A model generated the notes under the pieces. The model worked only from the letters and a program-made list of their open reading frames with translations, searched no databases and was not told the DNA's origin. From an uncultured Pygmaiobacter sp. (GTDB lineage: Bacteria; Bacillota; Clostridia; Oscillospirales; Ruminococcaceae): 29,708 bases of DNA. Positions 1 to 29,708 of the stretch are shown here, one piece after another. How positions within the stretch are numbered: position 1 is the first letter of the stretch; each line of letters begins with the position of its first letter. The stretch is taken from the NCBI GenBank assembly GCA_944386485.1, contig CALXBG010000028.1:1-29708 (forward strand). The letters run 5' to 3'. A program made the position numbers and the translations under genes.

Positions 1-49
1 TGCAGCAGCGGGTGGTGTGAGGCTTTACGATTTTACCTAAGCTTTGCAC

Positions 50-124
50 GGCCCGATGGTCAAGAGGTCAAGACACCACCCTTTCACGGTGGTATCCCGG
101 GTTCGATTCCCGGTCGGGTCACCA
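50..124 (+). tRNA. tRNA-Glu (anticodon UUC), 75 nt including encoded CCA
   Basis: Folds by hand into a cloverleaf. Acceptor GGCCCGA pairs with TCGGGTC (one G-U). Anticodon stem CCACC/GGTGG carries loop CTTTCAC, giving anticodon TTC. T arm is CCGGG-TTCGATT-CCCGG, followed by discriminator A and CCA at 122-124. Confidence 0.93.
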
Positions 125-129
125 AACGA

Positions 130-176
130 AACAAATCCGAACTCAGCAATGGGTTCGGATTTGTTGTTATATTTTG
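130..176 (+). terminator. Rho-independent terminator after tRNA-Glu
   Basis: Perfect 13-bp stem: AACAAATCCGAAC (130-142) pairs with GTTCGGATTTGTT (153-165). It is followed by a T-rich tract, GTTATATTTT. Confidence 0.75.
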
Positions 177-185
177 AAATTGAAG

Positions 186-225
186 CAGGGAGCGGATCAG
201 CTGTTGGATCCGCTCCCTGTTTCAT
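186..225 (+). terminator. Second stem-loop (possible back-up terminator or insulator)
   Basis: Perfect 13-bp stem: CAGGGAGCGGATC (186-198) pairs with GATCCGCTCCCTG (207-219). The following T tract is short (TTTCAT), so terminator function is less certain. Confidence 0.5.
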
Positions 226-326
226 ATCAAGGATTGTACGCGTTGATTGATTCGGGTGTGCGTTTCGCAGAGTCCTTTAATTTTACGCACAGGCGGTTGT
301 TCCAAGGAGAAAATAGAGACAAATGA

Positions 327-355
327 TTGAACTGCATAGAAAATAACGCTATTAT
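327..355 (+). promoter_or_regulatory. Candidate sigma-A promoter of the 415-8167 operon
   Basis: -35 TTGAAC (327-332), 17-nt spacer, -10 TATTAT (350-355). It sits in the only AT-rich stretch upstream of the first gene. RBS AGGAGGGG lies at about 400-407. Confidence 0.45.
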
Positions 356-414
356 TAAAAAGAACAAAGCATTTTCCAAAAACGCAAAAGCGAGTTTGGC
401 AGGAGGGGAATGAA

Positions 415-1836
415 ATGGCGCTTTTTGATGTAATTGAGTATGAGGGTTCCGGCGAAGTTCTGATCCACCGGGCCGCACAGACCGATTTCAATACCCACAG
501 CACACTGGTGGTGCGGGAGTCCCAGAAGGCGATTTTAATCCGCAATGGACAGCTGGCGGATATCTTTGATCCCGGACGGTATGTGTTGCACACCCAGAAC
601 ATTCCCATCCTCAGCAAGCTGGTCAACCTGCCCACCGGCGGGGTGTCTCCATTTCAGTGCGAGGTCTACTTCATCAACCAGGCAATCTCCCTCAACCGCA
701 AATGGGGAACCAGTAGTCAGGCGCGGGTTTACGACCACACCTATGATCTGATCCTCACCATCGGTGCAAACGGCGCGATGGGGCTGCGGGTGCGGGATCC
801 GCGGCAGGTGCTGCTCTCGGTGGTCGGGACCGAGCCGGATCTGACCGGGGATCAGTTCCTGGACTATTTCCGGGACACCATCTCGATGAAGATCAAGGAG
901 TACATCGCACGGGTTATGCAGCGCCCTGAGATTGACTTTATGGTGCTTGACGCAAATCTCAGCGAGTTTTCAAACCAGGCCAAGGCTTTGCTCAACGAGG
1001 AGCTTGCCGAATACGGGGTGGAGATCTGCAACTTTTCAATCAGCAACATCCAGATTCCAGACGAACAGTATGAGGCGGTCTTGGTGATGCAGAACAAGCG
1101 TCATCTGCAGCGCCAGCGGGAGTTTGAGATGAAAGGCGACCTGAACCTGCAGATGATGAAGGCACAGGGGGATCGCGCCAGCCTGATGGTGGACGCCCAG
1201 GGAGAAAACGAGCGGCGCAAACTACAGGCGCTCACCGACGTCGAGATCGCGAATCTGCAGATCGACGTCGACGCTCACCGCACCGAGCGGATGGCGCAGG
1301 CTGAGGCGCGCGCCCGGGCTGTGCAGGGTTACAACTGGGCAGATCAGCAGCAGGCCGAGGTGGCGAAACTCTACGCTGCATCCGGCAGCCTGCAGAACAA
1401 CCCCGCCAATATGTTGGCGCAGGCGCCGATGGCGCTGGCCTTCGGAGATCTGCTTCGAGACAATGTCGAGCCGGTGATGAATCCCAACTACTCCAATCCC
1501 GGAATGAACTTCGGCAACGGGTTTCCCGGACAGAGCGGCGGGGAACAGCACAGCCCGTCCGGCGGCTTTGGCGCGCCGGAGGATTTCTCCCTGGGCATCG
1601 AGCCGGCCGACCCCACGACACCGGCCGACCCCACCGCACCGGAGGCACCGGCCGAACCGGCGGTGGCAGCGATCTGTCCGAACTGCGGCGCTTCGCTTGC
1701 CGGCAGCCCGAAATTCTGCCCCGAGTGCGGCACCCGACTGGCGCCGGCCGAGCCGGTGCGGTGTGGTTGCGGTCATCTCTTTGGGCCAAAAGAAAAGTTC
1801 TGTCCCGAGTGCGGCAGCCCCCGCCCCGGCGTCTAA
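415..1836 (+). CDS. SPFH/Band-7-like protein (YdjI / COG4260-like) with a Pro/Ala-rich linker and two C-terminal zinc ribbons
   Basis: 473-aa ORF with RBS AGGAGGGG. The N-terminal ~230 aa resemble the COG4260 'virion core protein-like' SPFH family (DVIEYEG...LIHR...V.ESQ.A....G...D...PGRY.L). A coiled-coil segment follows (QRQREFEMKGDLNLQMMKAQ...). Then comes the linker ADPTTPADPTAPEAPAEP. The two CxxC ribbons are CPNCG..x..FCPECG and CGCGH..x..FCPECG (about 1675-1818). Confidence 0.85.
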   Translation: MALFDVIEYEGSGEVLIHRAAQTDFNTHSTLVVRESQKAILIRNGQLADIFDPGRYVLHTQNIPILSKLVNLPTGGVSPFQCEVYFINQAISLNRKWGTSSQARVYDHTYDLILTIGANGAMGLRVRDPRQVLLSVVGTEPDLTGDQFLDYFRDTISMKIKEYIARVMQRPEIDFMVLDANLSEFSNQAKALLNEELAEYGVEICNFSISNIQIPDEQYEAVLVMQNKRHLQRQREFEMKGDLNLQMMKAQGDRASLMVDAQGENERRKLQALTDVEIANLQIDVDAHRTERMAQAEARARAVQGYNWADQQQAEVAKLYAASGSLQNNPANMLAQAPMALAFGDLLRDNVEPVMNPNYSNPGMNFGNGFPGQSGGEQHSPSGGFGAPEDFSLGIEPADPTTPADPTAPEAPAEPAVAAICPNCGASLAGSPKFCPECGTRLAPAEPVRCGCGHLFGPKEKFCPECGSPRPGV

Positions 1837-1905
1837 AGATTTCAACAATCCGGCAGCGACGGGTGGAAAACCCGCGGCCCGGAAAGGCAGAGGAGGAAAA
1901 CGGAA

Positions 1906-3849
1906 ATGGCGGTATTCAACTGCAAGATGTGTGGGGGCGACCTCGAGGTGATCGACCCTGAAAACGGATTGGCACAGTGCGAGAGCTGCGGCAAGAAGCA
2001 GACGTTGCCAAATGAACAGGATGAGCGGAAGGCCAATCAGTTCAACCGGGCCAATCACTACCGGCGCAGCAATGAGTTTGACCGGGCGGCGGACGCCTAT
2101 GCCAAGATTCTGGACACCGATCCCGGCGAGGCGGAGGCCTATTGGGGCATCGTGCTCTGCCGGTACGGCATCGAATATGTAGAGGATAAAAAGACGATGC
2201 GCCGGGTGCCGACCTGCCACCGCACCCTGACCCGCTCAATCCTGCAGGACCCCGATTACCTGCAGGCGCTCTCCTGTGCAAAGCCGCTGGCCCGGCTGCA
2301 GTATGAGGAGGAGGCGCAGGAGATCGACCGGCTGCAGAAAGAGATTCTCGCGCTGGCGAGTAAGGAGGAGCCGTTCGATATCTTCATCAGCTACAAGGAG
2401 ACCGACGAGCGCAGCGGTCAGCGCACGCCTGACAGCGTGTTGGCACAGGAGATCTACACCGCGCTGACGCGAGAGGGATACAAGGTCTTTTTCTCCCGCA
2501 TCACGCTGGAAAACCGGCTCGGACAGGATTACGAACCGATCATCTACGCCGCGCTGCGCTCAGCGAAGGTGATGGTGGCGGTGGGTACCCGGCCGGAGTA
2601 CTTTTCGGCTCCCTGGGTGCGCAACGAGTGGAACCGCTATCTCGGGATGATGGAGGAGGCGCAGGGCGGCAAAACCCTGATCCCGGTCTACCGGGAGATG
2701 GACCCTTACGACCTGCCGGAAGAGTTCTCCCATCTGCAAGGGCTTAACGCCGCCAACATCGGCTTTTTGCAGGATCTGCTGCACGGCATCGAGAAGCTGA
2801 TCCGGCAACCCGCGCAGCCGGCCGCAGCCGCAGCGCCGGCTGCGCCGTCGGGTGGAGCCAATGTGGAATCGCTGCTGCAGCGGGTGGATTTCTTCCTCGA
2901 GGACGGCAGGTTTGACAGCGCGCGGGAGTACTGCAACCGGGTGCTGGACATCGCCCCGACCGATTGGCGGCCCTATCTGGATCTGGTGCTCTGTGCGAGA
3001 CAGCAGCGCACCGCCGCGGCCCTTGCCGCGCAGGAGTCCAGCATCCACACCGACGAGAATTTCCAGAAGGCGCTGCGGTTTGCACCAAAGGAAAAAAAGG
3101 AGGAGCTGATCGGCTACGCGGCCGCGGCCTTTGCTGCCGAGCAGAGCAAGGTCGAGGAACTCTGCGCCGCCGAGCAGCAGAAGGAAGAGGGCTTGTTGCG
3201 TGAGTTGAAACCGCTCGAAGAACAGCTCGCACAGCCGCTGGCGCAGCTGCGGGAGAAAAAACAGAAGGCCGACGAGCTCGGGCGCCAGATTGCAGAGGAG
3301 GAAAAAAAGCAGCAGGAAGCGGCGGCGCAGAAGGCCCAGCACTACAATGTCAAACAGGCGCTGTATCAGAAATATAAACAAGAGAACGCAAAGGGCAATG
3401 TGGTCGAGGGCAATCTATTTGGCGATCTGGTCGGCTCTTTGATCCTGGCCGCGATCTGTTTTGTCATCGGGCTGATCGCCGGGGCGCTGTTCTTTCCACT
3501 AGGGGTCATCATCTGGGTACTGGGCGGAATTTCGATTCTTTTTTCGAATGTACAGACATATAGAAACAGGGAACTTCAGACCGACAGAAAAGAATACCAA
3601 AAACAGGGGAAAGAGGCCAAAAAGGCGCTGACGAAAGAGATGTCCAGTAAGCTGAAGGTGCAGTCGCTGGTCAAAGAAAAAAATCGATATGATGTTGAGA
3701 GCAACCAGATTTATCAGGTCAACAAGGCGCCGATGGATCAGCGCGCTGCGCTGATCCGACAGATCAACGACTGCAGAGAGAAGGTGCAGCAGAGCAAGCG
3801 CAGCCAGGAGGAGAATCTCAAATTGGCGCAAAAGATAGGGATTGTCTGA
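1906..3849 (+). CDS. TIR-domain protein: N-terminal zinc ribbon, TPR-like repeat, TIR, second TPR-like repeat, coiled coil, TM hairpin, charged coiled-coil tail
   Basis: 647-aa ORF with RBS GAGGAGGAAAA upstream. Zinc ribbon CKMCGG..x..CESCGKKQTLP at 1921-1989. TIR signature FDIFISYKETDE ... KVFFSR ... SAPWVRNEW spans about 2371-2790, with the candidate catalytic Glu241 codon at 2626-2628. Hydrophobic hairpin LVGSLILAAICFVIGLIAGALFF-PLGVIIWVLGGISILF at about 3421-3546. K/E/Q-rich coiled-coil segments flank the hairpin. Confidence 0.85.
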   Translation: MAVFNCKMCGGDLEVIDPENGLAQCESCGKKQTLPNEQDERKANQFNRANHYRRSNEFDRAADAYAKILDTDPGEAEAYWGIVLCRYGIEYVEDKKTMRRVPTCHRTLTRSILQDPDYLQALSCAKPLARLQYEEEAQEIDRLQKEILALASKEEPFDIFISYKETDERSGQRTPDSVLAQEIYTALTREGYKVFFSRITLENRLGQDYEPIIYAALRSAKVMVAVGTRPEYFSAPWVRNEWNRYLGMMEEAQGGKTLIPVYREMDPYDLPEEFSHLQGLNAANIGFLQDLLHGIEKLIRQPAQPAAAAAPAAPSGGANVESLLQRVDFFLEDGRFDSAREYCNRVLDIAPTDWRPYLDLVLCARQQRTAAALAAQESSIHTDENFQKALRFAPKEKKEELIGYAAAAFAAEQSKVEELCAAEQQKEEGLLRELKPLEEQLAQPLAQLREKKQKADELGRQIAEEEKKQQEAAAQKAQHYNVKQALYQKYKQENAKGNVVEGNLFGDLVGSLILAAICFVIGLIAGALFFPLGVIIWVLGGISILFSNVQTYRNRELQTDRKEYQKQGKEAKKALTKEMSSKLKVQSLVKEKNRYDVESNQIYQVNKAPMDQRAALIRQINDCREKVQQSKRSQEENLKLAQKIGIV

Positions 3850-3928
3850 ACCGATGCGCCGTGAGACAGGGGGGCAGCACAAGGCCGAAAACCCTGTGCT
3901 GCCCTTTGAGAAAGGATGTGGGGGAAGG

Positions 3929-6580
3929 ATGCCGCAGTTTGTGCCGATCCCGCTGAAAAACGGGCAGGTTTTGGGCTGTGTCGCCTATGAGATCACCTCG
4001 GTGCCGCAGGCATCGCAGGAGGGCGCAGCGGCGCAGACGGAGAATGAGACCGCTTTTTACAATCTGCTGGGCGAGGTGTACCGCTACTGCGCACCGGATG
4101 CGGCGGTGCTTGAGCTGCTCTGGTCGGCTCAGCCGGTCGAAAACCAGCCCCATGCGGCCCAGCTGCATCTGTACGCGGTGGCGCGGATGCTCTGCGCCGA
4201 CCGCAAGGAGCTGGAAACCCGGCTGCAGGCAGTCTGCGACAACCTGACCACCCGGTTGCAGGCCGGCGGCTTTCGGTTTGCCGAGGCCGACCTCGAGGCG
4301 CTGCGACCCTTTCTGCCTGACGGCGCCGCCTGTGTCAACGCGGTGACCAAAGCGGAACAGTGCACGTTGCACCCGCAGGCCGCCTTCCCTTATTATTATG
4401 CCGAACCGCTGCCCGAGCACGGCACCGACGATTTTGCGATGCTCAGCCGCACGATGGCCGAGCTGCCGGGCAGCGCGGTTTCGTTTCAGCTGTTGCCCAC
4501 CGGCTATACCGCCGCCGAGAGCGCCGCGTTGGAACAGATGCAGTCGCTGCTGGCCCAGGTTGTCGGGGGCACCACGATCGGCGGGCGGGCCTACCGCGAC
4601 CCGCTGGCCCAACCGGCGCTGGACGCGATCGGCCATACCGCCGCCCGGCTGCGCCAACCGGTCTTTCGCTACAACATCCTCGCCTTCGGCAACCAGAGCC
4701 AATGCGCGGCGCTGACCGCGCAGATCATCAGCCTGCTGCGCTGTGGCAGTGCCCGCAGCTTCGTCACCGTCAACCTCAACGCCGAACGGTTGGATCTGCG
4801 CCGCCAGTTCGCCTGGTATCCCTGGCAGATCAACCAAAAATTGTTGCGCGGTTACCGCAATACCCAGCTCTGGAGCCGGGTCAAGCTGCCGCAGGCCCTG
4901 TTTCGACTGCCGATGCTGCTCGGCGCCGAGGAGGCGACCACCTTTTTCCGACTGCCGCTGGGGGGCGACAAGCTCGCCGGATTGCCCAGCCACAGAGCGT
5001 TGCAGAATGCCCAGCAGCTCGACCCGCGGGTGGTTGCGGGGGAGAACCTTCAATTCGGGATACTGGCGGGGGGCGTCGCGCCGATCGGCTGCCCGCCCAA
5101 GAATCTGACCAAGCACATGTTGGTGGTCGGCAAACCCGGTACCGGAAAGACCACCTTTTCGGTCAATCTTCTGTTGCAGCTCTACCAGAAGGGGGTTCCC
5201 TTTCTTGCGATCGAGCCGACCAAAACCGAGTATCGGGCGATGATCGACGCCATCCCGGATCTGCAGATCTTCACCCCCGGCAACAACGGGGTCAGTCCCT
5301 TTGTCATCAATCCGTTCATTCCGCCCAAGGGGATCACCGTCGAGCAGTTTGTGCCCAGCCTTGCCAGCGCATTCAAGGCGGCATTCTCGATGCCGTCCCC
5401 GCTGGACACCATCTTTCAGGCCGCGATTCAGGAGGCGTATGTCCAGTATGGTTGGCGGGATTACAGTACCGCCGCCGACCCGGACGTCACCCCGTTCGGG
5501 CTGCACGAGTTTATCCTCGTGTTCAAGAATCTCATCGCCCGGGAAAAGTACAGCGCCGAGGTCAAGGGCAACCTGCAGAGCGGCGGTGTGTTGCGGCTGC
5601 GCAACCTGATTGAACAGAATGCCAACATCTACGACACCACCCACTCGGTGCCGCTGGAGGATCTGCTGGTGCACCCCACCGTGCTGGAACTCAACGCGAT
5701 CGACAATGAGGAGCAAAAATCGGTGCTGATGGCGCTGCTGCTCATCAATATCTGCGTTTATACCAAGCACAACCATCTGGGAGACGGCAAGCTGAAGAAC
5801 GCGATTTTGATCGATGAAGCGCATGTCCTCTTCAAGGCGGGCGGATCCAGCGAGGGGGCGAACACCACCGTGCGCTCACTCGAAAATATGCTCGCCGAGA
5901 TCCGCTCCTACGGCACCGGCATCATCATCGCCGACCAGTCCCCGGCGGCAGTCGGAGCCGAGGTGGTAAAGAACACCGAGGTCAAGACGGTGTTTCAGCT
6001 GGTTGACGTCGGCGACCGCAAGACCATCGCCGCCACCACCAACATGACCGCGGAACAGGAGGAACAGATTCCCCGGCTCGGGGTCGGCGAGGCGTTTATC
6101 AGCTATGGCCTGCTGGCCGAACCGGCGCTGGTGCAAACCCCCGATGTGCGGGAGGAACAGGGGATCCGGCTGAGTGTCTCGAACGAAGAGGTACACCGCC
6201 GGATGACCTATTGGGACAGCCACGGGCCGCTGTTGATCCCGTTTTACGAGTGTGGACAGTCGACGGTCTGCGCCGGCGGCTGCGATCTGCGGCTGCGCAG
6301 CGATGCGGCCTTCTTCGCGGCGCGGTTTGCCCAGAGCTACGGCGGCAAGATCACCGACGCGAAGAGCCTGTGCGCCTATGCCCGCGCCCTCGACGGCTGG
6401 CTGGATGAGCAGACCCCGCAGAGCGACCCGGAACGGCGGCGCCGGCTGCACAACTGCACCAAGATCCGGCTGATCCGCCGGATGATGCAGCAGCGGGAGA
6501 TTCCGCAGAGCCCCGCCGCCTATCAGAAACTGCTGCAGGCCGCCCTGGCCGAGGGAGCCGCCCCGCAGCCCGAAGCATAA
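3929..6580 (+). CDS. HerA/FtsK-superfamily P-loop ATPase (DUF87-like) with a ~400-aa uncharacterised N-terminal region and a Cys-containing C-terminal tail
   Basis: The long ORF opens at TTG 3842. I prefer ATG 3929 (MPQFVPIPLK...) because it is preceded by the purine-rich RBS AAAGGATGTGGGGGAAGG. ATG 3854 is a further alternative. Walker A VVGKPGTGKTT at 5129-5155. Walker B AILIDEAH at 5801-5824. HerA-type context is present: PFLAIEPTKTEY and IIIADQSPAAV...VKNTEVKTVFQL. Confidence 0.8.
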   Translation: MPQFVPIPLKNGQVLGCVAYEITSVPQASQEGAAAQTENETAFYNLLGEVYRYCAPDAAVLELLWSAQPVENQPHAAQLHLYAVARMLCADRKELETRLQAVCDNLTTRLQAGGFRFAEADLEALRPFLPDGAACVNAVTKAEQCTLHPQAAFPYYYAEPLPEHGTDDFAMLSRTMAELPGSAVSFQLLPTGYTAAESAALEQMQSLLAQVVGGTTIGGRAYRDPLAQPALDAIGHTAARLRQPVFRYNILAFGNQSQCAALTAQIISLLRCGSARSFVTVNLNAERLDLRRQFAWYPWQINQKLLRGYRNTQLWSRVKLPQALFRLPMLLGAEEATTFFRLPLGGDKLAGLPSHRALQNAQQLDPRVVAGENLQFGILAGGVAPIGCPPKNLTKHMLVVGKPGTGKTTFSVNLLLQLYQKGVPFLAIEPTKTEYRAMIDAIPDLQIFTPGNNGVSPFVINPFIPPKGITVEQFVPSLASAFKAAFSMPSPLDTIFQAAIQEAYVQYGWRDYSTAADPDVTPFGLHEFILVFKNLIAREKYSAEVKGNLQSGGVLRLRNLIEQNANIYDTTHSVPLEDLLVHPTVLELNAIDNEEQKSVLMALLLINICVYTKHNHLGDGKLKNAILIDEAHVLFKAGGSSEGANTTVRSLENMLAEIRSYGTGIIIADQSPAAVGAEVVKNTEVKTVFQLVDVGDRKTIAATTNMTAEQEEQIPRLGVGEAFISYGLLAEPALVQTPDVREEQGIRLSVSNEEVHRRMTYWDSHGPLLIPFYECGQSTVCAGGCDLRLRSDAAFFAARFAQSYGGKITDAKSLCAYARALDGWLDEQTPQSDPERRRRLHNCTKIRLIRRMMQQREIPQSPAAYQKLLQAALAEGAAPQPEA

Positions 6581-6592
6581 AGGAGAAACGCG

Positions 6593-8167
6593 ATGTGGGA
6601 CGAAGAATTTGACAGCGATCTCGACACCGGAAGCGACGTCGATTGCGATGTCGACGACGGCGGTTATGACCTCGATGACAGCGGATCCGATCTGCAGGTC
6701 AATCTTGACGAGAGCGTGGATTTCGATCTTGCCGATGTCGAACCGGCCGAACCCGCGGATCTCGATCTGGATGCAGAAGACTTTGAGGAACCCGCGGCGG
6801 ATCTGCCGGTGGAGCTCGAGGATGCCGGCGATCTTGCCGACGGCATGGCGCTGGATGAGGTCGAGGTGGCCGACCTCGGCGATCCCGAGGAGGAGCCGTC
6901 CGCCGGCGGCGAAATCAGCGATGAGCTGCTCGAGGCTTGGATGCAGGCTGAGCAGGAGGGGATACAGGAGTCCGGCGAAGAGGACGTCAAGGTACTGCGC
7001 CGGGATCCGGATGAGCTGATGGAGACCGGGATGCAGAATGTCGAGGAAATCCTCGACGTCCGCCGCGACGACATGATGGATAAGGGGATGAGCGAGGAGG
7101 AGATTGAGCAGGCAATCGCACAGGAGCGGGAGGCGCTGCGGTGGGAGTTTGTGCAGGACGCCTTCCCCGAGCGGTTTGAAGCACAGGAGCCCGAAGAGCT
7201 CGAAATGGAAGAGACAGCCGACCTTGCAGTAAAGGAAGAGAACGACACCGAAGAGGTTACCGATCTTGCAGCTGCACAGGATCTCGACCTGGAACAGGAT
7301 GAGGCGGATGCCCTGGAAACAGAATCGGAGGAGCTGGATGAGACGGCGGATACAGGGCTTGAGGGGACTCAGGTGACAGACGCCGATCTAGAGGAGGAAA
7401 CCGAGCCGGAGGACGATCTCGCCGAGCCGCTGGAGGAAGAGGAGATTTCCGAGCCGCTGGCAGAGGAACTGTCAAAAACCGAGCTGGAGGATACGGCGCT
7501 GCCCGAAGACGTTTCGGATGAGGAGGAAGAAGCGCCCGATCTGATGCGGGAGCTGGTGCGGCAGAATGTGCAGGACGTCCGGCTGCCGCGAGAAGGCGGC
7601 ACCTGGGCCGACCCCGCGCAGGCGGGGGAGGGGCTCTGGATACCGGACGACGATGCCGAACTCTTCTGGAAGGAGGAAGCCGGCGGCTCGATGACCGGCG
7701 CCGAGTTCAAACAGCGGTATGGGGTCGAGGGGGTGACCTACCGGGACGGAGAACCGGATTTTGAACCGTTCGAGGACGAACTGTTGGGCCATGTTGAACT
7801 GGAGGAGATGCCGACCGAGCGCACCGGGGCAGAGGGCAGCTATGCCGCCGCAACCCGCGCCGCCGCCGACCGGCTCGGAATCAGCGAGCAGGAGGTCGAG
7901 CAGCGGATGGAGGAGCGGGGGTTGACCTGGCACGAATGTGGCGACCGGCGAACGGTGCGGGCGATTCCGACCGAGGTCAACGCCGCGTTTCCCCACACCG
8001 GCGGAATCAGCATCCAGCGCGGCGTGCGGGCGATGGCGGAAGAACTAGCCGACCGGTATGGAACCGTGCGGCTGGATCGCAACGGCCCTGCCGGAACAAC
8101 CGAAGGGTTGACCGAGGCCCGCGGTGCCGTCCGGAGGGAATACCGTGGACAAAAGCGGAAGCTGTGA
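6593..8167 (+). CDS. Hyper-acidic protein with a C-terminal HNH/EndoVII-fold (WHH / GH-E-like, polymorphic-toxin type) nuclease domain
   Basis: 524-aa ORF. RBS AAAGGAG lies 6 nt before the ATG and 12 nt after the ATPase stop codon. 42 of the first 100 residues are D/E and none is K/R (counted by hand). The C-terminal region GEPDFEPF...GHVELE...LTWHECGDRRTVRAIPTEVNAAFPHTGG (about 7748-8020) follows the PDF...(Y)TWHH...LVP..H....HTGG layout of HNH/EndoVII toxin domains. The domain call is from memory of the family pattern, not from a search. Confidence 0.7.
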   Translation: MWDEEFDSDLDTGSDVDCDVDDGGYDLDDSGSDLQVNLDESVDFDLADVEPAEPADLDLDAEDFEEPAADLPVELEDAGDLADGMALDEVEVADLGDPEEEPSAGGEISDELLEAWMQAEQEGIQESGEEDVKVLRRDPDELMETGMQNVEEILDVRRDDMMDKGMSEEEIEQAIAQEREALRWEFVQDAFPERFEAQEPEELEMEETADLAVKEENDTEEVTDLAAAQDLDLEQDEADALETESEELDETADTGLEGTQVTDADLEEETEPEDDLAEPLEEEEISEPLAEELSKTELEDTALPEDVSDEEEEAPDLMRELVRQNVQDVRLPREGGTWADPAQAGEGLWIPDDDAELFWKEEAGGSMTGAEFKQRYGVEGVTYRDGEPDFEPFEDELLGHVELEEMPTERTGAEGSYAAATRAAADRLGISEQEVEQRMEERGLTWHECGDRRTVRAIPTEVNAAFPHTGGISIQRGVRAMAEELADRYGTVRLDRNGPAGTTEGLTEARGAVRREYRGQKRKL

Positions 8168-8170
8168 ATA

Positions 8171-8220
8171 AAAAGAGCCGGGATCTTGGACCGTCACGCC
8201 CAAGATCCCGGCTCTTTCTT
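8171..8220. terminator. Bidirectional rho-independent terminator between convergent genes
   Basis: Perfect 16-bp stem: AGAGCCGGGATCTTGG (8174-8189) pairs with CCAAGATCCCGGCTCT (8200-8215). An A-run lies upstream and TTCTT downstream, so it can serve both the + strand operon and the minus-strand HAD gene. Confidence 0.8.
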
Positions 8221-8235
8221 GCGGTTGAGAAAAGA

Positions 8236-9069
8236 TCAGCGGTCGGCGGGGCGGGTCATCCGCACCGCGGCGAAACCGGCCAGCAGCGGCAGAGCCACAC
8301 AGGCCGCGACGCCTGCTGCGTTGCCAACGAACAGAAAGTAGATCAGTCCGACTAGCCCAACCAACATCAACAGTACCGAAAAGAGTGCAAGACCGCGGCG
8401 CAGCCCCTCGGCTCGATTTCGACTAAGTACGGCGGTCAGAACGTCTTCAGGCACGGCTGCGATCTGCTGGGCACCGGCCGCTTCCAGCTCATCGGCGTCT
8501 CGAAAACCCCACAGTACGCCGCAGCTTGCGGTTTTGGCATTCTGGGCGGTGTGGATGTCGACGTTGCTGTCCCCGACATAGAGTACCTGATCGGGATGCA
8601 GCCCAAAGTCAGCGATTACGCGATTGAGTGCGGCGGGATCGGGTTTAACCAGCGTACCCTGCTGGCCCGCAACCGAGTCGAAAATGCCGGGGAAGTATTG
8701 TTCAACGATCTGGGTGACAAATTCATGTGGTTTGTTTGAGACCACGCCGAGCCGAATCCCTTTAGCTTTAAGGGCGGTCAGCAGCTGTGGGATGCCGGGA
8801 TAGGGAACGGTGCAGTCCCGCATATGGGCCTGATAATGGGTGTCAAACAAACCGCTTGCCCGCTCGACGGCGGATTCATCGGTTCGCAGCTGCTCAGGCA
8901 GCATCCGCAGAATCAGATTGCGTCGTCCATCTCCGACAAGGTGCTTGTATTCCTCCACGGTGTAGGTGGGCAGCCCCATCTCGGTCAGCGCAAAATTGCA
9001 GGCATTGGCAAGATCCTCGATGGTGTTGAGCAGAGTGCCGTCGAGGTCGAAAATCACAGCTTTGATCAT
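8236..9069 (-). CDS. HAD-superfamily phosphatase (phosphoglycolate phosphatase/PpaX-like) with a C-terminal hydrophobic hairpin
   Basis: HAD motif I is present: MIKAVIFDLDGTLLNT. Later motifs are VVSNK and YVGDSNVDI. I chose the ATG at 9069 because a perfect RBS (AAAGGAG) lies 9 nt upstream. The track's GTG at 9090 abuts that RBS. The last ~55 aa are two hydrophobic segments: LALFSVLLMLVGLVGLIYFLFVG and VAACVALPLLAGFAAV. Confidence 0.85.
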   Translation of the reverse strand: MIKAVIFDLDGTLLNTIEDLANACNFALTEMGLPTYTVEEYKHLVGDGRRNLILRMLPEQLRTDESAVERASGLFDTHYQAHMRDCTVPYPGIPQLLTALKAKGIRLGVVSNKPHEFVTQIVEQYFPGIFDSVAGQQGTLVKPDPAALNRVIADFGLHPDQVLYVGDSNVDIHTAQNAKTASCGVLWGFRDADELEAAGAQQIAAVPEDVLTAVLSRNRAEGLRRGLALFSVLLMLVGLVGLIYFLFVGNAAGVAACVALPLLAGFAAVRMTRPADR

Positions 9070-9121
9070 AAAAACGTACTCCTTTGGCACAGCCGAACGA
9101 TGTTCGGCCAGAATATTTGGT

Positions 9122-10498
9122 TCAGAGATTGAATTCTAACTCCCGCGCCCGGAAAAACTCGATACCGCGCAGATGATAGGTCCGGCGGGTGGGAGTGAAG
9201 ATCCGCAGATCACATCGCCCAGCAGAGGCAGCGGTCGGGAACCGGGTGATCAAAAGGGAGAGGTCATCGGTATAGAGTGAGACCAGATACCGGGTGAACC
9301 CACGGCAATAGCTGACCGAAAGGGTGCGGTTTTCATTGCGGCAAAACCCCTCACGGAAAAAACCCTCAAGACTGCATAGCAGAGCGCCTAGTGCGAGCAG
9401 AGCCAAAATCCAGAGCAAAAAGCTCACCTGCGGCAGCACCCGCAACGAGACGATTCCCAGCGAGAGAACCAGAATCAGCAGCGAGCCGGGTTTCCACAGA
9501 TACTGCGGCAGGCTTTTGCGGCGGGGATTGCACAGCGGCCGGTCAGGCGGGCAAAACTCGGGCAGCAACTGGCGCAGCTGTGGGACACTTTTTTTGCTCA
9601 GGGTAAAGATTGGCAGGTCCTCACCGCGAAAGCAGCCCGCGCTCAGATAGACCGGGCAGCGGCGCAACAACCGTGCGGCCGGGGTAATTCGCAGACTGCT
9701 GGCGGTAATCGCGTCGACAAAGACCCGCCGTTCGGTATGGGTCAAAAGACCGCCTCGGCTGAGCAGCACACCACCCGAGCGGGCGGCGGTAAATCGGTAG
9801 GTCCGCAAAAGGCTGTTGAAAAGAGAAAGGGCGAAGACCAGCAGCCCTATCGTTACCACAAGCGAAGCGCCTGCCGGCACAAAAGCGGTCAACAGATGCT
9901 CCAGCCGGGTGATCCCGTCGATCGCGAGTGCCCGAAAATCCTCCCCGAGAAGAGAAAAGATTCGGCGGGCGGAAAGAACCGAAAAAAAGGCGGTGGCGAT
10001 CACATTTGCCGACAGCAGCATGAAGAAAAGCCGTTCGGCCCCGACCGGAGTAAAGGCACTCGCCGCAGCGGCATCAGGCACCAGACGGCGGGCAAGCCGA
10101 CGTGCCTGACGGGCGGATAGGGTGATTTTGATTCTGCGCAGACCGCTGCCTGCGCGAAAATAAATGGTCAACACCGAGGCCCCGAACAGGCGGCAGAGAA
10201 GGTTGCGCTGTAACTCCACCGCGCTCACCTGCGCGGTAGAGGTGCGGTTGCAGCGGCGCAGCAGAACACCACTTCGAATCATCAGTACACCGTCGGTCAA
10301 TGAGAGGGAACTGGCTCGATGCATTGCCGCCAAAATCCCACCGCAGGCAAGCAAGATGGCAAACTCCTGCATCAGGGTTCGCCAGGCGGAAAAAAAGGCA
10401 AAATCCAGTACTGCCTGCAAGACCGGCAGCAGGCAGAGCAGCAGAAAGTACTTGACATATTTTAGAAAATGCAGCGGGTGTAATCGAATGGGGTGCAT
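9122..10498 (-). CDS. YdbT-like membrane protein with repeated bacterial PH (bPH_2) domains
   Basis: The start at 10498 (MHPIRLHPLHFLKYVKYF...) overlaps the upstream stop codon in an ATGA junction. TM helices alternate with PH-like segments, for example SLSLTDGVLMIRSGVLLRRCNRTSTAQVSAVELQRNLLCRLFGASVLTIYF. Size and pairing match the ydbS-ydbT arrangement. Confidence 0.75.
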   Translation of the reverse strand: MHPIRLHPLHFLKYVKYFLLLCLLPVLQAVLDFAFFSAWRTLMQEFAILLACGGILAAMHRASSLSLTDGVLMIRSGVLLRRCNRTSTAQVSAVELQRNLLCRLFGASVLTIYFRAGSGLRRIKITLSARQARRLARRLVPDAAAASAFTPVGAERLFFMLLSANVIATAFFSVLSARRIFSLLGEDFRALAIDGITRLEHLLTAFVPAGASLVVTIGLLVFALSLFNSLLRTYRFTAARSGGVLLSRGGLLTHTERRVFVDAITASSLRITPAARLLRRCPVYLSAGCFRGEDLPIFTLSKKSVPQLRQLLPEFCPPDRPLCNPRRKSLPQYLWKPGSLLILVLSLGIVSLRVLPQVSFLLWILALLALGALLCSLEGFFREGFCRNENRTLSVSYCRGFTRYLVSLYTDDLSLLITRFPTAASAGRCDLRIFTPTRRTYHLRGIEFFRARELEFNL

Positions 10499-10914
10499 CA
10501 ATCCTCGCCTCCCGTCAGCAGTGCGGTTTGCAGCCGCTCGCTGTCCGCAGGTGATAACCCGATCAGAATTACCGTCGCGCCCGAGGTAAAAACGACCATC
10601 CCGCAGGCGCCCAGCAATCGGCCCAGCGGGGTGGAGAAGGTCCACACACCGGTCACGCTCCGCAGCGGAACCCGGCGCAGCGTGCGGTAAAAAAAGCCCC
10701 GCTCAACCGAAAATTCTCGCCCGCTTACCCGCACCCGGTACCCTAACTGGTGCAGTAGTGCGAGTCCCACCGAAGCCAACGTGCCGCAGAGAAAGACAAC
10801 CAATGCCGCTAGCCAGTTCCAAAATAACCAGAGCAGAAAACCGCAAACCCCAAACAGGCCGGTCAGCCAGAGAGCAGCCAGCATCGCGCCTTTTCGGGTT
10901 ACGGTATAATTCAT
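10498..10914 (-). CDS. YdbS-like PH-domain (bPH_2) membrane protein
   Basis: Start ATG at 10914 (MNYTVTRKGAMLAALWL...). Two TM helices are followed by VSGREFSVERGFFYRTLRRVPLRSVTGVWTFSTPLGRLLGACGMVVFTSG, which is typical of the bPH_2 family. The upstream 120 codons of the track ORF overlap the preceding gene and were rejected. Confidence 0.75.
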   Translation of the reverse strand: MNYTVTRKGAMLAALWLTGLFGVCGFLLWLFWNWLAALVVFLCGTLASVGLALLHQLGYRVRVSGREFSVERGFFYRTLRRVPLRSVTGVWTFSTPLGRLLGACGMVVFTSGATVILIGLSPADSERLQTALLTGGED

Positions 10915-10945
10915 AAGAAATACTCCATTTAGTATAAAAACTCGG

Positions 10946-12349
10946 TTACCAGGTTGGATCAATTTCCTGCCCGTCCTGCAGATTCGAGAGCACGGAGAGC
11001 AAACGGGAAAGATAACTGCTGCGAACAGCGTACTGTGCGGTTCCATCAATCTCGATCGCATGCCGCTTGACGCCATAGGGGATAAACCGGATGACCTCGG
11101 TACGGTAGCCGGAGTCCGGCAGCTCAGGGCCGGCAAGCGGCTCGTCGTAAACAAAGGTGATGACCGCGTCGGGCGGAATGTTCTGCATCGGGTCTTCCAT
11201 CTCATATTCCGCCCGCAGCGAGCAGAGTAGACGGTAAAACTGCTCGAAGGTCTCCTGTGAGAGAAATTCTCCATTGAAAGAAACGCTGGTTTCGGTCAGG
11301 TCGAACAGATAGGTTTGCCCGGACGCCTCGATCTGAATCTCCCGCAATGTATCCAGCGCGGGTGCCATCAGATACCGGCTCATCAGCGCATAACGGGTCA
11401 CCCCGATCCAATGAGCTTCGCTCAGATTAAGGCGATAGACTGCGGGGACCCCTTCACGATACAGATAGTAGAAATTGCCGGTAAAATTACCAATCCGCAG
11501 GGTGACGCTCTGGCCCAATAAGGTGAAAGAAAGGGTGGAATAATCGCTTTCATCGGACAAGCCATACTCTTTCAGTTCAGGTTCGCTGGGATAAAGGGTC
11601 ACCACACCATCGGCCCGCAGCGTGCTGAGCTGGTCAAAATAGGTCGTAAAGGCATCGGGGTCAACGTAGCTCAGCCGATCCCCAGCCAGCTGATAAGAGT
11701 AGCTCAGTTCCATCCCGTCGGTCTGGGGGATGGGCAGACGGTCCAGCCGCAGCGTCTGACCGTTTGTGGTCCACTCGATACTGCTGGGCAGCGCATTGCC
11801 CGCTTCCTCTACCGGAGAGAGGGAGAGATCCAGATAACTGCTGATATCAGACAGCAGATACCGGATGCTGCTGCGCCCGATCTGGTAGACCGTGTTCCCG
11901 CCGTTGACCCGGATATAGTATTGATCTGTTCCGGTAATCTGTGCACCGACCTCGATGGAGATTCCGCCCCCGTCGGAATAGGTGGCCTGCGCCTGTGCGA
12001 GAGGAAAATCAAATCCGTAGTCGATCGGTGCGTCGGGATCCTGCACCAGCGGGCCGACTGCCGTCAGGCTGGTACACTCCCGCGCCAGCTCGTCGCAGGC
12101 AGACTGCGAGAGAGGAAATCCGGCAAGCCGGTCACAGGAATAGACCCCGTCTTCTGCGGTGACCGAATAGGCGCCGCCGGCATTGATAATCTCGACCGAG
12201 GCGAAGGCGTTCTGTGCCCGGTCCGAGAGGGTGACCTCGGTCGGTGCTTCGCTGCGGGAAGAGGGGAAAAATAGCGATAGCGAGACGGCGAGGACCCCAA
12301 GCACCGTAAAGGCGAGCAGAGAGGTAAAAAATTGTTTGTTGATCTTCAT
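10946..12349 (-). CDS. N-terminally anchored extracytoplasmic protein (DUF4340-like; family assignment tentative)
   Basis: 467-aa ORF. ATG at 12349 with RBS GGAGG 6 nt upstream. N-terminal signal/anchor MKINKQFFTSLLAFTVLGVLAVSLSLFF. The remainder is hydrophilic and beta-rich, with no catalytic motif that I recognise. Confidence 0.7.
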   Translation of the reverse strand: MKINKQFFTSLLAFTVLGVLAVSLSLFFPSSRSEAPTEVTLSDRAQNAFASVEIINAGGAYSVTAEDGVYSCDRLAGFPLSQSACDELARECTSLTAVGPLVQDPDAPIDYGFDFPLAQAQATYSDGGGISIEVGAQITGTDQYYIRVNGGNTVYQIGRSSIRYLLSDISSYLDLSLSPVEEAGNALPSSIEWTTNGQTLRLDRLPIPQTDGMELSYSYQLAGDRLSYVDPDAFTTYFDQLSTLRADGVVTLYPSEPELKEYGLSDESDYSTLSFTLLGQSVTLRIGNFTGNFYYLYREGVPAVYRLNLSEAHWIGVTRYALMSRYLMAPALDTLREIQIEASGQTYLFDLTETSVSFNGEFLSQETFEQFYRLLCSLRAEYEMEDPMQNIPPDAVITFVYDEPLAGPELPDSGYRTEVIRFIPYGVKRHAIEIDGTAQYAVRSSYLSRLLSVLSNLQDGQEIDPTW

Positions 12350-12429
12350 CAAACGCCTCCATGAAAAGCGGATGAGAAGCGCGGGCGCCTACCGGCAAGC
12401 GGATGCATCCCGAACTTATCCTTCCTTTC

Positions 12430-12435
12430 ATTATA
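12430..12435 (-). promoter_or_regulatory. Candidate -10 box (TGTATAAT) for the minus-strand operon 12349 to 8236
   Basis: The minus strand reads ...TTTTGTATAATGAAAGGAAG. No convincing -35 was found, so the call is weak. Confidence 0.3.
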
Positions 12436-12477
12436 CAAAATATGCCGTCGGGAGAAAAGCAAAAGCCGATCCGGGCC

Positions 12478-12505
12478 ACAAAAAAGGACCGCGCCAGCGC
12501 GGTCC
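12478..12505 (-). terminator. Rho-independent terminator of the trkA-like pair
   Basis: Stem GGACCGCG (12486-12493) pairs with CGCGGTCC (12498-12505). On the minus strand it is followed by TTTTTTGT. It lies 15 nt after the stop at 12520. Confidence 0.7.
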
Positions 12506-12519
12506 GAAATCAGAAAACA

Positions 12520-13185
12520 TCAGCGTTCGTCCAGATCCCACAGCCGGGCAAGATCGTGGAAGGCGGTGTTCTTTGCAACACAGACCACCTTGTCTCCGCC
12601 CAACAGTACGGTGTTGCCGCGGGGAATAATCAATTCCTGGCCGCGGGTGAGGAAGACGATGACCACGTCGTGCGGGATCTCCAGCTCGGCAAGGGTGCGC
12701 CCGGAATACTTGAAGTCATCCGGCAGAAAAACCTCGGTCAGCGAAGCGTCCCCGCCTGCAATGCTCATCAGGTGATGGATCGCATCGGTCTCAACCTCTC
12801 GCTCGATCAGCCGCGCGATATTGTCGGTGCTGCTCACCGCAATGTCGACCCCAAGCTCCTTGAGCACCGGGGTATTTTTGGGGTTGTTGACCCGGGCGAT
12901 GGTCTTTTTGACCCCGAAGACTTTTTTAGCCAGCTGGCAGGCGATCAGGTTCGCCTCATCCTTGCCGGTCACTCCGACCAGCGCCTGACAACTGTCCACC
13001 TTGGCGATCTCGAGGATCTCGACCAGCGTGCCGTCCCCGTGGACGACCGGGAAATCCAGATTTTCGGCCAGATGGCTGCAGGTCTGTTCGTCCAGCTCAA
13101 TGATGACCGGCTCGTGGCCATGCTCCATCAGGGTCTTGGACAGATAGTAACCGACCTTTCCGCCGCCGACGATGCAAACGCGCAT
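12520..13185 (-). CDS. TrkA/KtrA-family potassium-uptake regulatory protein (RCK_N + RCK_C)
   Basis: Rossmann motif MRVCIVGGGKVGYYL at the N-terminus. Length is 221 aa. The C-terminal TrkA-C-like segment is GRTLAELEIPHDVVIVFLTRGQELIIPRGNTVLLGGDKVV. Confidence 0.9.
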   Translation of the reverse strand: MRVCIVGGGKVGYYLSKTLMEHGHEPVIIELDEQTCSHLAENLDFPVVHGDGTLVEILEIAKVDSCQALVGVTGKDEANLIACQLAKKVFGVKKTIARVNNPKNTPVLKELGVDIAVSSTDNIARLIEREVETDAIHHLMSIAGGDASLTEVFLPDDFKYSGRTLAELEIPHDVVIVFLTRGQELIIPRGNTVLLGGDKVVCVAKNTAFHDLARLWDLDER

Positions 13186-13188
13186 GGA

Positions 13189-13611
13189 TCACTCCTCCTC
13201 CTTTAATGCAGTATTGAGCAGGGTGTCCACCGTCAACAGGGTGGGGCAGATGGTATGAATCGCCATCTGTCCGGCAAAGACCTCCTGCCGCGCGGGATCA
13301 TAGATCCGGGCGGTCACGTTTTGGACCCCGAAGACCTTGGTTGCGACCTGTGCGACCATAATATTGGTGTTGTCACTGGGGGTAACCGCAATAACGGCGT
13401 CACAGCTCTCGATGCCCGCGGAGCGCAGGACATCCAGATCAATAGGCTCGCCGCAGACACAAAGACCCGAGAAACCTGCCAGCCGTACATTGTCCGAGGG
13501 ATCCAGCGCCGAGGCGCTCTTGTCCACGATCGAGACATCGTGACCGCGGTTTTCCAGTACCTGTGCCAGATAAGACCCTACCTTGCCGCAGCCGACAATC
13601 AAAACATTCAA
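13189..13611 (-). CDS. TrkA-N (RCK N-terminal, NAD-binding) domain protein lacking an RCK_C domain
   Basis: (M)NVLIVGCGKVGSYLAQVLENRGHDVSIVD. I chose TTG at 13611 as the start because RBS GAGGTG lies 6 nt upstream. The track ORF extends to 13914, but that extension runs antisense through tRNA-Arg and an AT-rich promoter region. Confidence 0.8.
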   Translation of the reverse strand: MNVLIVGCGKVGSYLAQVLENRGHDVSIVDKSASALDPSDNVRLAGFSGLCVCGEPIDLDVLRSAGIESCDAVIAVTPSDNTNIMVAQVATKVFGVQNVTARIYDPARQEVFAGQMAIHTICPTLLTVDTLLNTALKEEE

Positions 13612-13774
13612 ACCACACACCTCATTCCAGCGAAAAGCGGTTAAAAGGTACGCCCGGCAAAATACAAATTGCCGAGCAGCTATATTATAACGCACTTCCT
13701 GTAAAATAGCAATAAACAGATGAATCTTGACCCCGGAAAAGGAAAAGATGATCAGGGAAAAAGCAGACAAAGGC

Positions 13775-13802
13775 TTGCAAAAATGAAAAAATGTGGTATG
13801 AT
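13775..13802 (+). promoter_or_regulatory. Promoter of tRNA-Arg
   Basis: -35 TTGCAA (13775-13780), 16-nt spacer, extended -10 TGgTATGAT (13794-13802). It lies ~25 nt upstream of the tRNA 5' end. Confidence 0.6.
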
Positions 13803-13826
13803 AATAAATGCACTTTAACAGCGCAT

Positions 13827-13903
13827 GCGTCCGTAGCTCAGTTGGATAGAGCGTTCGGCTCCGACCCGGAAGGCCGCAGGTTCGAATCCTGTCGGGCGCA
13901 CCA
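13827..13903 (+). tRNA. tRNA-Arg (anticodon CCG), 77 nt including CCA
   Basis: Acceptor GCGTCCG pairs with CGGGCGC. D arm is GCTC-AGTTGGATA-GAGC. Anticodon stem TTCGG/CCGGA carries loop CTCCGAC. T arm is GCAGG-TTCGAAT-CCTGT, followed by ACCA. Confidence 0.93.
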
Positions 13904-13949
13904 AAAATCGGCAAGTATCTAAAAGGTACTTGCCGATTTTTATTTTTTA
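13904..13949 (+). terminator. Rho-independent terminator after tRNA-Arg
   Basis: Stem ATCGGCAAGTA (13907-13917) pairs with TACTTGCCGAT (13927-13937). It is followed by TTTTATTTTTT. Confidence 0.85.
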
Positions 13950-13991
13950 CATGCCCTTTGGAAAATAGCGGGTAGAATGGCGGGAAGACAG

Positions 13992-14020
13992 TTGTCGCAC
14001 CAGCAGGGACGTGGTATACT
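13992..14020 (+). promoter_or_regulatory. Candidate promoter of the zinc-ribbon membrane protein gene
   Basis: -35 TTGTCG (13992-13997), 17-nt spacer, extended -10 TGgTATACT (14012-14020). Confidence 0.5.
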
Positions 14021-14071
14021 GAAGGTACAAAATTCCTCAGAATGAAAACAGGATCAAAAGGAGGGAGTCAG

Positions 14072-15616
14072 ATGAACTGTCCCAATTGTGGCAATCCCGT
14101 TTCAGAGGGAGCTTCTTTCTGCCCGTTGTGTGGGTCAAGGGTGAATGCGGCGTTGTCTGCACAGCACCAGGAACAGTCGGCGCCGGGCAATCCGGTACAG
14201 CCGGTGCAAGGGGAGAGCGGCCCGCAGACGGCCGCGCAGCAGGGCAATGACCAGTCTGGCTATACGCAGCAGAGTTACCCGCAGCAAGGTTACACGCAGC
14301 AGAGCTATGGCCAGCAAAGCTACACCCAGCAGAACTACGGCCAACCGGGGTATGGCTACAATCAGCCGGATATGGGACCGCAGCGGCCGGTCAGTCCCTA
14401 TTATCAGCGGCAGTTTGCCCTGATCGCGCAGGGCCAGCGCAGCCGGTTTAACTGGGCGGCTTTCTTTCTCGGGCCGTATCATGCGGTCTACCGCGGTCAT
14501 ACCAAGCGGTTTCTCGCCCTTTACCTGCCGCTGCTGATCCTGACCTTGGTCAACGAGGTCGCGCTGATTGCGGCATTTGGAGCGAATAACCTTTCTCTGA
14601 TCGGGATCACGGTGATTCTCAGCTGGGTTATCTCCCTGGTTTCCATCGGCCTTGCGATCTATAATGGACTTACCTTTAATAAAAGCTATTTTGCCCTCTG
14701 TGGCGGTGACCCGCGGGTGCCATCCTGCGGCGGACGGCTTGCCGTGACCATCATCACGGTGACGCTGGTCAGCATTGTGGCCGCGGTTGCCCTTTTCGGC
14801 GTCATGATGAACCAGGCGTTCAGCCAGCTGGAAAATTTGGGTGAGTATCCCTTCGATAACTCTTACGTTGAGCAGCTGCCCCCTGACGGTACCGTGCCGC
14901 AGGGCGGACAGCAGGAGCCGCAGACCGGTTCGCAGTCCGCTGTGACCGGCGGTACACAGGATATTACCGGGCTGCTCGTTGATTACGGCGACGTCGTCGC
15001 CGATCAGCTGTACCTGCTGGGCTGGAACGACCCTGATATGACCGAGGCGGAGCAGATTGTCAACAGCGCTTATCTGTTCCGCTCGGATAAGGTGAGCATG
15101 ATTGACGCCCTCAGCACCGCCTCGCAATCGATCTACTGGGAGGAGGTACAGCCCAGCGAAACAGTTTTTGAAGGAGCCAGATATTTTTCCGTCTACTGTA
15201 CGCTGGAAGAGGGAGACATCGTCTTTGACTTCGCCATCGGCGGGGGCAATGTGATGGTTTTCGGCTGCTATGTCTGGGAGGGCGAGAACTATGTCGGGCT
15301 GAATGAGCAGCAAGCTTCTGCGTTGCTGGAAGCTCTGTACAGCCGGGCGGGCGTACCCCAGTCGATTCCCTATCAGGCGCGCGGAAGCTGGCGGACCTCT
15401 GCCGGTGAGGAGTTCGTGCTGGATGGCGAGACTCTCAACGGACAGCCCTATACCCTCTGGTTTATGAGCGAAGATATTCTTGCGGTCTATCTGGACAACG
15501 TCGAGGGAGTAGAGGGCGAGTATTACATGATGATAGAGGGCCCGATCCTCAATGTCTGGCAGTACGACGCGAGCGGGGCGATCATCAACGATCTGTACTA
15601 TACAAAAGCCAACTAA
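14072..15616 (+). CDS. Zinc-ribbon / Q,Y-rich repeat / DUF2628-like multi-TM protein with a C-terminal extracytoplasmic domain
   Basis: ATG at 14072 with RBS AAAGGAGGGAG upstream. The track start at 14042 lacks an RBS. N-terminal ribbon MNCPNCGNPVSEGASFCPLCG. YxQQx pentapeptide repeats follow. RFNWAAFFLGPYHAVYRGHTKRF is DUF2628-like. Three or four TM helices precede a ~270-aa soluble tail. Confidence 0.8.
   Translation: MNCPNCGNPVSEGASFCPLCGSRVNAALSAQHQEQSAPGNPVQPVQGESGPQTAAQQGNDQSGYTQQSYPQQGYTQQSYGQQSYTQQNYGQPGYGYNQPDMGPQRPVSPYYQRQFALIAQGQRSRFNWAAFFLGPYHAVYRGHTKRFLALYLPLLILTLVNEVALIAAFGANNLSLIGITVILSWVISLVSIGLAIYNGLTFNKSYFALCGGDPRVPSCGGRLAVTIITVTLVSIVAAVALFGVMMNQAFSQLENLGEYPFDNSYVEQLPPDGTVPQGGQQEPQTGSQSAVTGGTQDITGLLVDYGDVVADQLYLLGWNDPDMTEAEQIVNSAYLFRSDKVSMIDALSTASQSIYWEEVQPSETVFEGARYFSVYCTLEEGDIVFDFAIGGGNVMVFGCYVWEGENYVGLNEQQASALLEALYSRAGVPQSIPYQARGSWRTSAGEEFVLDGETLNGQPYTLWFMSEDILAVYLDNVEGVEGEYYMMIEGPILNVWQYDASGAIINDLYYTKAN
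14261..14350 (+). repeat. Six tandem 15-nt (pentapeptide) coding repeats, Y-[TPG]-Q-[QP]-[SGN]
   Basis: The units are TATACGCAGCAGAGT, TACCCGCAGCAAGGT, TACACGCAGCAGAGC, TATGGCCAGCAAAGC, TACACCCAGCAGAAC and TACGGCCAACCGGGG. All are in frame with the CDS. Confidence 0.8.
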
Positions 15617-15625
15617 AACGCAGAT

Positions 15626-15656
15626 ACGGCGAATCTTTAAGGTGCGCCGTTTTTTG
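15626..15656 (+). terminator. Probable terminator
   Basis: Stem ACGGCG (15626-15631) pairs with CGCCGT (15645-15650). It is followed by TTTTTG. The stem is short and the loop is 13 nt. Confidence 0.45.
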
Positions 15657-15703
15657 TCATGGGTACCGGCGAAAGTGGTTAAAAATTTTTTTCTCTCAGG
15701 TGA

Positions 15704-15732
15704 TTGACTTGCCGGCACAGTTGTGCGATACT
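15704..15732 (+). promoter_or_regulatory. Candidate promoter of the MATE gene
   Basis: -35 TTGACT (15704-15709), 17-nt spacer, -10 GATACT (15727-15732) preceded by TGc. Confidence 0.5.
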
Positions 15733-15788
15733 CCCTTAGGAATTAAAGGGATTTTGGGATAAGCGCAATGCCACAGGGAGGTAGATCA

Positions 15789-17180
15789 ATGGCAAGGAGT
15801 ACGGCGTCGACCAGAGGGCTGACCGAAGGGGTTATCTGGAAACAGCTGCTGGCCTACTTTTTCCCGATTTTATTCGGGACCTTTTTTCAACAGCTTTACA
15901 ACACCGCCGACGCGATGATCGTGGGACAGTTTGTCGGCAAGCAGGCGCTGGCGGCGGTCGGCGGCGCGACCGGCACCCTCGTCAATTTTATCGTCAACCT
16001 GTTTGTCGGACTTTCCTCCGGCACGACGGTCATCGTCGCGCAGCTTTACGGCGCGGGGGAGCATAAGCGGGTGGGGGACGCGGTTCACACCTCGCTGGCG
16101 CTGGCGATCACCGCCGGTTTTGGGATGACCGTCGTCTCGCTGCTGCTGGCACGGCCGGCGCTGACCGCGATGGGTACCCCTGAGGACGTGATGCCCTACG
16201 CGCTGACCTATCTGCGGACAGTACTGCTCGGTGTGGTGCCCTCCTTCCTTTACAATATGGGTTCCGGTGTGCTGCGCGCGGTTGGAGATACCAAGCGCCC
16301 ACTCTACTTCCTGATTGCAGCCTGCCTGACCAACATTGTGCTCGACCTGATTCTGGTTGCCGGACTGGGAATGGGCGTCTTTGGCGCGGCGCTCGCGACC
16401 ATCCTCTCCCAGGCGCTCAGCGCCGTGCTGACCCTGCTCTGCCTTGCGGGCAGCGGAGCCTGTTACCGGTTTGAGCCGGCAAAGCTGCGGTTCACCAAAG
16501 GGATGCTCGGCGGTGTGCTGCGGGTTGGCATTCCGGCCGGGCTGCAGTCCAATATGTACTCGATTTCGAATATCATCATTCAGACCTGCATCAATTCGTT
16601 CGGCACCGATACGATGGCGGCCTGGACCGCCCACGGCAAGATCGACGGCTTTTTCTGGATGATCATGGGTGCGTTCGGCATCTCGATTACGGCATTTGCC
16701 GGGCAAAATTTTGGCGCGCGCAAGTACGACCGGATCCGGAAGAGCGTGCGGGACTGCCTGATCTTCTCGGCGATTACCGCGCTGGTCATCGGCGGGCTGT
16801 ACTACGGGTTCGCCGGGCCGCTGCAGCGGATCTTTACCTCGGATGAAGCGGTATTGGCCATCGGACGGCAGATCGTGGGCCTCACGGTACCGTTCTACTT
16901 CACCTATATCTGTATTGAGATTATGGCCGGTGCAATCCGCGGCTGTGGCGAGGCAATGCCCCCGATGCTGATGGTTGCCGGCGGAGTTTGTGTACTGCGG
17001 ATTGTCTGGATTGCGGTCATGTTGTCTTTCCACCGGCAGCTGTCCACCGTATTGGTCAGCTATCCGCTCAGCTGGGCGGTGACCTCGGTGATCTTTGTGG
17101 TCTATTATCTGCGGGGCAACTGGCTCAAGCGGTGCATCAAAAAATCCTTTGGCTCACAGGAAGAAGAGGCAAAGGCATAA
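15789..17180 (+). CDS. MATE-family efflux transporter
   Basis: ATG at 15789 with RBS GGGAGG 7 nt upstream. The protein has about 12 TM segments. N-terminal MATE signature: LLAYFFPILFGTFFQQLYNTADAMIVGQFVGKQALAAVG. A repeated half follows: LRVGIPAGLQSNMYSISNIIIQ. Confidence 0.9.
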   Translation: MARSTASTRGLTEGVIWKQLLAYFFPILFGTFFQQLYNTADAMIVGQFVGKQALAAVGGATGTLVNFIVNLFVGLSSGTTVIVAQLYGAGEHKRVGDAVHTSLALAITAGFGMTVVSLLLARPALTAMGTPEDVMPYALTYLRTVLLGVVPSFLYNMGSGVLRAVGDTKRPLYFLIAACLTNIVLDLILVAGLGMGVFGAALATILSQALSAVLTLLCLAGSGACYRFEPAKLRFTKGMLGGVLRVGIPAGLQSNMYSISNIIIQTCINSFGTDTMAAWTAHGKIDGFFWMIMGAFGISITAFAGQNFGARKYDRIRKSVRDCLIFSAITALVIGGLYYGFAGPLQRIFTSDEAVLAIGRQIVGLTVPFYFTYICIEIMAGAIRGCGEAMPPMLMVAGGVCVLRIVWIAVMLSFHRQLSTVLVSYPLSWAVTSVIFVVYYLRGNWLKRCIKKSFGSQEEEAKA

Positions 17181-17216
17181 AAGAAAGGCACGGAACACAG
17201 GTTCCGTGCCTTTCTT
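17181..17216. terminator. Bidirectional terminator between the MATE and gluQ genes
   Basis: Perfect 16-bp stem: AAGAAAGGCACGGAAC (17181-17196) pairs with GTTCCGTGCCTTTCTT (17201-17216). The loop is ACAG. Confidence 0.85.
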
Positions 17217-17220
17217 GATA

Positions 17221-18174
17221 TCAGAACAGCGAGGACGGCAGCCGCACATCCTCCCGCGGTAGCTTGTCCCAGGAAAAGAGCGGGATCAGCTGGTCGGGAG
17301 TTGCCGGTTCAGGCCGCTCGAGCAGACCGGCGGCAAAGCCGAGCGCGCCGGTGATCGCCGCAGGGGAAAGCCCCCGCGCGAGAAGCGCGTCGAGGCTAAG
17401 ATCGTCATCCCGTTTGGAGAGCCGCCGGCCATCCGGGGCGAGCAGCAGCGGCAGATGCCCAAAGCGGGGTGCGGGGAACCCCAGCAGCCGGTAGAGATAG
17501 AGCTGGCGCGGGGTGGAGGCGAGCAGATCCCGCCCGCGCACGACCTCGGTAATTCCCATCTCGGCGTCATCCACAACCACCGCGAGCTGGTAGGCGAAAA
17601 CCCCGTCCGAGCGGCGAAGAATAAAATCGCCGCACGCCTGCGCGAGATTTTGGGTCGTTCTGCCATAGTGCAGGTCCTGAAAAACCATCTCCTCATCTGG
17701 TACCCGCAGCCGCAGCGCCGGTGGACGTACCAGGGTGCGCCGGCGGATTTCCTCATCGGTCAGGTTACGGCAGGTTCCCGCATAGACGACCTCGCCGTCG
17801 GCGGCATGGGGCGCGCTGGCGGCATGTAGCTGTGCGCGGGAACAAAAGCAGGGATAGACCAGCTCCTGTGCGCGCAGCTGCGCCAGGGCCTGCTCATAGA
17901 GCGCGGCCCGGCGGCTCTGCTCATAGGGAGCATGGGGCCCGGCGGCGTCAAGACCGCCCTCGTCCCAGACCAGCCCCAAAAGCGCGAGGTCGCGCTGCAG
18001 CTGCTCGGTGTATTTTCGCTTTGAGCGGGCGGGGTCGAGATCCTCGATCCGCAGAATGATCCGCCCGCCCTGCCGCCGGGCCGAAAGCCAGGCGAGCAGA
18101 AAACAGAACAGATTGCCCAGGTGCAGACGTCCGCTGGGGCTCGGGGCAAACCGCCCAACTGCCTGCTGTGCCAT
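17221..18174 (-). CDS. gluQ: tRNA glutamyl-Q(34) synthetase (GluQRS; truncated GluRS paralog lacking the anticodon-binding domain)
   Basis: GRFAPSPSGRLHLGNLF carries the HIGH-type motif (HLGN). ILRIEDLD and RLSKRD (KMSKS-type) are also present. Length is about 317 aa. The start is ambiguous: ATG 18174, or a GTG at 18183 or 18186. All lie downstream of RBS GGAGGGAGG. Confidence 0.85.
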   Translation of the reverse strand: MAQQAVGRFAPSPSGRLHLGNLFCFLLAWLSARRQGGRIILRIEDLDPARSKRKYTEQLQRDLALLGLVWDEGGLDAAGPHAPYEQSRRAALYEQALAQLRAQELVYPCFCSRAQLHAASAPHAADGEVVYAGTCRNLTDEEIRRRTLVRPPALRLRVPDEEMVFQDLHYGRTTQNLAQACGDFILRRSDGVFAYQLAVVVDDAEMGITEVVRGRDLLASTPRQLYLYRLLGFPAPRFGHLPLLLAPDGRRLSKRDDDLSLDALLARGLSPAAITGALGFAAGLLERPEPATPDQLIPLFSWDKLPREDVRLPSSLF

Positions 18175-18206
18175 TGTCCGCACCACCTCCCTCCAAAGCT
18201 GTTCTC

Positions 18207-18235
18207 ATTATAGCGAAAATCGGCGGAAAAGCCAA
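18207..18235 (-). promoter_or_regulatory. Promoter of gluQ
   Basis: On the minus strand: -35 TTGGCT (18235-18230), 17-nt spacer, consensus -10 TATAAT (18212-18207). Confidence 0.65.
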
Positions 18236-18269
18236 TCGCCCTCAAAAGCAAGATTTTCCCGCCGCCGGA

Positions 18270-18298
18270 TTGTAACAGCGCGTAAAATGCGATAAAAT
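18270..18298 (+). promoter_or_regulatory. Promoter of the AI-2E permease gene (divergent from gluQ)
   Basis: -35 TTGTAA (18270-18275), 17-nt spacer, -10 TAAAAT (18293-18298). Confidence 0.55.
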
Positions 18299-18348
18299 AA
18301 AAGAACAGGTGCGGCGTTATGCCGCATAAGCTGCCGGGAGGAAATCGG

Positions 18349-19515
18349 ATGAAGCGGAAAAATAAAATCTGGCTGGAGTTTTTTTTGGCGCTTGCGGCGT
18401 TGATTCTGTTCAACTGGGCGCTGGATAATGGGCGGCTGTTGACCGATCTGCTGCGGACGGTATTGGGCATCCTTGCGCCCTTTTTGATTGGGCTGGTGAT
18501 CGCCTTTGTGATCAATGTGCCGATGCGGGCGCTCGAGCGGTTGCTGCGCCGGATCCCCGGGATGCAGACCAGGCACAAGCTGCTGCGTTCCGCAAGCTTT
18601 CTTGCCACCCTGGTGCTCTTTGTCGCCGGTCTTACGCTGGCGACCCGGATTGTGTTGCCCGAACTGGGCGGCACCATTTCTGCCCTCGGCAAGCAGATTC
18701 CGGCCTTTTTCACCCGGATGCAGCAGCAGGCAAAGCAGCTGGAGGGCTGGGTGCCCCATCTGCGGGAATATATAGCCGAACTGCAGCTGGACTGGAAAGA
18801 GATCGCCGAGCGGGTGATGGGCTTTTTGCAGACCGGCGCAACCTCGCTGCTCGGTTCGACAATGACCATTGCGACCTCGGTTTTCAGCGGAGTTTTCAAC
18901 ACTTTTATGGGCTTCATCTTCGCCGTCTATATCCTGTTCGGCAAGGAGAAGCTCAAGGTACAGGCGCGGCGGGTGCTCTATGCCTGGATGCCGGTTCCCC
19001 GAGCGGATCGATTCATCTATATTGCCGATCTGACCGAGCAGACCTTCTCCCGGTTCCTCACCGGTCAATGCCTTGAGGCGATGATCCTCGGCATGATGTT
19101 CTTTGTCAGCATGACGCTGCTGCGGTTCCCCTATGCGATGCTGGTCGCGGTGCTGGTCGCCATTACCGCCCTGATCCCGATGTTCGGCGCCTTCATCGGC
19201 TGCTTTATCGGCGCGTTTTTGATCCTTGTCGTCAACCCAATGCAGGCGTTCTGGTTTGTACTTCTGTTTATGCTGCTCCAGCAGATTGAAGGCAACCTGA
19301 TCTACCCGCGGGTTGTGGGCAGCTCGATCGGTCTGCCCGCGATGTGGGTGATGGTCGCGGTTACCGTCGGCGGCAGCACGATGGGAATTCTCGGCATGCT
19401 GCTGATGGTGCCTGCCGCCTCGGTGATCTATGCGCTGGCGCGGGAGAACACCGAGCGCCGGCTGCTTCGCCGACAGGTTCCGCCCGACCGGTATGCAGAA
19501 GAACAAGATACCTGA
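18349..19515 (+). CDS. AI-2E family transporter (PerM/UPF0118-type permease)
   Basis: ATG at 18349 with RBS GGGAGGAAA upstream. The protein is polytopic. C-terminal family signature: LIPMFGAFIGCFIGAFLILV...LLQQIEGNLIYPRVVGSSIGLPAMWVMVAV. Confidence 0.9.
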   Translation: MKRKNKIWLEFFLALAALILFNWALDNGRLLTDLLRTVLGILAPFLIGLVIAFVINVPMRALERLLRRIPGMQTRHKLLRSASFLATLVLFVAGLTLATRIVLPELGGTISALGKQIPAFFTRMQQQAKQLEGWVPHLREYIAELQLDWKEIAERVMGFLQTGATSLLGSTMTIATSVFSGVFNTFMGFIFAVYILFGKEKLKVQARRVLYAWMPVPRADRFIYIADLTEQTFSRFLTGQCLEAMILGMMFFVSMTLLRFPYAMLVAVLVAITALIPMFGAFIGCFIGAFLILVVNPMQAFWFVLLFMLLQQIEGNLIYPRVVGSSIGLPAMWVMVAVTVGGSTMGILGMLLMVPAASVIYALARENTERRLLRRQVPPDRYAEEQDT

Positions 19516-19521
19516 CACAGA

Positions 19522-19554
19522 CCCGGCGCAACCGCGCCGGGCTTTGCCGTTTTC
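19522..19554 (+). terminator. Terminator after the AI-2E gene
   Basis: Stem CCCGGCGC (19522-19529) pairs with GCGCCGGG (19534-19541). It is followed by CTTTGCCGTTTT. Confidence 0.6.
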
Positions 19555-19612
19555 AGCCCTACTTTATGGCGGTGCGCCGAAAAACCATTGTGCCGCCCCG
19601 GTGCAAATCGGC

Positions 19613-19629
19613 AATTCCACGGTGGAATT
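19613..19629. promoter_or_regulatory. 17-bp perfect palindrome AATTCCAC-g-GTGGAATT overlapping the -35 position of the his promoter (candidate operator)
   Basis: Arms at 19613-19620 and 19622-19629 are exact reverse complements. The palindrome ends 17 nt upstream of TATAAT at 19646. Confidence 0.4.
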
Positions 19630-19645
19630 TGGCTGGGCGGTGTAG

Positions 19646-19651
19646 TATAAT
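19646..19651 (+). promoter_or_regulatory. Consensus -10 box (TATAAT) upstream of hisZ
   Basis: GTGTAGTATAAT lies ~50 nt upstream of the hisZ ATG. The best -35 at 17-nt spacing is weak (TGGAAT). Confidence 0.45.
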
Positions 19652-19701
19652 TACTTTAACAATCTACTACTCTACCATAGTAAAGTGAACGGAGGGATCG
19701 A

Positions 19702-20826
19702 ATGCGTTCCGACTATCAGACGCTGACCGCCGTCGAGCGGGCGTCGCTCGCGCTGCGGGAACTGTATGAGCGACTGGGCTACCGCAAGTATCGGATGGGG
19801 CAGTTTGAGGAATACAGCCTTTATATGGACAACAAAAACTTTCTGTCCAGCGAACGGGTGATCTCCTTTACCGACCTCGATGGGCGGCTGCTGGCGCTGC
19901 GCCCGGATGTGACCTTGAGCATTGTGCGGCATGCGTCGGAGCAGCCCCACGCCGCCGAGCGGCTCTATTATACCGAAAGTGTCTACCGGCCCAGCGCCGA
20001 GGGACACGCATTTAAGGAAATCAGCCAGATGGGCATCGAGGTGCTGGGTGAGATCGACCGATATGCGATGACCGAGGTCACGCTGCTGGCGGCCCAGAGC
20101 CTGTGCGCCTTTGGACCAAAAGGATTGCTCGAGCTGAGCGATCTGCGGTTTGCGGTCGGGCTGTTCGATGCGCTGGGATTAAAGGACGGGCTGCGGGTAC
20201 AGGCGCTTGATGCGCTGGGACAGAAGAACCGCCCGGCGCTCGAGACAGTTGCCCGGGCGGCCGGTCTTGGCACGGAGGATGCGGCGGCACTCTGCGCGCT
20301 GGTAGAGCTCTATGGCCCCTGGCAGCCGACGCTGGAGCGGGCGCGGGCGCTCTGCCGCGGAGAGACGATGGCGGCGGCGATAGAGGAGCTCGCGAGCGTC
20401 TGCGCGGCGGCCGCGCAGGGGGACAATCAGCTGGCGATCGATCTCTCGCTGGTGGGACATACTGATTACTATAACGGCCTGTTGCTGCGCGGTTACCTCG
20501 AGGGCCTGCCCCGGGCGGTATTGGTCGGCGGACGGTATGACGGAATCCTCAAAAAACTGGGCAAAGCGGGCGGCGGCATCGGTTTTGCGCTTGACCTGTC
20601 CGAGATCAGCCGGTTGCCGGAACAGAAGGATGACGCAGCGCTCGATCTGCTGGTGCAGTATACCGAAGACGCCGATCCCGCGGTGGTGGCGCGGGCGGTC
20701 GCCGGCGCGGCCCGGCAGGGGCTTCGGGTGCGCGCGCTGCGGCAGGAGGAGGATCCCGGTGAACGCTGCTGGAAAGACGCGCTGCTGATCAGCGGCGCGG
20801 GGGTGCAGAGAGGAGACGGCTGCTGA
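19702..20826 (+). CDS. hisZ: ATP phosphoribosyltransferase regulatory subunit HisZ (HisRS paralog)
   Basis: RBS GGAGGG upstream. The sequence is HisRS-like (LALRPDVTLSIVR; YYTESVYR). The position immediately upstream of a short-form hisG, with a TGATG junction, supports the call. Confidence 0.9.
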   Translation: MRSDYQTLTAVERASLALRELYERLGYRKYRMGQFEEYSLYMDNKNFLSSERVISFTDLDGRLLALRPDVTLSIVRHASEQPHAAERLYYTESVYRPSAEGHAFKEISQMGIEVLGEIDRYAMTEVTLLAAQSLCAFGPKGLLELSDLRFAVGLFDALGLKDGLRVQALDALGQKNRPALETVARAAGLGTEDAAALCALVELYGPWQPTLERARALCRGETMAAAIEELASVCAAAAQGDNQLAIDLSLVGHTDYYNGLLLRGYLEGLPRAVLVGGRYDGILKKLGKAGGGIGFALDLSEISRLPEQKDDAALDLLVQYTEDADPAVVARAVAGAARQGLRVRALRQEEDPGERCWKDALLISGAGVQRGDGC

Positions 20827-21458
20827 TGAGCGAATATTTGACCGTCGCGCTGCCTAAGGGGCGGCTGGGAGATAAGGTCTATAACCTGCTCGAGCGCGTT
20901 GGCTATGACTGCCGTGAGATCCGGGAGGACGGGCGCAAGCTGGTCTTTGAGAATCCCGCCGCCGGCGTGCGGTATCTGCTGGTCAAGCCCAGCGACGTGG
21001 CGATCTATGTCGAGCATGGGGCTGCCGACGTCGGAATCGTGGGAAAGGATATCCTCGAGGAAAACAGGCCGGATGTCTATGAACTGCTCGACCTGGGCAT
21101 CGGGCGCTGCCGGATGGCGGTGGCCTCCCGCAGCGATTACCGCGAGGATACCAGCCGCACGCTGCGGGTAGCGACCAAGTTTGAGAACATCGCAAAGCAG
21201 TATTACGCTTCTCTCAACCGGGATATCGAGATCATCCGGCTCAACGGCAGCATCGAGCTCGCGCCGCTGCTCGGGCTCTCTGATGTAATTGTCGATATCG
21301 TCGAGAGTGGTACCACCATTCGGGAGAACAATCTCAAGGTGTTTACCGAGTTCATGCAGATCAGCGCCCGGTTTATTGCGAACAAGTCCAGCTTCAAATT
21401 CAAAAACGAGGTCATCACCCGGATGGCCGATAAACTGAACGGAGTGATAAAGGTATGA
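20826..21458 (+). CDS. hisG: ATP phosphoribosyltransferase, short form (HisG-S)
   Basis: LTVALPKGRL...KPSDVAIYVEHGAADVGIVGKD...DIVESGTTIRENNL. At 210 aa it lacks the C-terminal regulatory domain. Confidence 0.95.
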   Translation: MSEYLTVALPKGRLGDKVYNLLERVGYDCREIREDGRKLVFENPAAGVRYLLVKPSDVAIYVEHGAADVGIVGKDILEENRPDVYELLDLGIGRCRMAVASRSDYREDTSRTLRVATKFENIAKQYYASLNRDIEIIRLNGSIELAPLLGLSDVIVDIVESGTTIRENNLKVFTEFMQISARFIANKSSFKFKNEVITRMADKLNGVIKV

Positions 21459-22735
21459 TTCAGATTATGAGGGCCGACGAGGTATCGACCGATAAGATTC
21501 TCAACCGGGACATCCGGGCGGAGGAAGATGTCTCCCGGATTGTCGATGAGATCATTGCCCGGGTCCGCGCCGGGGGGGATGCGGCGCTGTTCGATTACGC
21601 CGAAAAGCTCGACCGGGCGAAGCTGACCGCGCTGGAGGTAACCGCCGATGAGATCGAGGCCGGTTGGCAGGCGGTGGGGGAGGAGTTCCGCAAGACCCTG
21701 ACCCTCGCACAGCAGAACATCGCCGCGTTTCACCGCCGTCAGCTGCACGATGATTTCGTCATCACCGACCAGCCCGGTATTGTACTGGGCCAGCGGTATA
21801 CCCCGATCGAACGGGTCGGGGTCTATGTGCCGGGCGGGACTGCCAGCTATCCCAGCACCGTGCTGATGGATGTTGTGCCTGCCAAGCTCGCCGGCGTAGG
21901 GGAGATCGTGATGGTCACCCCGCCCGCGCCCGACGGCAGCGTGAAACCCGAGATTCTCGCAGCGGCAAAGGTCGCGGGGGTGGACCGGATCTTCAAGATC
22001 GGCGGGGCCGGCGCGGTGGCCGCCCTCGCCTATGGCACCCAGAGCGTACCGAAGGTGGACAAGATCGTCGGCCCCGGCAACATCTTCGTTGCGACCGCAA
22101 AGCGCAAGGTCTTCGGACTGGTCGACATTGATATGATCGCCGGCCCCAGCGAGATTCTGGTGGTTGCCGACGGCGGCTGCAATCCCGCCTGGGTTGCGGC
22201 GGACCTGCTCAGCCAGGCCGAGCATGATAAGCTGGCCAGCGCGGTGCTGGTCACCGACAGCGAGGAACTGGCCAATGCGGTCGCCGGGGAGCTTGAGCGG
22301 CAGCTCGAGCGGCTGCCACGGCGGGAGATCGCGGCGGCGAGTATTGCTGAAAACGGCAAGATCATCCTGACCGACAGCCTCGATGAGGCGGTCAGAATCG
22401 CCAACCTGATCGCGCCCGAACACCTCGAGCTCTCGGTCGCCGATCCCTTTGCGCTGCTGCCCAGCGTCAAAAACGCCGGCAGCATCTTCCTCGGCCGGCA
22501 TGTGCCTGAGGCGCTGGGAGATTATCTCGCGGGACCGAACCACACGCTGCCCACCAGCGGTACTGCACGGTTCTCCAGCCCGCTGGGGGTGGACGATTTC
22601 GTCAAGCGCAGCAGCTTTTTGTATTACAGTCCCGACGCGCTGGGGCAGGTTGCCGATCGGGTGGTCGACTTCGCGCAGCGGGAGGGCCTGGATGCCCACG
22701 GACGCAGCGTTGCGATTCGGTTTGAGAAGAAATAA
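21455..22735 (+). CDS. hisD: Histidinol dehydrogenase
   Basis: ATGA overlap with hisG. Motifs [28 protein letters not shown] and APEHLEL are present. Confidence 0.95.
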
Positions 22736-22776
22736 GGGAGCCGGCAAGATTGCCGGTTGTTGAGGAGGAGTAAGGG

Positions 22777-23847
22777 ATGAGCCGGTTTTTAAGCCAGAGG
22801 TTTGCGTCGATCGAGCCCTATGTGCCGGGCGAACAGCCGCAGGGGCGCAAGTACATCAAGCTGAATACGAATGAAAGTCCCTATCCGCCCGCGCCGGGGG
22901 TGCTCGAAGCGATCAACCGGGAGGAGGTCGCAAAGCTGCGGCTCTACTCCGACCCGGATGCCCGGCCTCTGGTCGCGGCGATTGCCCGCCGGTTTGGGGT
23001 GGGGGAAGACCAGGTCTTTGTCGGCAACGGCAGCGATGAGGTGCTCGCCTTTACCTTTCTCGCATTCGGCGGGGTGGAAAAACGCTTCCGGTTCCCGGCG
23101 CTCAGCTACGGGTTTTACCCCGTATTTGCCCGGCTGCTGGGGGTGACCTACGAGGCGGTGCCGCTGCGGCCGGATTTCACCATTGATCCGGCCGACTACA
23201 TTGGCTGCGGCACCAATATTGTGCTTGCCAATCCGAACGCGCCTACCGGCTACGCGCTGGGGCTGGAGACGATCGGGGAGATCGCCCGCTCCAATCCGGA
23301 CAGCGTTGTCGTGATCGACGAGGCGTACGTTGATTTCGGCGGCGAGAGTGCCGCGGTGCTGCTGGACACCTATGATAATCTGCTGGTTGTTCAGACCTTC
23401 TCAAAATCCCGCTGCCTTGCCGGTATGCGGATCGGTTTTGCGCTGGGCAGCGCAGAACTGATTGCCGACCTGCAGCGGATGAAATTCAGCTTCAATCCCT
23501 ACAACCTCGACCGGCTGGCGATCCTCGCAGGTACCGCGGCGATGGAGGATGAGGCATATCTGAACACGTGCACCGCCAAGATCTGCGCCACCCGCCGCCG
23601 GGTTACCGACCGGCTGCGGGAGATGGGCTTTACCGTGCTCGAGAGCAAGGCGAACTTTGTCTTTGCAAGGCGGGACGGCATCCCCGGCGGCCGGCTGTTC
23701 GCCGCGCTGCGGGAGAAGGGGATTCTGGTGCGGCATTGGGAGGACCCGCTGATCGCGGACTATCTGCGGATCTCGATCGGCAGCGATGAGGAGATGGACG
23801 CCTTTCTCGCGGCCGCAGGACAGATTCTGGAGGAGGAGACAAAATGA
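22777..23847 (+). CDS. hisC: Histidinol-phosphate aminotransferase
   Basis: RBS GAGGAGGAG upstream. KLNTNESPYPP and the PLP-lysine context TFSKSRCLAGMRIGF are present. Confidence 0.95.
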   Translation: MSRFLSQRFASIEPYVPGEQPQGRKYIKLNTNESPYPPAPGVLEAINREEVAKLRLYSDPDARPLVAAIARRFGVGEDQVFVGNGSDEVLAFTFLAFGGVEKRFRFPALSYGFYPVFARLLGVTYEAVPLRPDFTIDPADYIGCGTNIVLANPNAPTGYALGLETIGEIARSNPDSVVVIDEAYVDFGGESAAVLLDTYDNLLVVQTFSKSRCLAGMRIGFALGSAELIADLQRMKFSFNPYNLDRLAILAGTAAMEDEAYLNTCTAKICATRRRVTDRLREMGFTVLESKANFVFARRDGIPGGRLFAALREKGILVRHWEDPLIADYLRISIGSDEEMDAFLAAAGQILEEETK

Positions 23848-24428
23848 GAGAGGCGACGATTGCGCGCAAGACGACCGAGACCGATATCCGCCTTTCCCTT
23901 GTGCTTGAGGGGGAAGCGTACCGGATTGACACCGGCTGCGGTTTTCTCGACCACATGCTCGAGCTGTTTGCCCGCCACGGCGGGTTCGGGCTGGAGCTGA
24001 GCTGCAAGGGGGATACCCGGGTCGATTACCACCACACGGTGGAGGACATCGGCATCGTGCTGGGCCAGGCGTTCCGGCAGGCACTGGGAGATAAGCGGGG
24101 CATCAACCGGTACGGCAGCTTCCTGCTGCCGATGGACGAGGCGCTGGTGCTGGTCGCGGTCGACCTCTCGGGCCGGGCGACCTGTTGCTGTGAGTTGCAG
24201 CTGCCGGCACAAAAGGTCGGCGATTTTGATACCGAGCTGGCGGAGGAGTTCTTCCTCGGCTTCTGCCGCGGCGGAGAGTTCACGCTCCATCTGCGACAGC
24301 TGGCGGGCAAAAACACCCACCATATTCTTGAGGCGGCCTTCAAGGGCTTCGGTCGGGCGATGGCGATTGCGGTCGCGCCGGACAGCCGGCGCCCCGATGC
24401 GCTGCCCAGCACCAAGGGCGTGCTGTAA
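23844..24428 (+). CDS. hisB: Imidazoleglycerol-phosphate dehydratase
   Basis: ATGA overlap with hisC. RKTTETDI...GCGFLDHML...DYHHTVEDIGIVLG...NTHHILEAAFK. Confidence 0.95.
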   Translation: MREATIARKTTETDIRLSLVLEGEAYRIDTGCGFLDHMLELFARHGGFGLELSCKGDTRVDYHHTVEDIGIVLGQAFRQALGDKRGINRYGSFLLPMDEALVLVAVDLSGRATCCCELQLPAQKVGDFDTELAEEFFLGFCRGGEFTLHLRQLAGKNTHHILEAAFKGFGRAMAIAVAPDSRRPDALPSTKGVL

Positions 24429-24446
24429 CCGGGAGGAGGAAGAGCG

Positions 24447-25058
24447 ATGATTGCAATTATCGATTACGGGGTCGGCAACCTGTTCAGCCTCTCCTCCAGT
24501 CTGCGCTTCCTCGGGCTGGAGACGACGGTCACCGCAAAGGCGGAGGATCTCGAGCGGGCGGACCGGATTATCCTGCCGGGGGTCGGCGCCTTTGCGGATG
24601 CCATCGAAAAGCTGCGCCGCACCGGGCTGGTTGACACCATCCGGGCACAGGCGGCGGCCGGTAAGCCGCTGCTGGGAATCTGTCTGGGTATGCAGCTGCT
24701 GTTCGACAAGAGCTTTGAATATGGGGAACATGAGGGCCTGGGGCTGGTGCCCGGGCAGGTGGTGCCGCTGGCGGAGAAGCTGCCCGCCGGGCTGAAGGTT
24801 CCTCACATCGGCTGGAACCGGCTGGAGATTCTCAAAAAAGAGGATCCGCTGTTCCGGTATTCCGGTGAGGAGGACTATGTCTATTATGTCCACAGCTACT
24901 ATGCCACCGGCTGCGATGCCAACACCCTCGCGGTCAGCGAATACGGCATCCCGGTCACCGGGGTGGTCCGGTCGGGCAGCGTAGTCGGCACCCAGTTCCA
25001 CCCCGAGAAGAGCGGTGCGGCCGGTCTGCGGCTGCTGCGCGCCTTCAGCGAGCTGTGA
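24447..25058 (+). CDS. hisH: Imidazole glycerol phosphate synthase, glutamine amidotransferase subunit
   Basis: MIAIIDYGVGNLFS, the catalytic Cys context LGICLGMQLL, and FHPEKS are present. Confidence 0.95.
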   Translation: MIAIIDYGVGNLFSLSSSLRFLGLETTVTAKAEDLERADRIILPGVGAFADAIEKLRRTGLVDTIRAQAAAGKPLLGICLGMQLLFDKSFEYGEHEGLGLVPGQVVPLAEKLPAGLKVPHIGWNRLEILKKEDPLFRYSGEEDYVYYVHSYYATGCDANTLAVSEYGIPVTGVVRSGSVVGTQFHPEKSGAAGLRLLRAFSEL

Positions 25059-25071
25059 GGGGGTGCAGAGC

Positions 25072-25809
25072 ATGGAACTCTTTCCGGCAATCGACCTGCG
25101 GGGCGGCAAAGCGGTGCGGCTGGTGCAGGGCGATTATGACCAGATGACGGTATACAGCGATCAGCCCGAGCAGGTTGCCGAGGAATTTCGGCGGCTGGGC
25201 GGGCGGAATCTGCATCTGGTTGACCTTGACGGCGCAAAAGAGGGCGCGCCGGCAAACTTTGAGACGATTCGGCGGATTGTCTCATCCGGCGGATTTTTCG
25301 TTGAGGTCGGCGGCGGCATCCGTACCGAACAGCGGGTGGCTGATTACCTCGAGATGGGGGTTTCCCGGGTAATCCTCGGCACCGCCGCGGTCACCGACCC
25401 GGCATTTCTTGACCGGATGGTTGCAAAATACGGCGCGCGGATCGCCGTCGGAGTCGATGCGCGGGACGGTAAGGTCGCCACCCACGGCTGGCTCGAGACC
25501 ACCGATCTGGACAGCTTTGACTTCTGCCGCGCGCTGCGCGAGCGGGGGGTTCAGACGGTCATCTACACCGACATCTCCCGCGACGGCAAGCTCGCCGGCA
25601 CCAACCTGGCCGCCTACCGCAGGCTGTGCGGGATTGAGGGACTCGCGGTGGTTGCCAGCGGCGGCATCAGCGCGCTGGAGGAATTGGAACAGCTGAACGC
25701 GATGGGGGCGGCCGGGGCGATCCTCGGCAAGGCGCTCTACACCGGCCGGCTGCGGCTGGATGAGGCGGTCGCGCTGGTGCAGAATCAAGCGGGGAGGAGA
25801 GAGCAATGA
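25072..25809 (+). CDS. hisA: ProFAR isomerase (1-(5-phosphoribosyl)-5-[(5-phosphoribosylamino)methylideneamino]imidazole-4-carboxamide isomerase)
   Basis: Start at MELFPAIDLRGGKAVRLVQGDY (ATG 25072) with RBS GAGGGGG upstream. The track start at 25015 lies inside hisH. DISRDGKLAGTN and SGGIS are present. Confidence 0.93.
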   Translation: MELFPAIDLRGGKAVRLVQGDYDQMTVYSDQPEQVAEEFRRLGGRNLHLVDLDGAKEGAPANFETIRRIVSSGGFFVEVGGGIRTEQRVADYLEMGVSRVILGTAAVTDPAFLDRMVAKYGARIAVGVDARDGKVATHGWLETTDLDSFDFCRALRERGVQTVIYTDISRDGKLAGTNLAAYRRLCGIEGLAVVASGGISALEELEQLNAMGAAGAILGKALYTGRLRLDEAVALVQNQAGRREQ

Positions 25810-26564
25810 TCACAAAGCGGATTATCCCCTGCCTCGATGTACGAAACGGCAGGGTGGTCAAAGGGGTCAACTTTGAGGAAGTACAGGACGTCGCCGATCC
25901 GGTCGAGATGGCCCGGTTTTACAACCAGGCCGGCGCGGACGAGCTGGTCTTTTATGACATCACCGCCAGCGTCGAGGAGAGGGGAATCTTCACCGAGGTA
26001 CTGCGCCGGGTCGCGAGCGAGATCTTTATCCCGCTGACCGTCGGCGGCGGCATCCGCACGCTGGACGACTTCGACCGGGTGCTCAAATGCGGCGCCGACA
26101 AGGTCAGCGTCAACAGCGGCGCGATCGATGACCCCGATCTGATCCGACGCGCGGCTCAGCGGTACGGCGATCAGTGCGTCGTGCTGAGCATGGATATCAA
26201 GCGGGTGGACGGCCAGTTCCGGCTCTTTGCCAAGGGCGGCAGGGTGGACACCGGCATCGATGCGCTGGAATGGGCGCAGCGCGGGGTCGCAAACGGCGCG
26301 GGGGAACTCGTTGCCAACAGCATCGACACCGACGGGGTCAAGGGCGGCTTTGACCTCGAGCTGCTCGACGCGCTTGCCGCCCGGGTGGACGTGCCGATCA
26401 TCGCCAGCGGCGGCGCGGGGAAGATGGAGGATTTCGCCGAGCTGTTCTGCAACCATCCCGGCGTGGACGCCGGTCTCGCGGCCAGCATCTTCCACCGCAA
26501 GGAGGTCGAGATCGGCGCGCTCAAGCAGTATCTGCGGGAAATGGGCGTCGAGATGCGGCTGTGA
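25806..26564 (+). CDS. hisF: Imidazole glycerol phosphate synthase, cyclase subunit
   Basis: ATGA overlap with his[27 protein letters not shown] and IASGGAG are present. Confidence 0.95.
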
Positions 26565-26613
26565 GGAACGCAAAACAGAAAATCGCCCCGCGGGGCAGAA
26601 AAGGGAGAAAAAC

Positions 26614-27255
26614 ATGCCTGTGGAACTCAAATTCGATGAGAAGGGTCTGATTCCTGCGATCGTGCAGGATCATTACACGAAAGAGGTGCTCACCCTCGCT
26701 TACATGAACGCCGAGAGCCTTGCGATCAGCATCGCCGAGGGCCGCACCTGCTTTTACAGCCGCAGCCGTCAATGCCTCTGGCGCAAGGGCGAGGCCAGCG
26801 GCAACATCCAGCGGATCGTCTCGATCACCGCGGACTGCGACGCCGACGCGCTGGTTGTCGAGGTTGTCAAGAGCGGGCCGGCCTGTCATACCGGCGCGGA
26901 GAGCTGCTTTTTCCAGCCGGTTTTTGTCAGCGAGGAACTTAAGCCCTTCTGCTATGAAGGGCTTTACCGGCTGATTGCCGGCCGCAAAACCGATCCCAAG
27001 GAGGGCAGCTATACCACCTACCTGTTCGAGAAGGGGATGGACAAGATCCTCAAGAAGGTCGGTGAGGAATGTACCGAGGTCATCGTCGCCGGGGCCAAGC
27101 GGGATCGGGAGGAGACCATTTTCGAGATCGCGGATCTCGCCTACCATGTGATGGTGCTGATGGTTGAGTCGGGCATCTCGATCCAGGAGATCACCGCCGA
27201 ACTGGAAAAGCGCCATGTCGTCGATCACAAGGTCAAACAGGAGCGGATGCAGTGA
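26614..27255 (+). CDS. hisIE: Bifunctional phosphoribosyl-AMP cyclohydrolase / phosphoribosyl-ATP pyrophosphatase
   Basis: Start at [19 protein letters not shown] (ATG 26614) with RBS AAGGGAG upstream. The HisI motif is [16 protein letters not shown]...DCDADAL. The HisE part is [21 protein letters not shown]. The track ORF opening at 26227 overlaps hisF out of frame and was rejected. Confidence 0.93.
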
Positions 27256-28097
27256 ATGGGATGAATACGGCGCCGCTGCGTACCAGCGTGCATGTCCATA
27301 CCACCTTCTGCGACGGGAGCGACGACCCCGCCGCGATGGCGGCCGCTGCGGAACAGCAGGGGCTGGGAACGCTTGGCTTTTCGGTTCACGGCTATGTCCC
27401 GCAGGAAAAGTTTGGCCTGCCCCCGGCCCGGACGGGGGAGTACTGCGCCGAAATCCACCGCCTGCAAGCCGAATATGCCGGACGGCTTGAGATCCTCTGC
27501 GGTATCGAGCTGGACACCCAAACGCCGCTCGAACAGCTGGAACAGGCAAAAAAGCTGGACTATCGAATCGGCAGCTGCCATGCGGTACGGGATGCCGCCG
27601 GCCGCTTTTGGACGGTGGATGACACCCCCGAGCTGTTCGGGGAAGGGATCCGGGAAGGGTTTGACGGCGACCCGATGGCGCTGGCGCTGGCCTACTATGA
27701 GCAATTCATTCCCTGGGTCTGTGCGCTGCGCCCCGAAATTGTGGGCCACCTGGACCTGATCAGCAAATTCAACCGCAACGCGGAGTTCTTCGACGAAGAC
27801 GCCGCCCGATACCGCTCGCTCTGCCTTGAGGCAGTTGAGGCGGTGCTGCGGGCCGATCTGGTGATAGAGGTCAACACCGGCGCGATCTGCCGCGGTTGGC
27901 GGGACCGGCCCTATCCGTCGGCGCTGCTGCTGCGGCGGATCAATGAGGCGGGCGGCCGGGTCACGGTTACCTCCGACGCCCACAGCGCCGCCGATTTGAC
28001 TTTCGGCTTTGAAAAGGCGCTTGCGCTGCTGCGCTGGGTCGGATTTCGGTCGGTCTGGGAGCTGACCGCAAACGGCTGGGTCGAGCGGGCACTATAA
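27252..28097 (+). CDS. hisJ: Histidinol-phosphatase, PHP (HisJ/HisK) family
   Basis: PHP metal-ligand motif [12 protein letters not shown] near the N-terminus, and SDAH near the C-terminus. It is the last gene of the his operon. The start is either GTG 27252 (GTGA overlap with hisIE) or ATG 27261. Confidence 0.85.
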
Positions 28098-28102
28098 CAA
28101 AG

Positions 28103-28137
28103 AAAAACGCCGGGATTCAAAATCCCGGCGCTTTTTA
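28103..28137. terminator. Bidirectional terminator between the his operon and udk
   Basis: Stem CGCCGGGATT (28108-28117) pairs with AATCCCGGCG (28121-28130). It is flanked by GAAAAA upstream and CTTTTTA downstream. Confidence 0.85.
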
Positions 28138-28146
28138 TAAGTAATG

Positions 28147-28767
28147 TCAGTTCGTGCTGTCCAGGTGACGGCGTACCCGCTGGATGATCATGTCCAGCGC
28201 GACCTCGTTGCGCCCGCCCTCGAGCACAATGATGTCCGCCGCCCGCTTGGAGGGCTCGACAAACTGTTCGTGCATCGGCTTGACGGTCGACAGGTACTGG
28301 GTGACCACCGAGTCGAGGCTGCGGTCCCGCTCCTTGACGTCGCGGGAGATCCGGCGCAGCAGCCGCACATCGGCGTCGGTGTCAACGAAGATCTTGATGT
28401 CCATCATGTCCCGCAGCGCGGGGTTCTGGAAGATCAGGATGCCCTCGATGATCAGTACCCGGGAGGGCTCCACATGGATGGTGCGGTCCGAGCGGTTATG
28501 CACGGTAAAATCATAGACCGGGCAATCCACCGCCTCGCCGGCCCGCAGCTTGGCCAGATGCTCAATCAGCAGTTCGGTGTCAAATGCGTCGGGGTGATCG
28601 TAGTTGAGCTTGGAAAGCTCCTCATAGCTCATCCCCTCATGCGCCTTATAATAGTTGTCGTGATAGACAACACTCACATCGTCCCTAAAATACTCCTTGA
28701 GCCGATTGGTCAAGGTCGTCTTCCCGCTGCCGGTACCCCCGGCAATTCCGATTACCATCATCTCCAT
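28147..28767 (-). CDS. udk: Uridine kinase
   Basis: MEMMVIGIAGGTGSGKTTL (P-loop). HDNYYK, NYDHPDAFD, YDFTVH and VDTDADVRLLRRISRD are present. ATG at 28767 with RBS AAGGAAG 7 nt upstream. The 109-codon upstream extension in the track runs into AT-rich promoter DNA. Confidence 0.93.
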   Translation of the reverse strand: MEMMVIGIAGGTGSGKTTLTNRLKEYFRDDVSVVYHDNYYKAHEGMSYEELSKLNYDHPDAFDTELLIEHLAKLRAGEAVDCPVYDFTVHNRSDRTIHVEPSRVLIIEGILIFQNPALRDMMDIKIFVDTDADVRLLRRISRDVKERDRSLDSVVTQYLSTVKPMHEQFVEPSKRAADIIVLEGGRNEVALDMIIQRVRRHLDSTN

Positions 28768-28969
28768 AGGGACGCTTCCTTTCCGATAAATAAGACCGAT
28801 TTTACAAAAATAGGGTAGAACTGCGAAACCCCGCATCCAAGTATAATATAAAAACGCGGCCGGGTAAAGATGAAATGTCGAAAAAAGGCCAAAAATACTA
28901 CATACTATATTATATAAGGAAGAAAACAAACGCGGCGAAAAAATGGAGGAAGAAATTTGAAAAAAGGTG

Positions 28970-28998
28970 TTGACATTCCTGTAAAGACGTGGTAATAT
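28970..28998 (+). promoter_or_regulatory. rRNA operon promoter P1
   Basis: Consensus -35 TTGACA (28970-28975), 17-nt spacer, -10 TAATAT (28993-28998). An A-rich UP-like tract (GAAAAAAGG) lies upstream. Confidence 0.7.
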
Positions 28999-29087
28999 AA
29001 TCAAGCTGTCTCCCACAGAGACGGCAAACAGCCCACCAGGATGTGAGCTGAGCGCCGAAAAGAATTTGAAAAAATTCAAAAAAGTGC

Positions 29088-29116
29088 TTGACAAACAAAA
29101 CCTGATGTGCTAAAAT
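29088..29116 (+). promoter_or_regulatory. rRNA operon promoter P2
   Basis: Consensus -35 TTGACA (29088-29093), 17-nt spacer, -10 TAAAAT (29111-29116). An A-rich tract (TTCAAAAAAG) lies upstream. Confidence 0.7.
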
Positions 29117-29174
29117 AAATAAGCTGACCCACGGAAGTGAGCGCAGCGAAACCTCCAAAGATTTGGAGGACAGG

Positions 29175-29192
29175 ACCTTGAAAATTAAACAA
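29175..29192 (+). promoter_or_regulatory. boxA-like rRNA antitermination element in the 16S leader
   Basis: ACCTTGAAAATTAAACAA resembles the Firmicutes rrn leader boxA (cTTTGAAAACTAAACAA, recalled from Bacillus rrn leaders). Leader hairpins flank it: CCTCCAAA/TTTGGAGG at 29152-29169 and GAGCAGG/CCTGCTC at about 29220-29239. Confidence 0.5.
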
Positions 29193-29341
29193 TATAGAGA
29201 AAAGCTTGAAGGAGCTCTAGAGCAGGAGGAAACCTGCTCGTTAAAGCTAAAAATTCCTTTTAAGTAATTCTACAAGGACGCAAGCGATTGCGTGCTGAGT
29301 AAGAATCGATTAAATTCAGTGTCAACTGATTTTAATATCAT

Positions 29342-29708
<367 letters not shown>

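Follow-up and report, generated by a model that had tools for sequence, protein, structure and literature searches.

The window analysed here, a 29,708-nt stretch of DNA from an uncultured Pygmaiobacter sp., carries four consecutive genes that we tentatively read, at a probability of about 0.42, as a mobile cassette of an apparently undescribed conflict system that is associated with the membrane and works by abortive infection. Comparison with related loci indicates that the cassette represents, in compact form, a far more extensive system with members in at least seven phyla. The core parts of this system are an ATPase of ~880 aa, a hyper-acidic protein whose gene directly follows that of the ATPase, a Zn-ribbon–TPR protein and a cytosolic SPFH protein of the Band_7_1 class with a Zn ribbon. 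All four parts are present in the window cassette, where effector domains are found on two of them, namely, a TIR domain in the Zn-ribbon–TPR protein and an HNH domain on the acidic protein.

Layout and boundaries of the cassette

All four ORFs are on the plus strand (415-1836, 1906-3849, 3842/3929-6580 and 6593-8167); genes 1 and 2 are separated by 69 nt, genes 3 and 4 by 12 nt. The cassette and its boundaries comprise the following features:

50-124, plus strand: tRNA-Glu(UUC), from ARAGORN; upstream boundary of the cassette
130-224: two hairpins (130-165 and 181-224) between the tRNA and the cassette, from the terminator scan and inverted repeats I14 and I8
327-355, plus strand: sigma-70-like promoter match, TTGAAC-17-TATTAT, 9/12 positions; candidate only
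415-1836, plus strand: gene 1, cytosolic SPFH protein (Pfam and hydropathy scan)
1906-3849, plus strand: gene 2, adaptor/effector protein (Pfam, residue and topology analysis)
3929-6580, plus strand: gene 3, VirB4-architecture ATPase, 883 aa (Pfam, start-site support)
6593-8167, plus strand: gene 4, hyper-acidic carrier with a predicted nuclease (Pfam, alignments, composition)
8172-8217: perfect 18-bp inverted repeat flanked on either side by T/A runs; bidirectional terminator closing the cassette

The ORF calls, ARAGORN and the inverted-repeat scan bear out the ORFs, spacing, tRNA-Glu and flanking hairpins described in the first-pass annotation. The sigma-A-like promoter claimed there at 327-355 exists as a site but, matching at only 9/12 positions, belongs to a class found at chance level (four promoter-like sites in the scan vs. 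1.6 expected, not a significant enrichment), and is thus a consensus match only. The bidirectional terminator, previously given as 16 bp at 8171-8220, is present and was measured as a perfect 18-bp repeat that begins 5 nt past the gene 4 stop; the claim that internal hairpin terminators are absent holds apart from one weak terminator-like hairpin on the plus strand (4254-4271), which is at chance level. Beyond the terminator lies a convergent HAD gene (8236-9069, minus strand), and the space before it is too small for an immunity ORF. The search for att sites and direct repeats around the cassette yielded nothing convincing.

The SPFH protein and the Zn-ribbon–TPR–TIR protein

Gene 1 encodes a Band_7_1 domain (aa 26-222, nt 490-1080; Pfam, 1.2e-45) and a C-terminal double Zn ribbon (aa 421-467, nt 1675-1815; DZR, 1.3e-7) separated by a low-complexity linker, and the hydropathy scan detected no TM or hydrophobic segment. 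Another cytosolic SPFH protein of the Band_7_1 class is YdjI/SamI of the PspA–YdjGHI (SamGHI) membrane-stress system of Bacillus subtilis; the YdjI-type protein is brought to the membrane by Zn-ribbon and TM partners and organises PspA. Unlike that system, gene 1 has a double Zn ribbon of its own and is linked to an ATPase and toxins; moreover, no PspA-family or ESCRT-III-like gene was found in the window, so that this is not a pspA operon. Linkage between homologues of the SPFH protein and the ATPase is seen in 25 of the 41 loci, and in 12/12 of the loci with 5 kb or more of sequence on either side, and it covers distant ATPase homologues from many phyla.

In gene 2, a Zn-ribbon–TPR module (aa 1-140, nt 1906-2325) is followed by the TIR domain (aa 159-281, nt 2380-2748), a second TPR stretch (aa 321-366), a coiled coil, a TM hairpin (approximately aa 502-550, nt 3409-3555) and a C-terminal coiled coil. 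The earlier description of a TIR domain with E241 and a membrane segment is supported by the Pfam match (TIR_2, 3.5e-14), the TM hairpin and the WVRNEW motif that contains the catalytic Glu (E241, nt 2626-2628), a residue conserved in all relatives inspected. The fold, together with the catalytic Glu in a W-x3-E context, identifies the domain as a predicted TIR NADase, and the predicted topology places it in the cytoplasm. The single PADLOC match of gene 2 is a weak one, to PDC-S66 (2.8e-5).

The first 140 aa of gene 2 are homologous to the ~197-aa Zn-ribbon–TPR proteins of other loci (c4 and c6; jackhmmer, 1e-15 to 1e-30). This homology marks the N-terminal module as the system's conserved adaptor and the TIR domain as an insertion confined to one Clostridia sub-clade. 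The N-terminal module of the Zn-ribbon–TPR–TIR proteins defines a Clostridia family of very large size (at least 7,984 matches) with variable C-termini (RCC1, LRR, DUF6273) and some standalone members, e.g. that of locus L058; the system offers a handle on this large protein family of gut Firmicutes. TIR paralogues gather around the ATPase in loci L056 and L057, some of them fused to the C-lectin-type domain DUF6273, a known target of diversity-generating retroelements (DGRs); the search for a DGR template repeat in L057 returned paralogue similarity only.

The ATPase and the hyper-acidic carrier

Among the three candidate starts of gene 3 (3842 TTG, 3854 ATG and 3929 ATG), 3929 is the best supported, with GGGGGAAGG directly upstream, agreement with the starts of homologues and an identical 883-aa protein in one source's gene call; the NCBI record has a 908-aa form that starts at 3854. 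The protein consists of an N-domain that is VirB4-like and EccE-like (VirB4-like region at aa 1-380, nt 3929-5068), a HerA/VirB4/DptH-type ATPase domain (aa ~390-750, nt 5096-6178; Walker B, D629-E630) and a helical C-terminal domain with conserved Cys775, 781, 785 and 843; Pfam and hydropathy reveal just one ATPase domain and no TM segment. The HerA-type domain, the Walker A lysine codon and the three starts that had been proposed earlier are all recovered, with Pfam matches to DUF87 (6.8e-7) and HerA_C (1.8e-7) and the lysine located as K407 (nt 5147-5149). Matches in NCBIfam were sub-threshold only (CedD, HerA, VirB4_plasma), and the family-specific N-domain of gene 3 accounts for 135 representative clusters (50% identity) among 1.84 billion.

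A strong RBS, AAAGGAGA, precedes gene 4, the product of which starts with the motif MWDEEFDSDLDTGSD. The acidic disordered region (aa 1-320, nt 6593-7552; 129 D+E vs. 12 K+R) includes a conserved mid-module (aa 126-195, nt 6968-7177) and is followed by a predicted nuclease domain of the HNH/WHH-type 'TWHEC' sub-family (aa ~330-483, nt 7580-8041). The matches to WHH (3.1e-8) and Colicin-DNase (8.5e-7), both over the Pfam gathering scores, and the position of H447 in TWHE (nt 7931-7933) agree with the acidic HNH protein of the first-pass annotation. With regard to the ββα-Me signature (catalytic His, Asn and a metal-binding His), the residues invariant in the sub-family are T-W-H-E-C-x-D … H-x-G-G, the second His of 'WHH' being Glu throughout, and the TWHEC nuclease is also found alone in Dorea.

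The acidic gene is located 0-23 nt past the ATPase gene in 26 of the 31 loci, compared to 8 of 450 other genes, and genes 3 and 4 are probably translationally coupled. Across phyla, the acidic protein shares a short N-terminal motif, M-D-E-E-F/Y-x-D/E-S-x-D-T-S, and its leader carries exchangeable C-terminal toxin domains (WHH/Colicin-DNase, Gln_amidase, TNT, SprT/DUF6782-like), i.e. the combination of a conserved N-terminus with variable toxin C-termini that defines polymorphic toxin systems (Zhang et al. 2012). These comparisons indicate that the acidic N-terminus is the conserved hallmark of the system and the carrier of polymorphic toxin domains, not an incidental feature. In the Bacteroidota versions, the acidic protein mostly lacks a toxin, which implies that the core function does not require killing.

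No immunity ORF was found next to the TWHEC nuclease in the window, in L048/L049, in L054, where the SPFH gene comes directly after the nuclease gene, or in L056, and none is adjacent to the genes for the TNT protein of L014 and the nuclease of L002. Small ORFs of unassigned family follow other toxins (c8 after c7 in 4/4 loci) and match no known immunity family.

Distribution and mobility

The intact four-gene cassette recurs in other gut Clostridia at ~75% nucleotide identity and with different flanks, as expected of the co-conserved cluster that the first-pass annotation had proposed to look for; the homology begins at the gene 1 RBS and ends within gene 4, with order and tight spacing kept. 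The core is co-conserved in Bacillota, Bacteroidota, Planctomycetota, Verrucomicrobiota and Kiritimatiellia. Monoderms and diderms have the same gene set, with no outer-membrane component. Partners in other loci include a 4-TM protein (c2), a YidD-like protein (c5) and, in Bacteroidota, a Zn-ribbon TM protein (c9); profile searches with c2 and c3 against PDB sequences gave nothing significant.

One related locus (L056) is flanked by integrases and a transposase, and another relative resides on a Priestia megaterium plasmid. From these comparisons, the cassette is judged to be self-contained and horizontally mobile. The search for an empty site via the flanking HAD protein provided no presence/absence evidence, all contigs with an identical HAD gene carrying the cassette. 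A phage origin was considered and rejected, with two partial tblastn matches in phage records and one match in 2.9 million viral contigs. The 86 flanking genes include three integrases and are otherwise mostly housekeeping, with no enrichment; hence the defence-island setting that had been suggested as a check is not visible.

Relation to named systems

Consistent with the earlier statement that the cassette fits no named defence system, PADLOC v2.0.0 did not assign one, the core parts giving only generic matches to the HerA, mad8 and DndH ATPases. The SPFH/acidic-protein/VirB4-like system is not described in the open-access papers and bioRxiv preprints searched, nor in the 2012 polymorphic-toxin survey, the eLife 2020 conflict-systems paper or the 2024 'HerA-FtsK capture' paper. 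Whether it serves defence or export, this is a conserved four-part module of at least seven phyla that is missing from current defence catalogues.

Compared to Sir2–HerA (Nezha) and DUF4297–HerA (Gao_Her), the N-domain of gene 3 is VirB4-like rather than a HAS barrel, the PADLOC HerA models match gene 3 only partially (1e-8), and no SIR2 or DUF4297 gene was found among the four proteins with Pfam and PADLOC; furthermore, the effectors are borne by the hyper-acidic protein and by a Zn-ribbon–TPR protein anchored in the membrane, and there is an SPFH partner. DndFGH/DptFGH (DptH) and MADS (mad8) match in the ATPase domain alone, the N-terminal regions being unrelated, and none of their partners (mad1-7, methylase etc.; DptF/DptG) is present. 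The TIR defence systems (Thoeris ThsB, SpbK, TIR-STING, short pAgo-TIR) share TIR_2 and the catalytic Glu with gene 2; unlike in those systems, the TIR domain is embedded in a Zn-ribbon–TPR…TM scaffold, with no ThsA, STING or Ago partner, and the PADLOC scan for Thoeris did not find a ThsA (SIR2/Macro–SLOG) effector.

As in type IV secretion, gene 3 combines a VirB4-like N-terminal domain with a C-terminal ATPase, at ~9-12% sequence identity to VirB4 (TrwK) and the archaeal Ced ATPases. In contrast to type IV secretion, the conserved partners are the SPFH, Zn-ribbon–TPR and acidic proteins; VirB3, VirB6, VirB8, VirD4, relaxase and pilin were not detected with Pfam in the window or in representative proteins of related loci. 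Type VII secretion (EssC/EccC) relies on multiple ATPase domains with TM segments and on WXG helical-hairpin substrates, whereas gene 3 has a single ATPase domain with neither FHA nor TM, and the putative substrates are acidic disordered polyanions that often have no immunity gene.

Proposed mechanism and alternative readings

Under the abortive-infection reading, the ATPase hexamer would be held at the cytoplasmic face of the membrane by the SPFH protein together with the Zn-ribbon–TPR–TIR protein and its TM anchor. Speculatively, the polyanionic tail of gene 4 might act as a DNA mimic that fills the nucleic-acid-binding channel of the ATPase and thereby keeps the nuclease sequestered. Foreign DNA arriving at the membrane, or a membrane perturbation, would then cause the ATPase to bind DNA or eject the tail, so that the nuclease is released and the TIR domains cluster, resulting in DNA degradation and NAD+ consumption, and the infected cell would be sacrificed or arrested. 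With toxins that stay inactive until triggered, such a mechanism would have no need of an immunity protein. If the family serves defence, a VirB4-type motor would for the first time form the basis of a defence system, effectors would for the first time ride on a polyanionic, possibly DNA-mimicking, tail, and SPFH membrane scaffolds would be tied to immunity.

For the window's variant, we lean slightly to defence over toxin export. In favour of defence are the cytoplasmic TIR domain with its catalytic Glu, the nucleases that have no adjacent immunity gene, the maintenance of the cassette as a unit across different flanks, the co-occurrence of the core parts in several phyla, the acidic gene tightly behind the ATPase gene, the accumulation of TIR paralogues, and the gene set that monoderms and diderms share with no outer-membrane component. 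Against it are the mostly housekeeping flanks in place of defence islands, the VirB4-like/EccE-like N-domain folds that are otherwise known only from secretion machines, the conserved leader joined to toxins of secreted families (WHH, Tox-PL1, TNT, Endonuclea_NS_2), which is a signature of exported toxins, the candidate immunity genes downstream of several toxins (c8 after c7, 4/4) and the toxin-less acidic proteins in most Bacteroidota versions. The dual-effector abortive infection put forward in the first-pass annotation is still a live proposal, but toxin translocation also fits the VirB4 architecture and the polymorphic toxins.

It is possible, if doubtful, that the cassette encodes a toxin-export machine akin to T7SS or a minimal T4SS, whereby the VirB4-like ATPase would read the N-terminal motif and feed the polyanionic carrier, unfolded and with the toxin at its C-terminus, into a membrane channel. 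The TM partners would form this channel (in the window, the hairpin of gene 2; elsewhere, the 4-TM c2 and YidD-like c5), and the SPFH protein would serve as a scaffold. The toxins would hit competing bacteria, and the short toxin-less acidic proteins would be core substrates, comparable to WXG100 proteins vs. LXG toxins. The polymorphic C-terminal domains of secreted-toxin families (Gln_amidase, TNT, SprT/DUF6782, WHH, Endonuclea_NS_2), the small ORFs after several toxins, the many membrane partners, including a YidD-domain protein, the absence of defence-island context and the near absence of the system from phage and viral contigs are compatible with export. However, an adjacent immunity gene is missing for the nuclease of the window and the homologues it has in four other contexts, as it is for the nuclease of L002 and the TNT protein of L014, and the small ORFs that do occur fit no known immunity family; export offers no role for a cytoplasmic TIR domain that has its catalytic residue intact and lies inside a core component; VirD4, VirB6, VirB8, a cell-wall hydrolase and an outer-membrane component went undetected with Pfam; and monoderm and diderm phyla have identical gene sets. 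For the family as a whole, we consider it rather unlikely that an unrecognised VirB4-derived protein-translocation system of monoderm as well as diderm gut bacteria is involved, in which the ATPase, a motor of the DNA-pump type, passes nucleic-acid-mimicking acidic carriers across the membrane to deliver interchangeable toxin heads and the window clade adds TIR signalling or NADase modules. If the family does serve export, gut Clostridia and Bacteroidota, which are abundant, would possess a secretion pathway and a class of secretion signal that are both new.

An improbable reading is that of a membrane-stress or remodelling module resembling PspA–YdjGHI/SamGHI, with a housekeeping-like role in envelope surveillance and with the toxin and TIR domains as secondary additions, e.g. 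addiction modules that stabilise a mobile element. The precedent of YdjI-like Band_7_1 SPFH proteins, which depend for their recruitment on a Zn-ribbon membrane protein and a TM protein and which organise PspA, speaks for it, as do the 4-TM c2 that always comes after the SPFH protein in the system's loci, the addition of the Zn-ribbon TM c9 in Bacteroidota, the many loci without any toxin and the housekeeping genes in the flanks. However, the window has no gene for PspA or an ESCRT-III-like protein, the phyletic spread is patchy, with the N-domain confined to 135 representative clusters among 1.84 billion, the cassette moves among contexts, and the repeated gain of diverse toxins and TIR domains typifies conflict systems. 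Less probable still is a composite of independent modules, in which a TIR defence gene and a nuclease toxin happen to lie beside an unrelated SPFH/ATPase pair. The huge size of the Zn-ribbon–TPR–TIR module family, with its standalone members, and the solitary TWHEC nuclease of Dorea would fit such a composite, but gene 2 has the system's conserved adaptor as its N-terminal module, gene 4 bears the system-specific acidic leader, and gene order and tight spacing are kept at ~75% nucleotide identity from the gene 1 RBS to the inside of gene 4.

Organization of the cassette

The four large same-strand ORFs described in the first-pass annotation are present, and the reported gaps between genes 1 and 2 (69 nt) and between genes 3 and 4 (12 nt) both hold. 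The features of the block are as follows.

50-124, tRNA-Glu, upstream of the cassette
130-165 and 181-224, hairpins after tRNA-Glu
327-355, promoter-like site (candidate; 9/12 consensus positions)
415-1836, + strand, gene 1 (SPFH), ORF call
1906-3849, + strand, gene 2 (TIR), ORF call
3842/3929-6580, + strand, gene 3 (ATPase), ORF call
6593-8167, + strand, gene 4 (nuclease), ORF call
8172-8217, perfect 18-bp inverted repeat closing the block

Both hairpins claimed after tRNA-Glu were found; the closing structure, given as a 16-bp terminator at 8171-8220, is the 18-bp perfect repeat listed here. The promoter proposed upstream of gene 1 exists as a site, but its match is partial, and promoter-like sites in the window showed no significant enrichment over expectation. 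For gene 3, the ATG at 3929 is the best start, favoured by a G-rich RBS immediately 5' of it and by the coincident N-termini of homologues; it leaves a 79-nt gap after gene 2 and yields an 883-aa protein identical to that in one source's gene call. Public records disagree on this point, the NCBI record starting the gene at 3854 (908 aa).

Every domain named in the annotation was recovered by Pfam: Band_7_1 (1.2e-45) and a double Zn ribbon in gene 1, TIR_2 (3.5e-14) and TPRs in gene 2, DUF87 and HerA_C in gene 3, and WHH (3.1e-8) and Colicin-DNase (8.5e-7) in gene 4. The residues proposed for mutation, namely E241 of the TIR domain, the Walker A Lys (nt 5147-5149) and H447 of the nuclease, are where they were said to be. 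Gene 2 has a TM hairpin at ~aa 502-550, and the first 320 residues of gene 4 contain 129 D+E vs 12 K+R.

The gene 3 ATPase is VirB4-like. Profiles assign aa ~390-750, its ATPase domain, to the HerA/FtsK/VirB4 superfamily, far under any family cut-off, with matches to CedD (1.3e-19), HerA, VirB4_plasma and PADLOC mad8 (1.7e-18). It has invariant Walker A, Walker B and arginine residues. The N-domain is family-specific, being found in 135 representative clusters (50% identity) among 1.84 billion, and its full-length matches are mostly ~860-915 aa.

The cassette within a larger system

Homologues of gene 3 at 76-78% identity occur in the same order, SPFH, TIR, ATPase, nuclease, with unrelated flanks (related loci L049, L050/L051 and L056); the four-gene cassette is thus a unit. 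Nucleotide homology to the window begins at the gene 1 RBS (nt 405-415) and stops within gene 4 (nt ~8040), and the GC content of the cassette shows no difference from that of its flanks. L056 has two tandem TIR genes and is flanked by tyrosine recombinases and a transposase. No empty site was found; all contigs with the identical flanking HAD gene also have the cassette.

Judged by its relatives, the cassette belongs to a much larger system. A degenerate-pattern scan with one genome per species, in a sample biased towards gut MAGs, identified at least 43 loci with gene 3 relatives, from Bacillota, Bacteroidota, Planctomycetota, Verrucomicrobiota (Opitutaceae), Kiritimatiellia, Acidobacteriota, Chloroflexota and Actinomycetota. 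Neighbouring ORFs were called with a crude in-house caller and clustered with BLASTP. Among the matches listed, SPFH lies on the ATPase's strand in 25-26 loci, as do the clusters c3 (~237 aa) in 17, c4 (Zn-ribbon–TPR, ~197 aa) in 15 and c5 (2-TM with a YidD domain, Pfam 5e-22) in 8, and c2 (4-TM, ~228 aa), always directly 3' of SPFH, occurs on it in 21-22. Among full-length family members whose loci extend 5 kb or more in each direction, SPFH accompanies 12/12, an acidic gene 11/12 and a Zn-ribbon–TPR gene 9/12. The context of c5 is unusual for YidD, a membrane-protein insertion efficiency factor: the domain, joined to two TM helices, lies directly 5' of the ATPase (e.g. 1560-2030 of locus L010).

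The Zn-ribbon–TPR module of gene 2 (aa 1-140) is homologous to c4 and c6 (jackhmmer, E 1e-15 to 1e-30), and modules of this type are present in 23 of 41 loci among the matches listed. By this homology, gene 2 is the system's conserved adaptor, with a built-in TIR domain and TM hairpin.

PADLOC v2.0.0 has no model for any core part of the system and, in line with the proposal that the system is undescribed, assigned none of the four proteins to a named one; our search of open-access papers and bioRxiv found no paper on the gene combination. Phage records and viral contigs are essentially devoid of the system. Plasmids carry it occasionally, and in some cases integrases flank it; otherwise it lies among housekeeping genes. 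No defence-island context was seen.

The acidic protein and its toxin heads

The hallmark of the system is its acidic protein. In 26/31 loci, D+E make up 25% or more of the first 100 residues encoded by the gene that lies 0-23 nt 3' of the ATPase or, in some cases, overlaps it; only 8/450 other genes reach this level. Many of these proteins open with a common motif (e.g. MDEEYSDSIDTS, MDEEYNESEDTS, MGDEYTETVDTS, MWDEEFDSDLDTG), a strict regex of which matched 6/31 post-ATPase genes, from Firmicutes and Bacteroidota, and 0/450 others. Even a distantly related ATPase (28% identity), encoded on a mobilizable Priestia megaterium plasmid (NZ_CP064271; locus L044, 8731-15204), has an acidic protein after it, 1,135 aa long and made up of near-perfect ~45-aa repeats; both proteins are annotated as hypothetical.

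Short forms (67-130 aa) are acidic only and, by eye, close with a 'D-D-x-K-V-x-V-K/R'-like motif. Long forms carry, at the C-terminus, a WHH/Colicin-DNase nuclease head (the window, L049, L050, L054, L056), a Papain-fold toxin 1 / Gln deamidase head (L004, L011), a TNT NAD-glycohydrolase head (L014), or SprT/DUF6782-like and other HExxH heads (clusters c7 and c13). The acidic protein of L002 is 112 aa long, with Endonuclea_NS_2 encoded separately in the ORF after it. Short proteins of 325-337 aa that contain homologues of the window nuclease have the same acidic leader and lie between the ATPase and SPFH. This sub-family has 'WHE' rather than 'WHH', given its invariant signature T-W-H-E-C-x-D … H-x-G-G, and such strict conservation argues for an active enzyme.

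In gene 4, a conserved module of ~70 aa (window 6968-7177; …VKVLRRDPDEL…MSEEEIE…EFVQDAFPE) separates the acidic region from the toxin head. The module, which may be a linker or adaptor, also occurs in an HExxH-toxin protein of a Lachnospiraceae locus (L006, 10702-13146). In a Dorea-like genome (L055, 10001-11472), a 261-aa TWHEC nuclease without acidic leader is inserted between trmD and rplS and followed by a 144-aa ORF; the two may form a stand-alone toxin/immunity pair.

The TIR component

Rare in the species-level sample (1/43 loci among the matches listed, L002), TIR recurs in the window's clade (L045, L052/L053, L056, L057). The order in L045, between the EF-G and LeuRS genes, is SPFH, ATPase, 128-aa acidic protein, TIR. 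In L057 (1-14324), the VirB4-like ATPase is surrounded by four TIR genes. Two of these encode fusions to DUF6273, a C-type-lectin-like domain that diversity-generating retroelements are known to use as a variable target. A further gene there encodes DUF6273 only; no template repeat or reverse transcriptase was found in the 18 kb examined.

The Zn-ribbon–TPR–TIR–TPR module (~400 aa; window 1906-3105, gene 2 aa 1-400) is very widespread, with at least 7,984 matching proteins at ~50% identity in gut Clostridia and with variable C-termini (RCC1, LRR, RHS, DUF6273; proteins P0157-P0276). Some standalone members (e.g. L058; P0260), not linked to the ATPase, combine a TM segment with RCC1 repeats after it, in a Toll-like-receptor-like topology. 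The catalytic Glu (W-V-R/K-N-E-W) is kept in all TIR sequences inspected, and this conservation suggests an active domain.

Defence or export

The dual-effector abortive infection proposed at first has, for the window variant, a probability of about 0.4; defence and toxin export weigh roughly evenly, with a slight lean to defence for a cassette that has TIR and nuclease and lacks immunity. In favour of defence, a core component contains a TIR domain that is cytoplasmic and retains its catalytic Glu, and the locus accumulates TIR paralogues together with C-lectin sensor fusions. In at least 5 independent contexts, no candidate immunity ORF lies next to the nucleases or TNT. Relatives of the ATPase domain are of defence type, and monoderms share identical gene sets with diderms. 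Export, a tentative reading that we consider somewhat improbable but close behind, is favoured by the VirB4 and EccE-like architecture of the ATPase, the many membrane partners, the missing defence-island context and a conserved leader to which polymorphic toxins from classic secreted families are attached. The short forms that lack a toxin recall WXG100 proteins relative to LXG toxins, and several toxins have small ORFs after them (c8 after c7 in 4/4 loci). A weaker third option is a role in membrane stress, on the model of PspA–YdjGHI, in which Zn-ribbon and TM partners recruit a cytosolic SPFH protein of the Band_7_1 class. That independent modules lie together by chance is effectively excluded.

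Under abortive-infection defence, a hexamer of the gene 3 ATPase would be held beneath the membrane by SPFH–Zn-ribbon and by TM-anchored Zn-ribbon–TPR–TIR, with the polyanionic tail of gene 4 lying in its nucleic-acid channel as a DNA mimic and sequestering the nuclease. Upon foreign DNA entry or membrane perturbation, the motor would engage DNA or eject the tail, freeing the nuclease while TIR domains cluster, and DNA would be degraded and NAD+ lost. For export, the same anatomy would be read in reverse, the motor threading the tail outward.

Other genes in the window

Elsewhere, the window holds housekeeping genes (HAD phosphatase, bPH_2 proteins, MatE, a GluRS-like gene and his genes). Just after tRNA-Arg (13827-13903), 14042-15616 encodes a protein of 524 aa that has a Zn ribbon at its N-terminus, TM segments and a low-complexity stretch rich in Q/Y; it appears unrelated to the cassette.

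Follow-up and report, generated by a model that had tools for sequence, protein, structure and literature searches.

A TIR protein with a predicted membrane hairpin and a genetic tie to SPFH suggests that gut Clostridia carry an undescribed defence or conflict machine at the membrane

Introduction

TIR NADases are central to bacterial, plant and animal immunity, and the control of TIR clustering is a key question. Oligomerisation activates them, with SARM1, plant TIRs, AbTir, SPARTA and Thoeris as examples. We analyzed a stretch of 29,708 nt (the window, a term that denotes the whole stretch and not the TIR gene alone) that encodes a TIR domain between a zinc-ribbon/TPR head and a hydrophobic hairpin. 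The locus raises the question of what could bring such TIR domains together, and in what kind of system. We found that the protein is one variant of a family of gut Clostridia that is very large and unstudied, and the evidence suggests a machine for defence or conflict, based at the membrane, that has not been described before.

Architecture of the TIR protein

The TIR gene occupies positions 1906..3849 of the + strand, the same reading frame as in an earlier note on this DNA, and encodes 647 aa that we annotated using Pfam and an AF2 model (mean pLDDT 89.9). The note had placed a TIR core at nt 2371-2790, and both profile and fold agree: Pfam TIR_2 (PF13676) matches aa 159-281 (E=3.5e-14, 53.8 bits against a cut-off of 28), and the region has the flavodoxin-like TIR fold. 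We assign the domain to aa 156-300 (2371..2805, + strand). The catalytic glutamate that the note expected there is present as E241, within the translated motif WVRNEW (codon at 2626..2628, + strand). This residue is invariant in an alignment of 118 homologous sequences, and profile alignment pairs it with the glutamate of the W-C-x-x-E-L motif of L6/L7 (W-C-L-M-E-L), AtTIR, PdTIR and AbTir-type NADase TIRs. The W-x-x-x-E motif occurs in 137 of the 144 cluster representatives of the family. This suggests that the protein carries a catalytic-type TIR, predicted to cleave NAD.

The regions on either side of the TIR domain largely follow the order that had been read from the sequence. The CxxC..CxxC ribbon is a four-cysteine zinc ribbon (C6/C9/C25/C28; 1921..1989, + strand), modelled by AF2 as three short strands and weakly matched by Pfam Zn_ribbon_8. 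Its cysteines are invariant or near-invariant among the 118 homologues. The remainder of the head (2026..2370, + strand) consists of a TPR pair (aa 41-86), a beta-hairpin with the conserved motif YGIEYVED..PTxHR (aa 87-110) and a helix (aa 111-155). Pfam recognises both of the TPR-like units that had been described, at aa 46-74 and aa 321-360 (TPR_1, 1.3e-07; TPR_14, 1.4e-07), with TPR_2 also matching the pair in the head. The Ala/Pro linker between the TIR domain and the second TPR unit, likewise described before, spans aa 301-319 (2806..2862, + strand); it has zero charged residues, a conservation of 0.38 and an AF2 pLDDT of <50 at aa 304-317, as expected of a flexible segment. The second TPR unit and the conserved helices that follow it (aa 320-394; 2863..3087, + strand; Pfam TPR_14/TPR_19 and alignment) finish with NFQKALRF, where the family-wide module ends.

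The segment at aa 395-496 (3088..3393, + strand) had been described as a long E/K/Q coiled coil. The helix itself stands, as AF2 predicts it as a single one with pLDDT of about 96-98, but its heptad periodicity is no better than that of shuffled sequences (477 of 2000 shuffles reach the real value), so we prefer the safer wording of a long helical stalk. The stalk belongs to the variable region of the family (conservation 0.30). Modest heptad periodicity was detected in the C-terminal helices (36 of 2000 shuffles). The two adjacent hydrophobic helices form a predicted membrane hairpin (aa 506-528 and 530-547, joined by a 2-residue turn; 3421..3546, + strand), which AF2 covers with helices H504-528 and H530-605. 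The prediction that this segment spans the membrane, rather than being buried, is favoured by its strong hydrophobicity (Kyte-Doolittle maximum 2.88 in a 19-residue window), by the short turn and by K/R-rich flanks on both sides, the last of which point to an N-in/C-in topology. The charged tail of about 100 aa that had been noted proved to be basic and helical (aa 548-647; 3547..3846, + strand; 23 K/R vs 13 D/E; pLDDT 94-98), and only the closest homologues (P0004-P0007) have a similar one.

A conserved module in a very large family

Residues 1-415 constitute a conserved cytoplasmic module comprising the zinc ribbon, TPR, beta-hairpin, TIR domain, linker and second TPR. This N-terminal part is shared at ~50% identity by thousands of proteins, so the architecture is far beyond chance. 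Head-containing proteins fall into 2,266 clusters (50% identity, E<=1e-30), almost all of them from Clostridia; family members are abundant in the human and animal gut, and TIR_2 was detected by Pfam on 58 of the 59 members scanned. No NCBIfam family covers the architecture of the TIR protein. The family C-termini differ from one another, and most of them carry one TM helix and, beyond it, an extracellular domain of the lectin-like, LRR or RCC1 kind: 72 of the 144 representatives have a single TM, and in 66 of these at least 100 aa lie beyond it, with DUF6273, LRR or RCC1. The architecture that the earlier note called unusual is thus not unique and represents one C-terminal variant of a huge family (>2,000 clusters). 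The ectodomain-TM-TIR layout of most members raises the possibility of bacterial surface-sensing TIR receptors.

Tandem TIR paralogues with swapped ectodomains occur in family loci. We considered DGR diversification of the DUF6273 relatives and rejected it: three loci yielded no template/variable repeat pair, and their repeats all reflect TIR-gene paralogy or are RCC1 and zinc-ribbon repeats. An origin from phages or plasmids was also rejected. Searches of 50,697 phage records and 72,556 plasmid records using tblastn returned no match, and the family is nearly absent from IMG/VR (only 2 TIR loci and 1 HerA locus).

The zinc-ribbon/TPR head had been put forward as the sensor, which our results make unlikely. 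Measured as the mean fraction of the commonest residue, conservation is 0.80-0.81 in the head, 0.82 in the TIR domain and 0.22-0.30 in the C-terminal part. The head is also common to non-TIR proteins of related HerA/SPFH loci (hhalign 95.2% and 98.1%). Being as conserved as the TIR core and present on proteins that have no TIR, the head looks more like a docking module for a conserved partner than a sensor.

The SPFH gene and its linkage to the TIR family

Upstream of the TIR gene lies an SPFH gene of the flotillin-like kind (415..1836, + strand) whose 473-aa product has, by Pfam, a YdjI/SamI-type architecture. It contains Band_7_1 at aa 26-222 (1.2e-45) and a C-terminal double zinc ribbon at aa 421-467 (DZR, 1.3e-07), with a helical, low-complexity region in between. 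It has no TM segment (maximum hydropathy 0.9); by hydropathy, the hairpin of the TIR protein is the sole TM segment among the four proteins of the cassette described below. The earlier note had suggested a tie between the TIR protein and this scaffold, and at the gene level neighbourhood conservation strongly backs it. A YdjI/SamI-type SPFH gene lies at most 1.8 kb away on the same strand in 56 of 80 species genomes (median gap 740 nt). Where both flanks of a TIR-family locus extend for 4 kb or more, an SPFH neighbour is present in 25 of 29 cases.

A conserved 4-TM protein of ~234 aa adjoins SPFH in 52 of 80 canonical loci and is absent from the window. We rejected homology between it and the C-terminus of the TIR protein (hhalign probability 32%, TM region only); a functional substitution of one for the other is possible. 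The common loci, with SPFH, the membrane protein and TIR, are chromosomal, lie among housekeeping genes and are very widespread. Most family loci are without any other effector gene.

A rare four-gene cassette

The window carries a rare variant of these loci, with four co-oriented genes encoding the SPFH protein, the TIR protein, a HerA/VirB4-clade ATPase and an acidic WHH protein. The protein clusters of this variant have 1-5 members each. The same four genes were found in four diverged loci (L001-L004) with TIR proteins 56-59% identical, two of which (L003 and L004) have integrases and a transposase at their flanks. Directly 5' of the cassette, and marking its left boundary, is a tRNA-Glu (UUC) gene (50..124, + strand; ARAGORN; Rfam tRNA 64.2 bits), which is possibly an integration hotspot. 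A sigma-70-like promoter match, by consensus only, precedes the SPFH gene (327..355, + strand) and is the sole + strand promoter-like site in 1-9200. We detected no convincing + strand terminator inside 415-8167, which is consistent with one operon. The cassette contains no PspA-type ORF; pspA is absent from the window, and the gene upstream is the tRNA-Glu. Of note, the ATPase and acidic WHH-nuclease genes, which lie 3' in the same putative operon, had been missed by the earlier note.

The ATPase gene (3842..6580, + strand) encodes a P-loop protein, probably of the HerA/VirB4/DndH clade. The ORF has 912 codons for amino acids, and the true start is likely the ATG at 3929, giving 883 aa. A conserved extension of about 400 aa, not assigned to any fold, makes up the N-terminus of the protein, which has no TM segment. 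In fold, its nearest relatives are HerA, DndH and VirB4, together with HerA of the DUF4297-HerA and Sir2-HerA defence systems; the best NCBIfam match is the DNA-translocating ATPase CedD. The PADLOC HerA and mad8 models match the ATPase domain. Against the curated HerA models of NCBIfam, its scores lie far below the cut-offs. Among 53 loci encoding HerA-like homologues (31-55% identity), 33 also encode SPFH and 37 a zinc-ribbon-headed protein.

The last gene (6593..8167, + strand) encodes an acidic protein of 524 aa with the features of a polymorphic effector, as judged by Pfam, composition and alignment. D/E residues make up 40-46% of its N-terminal 320 aa; a conserved middle domain (KVLRRD...RRDDMxDKG) precedes a WHH/colicin-DNase-type nuclease at aa 382-474 (nt 7736-8014; Pfam WHH 3.1e-08, Colicin-DNase 8.5e-07). 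Genes that follow HerA homologues elsewhere share the conserved N-terminus (often MCD..., D/E-rich) and the KVLxRD middle domain and have swapped C-termini, including WHH/colicin-DNase, Gln_amidase (papain fold toxin 1), DUF6782 and other HExxH peptidases. The operon's last gene therefore shows the variable toxin C-terminus on a conserved N-terminal region that is typical of polymorphic toxins. No immunity-like ORF was found directly 3' of the WHH gene in the window or in L001-L004; in the window the stop at 8167 is followed, after only 69 nt, by a convergent HAD gene. A look-up of this HAD protein on other contigs, made to see whether the cassette is an insertion, returned no record of the exact sequence. 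Small ORFs often follow other toxin types; in 6 loci, for instance, an ORF of 98 aa comes after the HELWH type.

We ran PADLOC on the cassette and on related proteins. Apart from the HerA and mad8 matches, the TIR protein gave a weak PDC-S66 match (2.8e-05). The SPFH protein, the alternative head proteins, the acidic effectors and the membrane protein of 234 aa had no match. In the literature searched, we found no paper tying SPFH to TIR in the context of phage defence and none on a HerA/SPFH/acidic-toxin cluster.

Proposed mechanism and alternatives

Our main reading, to which we assign a probability of about one half, is that the TIR protein is a membrane-tethered NAD+-consuming effector or signal generator of an undescribed four-gene, SPFH-scaffolded conflict system of the abortive-infection type. 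For this system we infer NADase activity, membrane insertion, SPFH binding and phage protection alike. The zinc-ribbon/TPR head would dock the TIR protein onto the SPFH (or HerA) assembly, for which YdjG/YdjH/YdjI of B. subtilis offer a precedent. The hairpin may tether an otherwise soluble complex to the membrane, and the stalk may keep the TIR head off the bilayer, within or under the SPFH oligomer. The trigger could be a membrane perturbation, or an invader sensed via the HerA-like motor; the scaffold would then rearrange, TIR domains would meet and NAD+ would be hydrolysed. The WHH nuclease would be a second effector, presumably restrained by its own acidic region until the trigger.

Some of our observations count against a conflict system, namely that PADLOC matches are restricted to the HerA ATPase domain and the weak TIR match, and that isolate phages and plasmids essentially lack the family, which is also nearly missing from IMG/VR. 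A physiological role in envelope stress, of the kind played by B. subtilis YdjGHI, could account just as well for the widespread loci among housekeeping genes. The SPFH and zinc-ribbon-headed membrane proteins would then be the Clostridial counterpart of YdjGHI/SamGHI, with the TIR domain adjusting NAD+ or making a nucleotide signal in a stress or dormancy response. The YdjI architecture of the SPFH protein (Band_7_1, C-terminal zinc ribbon, no TM), the 4-TM protein next to SPFH in most canonical loci, their chromosomal setting and the scarcity of PADLOC defence matches all agree with such a role, as does the resemblance of the YdjG start MIISYKCPNC, taken from a primer (PMC8581546), to MAVFNCKMCGG of the TIR protein. 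We nevertheless consider it unlikely. The head is likened to YdjG by description and by that primer start only, and pspA is missing from the window, where a tRNA-Glu gene lies upstream. Swapped ectodomains in tandem paralogues and swapped toxin domains are signatures of an arms race rather than of housekeeping, the window variant is rare and two of its diverged relatives are flanked by integrases and a transposase, and a DNase effector without an immunity gene is hard to reconcile with a repair response.

The polymorphic-toxin logic of the gene after the ATPase points instead to toxin delivery, not to suicide defence. The HerA/VirB4-like ATPase would export the acidic WHH toxin for inter-bacterial antagonism, with SPFH, TIR and the other zinc-ribbon-headed proteins as structural or gating subunits. 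Interchangeable toxin C-termini on a conserved N-terminus, the small ORFs that often come next, as after the HELWH type, and the similarity to CedD, a DNA-translocating ATPase, are in keeping with export. This explanation seems quite unlikely to us: the WHH-type effector of the window and of L001-L004 has no downstream immunity gene, the ATPase is without TM, nothing in the window looks like a channel-forming component, and neither a signal peptide nor a known secretion motif was identified. An ATPase or acidic effector is encoded in 0 of 80 typical TIR-family loci, so the core role of the TIR protein is independent of both, and a purely structural subunit would not need a conserved catalytic glutamate. 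The same glutamate makes it very unlikely that the TIR domain is non-enzymatic and serves in assembly, as an adaptor like those of MyD88 and TIRAP that nucleates membrane complexes, leaving the nuclease as the sole catalytic effector. TIR-TIR polymerisation is established for adaptor TIRs, and the NADase activity is predicted here from sequence alone; however, the WxxxE glutamate is invariant in the 118 homologues and the motif is retained in nearly all representatives, and most family loci carry no other effector gene.

Returning to the TIR protein as the effector of a conflict system, the family as a whole allows a wider and more tentative picture, which we regard as possible but rather doubtful in its full extent. 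Gut Clostridia would possess an undescribed modular membrane conflict machine, in which a YdjI-type SPFH scaffold is joined by interchangeable zinc-ribbon/TPR-headed adaptors that dock to SPFH, and in one branch also by a pair made up of a HerA/VirB4-like motor and an acidic polymorphic effector. Among the adaptors, the catalytic TIR protein would predominate, most commonly in a Toll-like-receptor-like form (LRR or lectin ectodomain, one TM, cytoplasmic TIR); the protein of the window would be an ectodomain-less, hairpin-anchored version serving as the membrane anchor of the complex. A catalytic-type TIR with a predicted built-in membrane anchor and a genetic tie to SPFH offers a testable model of scaffold-controlled TIR activation at the membrane. 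The HerA-linked branch represents a new motor-plus-polymorphic-effector module that is missing from current catalogues of defence systems. Once confirmed, the model would account for a sizeable block of gut-microbiome genes that now lack annotation.

Comparison with known systems

We compared the cassette to characterised systems that share some of its components. Like the HerA-effector pairs (Sir2-HerA/Nezha, DUF4297-HerA, DndH of DndFGH, TdpAB), it places an ATPase gene, here of a probable HerA clade, beside a gene for an NADase, here a predicted one, and/or a nuclease. The window ATPase differs in its unique conserved N-terminal extension of ~400 aa, and its partners are TIR rather than Sir2 and acidic WHH rather than DUF4297, with SPFH in addition. 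Membership of Sir2-HerA or DUF4297-HerA was rejected because Pfam detected no Sir2 or DUF4297 effector beside the ATPase. The gene after the ATPase resembles polymorphic toxins and the cargo of T7SS-type FtsK-HerA export in combining a conserved N-terminus with catalogued toxin domains (WHH, Gln_amidase), whereas the window lacks WXG100 and LXG domains as well as a triple-domain EssC, and its WHH-type toxin gene is not followed by one for immunity. The association of such an ATPase with a toxin gene is not in the polymorphic-toxin survey of Zhang et al. 2012 (PMC3482391).

Most family members recall Toll-like receptors, as they have one TM followed by LRR, C-type-lectin-like (DUF6273, FGE-sulfatase) or RCC1 domains, with TIR across the membrane. 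In the family, however, the order is reversed, TIR being N-terminal to the TM, and the catalytic glutamate is kept. The window protein lacks the receptor-type topology altogether, having a 2-TM hairpin and no ectodomain. What the family shares with Toll-like receptors by ancestry may go no further than the TIR fold.

The closest parallel to the SPFH part is PspA-YdjGHI (SamGHI). The module senses membrane damage. In B. subtilis, soluble YdjI, an SPFH protein with a Band_7_1 domain and a C-terminal zinc finger (PMC8581546), is encoded with and recruited by the membrane proteins YdjG and YdjH, of which YdjG starts with a zinc ribbon (PMC8581546; bioRxiv 2021.02.15.431232; bioRxiv 2026.02.06.704340). 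The SPFH protein of the window is likewise soluble and combines Band_7_1 with a zinc finger at the C-terminus. A possible counterpart of YdjG, by description, is the TIR protein with its zinc-ribbon head and predicted TM hairpin; the second membrane protein usual in the family (52 of 80 loci) is missing from the window. The B. subtilis module, in contrast, has no TIR, HerA-like ATPase or toxin-domain protein; the window has no pspA, and the head of its TIR protein carries TPR and the conserved beta-hairpin.

Finally, the TIR domain itself is best compared with TIR NADase effectors (Thoeris ThsB, SPARTA TIR-APAZ, TIR-SAVED/TIR-STING, AbTir, B. subtilis SpbK) and SARM1. Thoeris was ruled out for the window, as Pfam found no SIR2, Macro or SLOG domain in the neighbouring genes and the sole PADLOC match of the TIR protein is PDC-S66. 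More generally, Pfam and PADLOC detected no ThsA, Argonaute, SAVED or STING partner in the window. The TIR protein has a zinc-ribbon/TPR/beta-hairpin head, a second TPR, a predicted membrane hairpin and a putative SPFH partner, none of which occurs in those NADases; it shares with them the glutamate at the W-x-x-x-E position, and by analogy its activation would be expected to proceed by induced proximity.

Domain organization of the TIR protein

The 647-aa TIR protein (1906..3849, + strand) contains, in its expected position, every element that the earlier note had listed. The four cysteines of its zinc ribbon (C6, C9, C25 and C28; nt 1921-1989, + strand) are invariant or nearly so among 118 aligned homologues. 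Pfam detects TPR units at aa 46-74 and aa 321-360 and, in the central region proposed to be a TIR domain, TIR_2 at aa 159-281 (E=3.5e-14, 53.8 bits; cut-off 28). The AlphaFold2 model, for which the 118-sequence alignment was the input, is confident (mean pLDDT 89.9), and pLDDT falls below 50 only in the Ala/Pro linker (aa 304-317) and in a short break preceding the hydrophobic segment. The long coiled coil described earlier stands in part: a helix of ~100 residues is confidently predicted, but its heptad periodicity is not significant.

The hydrophobic segment (aa 506-547; Kyte-Doolittle maximum 2.88) is divided by a two-residue turn and has K/R-rich flanks on either side. These features fit a membrane hairpin with both ends cytoplasmic, and argue for a membrane-spanning rather than a buried segment. 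The maxima of the other cassette products are 1.28 (HerA-like ATPase), 0.9 (SPFH) and 0.35 (WHH protein). By hydropathy, the TIR protein is thus the sole TM-bearing product of the four genes, so any membrane anchoring in the cassette must come from it.

We searched a profile of the family's TIR region against PDB sequences. The family motif W-V-x-N-E-W aligned to W-C-L-M-E-L of the flax L6/L7 TIR and to the equivalent motifs in AtTIR, PdTIR and an AbTir-type protein, which puts E241 (codon 2626-2628, + strand) at the position of the catalytic glutamate. E241 is invariant across the 118 homologues, and the glutamate whose absence would have told against the earlier note is therefore present. 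We assign the protein to the TIR superfamily; its sequence and predicted fold are those expected of a catalytic-type TIR.

A large family with variable C-termini

The architecture had been called unusual, a description that we do not retain: aa 1-415 form a conserved module in what is, from sequence matches, a very large protein family, and the C-terminal part varies. A protein search yielded at least 8,000 candidate relatives, nearly all significant, that match aa 1-415 at ~50% identity; among the matches listed, only four clusters (P0004-P0007, 56-59% identity) match over the full length. Using phmmer with the head alone (aa 1-150) as query against 1.84 billion cluster representatives, we found it in 2,266 clusters at E<=1e-30. 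At least 600 stretches were matched in species-representative genomes, at least 584 of them confirmed relatives, and among the matches listed the hosts are almost all Clostridia (Oscillospiraceae, Lachnospiraceae, Acutalibacteraceae, Christensenellaceae, Ruminococcus, Blautia). Named relatives are annotated solely as "TIR domain-containing protein" or "DUF6273 domain-containing protein".

From the N-terminus, the conserved module runs through the zinc ribbon and the TPR pair to a beta-hairpin of strong conservation (YGIEYVED..PTxHR) and a helix; the TIR domain, a flexible linker, the second TPR and a helix ending NYQKALRF come next, and beyond this point the proteins are variable. Among 144 representatives, we estimate that 42 have no detectable TM helix, 72 have one (66 of these with at least 100 residues beyond it), 14 have about two and 16 have three or more. 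Since about two TM helices are found in 14 of 144 and one TM helix with further residues is commoner, the TIR protein of the window belongs to a minority hairpin class, without ectodomain. The C-terminal domains in 59 representatives scanned with Pfam include DUF6273 (14), BspA-type LRR (7), RCC1 (5), LRR_8 (4) and singletons such as FGE-sulfatase. DUF6273 is a C-type-lectin-like receptor-binding domain known in gut phages (PMC10743442; bioRxiv 2024.10.15.618418). In most family members, one TM helix followed by a predicted extracellular LRR, DUF6273, RCC1 or FGE-sulfatase domain gives a Toll-like-receptor-like layout with a cytoplasmic TIR (for example P0036, P0050, P0104 and P0109; loci L005, L011, L022 and L065), often as 2-4 tandem paralogues per locus.

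Genomic context of the family and of the window

The TIR family has a conserved linkage to an SPFH gene. A same-strand Band_7_1 SPFH gene is present in 56 of 80 genome loci (median gap 740 nt, maximum 1,769 nt), and in 25 of the 29 loci for which the sequence extends 4 kb or more to either side. In 52 of the 80 loci, the gene 3' of SPFH encodes a conserved protein of ~234 aa; it combines four TM helices with a helical tail and matches nothing in Pfam or PADLOC. The usual order across the 80 loci is SPFH, the 234-aa membrane protein and then one to four TIR paralogues; genes for the HerA-like ATPase and the WHH protein were found in none. The C-terminal zinc ribbon of SPFH is tandemly repeated, and the ribbon number varies between loci, as there are four 84-nt units in L022:8912-9247 and two units in L005:1413-1646.

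In the branch represented by the window, the linkage takes in two more genes, for an ATPase of the HerA clade and for a nuclease effector. A tRNA-Glu and a promoter-like site precede four co-oriented genes, and no convincing terminator was found inside the cassette: SPFH (415-1836, + strand), the TIR gene, the HerA-like ATPase (3842-6580, + strand, probable start 3929) and the acidic WHH-nuclease protein (6593-8167, + strand). The longest ATPase ORF begins at a TTG overlapping the TIR stop codon (3842-3929); the overlap is probably an ORF-calling artefact, because the database version has 883 aa and GGGGGAAGG precedes the ATG at 3929. In the diverged loci L001 and L002 we find the same four genes; L003 and L004 have five, the addition being a multi-TM TIR paralogue, and there integrases and a transposase flank the cluster. 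The variant is rare, as its proteins sit in clusters of just 1-5 members. The remainder of the window is ordinary chromosome, including genes for a HAD hydrolase and a MatE transporter. Because a tRNA-Arg (CCG; 13827-13903, + strand), a histidine-biosynthesis operon (19702-28097, + strand) and, at the window end, the initial 367 nt of a 16S rRNA gene (29342-29708, + strand) share the window, we place the cassette in an ordinary chromosomal region directly 3' of tRNA-Glu. Another zinc-ribbon-headed membrane protein, by position unrelated to the cassette, is encoded at 14042-15616 (+ strand; 524 aa, N-terminal Pfam Zn_Ribbon_1 1.7e-07); its other features are a low-complexity stretch rich in Q, Y and G, several hydrophobic helices and a C-terminal domain.

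The ATPase has a conserved N-terminal extension of ~400 aa, and homologues at 55% and 46% identity also lie in operons with Band_7_1 and TIR genes. In 53 metagenomic loci, with homologues down to ~31% identity, the neighbours include SPFH (33), the 234-aa membrane protein (30), some zinc-ribbon-headed protein (37) and a TIR-family gene (8). Three other arrangements fill the place of TIR in TIR-less loci: a zinc-ribbon/TPR protein of 197 aa accompanied by two small membrane proteins, of which one carries a YidD (membrane-insertion factor) domain; a zinc-ribbon protein of 364 aa whose hairpin is C-terminal; and a 664-aa zinc-ribbon protein. Zinc-ribbon-headed substitutes are encoded at L110:7885-8478, L121:8057-9955, L136:5713-6807, L102:7975-9969 and L123:3966-4805. 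In one branch, a RiPP-like trio (a PqqD-like gene, a radical-SAM gene and a 39-aa ORF; L095:6161-7741, L096:5490-7070) lies between the SPFH/TIR genes and the ATPase.

The product of the gene directly 3' of the ATPase (window 6593-8167; L096:10030-11355, L105:12698-15127, L119:5894-8479, L123:7861-9702, L146:12639-14243) usually starts with MCD and an extended D/E-rich region (D/E content 40-46% in the window WHH protein), followed by a conserved middle domain (KVLxRD...RDDLRDKG). Its C-terminus is WHH/colicin-DNase in the window and elsewhere Gln_amidase "papain fold toxin 1", DUF6782 or other HExxH peptidases. Constant front regions joined to differing toxin-type ends indicate, at the sequence level, polymorphic-toxin logic. 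Small ORFs often lie 3' of these genes, including a 98-aa ORF after the HELWH-type partner in six loci; none was found 3' of the WHH-type gene.

Role of the head

The earlier note had suggested that the head could be the sensor. The mean fraction of the commonest residue is 0.80 in TPR1 and 0.81 in the beta-hairpin, on a par with the catalytic domain (TIR, 0.82), and 0.22-0.30 in the stalk, membrane hairpin and tail. Of the 59 representatives scanned with Pfam, 58 carry TIR_2, and the head also occurs on non-TIR proteins of 197 aa and of 279 aa (the latter in L123), with homology probabilities of 95.2% and 98.1%, respectively, in profile-profile comparison. In L065, three tandem TIR paralogues share 91-94% identity over their first ~300 nt (7441-7748, 9993-10300, 13689-13996) and diverge in their 3' parts; gene conversion may be at work, or the zinc-ribbon/TPR head may be under very strong constraint. 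Because the head is so constant and recurs on non-TIR proteins in loci of this kind, we favour a putative contact surface for a conserved partner over a sensor that would have to detect variable invaders. B. subtilis offers a possible precedent: YdjI/SamI, a soluble Band_7 protein whose zinc finger is C-terminal, is brought to the membrane by YdjH and by YdjG. YdjG is itself a TM protein; it has a zinc ribbon at its N-terminus, and its gene begins MIISYKCPNC (PMC8581546; bioRxiv 2021.02.15.431232; bioRxiv 2026.02.06.704340). By analogy, this recruitment is a lead as to how the head may dock.

Proposed mechanism and comparison with known systems

Our best reading of the whole, to which we give a probability of about one half, is a docked, membrane-anchored TIR effector that is triggered to hydrolyse NAD+, together with a WHH nuclease. 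The head would dock the TIR protein onto the SPFH and/or ATPase assembly, the hairpin would anchor the complex in the membrane and the ~100-residue stalk would keep the TIR head off the bilayer. A trigger would rearrange the scaffold, TIR domains would meet and NAD+ would be hydrolysed. The WHH nuclease would be a second effector, possibly masked by its acidic region.

The cassette might instead serve a physiological role in envelope stress on the YdjGHI model, which we consider unlikely. Somewhat less probable still is a toxin-export machine with the TIR protein as its membrane subunit. On the evidence, the window ATPase may be either of the defence type or of the secretion type. We give the least credence to a TIR domain acting as a non-enzymatic adaptor, a reading that the invariant E241 speaks against.

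Thoeris is ruled out because there is no ThsA in the window, the PspA-YdjGHI operon because there is no pspA, Sir2-HerA and DUF4297-HerA by the wrong effectors and scores far under the cut-offs, and a TLR-type receptor for the window copy, which is without ectodomain. PADLOC represents no cassette component except the ATPase domain, and our literature search found no paper tying SPFH to TIR in phage defence or describing the ATPase/SPFH/acidic-effector cluster. We rate the TIR protein as a putative TIR effector in a conflict system; the broader system built around SPFH could prove to be a machine of a new kind.

Follow-up and report, generated by a model that had tools for sequence, protein, structure and literature searches.

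Nucleases of the Tox-WHH family (PF14414), including Vibrio RhsP-WHH (PDB 8bd1) and Yersinia YPO3609, are defined by one Trp plus four His residues (PMC3113570, PMC13515810), and the second His was assigned a water-activating role (PMC3113570). Such domains are carried by RHS, LXG, PAAR or signal-peptide trafficking domains, and the joining of a constant N-terminal module to variable toxin C-termini is the logic of polymorphic toxins (PMC3482391). In the T7SS, the LXG/WXG toxins combine a constant N-terminal module with variable toxin domains beside an ATPase of the FtsK-HerA superfamily, EssC/YueA, and pumps of this superfamily export WXG/LXG toxins (PMC3113570). The EADs of NTP-dependent conflict systems are small N-terminal adaptors that couple varied effectors to a core NTPase (Kaur et al., 2020, PMC7159879). 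HerA-type ATPases are encoded beside effectors in the anti-phage HerA-effector systems, namely Sir2-HerA ('Nezha'), DUF4297-HerA, TdpAB and DndFGH. Acidic inhibitors and mimics, such as the colicin Im proteins, barstar, ICAD/DFF45 and Ocr, are folded and target-specific.

The ORF at positions 6593-8167 (+) of the window, by which we mean the whole stretch of 29.7 kb analyzed here, encodes a protein of 524 aa from an ATG start; the sequence AAGGAGA, located 8 nt upstream, resembles a Shine-Dalgarno site. It begins 13 nt past the end of a gene encoding a HerA-type ATPase (883-912 aa) and is the fourth and final gene of an operon for an SPFH/zinc-ribbon protein, a TPR-TIR membrane protein, the ATPase and a nuclease. 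The four genes are co-directional, have their own ribosome-binding sites and are separated by junctions of 13-80 nt, with a promoter-like site on the 5' side and a strong terminator on the 3' side. The first-pass annotation had overlooked both the linkage of the ORF to the ATPase gene and its last-of-four position. The features of the region are as follows.

50-124, plus strand: tRNA-Glu(TTC), predicted by ARAGORN, just upstream of the operon at the left edge of a small island
130-165: terminator-like hairpin beside tRNA-Glu(TTC)
327-355, plus strand: candidate sigma-70-like promoter of the four-gene operon, TTGAAC-17-TATTAT, 9/12 matches, called from the consensus match alone
415-1836, plus strand: gene 1, SPFH/Band_7_1 protein with a C-terminal double zinc ribbon, 473 aa (Pfam Band_7_1, 156 bits; DZR, 32 bits)
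1906-3849, plus strand: gene 2, zinc-ribbon-TPR-TIR protein, 647 aa (Pfam TIR_2, 53.8 bits, and TPR repeats)
3929-6580, plus strand: gene 3, soluble HerA/DndH/VirB4-like P-loop ATPase, 883 aa from the ATG at 3929 (longest ORF from the TTG at 3842)
6593-8167, plus strand: gene 4, leader-plus-WHE-nuclease effector, 524 aa
8173-8216, both strands: bidirectional terminator-like hairpin at the boundary of the operon and the HAD gene (dG -34.1 kcal/mol, z -5.8)
8236-9090, minus strand: HAD hydrolase gene (HAD_2, 124.6 bits), convergent with the ORF at 6593-8167

The gene 2 protein bears a transmembrane hairpin at residues 499-536 (hydrophobic segments) as well as coiled coils. Its C-terminal part was considered as a counterpart of a ~230-aa membrane protein of sister loci and rejected, as the two showed no similarity. 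The first-pass annotation correctly described the next gene, which proved to encode the HAD hydrolase, as convergent and lying past a terminator. It was also borne out in finding no immunity gene near the ORF: neither a DUF6985-like, an ac160-like nor any other immunity-like ORF adjoins the nuclease gene or occurs elsewhere in the 29.7-kb window. The position directly downstream, at which a polymorphic toxin has its cognate immunity gene, is thus taken here by the convergent HAD hydrolase gene, and a DUF6985 gene lies downstream in 58 of the 64 short relatives (those having no leader) with flanking sequence. The protein encoded at 6593-8167 comprises the following parts.

6593-6976, plus strand: leader part 1, residues 1-128, the tip MWDEEFDSD, then a disordered poly-acidic stretch free of K/R (pLDDT ~40)
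6977-7180, plus strand: leader part 2, residues 129-196, conserved helical hairpin with K/R present (pLDDT 94-98)
7181-7522, plus strand: leader part 3, residues 197-310, second poly-acidic disordered stretch, a linker (from composition; pLDDT ~40)
7523-7735, plus strand: pre-core region, residues 311-381, a helix with ..VRQNV.. followed by LP..GG.W......W.PDD beta elements (pLDDT >90)
7736-8014, plus strand: WHH-family (WHE variant) HNH/EndoVII nuclease core, residues 382-474
8015-8164, plus strand: clade-specific C-terminal extension, residues 475-524, with helices at 471-489 and 506-523 and a basic tail ..RREYRGQKRKL

Overall, the protein consists of a ~310-aa N-terminal leader (short aromatic-in-acid tip, acidic stretch, hairpin and acidic stretch), a WHE nuclease and a C-terminal helical extension. 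The pre-core region is conserved in both long and short members of the family, with W338 and G345 near-invariant. The motif residues of the core are W446-H447-E448 (nt 7928-7936), D451, N463, H468 (nt 7994-7996) and G470-G471, and the C-terminal string GEPDFEPF..GHVELE..LTWHECGDRRTVRAIPTEVNAAFPHTGG was found as first read, with H447, N463 and H468 in their places. Residues 380-524 match Pfam WHH (PF14414) with 36.0 bits and the full protein with 33.7 bits (gathering cut-off 25.1), short relatives reaching 68 bits; for Colicin-DNase (PF12639; cut-off 25) the score is 30.2 bits, and residues 382-470 cover profile positions 3-96 of 96. The model predicts a treble-clef HNH/EndoVII fold resembling that of solved WHH toxins. 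The signature of one Trp and four His is incomplete, as W446, H447 and H468 are kept but E448 occupies the position of the second His and N463 that of the third. These WHH-to-WHE and H-to-N substitutions, noticed at first pass, are genuine, and every member of the subfamily has WHE. Judging from the sequence, the nuclease is best filed as belonging to a WHE subfamily within the WHH clade. From Tox-WHH it differs in this invariant Glu and the Asn of its clade, in bearing an acidic leader in place of a trafficking domain, in lacking an adjoining immunity gene and in its extra 50-aa C-terminal extension.

The two substitutions may have abolished catalysis, so that the domain would be a DNA-binding or structural module and no immunity gene would be needed. 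Functional WHH domains have been described as possessing one Trp plus four His (PMC13515810), the water-activating second His (PMC3113570) is among those replaced, and only the first and fourth His are retained in the window protein. Nevertheless, we regard an inactive nuclease as very unlikely. WHE is invariant over hundreds of proteins, in which H447, E448, D451, H468 and the GG pair are conserved, and the experimentally critical fourth His is kept (PMC13515810). WHE domains also sit at the tips of RHS, LXG-like and 3430-aa toxins, whose genes are followed by DUF6985, and their occurrence on toxins and the dedicated DUF6985 partner retained by the short forms argue for retained toxicity. At the equivalent helix position of HNN-type superfamily members, Asn is accepted as a metal ligand. 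The H-to-E change, which puts Glu in the position of the general-base His, casts some doubt on catalytic competence, and this counts against the effector reading proposed below. The label "HNH endonuclease" on such genes conceals this toxin subfamily.

The C-terminal extension was found in 41 distinct relatives and is missing from 99 short forms. DUF6985 accompanies 84 of the 99 short forms vs none of the 41 members of the C-extension clade. DUF6985 is probably the immunity partner of the short WHE nucleases. No strongly acidic tail was found with DUF6985 downstream, and one protein with an acidic N-terminus (L164) occurs together with DUF6985. Small ORFs of 69-98 aa follow some leader-bearing effectors and could be immunity genes. 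The small ORF downstream of a Dorea nuclease was compared with DUF6985 and rejected as a member, as were separate acidic helical proteins of ~160 aa (net -4 to -29) adjoining the nuclease in L010, L013 and L088.

A recount of the first 100 residues gave 28 Asp and 14 Glu, i.e., 42 D/E and no K/R, in agreement with the first-pass annotation. The first K/R is residue 133, and residues 1-320 contain 129 D/E vs 12 K/R (net -117). With the other proteins of the window as the background (K+R 10.3%, D+E 11.9%), the probability of finding no K/R in 132 residues is ~6e-7 and that of at least 42 D/E in 100 residues is ~3e-14. The N-terminal half had been described as acidic, K/R-free low complexity up to about residue 320; it is strongly acidic, but the K/R-containing, folded hairpin at residues 129-196 interrupts it. 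The hairpin follows the pattern VKVLRRDPDEL...ILDVRRDDM.DKGM...EF.QDAFPE, with 18 invariant columns across seven sequences, and no secondary structure is predicted for the acidic stretches flanking it. The tip motif, M-x-D/E-D/E-x-F/Y-D, was found in 21 of 31 acidic-leader proteins vs a background of 5%. A shared acidic tip in the short canonical nucleases was rejected (8/70 match), as they have a conserved tip of their own, MSNPF[FG]PE. Kinship of the hairpin with the separate ~160-aa acidic proteins was likewise rejected (hhalign probability 0.2%).

The acidic half could also be a functionally neutral low-complexity expansion. Its length and sequence differ widely among close relatives (95-405 aa), part 3 being very variable in length, and amino-acid repeats are visible in some relatives (P0001, L011, L085 and L090). 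We nevertheless consider a neutral expansion highly improbable: the exclusion of K/R is extreme and kept across divergent proteins, the tip motif and hairpin are conserved, and the feature is confined to the system of leader and ATPase. Furthermore, Tandem Repeats Finder detected no DNA tandem repeats in the acidic region of the window copy, in which no repeated 5-mers were found either.

A search with only the hairpin module, covering 1.84 billion representatives, retrieved 63 proteins. Their cargo comprised Gln_amidase (15/52), WHH (5/52), DUF6782 (four) and Endonuclea_NS_2 (two) domains as well as unknown ones, and HExxH was present in 23 of 60. A K/R-poor acidic N-terminus with the same tip motif was found in 38 of the 60, and hhalign matched the hairpin to a metallopeptidase-like effector (L173) with an E-value of 1.8e-5. 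Thus, the entire set of tip, K/R-free acidic stretch and hairpin is also borne by glutamine-deamidase, metallopeptidase-like and NucA-type nuclease (Endonuclea_NS_2) domains. All loci sampled together contain 1958 ORFs of 100 aa or more, and only 31 distinct ones had an acidic-leader N-terminus; of these, 25 encode WHE nucleases, and the remaining six are all situated within ATPase clusters. Two acidic-leader effectors stand beside a single ATPase in L090, and two neighboring proteins in L082 have an acidic N-terminus in common but C-terminal domains unlike each other. A constant N-terminal module is therefore combined with variable C-terminal toxin domains, as in polymorphic toxins. For a trafficking domain or secretion signal (LXG/WXG, RHS, PAAR, TPS or signal peptide), there was neither a Pfam match nor a hydrophobic N-terminal segment. 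At the level of sequence, the leader is modular rather than private to the nuclease, i.e., a system-specific module on unrelated effector domains.

According to the first-pass annotation, the acidic half could be an in-cis DNA-mimic autoinhibitor or a form of built-in immunity, keeping the nuclease masked as long as it is neither displaced nor cleaved. As in the acidic inhibitors and mimics, a highly acidic polypeptide occurs with a nuclease and without a separate immunity gene, and its net charge is that of a DNA mimic. The complete absence of DUF6985 from the leader-bearing C-extension clade is what immunity in cis would predict as well. Acidic low complexity was apparently gained independently at the C-terminus of L085 and in another subclade (L082), and in L010, L013 and L088 it is non-acidic members of the clade that adjoin the separate ~160-aa acidic protein. 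The first-pass reading was thus borne out only in part: a nuclease-specific mimic as the main role of the acidic half was not supported, and we judge this explanation of the leader to be quite unlikely. The leader resides mostly on enzymes not acting on DNA (deamidase and metallopeptidase-like domains), which argues against the cargo as its DNA-binding target. With a net charge of -19 and a pI of 4.4, the nuclease core is acidic too, so that it offers a polyanion no evident basic surface to cover, and the acidic stretches are predicted to be disordered, unlike the folded Ocr; no folded carboxylate scaffold is seen in the model. L164, with both an acidic N-terminus and DUF6985, and the pair in L082 also speak against it, and the anti-correlation with DUF6985 represents few independent evolutionary events. 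The leader may exert secondary self-restraint, and the DNA-binding target could be its constant neighbor, the ATPase resembling DNA translocases of the HerA type.

The fold of this ATPase is nearest to those of DndH-C, HerA, VirB4 and the defense-type HerA-effector complexes, and it has no transmembrane segment. It scores 27.6 bits against the NCBIfam model HerA_antiphage (NF042943; cut-off 800). In PADLOC, its matches to HerA are partial (E ~1e-8) and the best match is mad8 (1.7e-18); the effector had no match in PADLOC, and for the system as a whole PADLOC and NCBIfam gave sub-threshold matches only. The order SPFH-TIR-ATPase-acidic nuclease recurs in L011, L091/92, L109, L112, L113, L116 and L122. 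Among 14 flanked loci of acidic-tailed nucleases, the ATPase was found in 12, SPFH in 11 and TIR in seven. Sampling from the side of the ATPase yielded six loci (L171, L173, L174, L175, L178 and L179), all of which possess SPFH and TIR(-TPR) genes and an acidic-leader ORF at or beside the post-ATPase position. The cargo of these six varies between Endonuclea_NS_2 (103 bits), Gln_amidase (42 bits) and a metallopeptidase of the DUF6782-like type, and the leader also occurs there without cargo. Some acidic-tailed nucleases, such as that of L007, are solitary, the surrounding 10 kb containing no ATPase gene, which counts against the view of the nuclease as an effector subunit of the operon. The settings resemble islands, the operon adjoining a tRNA gene in the window, CRISPR-Cas in L175 and hipBA in L174, with integrases nearby in L173 and L088. 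The relatives are Clostridia from gut metagenomes; the operon occurs in many contigs of gut Clostridia and also in Coriobacteriia, and phage records held two weak partial matches to the ATPase only.

As unrelated effectors beside the same ATPase family carry the leader, we propose that the ORF at 6593-8167 encodes an interchangeable effector of a four-gene conflict operon and that the leader is the handle of the ATPase on its cargo, a proposal that we regard as evenly balanced between right and wrong. Judged from its parts and context, anti-phage defense or abortive infection is the most likely function of the operon. The ATPase would recognize, hold and deploy the cargo through the leader, and its control would stand in for the DUF6985 immunity protein of the leaderless short nucleases. 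A polyanionic, unstructured leader would be well matched to the channel or surface with which a HerA-type ring binds DNA, and we infer a physical coupling of leader and ATPase from sequence and gene order. More tentatively, a HerA/VirB4-like ring built to move nucleic acid may instead engage the K/R-free leader, shared by nuclease, glutamine-deamidase and metallopeptidase-like toxins, as an imitation of a nucleic-acid strand and, together with the SPFH scaffold and TPR-TIR proteins, release the toxin inside an infected cell or export it. Passage of the leader through the pore is speculative, as are the signal that triggers deployment and the assumption that the effector stays inside the cell instead of being exported.

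Like the HerA-effector systems, this locus encodes a HerA-type ATPase beside an effector, as far as the sequences tell. The ATPase differs from theirs in an N-terminal region of ~380 aa and fails the HerA models; the interchangeable effectors bear an acidic leader, and the partners are SPFH and TPR-TIR proteins, with neither Sir2 nor DUF4297. The leader resembles the EADs in being a small N-terminal adaptor module that occurs with many effector domains and a core NTPase. In contrast, EADs form homotypic pairs between core and effector, whereas neither the leader nor its hairpin was seen to recur in the ATPase, SPFH or TIR proteins; the leader is also, for the most part, a disordered polyanion.

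The constant N-terminal module on variable toxins beside an ATPase of the FtsK-HerA superfamily recalls the LXG/WXG toxins and EssC/YueA of the T7SS, although the locus has no LXG/WXG N-terminal domain and no multi-domain FtsK-like EssC. By analogy, the HerA/VirB4-like ATPase, working with the membrane-associated SPFH and TM/TIR proteins, might pump leader-bearing toxins out of the cell or into its neighbors, with the leader as the secretion signal. The WHE domains on toxins (RHS, LXG-like and 3430-aa) that have DUF6985 downstream, and an FtsK_SpoIIIE gene and FHA genes nearby in L088, are in line with this; effector domains of the polymorphic-toxin repertoire and small ORFs after several leader-bearing effectors fit export as well as defense. 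We hold export to be unlikely. A toxin delivered to sibling cells is expected to need an immunity gene; as the window contains none, siblings would go unprotected, which favors the proposal of an effector subunit. Furthermore, no channel-forming component accompanying the soluble ATPase is evident, and the multiple TPR-TIR genes and the defense-island neighbors suit immunity better.

The operon is apparently undescribed: PADLOC and NCBIfam yielded no description of it, and in the searchable literature neither it nor a sister operon with WYL and dynamin genes was found described. If the leader is the handle of a motor, it would belong to a novel class of signals for trafficking or recruitment, and the pair of signal and motor would define a new multi-gene conflict system abundant in bacteria of the human and animal gut. 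The tip motif, K/R-free acidic stretch and KVLxRD hairpin would then be a sequence rule for finding more effectors, SPFH membrane scaffolds and TIR proteins would be tied to HerA-type ATPases, and a peptide polyanion replacing nucleic acid on a translocase would become a testable case.

The sister operon encodes a WYL protein, two dynamin-like GTPases, a membrane protein, a membrane-associated HerA/FtsK-like ATPase, a short WHE nuclease and DUF6985. No paper mentioning DUF6985 or pairing DUF87 with dynamin was found in the literature. The operon is widespread, with one copy on a Lactococcus dairy plasmid (pB26B), and the lactococcal plasmidome paper contains no test of it, nor do Kaur et al. 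(2020) describe it. The ATPase motors of the two operons are homologous (27% identity over 359 aa), and so are the WHE nucleases, each encoded directly after its motor. The two operons differ in that the sister operon has dynamins and a WYL regulator where the operon in the window has SPFH and TIR, and its nuclease is ~190 aa long, without the acidic leader and C-terminal extension but usually accompanied by DUF6985.

The WHE nuclease gene of the window, a WHH-family HNH/EndoVII variant with Glu at the position of the second His, was confirmed as an ORF at 6593-8167 (+), which encodes 524 aa from an ATG start with a ribosome-binding site (AAGGAGA) 8 nt 5' of it. The C-terminal string quoted in the first-pass annotation was found in the translation (with H447, N463 and H468), and the acidic start proposed there is real, as residues 1-100 contain 28 D, 14 E and no K/R. 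Residues 1-320 bear a net charge of -117 (129 D/E vs 12 K/R). Against the composition of ten other window proteins (K+R 10.3%, D+E 11.9%), the probability is ~6e-7 for a K/R-free run of 132 residues and ~3e-14 for at least 42 D/E per 100 residues. Nevertheless, the description of an acidic, K/R-free half holds only up to K133, the first basic residue, because the region is broken by a conserved K/R-containing helical hairpin (residues 129-196). In the AlphaFold2 model, the acidic N-terminal part, hereafter the leader, comprises the following elements.

Elements of the leader in the AlphaFold2 model
Residues 1-107: disordered stretch
Between this stretch and the hairpin: short helix
Residues 139-196: very confident helical hairpin (pLDDT 94-98)
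Residues 200-310: second disordered stretch

Relatives conserve the hairpin, 18 columns of which are invariant in 7 sequences. The extreme N-terminus is an aromatic-in-acid tip, MWDEEFDSD in the window and MCDEGFDS, MDEGFET, MDEYFES or MGDEYS in relatives. This motif occurred in 21 of the 31 proteins with an acidic leader, as against 5% of control ORFs, a difference that is supportive only, since the proteins share ancestry and their composition favors such a motif.

The nuclease gene is not solitary but starts 13 nt past the end of a large ATPase gene, the third of three upstream genes, each with a separate ribosome-binding site.

Features around the nuclease gene
50-124: tRNA-Glu gene, 5' of the operon
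327-355: sigma-70-like promoter candidate, 5' of the operon
415-1836 (+): SPFH/Band_7_1 protein with a double zinc ribbon, upstream of and co-directional with the nuclease
1906-3849 (+): zinc-ribbon-TPR-TIR protein with a TM hairpin and coiled coils, upstream of the nuclease
3929-6580 (+): soluble DUF87/HerA_C ATPase, upstream of the nuclease
8173-8216: strong hairpin (dG -34 kcal/mol, z -5.8)

Past the strong hairpin lies a HAD hydrolase gene (8236-9090), the convergent neighbor beyond a terminator that had been described. The claim that no immunity gene adjoins the nuclease also stood, and a search of the 29.7-kb window with the DUF6985 profile and 111 immunity-type queries yielded chance-level matches only. 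Outside the operon, the window carries housekeeping genes. The TIR gene and the ATPase gene are separated by 80 nt that contain a GC-rich inverted repeat followed by TTT (3869-3904), which folds only marginally better than its shuffles (dG -30.2, z -1.9) and could be an attenuator or processing site.

The order SPFH-TIR-ATPase-acidic nuclease was repeated in many independent gut-metagenome contigs, in which the acidic tails are 305-405 aa long with net charges of -116 to -160. Among 14 flanked loci of acidic-tailed WHE nucleases, the ATPase was found in 12, SPFH in 11 and TIR in 7. The gene order is ATPase-nuclease-SPFH in L004 (L and P numbers denote loci and proteins of relatives), and in L090, a complete genome, the nuclease gene and the SPFH/ATPase cluster converge; thus, the linkage outlasts rearrangement. 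The deciding evidence came from six diverse homologs of the window ATPase (43-56% identity): all six loci possessed SPFH and TIR genes, as well as an ORF with a K/R-free acidic N-terminus and the tip motif at or next to the slot after the ATPase. The C-terminal domains of these ORFs vary.

Tips and C-terminal cargo in the ATPase-sampled loci
L175: tip MDEGFDSGGFD; Endonuclea_NS_2 (103 bits)
L178: tip MDEWNEGMDD; Endonuclea_NS_2
L174: tip MDDFGDGAEGFDD; Gln_amidase "papain fold toxin", net -170
L173: tip MCDMDMDYEMELD; DUF6782-like HExxH domain
L171 and L179: acidic tip; leader only, no cargo

The hairpin of L173 matches that of the window (hhalign E 1.8e-5), and L090 encodes an additional 701-aa HExxH protein whose first 100 residues contain 42 D/E and no K/R. 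Across all loci gathered, only 31 distinct ORFs out of 1958 of at least 100 aa possess a leader-type N-terminus, namely 25 WHE nucleases and six others, all six within ATPase clusters. We further searched 1.84 billion representative proteins with the 68-residue window hairpin alone (E <=1e-3) and obtained 63 proteins. The cargo of the 52 scanned included Gln_amidase (15), WHH/Colicin-DNase (5), DUF6782 (4) and Endonuclea_NS_2 (2). An HExxH motif was found in 23 of 60 hairpin proteins and a K/R-poor acidic N-terminus in 38 of 60, with tips such as MDEEFDS, MGDEFDD and MSEEFDSY. Thus, the leader is an N-terminal module common to a polymorphic effector family, in which the nuclease is a minority cargo.

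Several variants of this arrangement were noted. Two neighboring genes of L082 (2720-6338) share a paralogous acidic N-terminus (MERFNEGDERNEI and MEKFNESDERNEI), one ending in the WHE nuclease and the other (723 aa, net -114) in a different domain. In L085 (9137-11570), an 811-aa WHE protein adjoins an SPFH gene and bears its acidic repeat region (367 aa, EQAEQE..., net -150) at the C-terminus and not the N-terminus; the contig ends at this ORF. Short leader-only ORFs of 92-167 aa follow the ATPase in L171 (10631-11017), L179 (10691-10969) and L103 (922-1425). That of L103 (..DAKVLRR) stops exactly at the start of the hairpin module, and that of L171 (..QKVYVKTYPR) may do likewise. They may represent effectors in decay, frameshifts introduced by assembly, or true orphan leaders.

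The paper that defined the WHH clade (PMC3113570) assigns metal coordination to the first His of the HH dyad and direction of the hydrolytic water to the second, with two helix histidines making up the rest of the metal site. Functional WHH domains are described as having one Trp and four His, and mutation of the fourth His abolishes activity (PMC13515810). The window nuclease retains W446, H447 (first His) and H468 (fourth His), and the WHH-to-WHE and H-to-N substitutions noted earlier are present, E448 replacing the second His and N463 the third. Among 70 aligned members of the family, no variation was seen at T445-W446-H447-E448, T454, P459, H468 or G470-G471, and hardly any at C449 and D451; we therefore regard WHE as a conserved subfamily signature, not decay. 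The domain forms the tip of RHS-repeat proteins (L083 and L080), LXG-like proteins (L075 and L086) and a 3430-aa protein (L078), which argues that it probably remains a toxin with Glu at the general-base position. The WHE-type domain is new as a variation on a known toxin family. Two nucleases, L088:10001-11842 (P0043) and L031:9863-11398, carry a duplicated domain with one degenerate copy (LEWRDDGNG in P0043; TWHEGGD without HxGG in L031). P0043 has a long helical N-terminus, and FtsK_SpoIIIE, FHA, kinase and AAA+ genes lie nearby.

Scans of genome and metagenome collections, together with protein searches, yielded 140 distinct WHE nucleases whose surrounding DNA was available. Ninety-nine are short forms (~190 aa) with a non-acidic N-terminus of 20-110 aa and no C-terminal extension, and for 84 of them the next gene downstream encodes 110-160 aa matching Pfam DUF6985. 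The same family (54.7 bits) lies downstream of the RHS-borne WHE toxin of L083, and 3' of the 3430-aa toxin of L078 and a 674-aa protein of L055. Being downstream of short, RHS-borne and giant WHE toxins alike, DUF6985 (PF22481) is the probable cognate immunity protein; no mention of it was found in open-access papers and preprints.

DUF6985 genes directly 3' of a WHE nuclease
L024: 10450-10911
L022: 10447-10818
L083: 4421-4942
L078

The short forms belong to a widespread, strikingly conserved seven-gene operon (L024:1116-10911; also L022, L035 and L177), in which a WYL regulator and a pair of dynamin-like GTPases are accompanied by one or two small membrane proteins, an ATPase, the nuclease and DUF6985. 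Among 64 flanked loci, the ATPase was found in 59, the dynamins in 55 and DUF6985 in 58. Its hosts, including Paenibacillus, Lachnospiraceae, Psychrobacter, Pasteurellaceae, Prevotella, Fusobacterium and Planctomycetota, span Bacillota, Proteobacteria, Bacteroidota, Fusobacteriota and Planctomycetota. The L177 copy lies beside an Abi gene on the conjugative Lactococcus cremoris dairy plasmid pB26B (NZ_CP032437.1, 40013-50518). We found no description of this operon in open-access papers and preprints. Its ATPase (~1100 aa, FtsK/HerA-like) is membrane-associated through a glycine-zipper membrane region and has only the motor core in common with the window ATPase (27% identity over 359 aa). Short nucleases (P0056-P0134) have their own conserved tip, MSNPF[FG]PE; therefore, a Phe-containing N-terminal peptide may be general to nucleases paired with this branch of the ATPase superfamily.

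The other 41 distinct nucleases, including that of the window, form a long-form clade marked by a C-terminal extension of 50 aa with a basic tail at its end, and DUF6985 follows none of them. Between non-acidic long-form nucleases and the ATPase lies a family of ~160-aa helical proteins, mostly strongly acidic (net -4 to -29; L010:10691-11173, L013:10826-11317, L088:11895-12380), unrelated to both DUF6985 and the hairpin module. A 261-aa clade member of Dorea sp. (L001-L003, 10001-10786; >100 contigs), only mildly acidic at its N-terminus, has been inserted into a ribosomal-protein/tRNA-modification cluster, between trmD and rplS; a small coiled-coil ORF follows it, and the vicinity lacks an ATPase.

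The first-pass annotation had read the acidic half as immunity in cis by DNA mimicry. The total absence of DUF6985 from the leader-bearing clade speaks for this reading, as do the acidic regions of apparently independent origin (C-terminal in L085; another subclade in L082) and the separate acidic ~160-aa protein beside non-acidic clade members. However, the leader is mainly carried by deamidase and metallopeptidase-like domains, the core of the nuclease also has an acidic composition (net -19, pI 4.4), L164 combines an acidic N-terminus with DUF6985, and the adjacent L082 proteins join a common acidic N-terminus to different cargo. We consider cis-immunity improbable as the main role; the leader may exert a secondary restraining effect.

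The best-supported reading is that the leader couples the neighboring effector to the HerA-type ATPase; we file the finding under polymorphic effectors coupled to ATPases of the HerA family. The leader is shared as a module, tightly linked to this system despite rearrangement and confined to it. It would be the element by which the ATPase recognizes, holds and deploys the adjacently encoded effector. We infer direct binding between the two; more speculatively, the unstructured polyanion might sit in the DNA channel of the ATPase ring, and the effector might be released upon a trigger. A new deployment mechanism is a possibility that we raise tentatively. PADLOC and NCBIfam gave only sub-threshold or partial matches to the operon proteins and none to the nuclease, and the leader and the SPFH-TIR-ATPase operon were not found in PADLOC 2.0, NCBIfam, Pfam descriptions or the full text of open-access papers and preprints, although they may have been described elsewhere.

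In structural comparisons, the window ATPase scored 27.0 with the DndH C-domain, 26.9 with Sulfolobus HerA, 26.7 with VirB4, 24.0 with HerA-DUF4297, 21.4 with TdpA, 20.8 with Nezha HerA, 17.6 with FtsK and 14-17.5 with EccC/EssC. We favor intracellular defense as the role of the operon because of this kinship to defense-type HerA complexes, the TPR-TIR paralogs, the island-like neighbors (tRNA, CRISPR-Cas, hipBA and integrases) and a window without any immunity gene. Export of polymorphic toxins is a serious rival, as the cargo belongs to the toxin repertoire, certain effectors have small ORFs after them, and VirB4 matches the ATPase structure just as well.

Many sister loci encode a conserved ~230-aa membrane protein (about four TM segments and a helical tail) beside SPFH and the ATPase (L175:3139-3822, L174:7282-7974, L173:2132-2824, L178:7314-8000, L099:10667-11356, L102:10674-11360); the window has no separate gene for it. 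Elsewhere in the window, 9122-11274 (-) encodes two overlapping-end membrane proteins that carry bacterial PH (bPH_2) domains, and 14042-15616 (+) encodes a protein of 524 aa in which an N-terminal zinc ribbon is the only recognizable domain; both seem unconnected with the operon. A Priestia megaterium plasmid (L176; NZ_CP064271.1, 106849-113322) encodes a distant homolog of the ATPase (28% identity, 88% coverage) and, after it, a highly acidic repeat protein of 1135 aa (net -203, not K-free); this may be a remote version of the ATPase/acidic-protein pairing in a cultured Bacillus relative.
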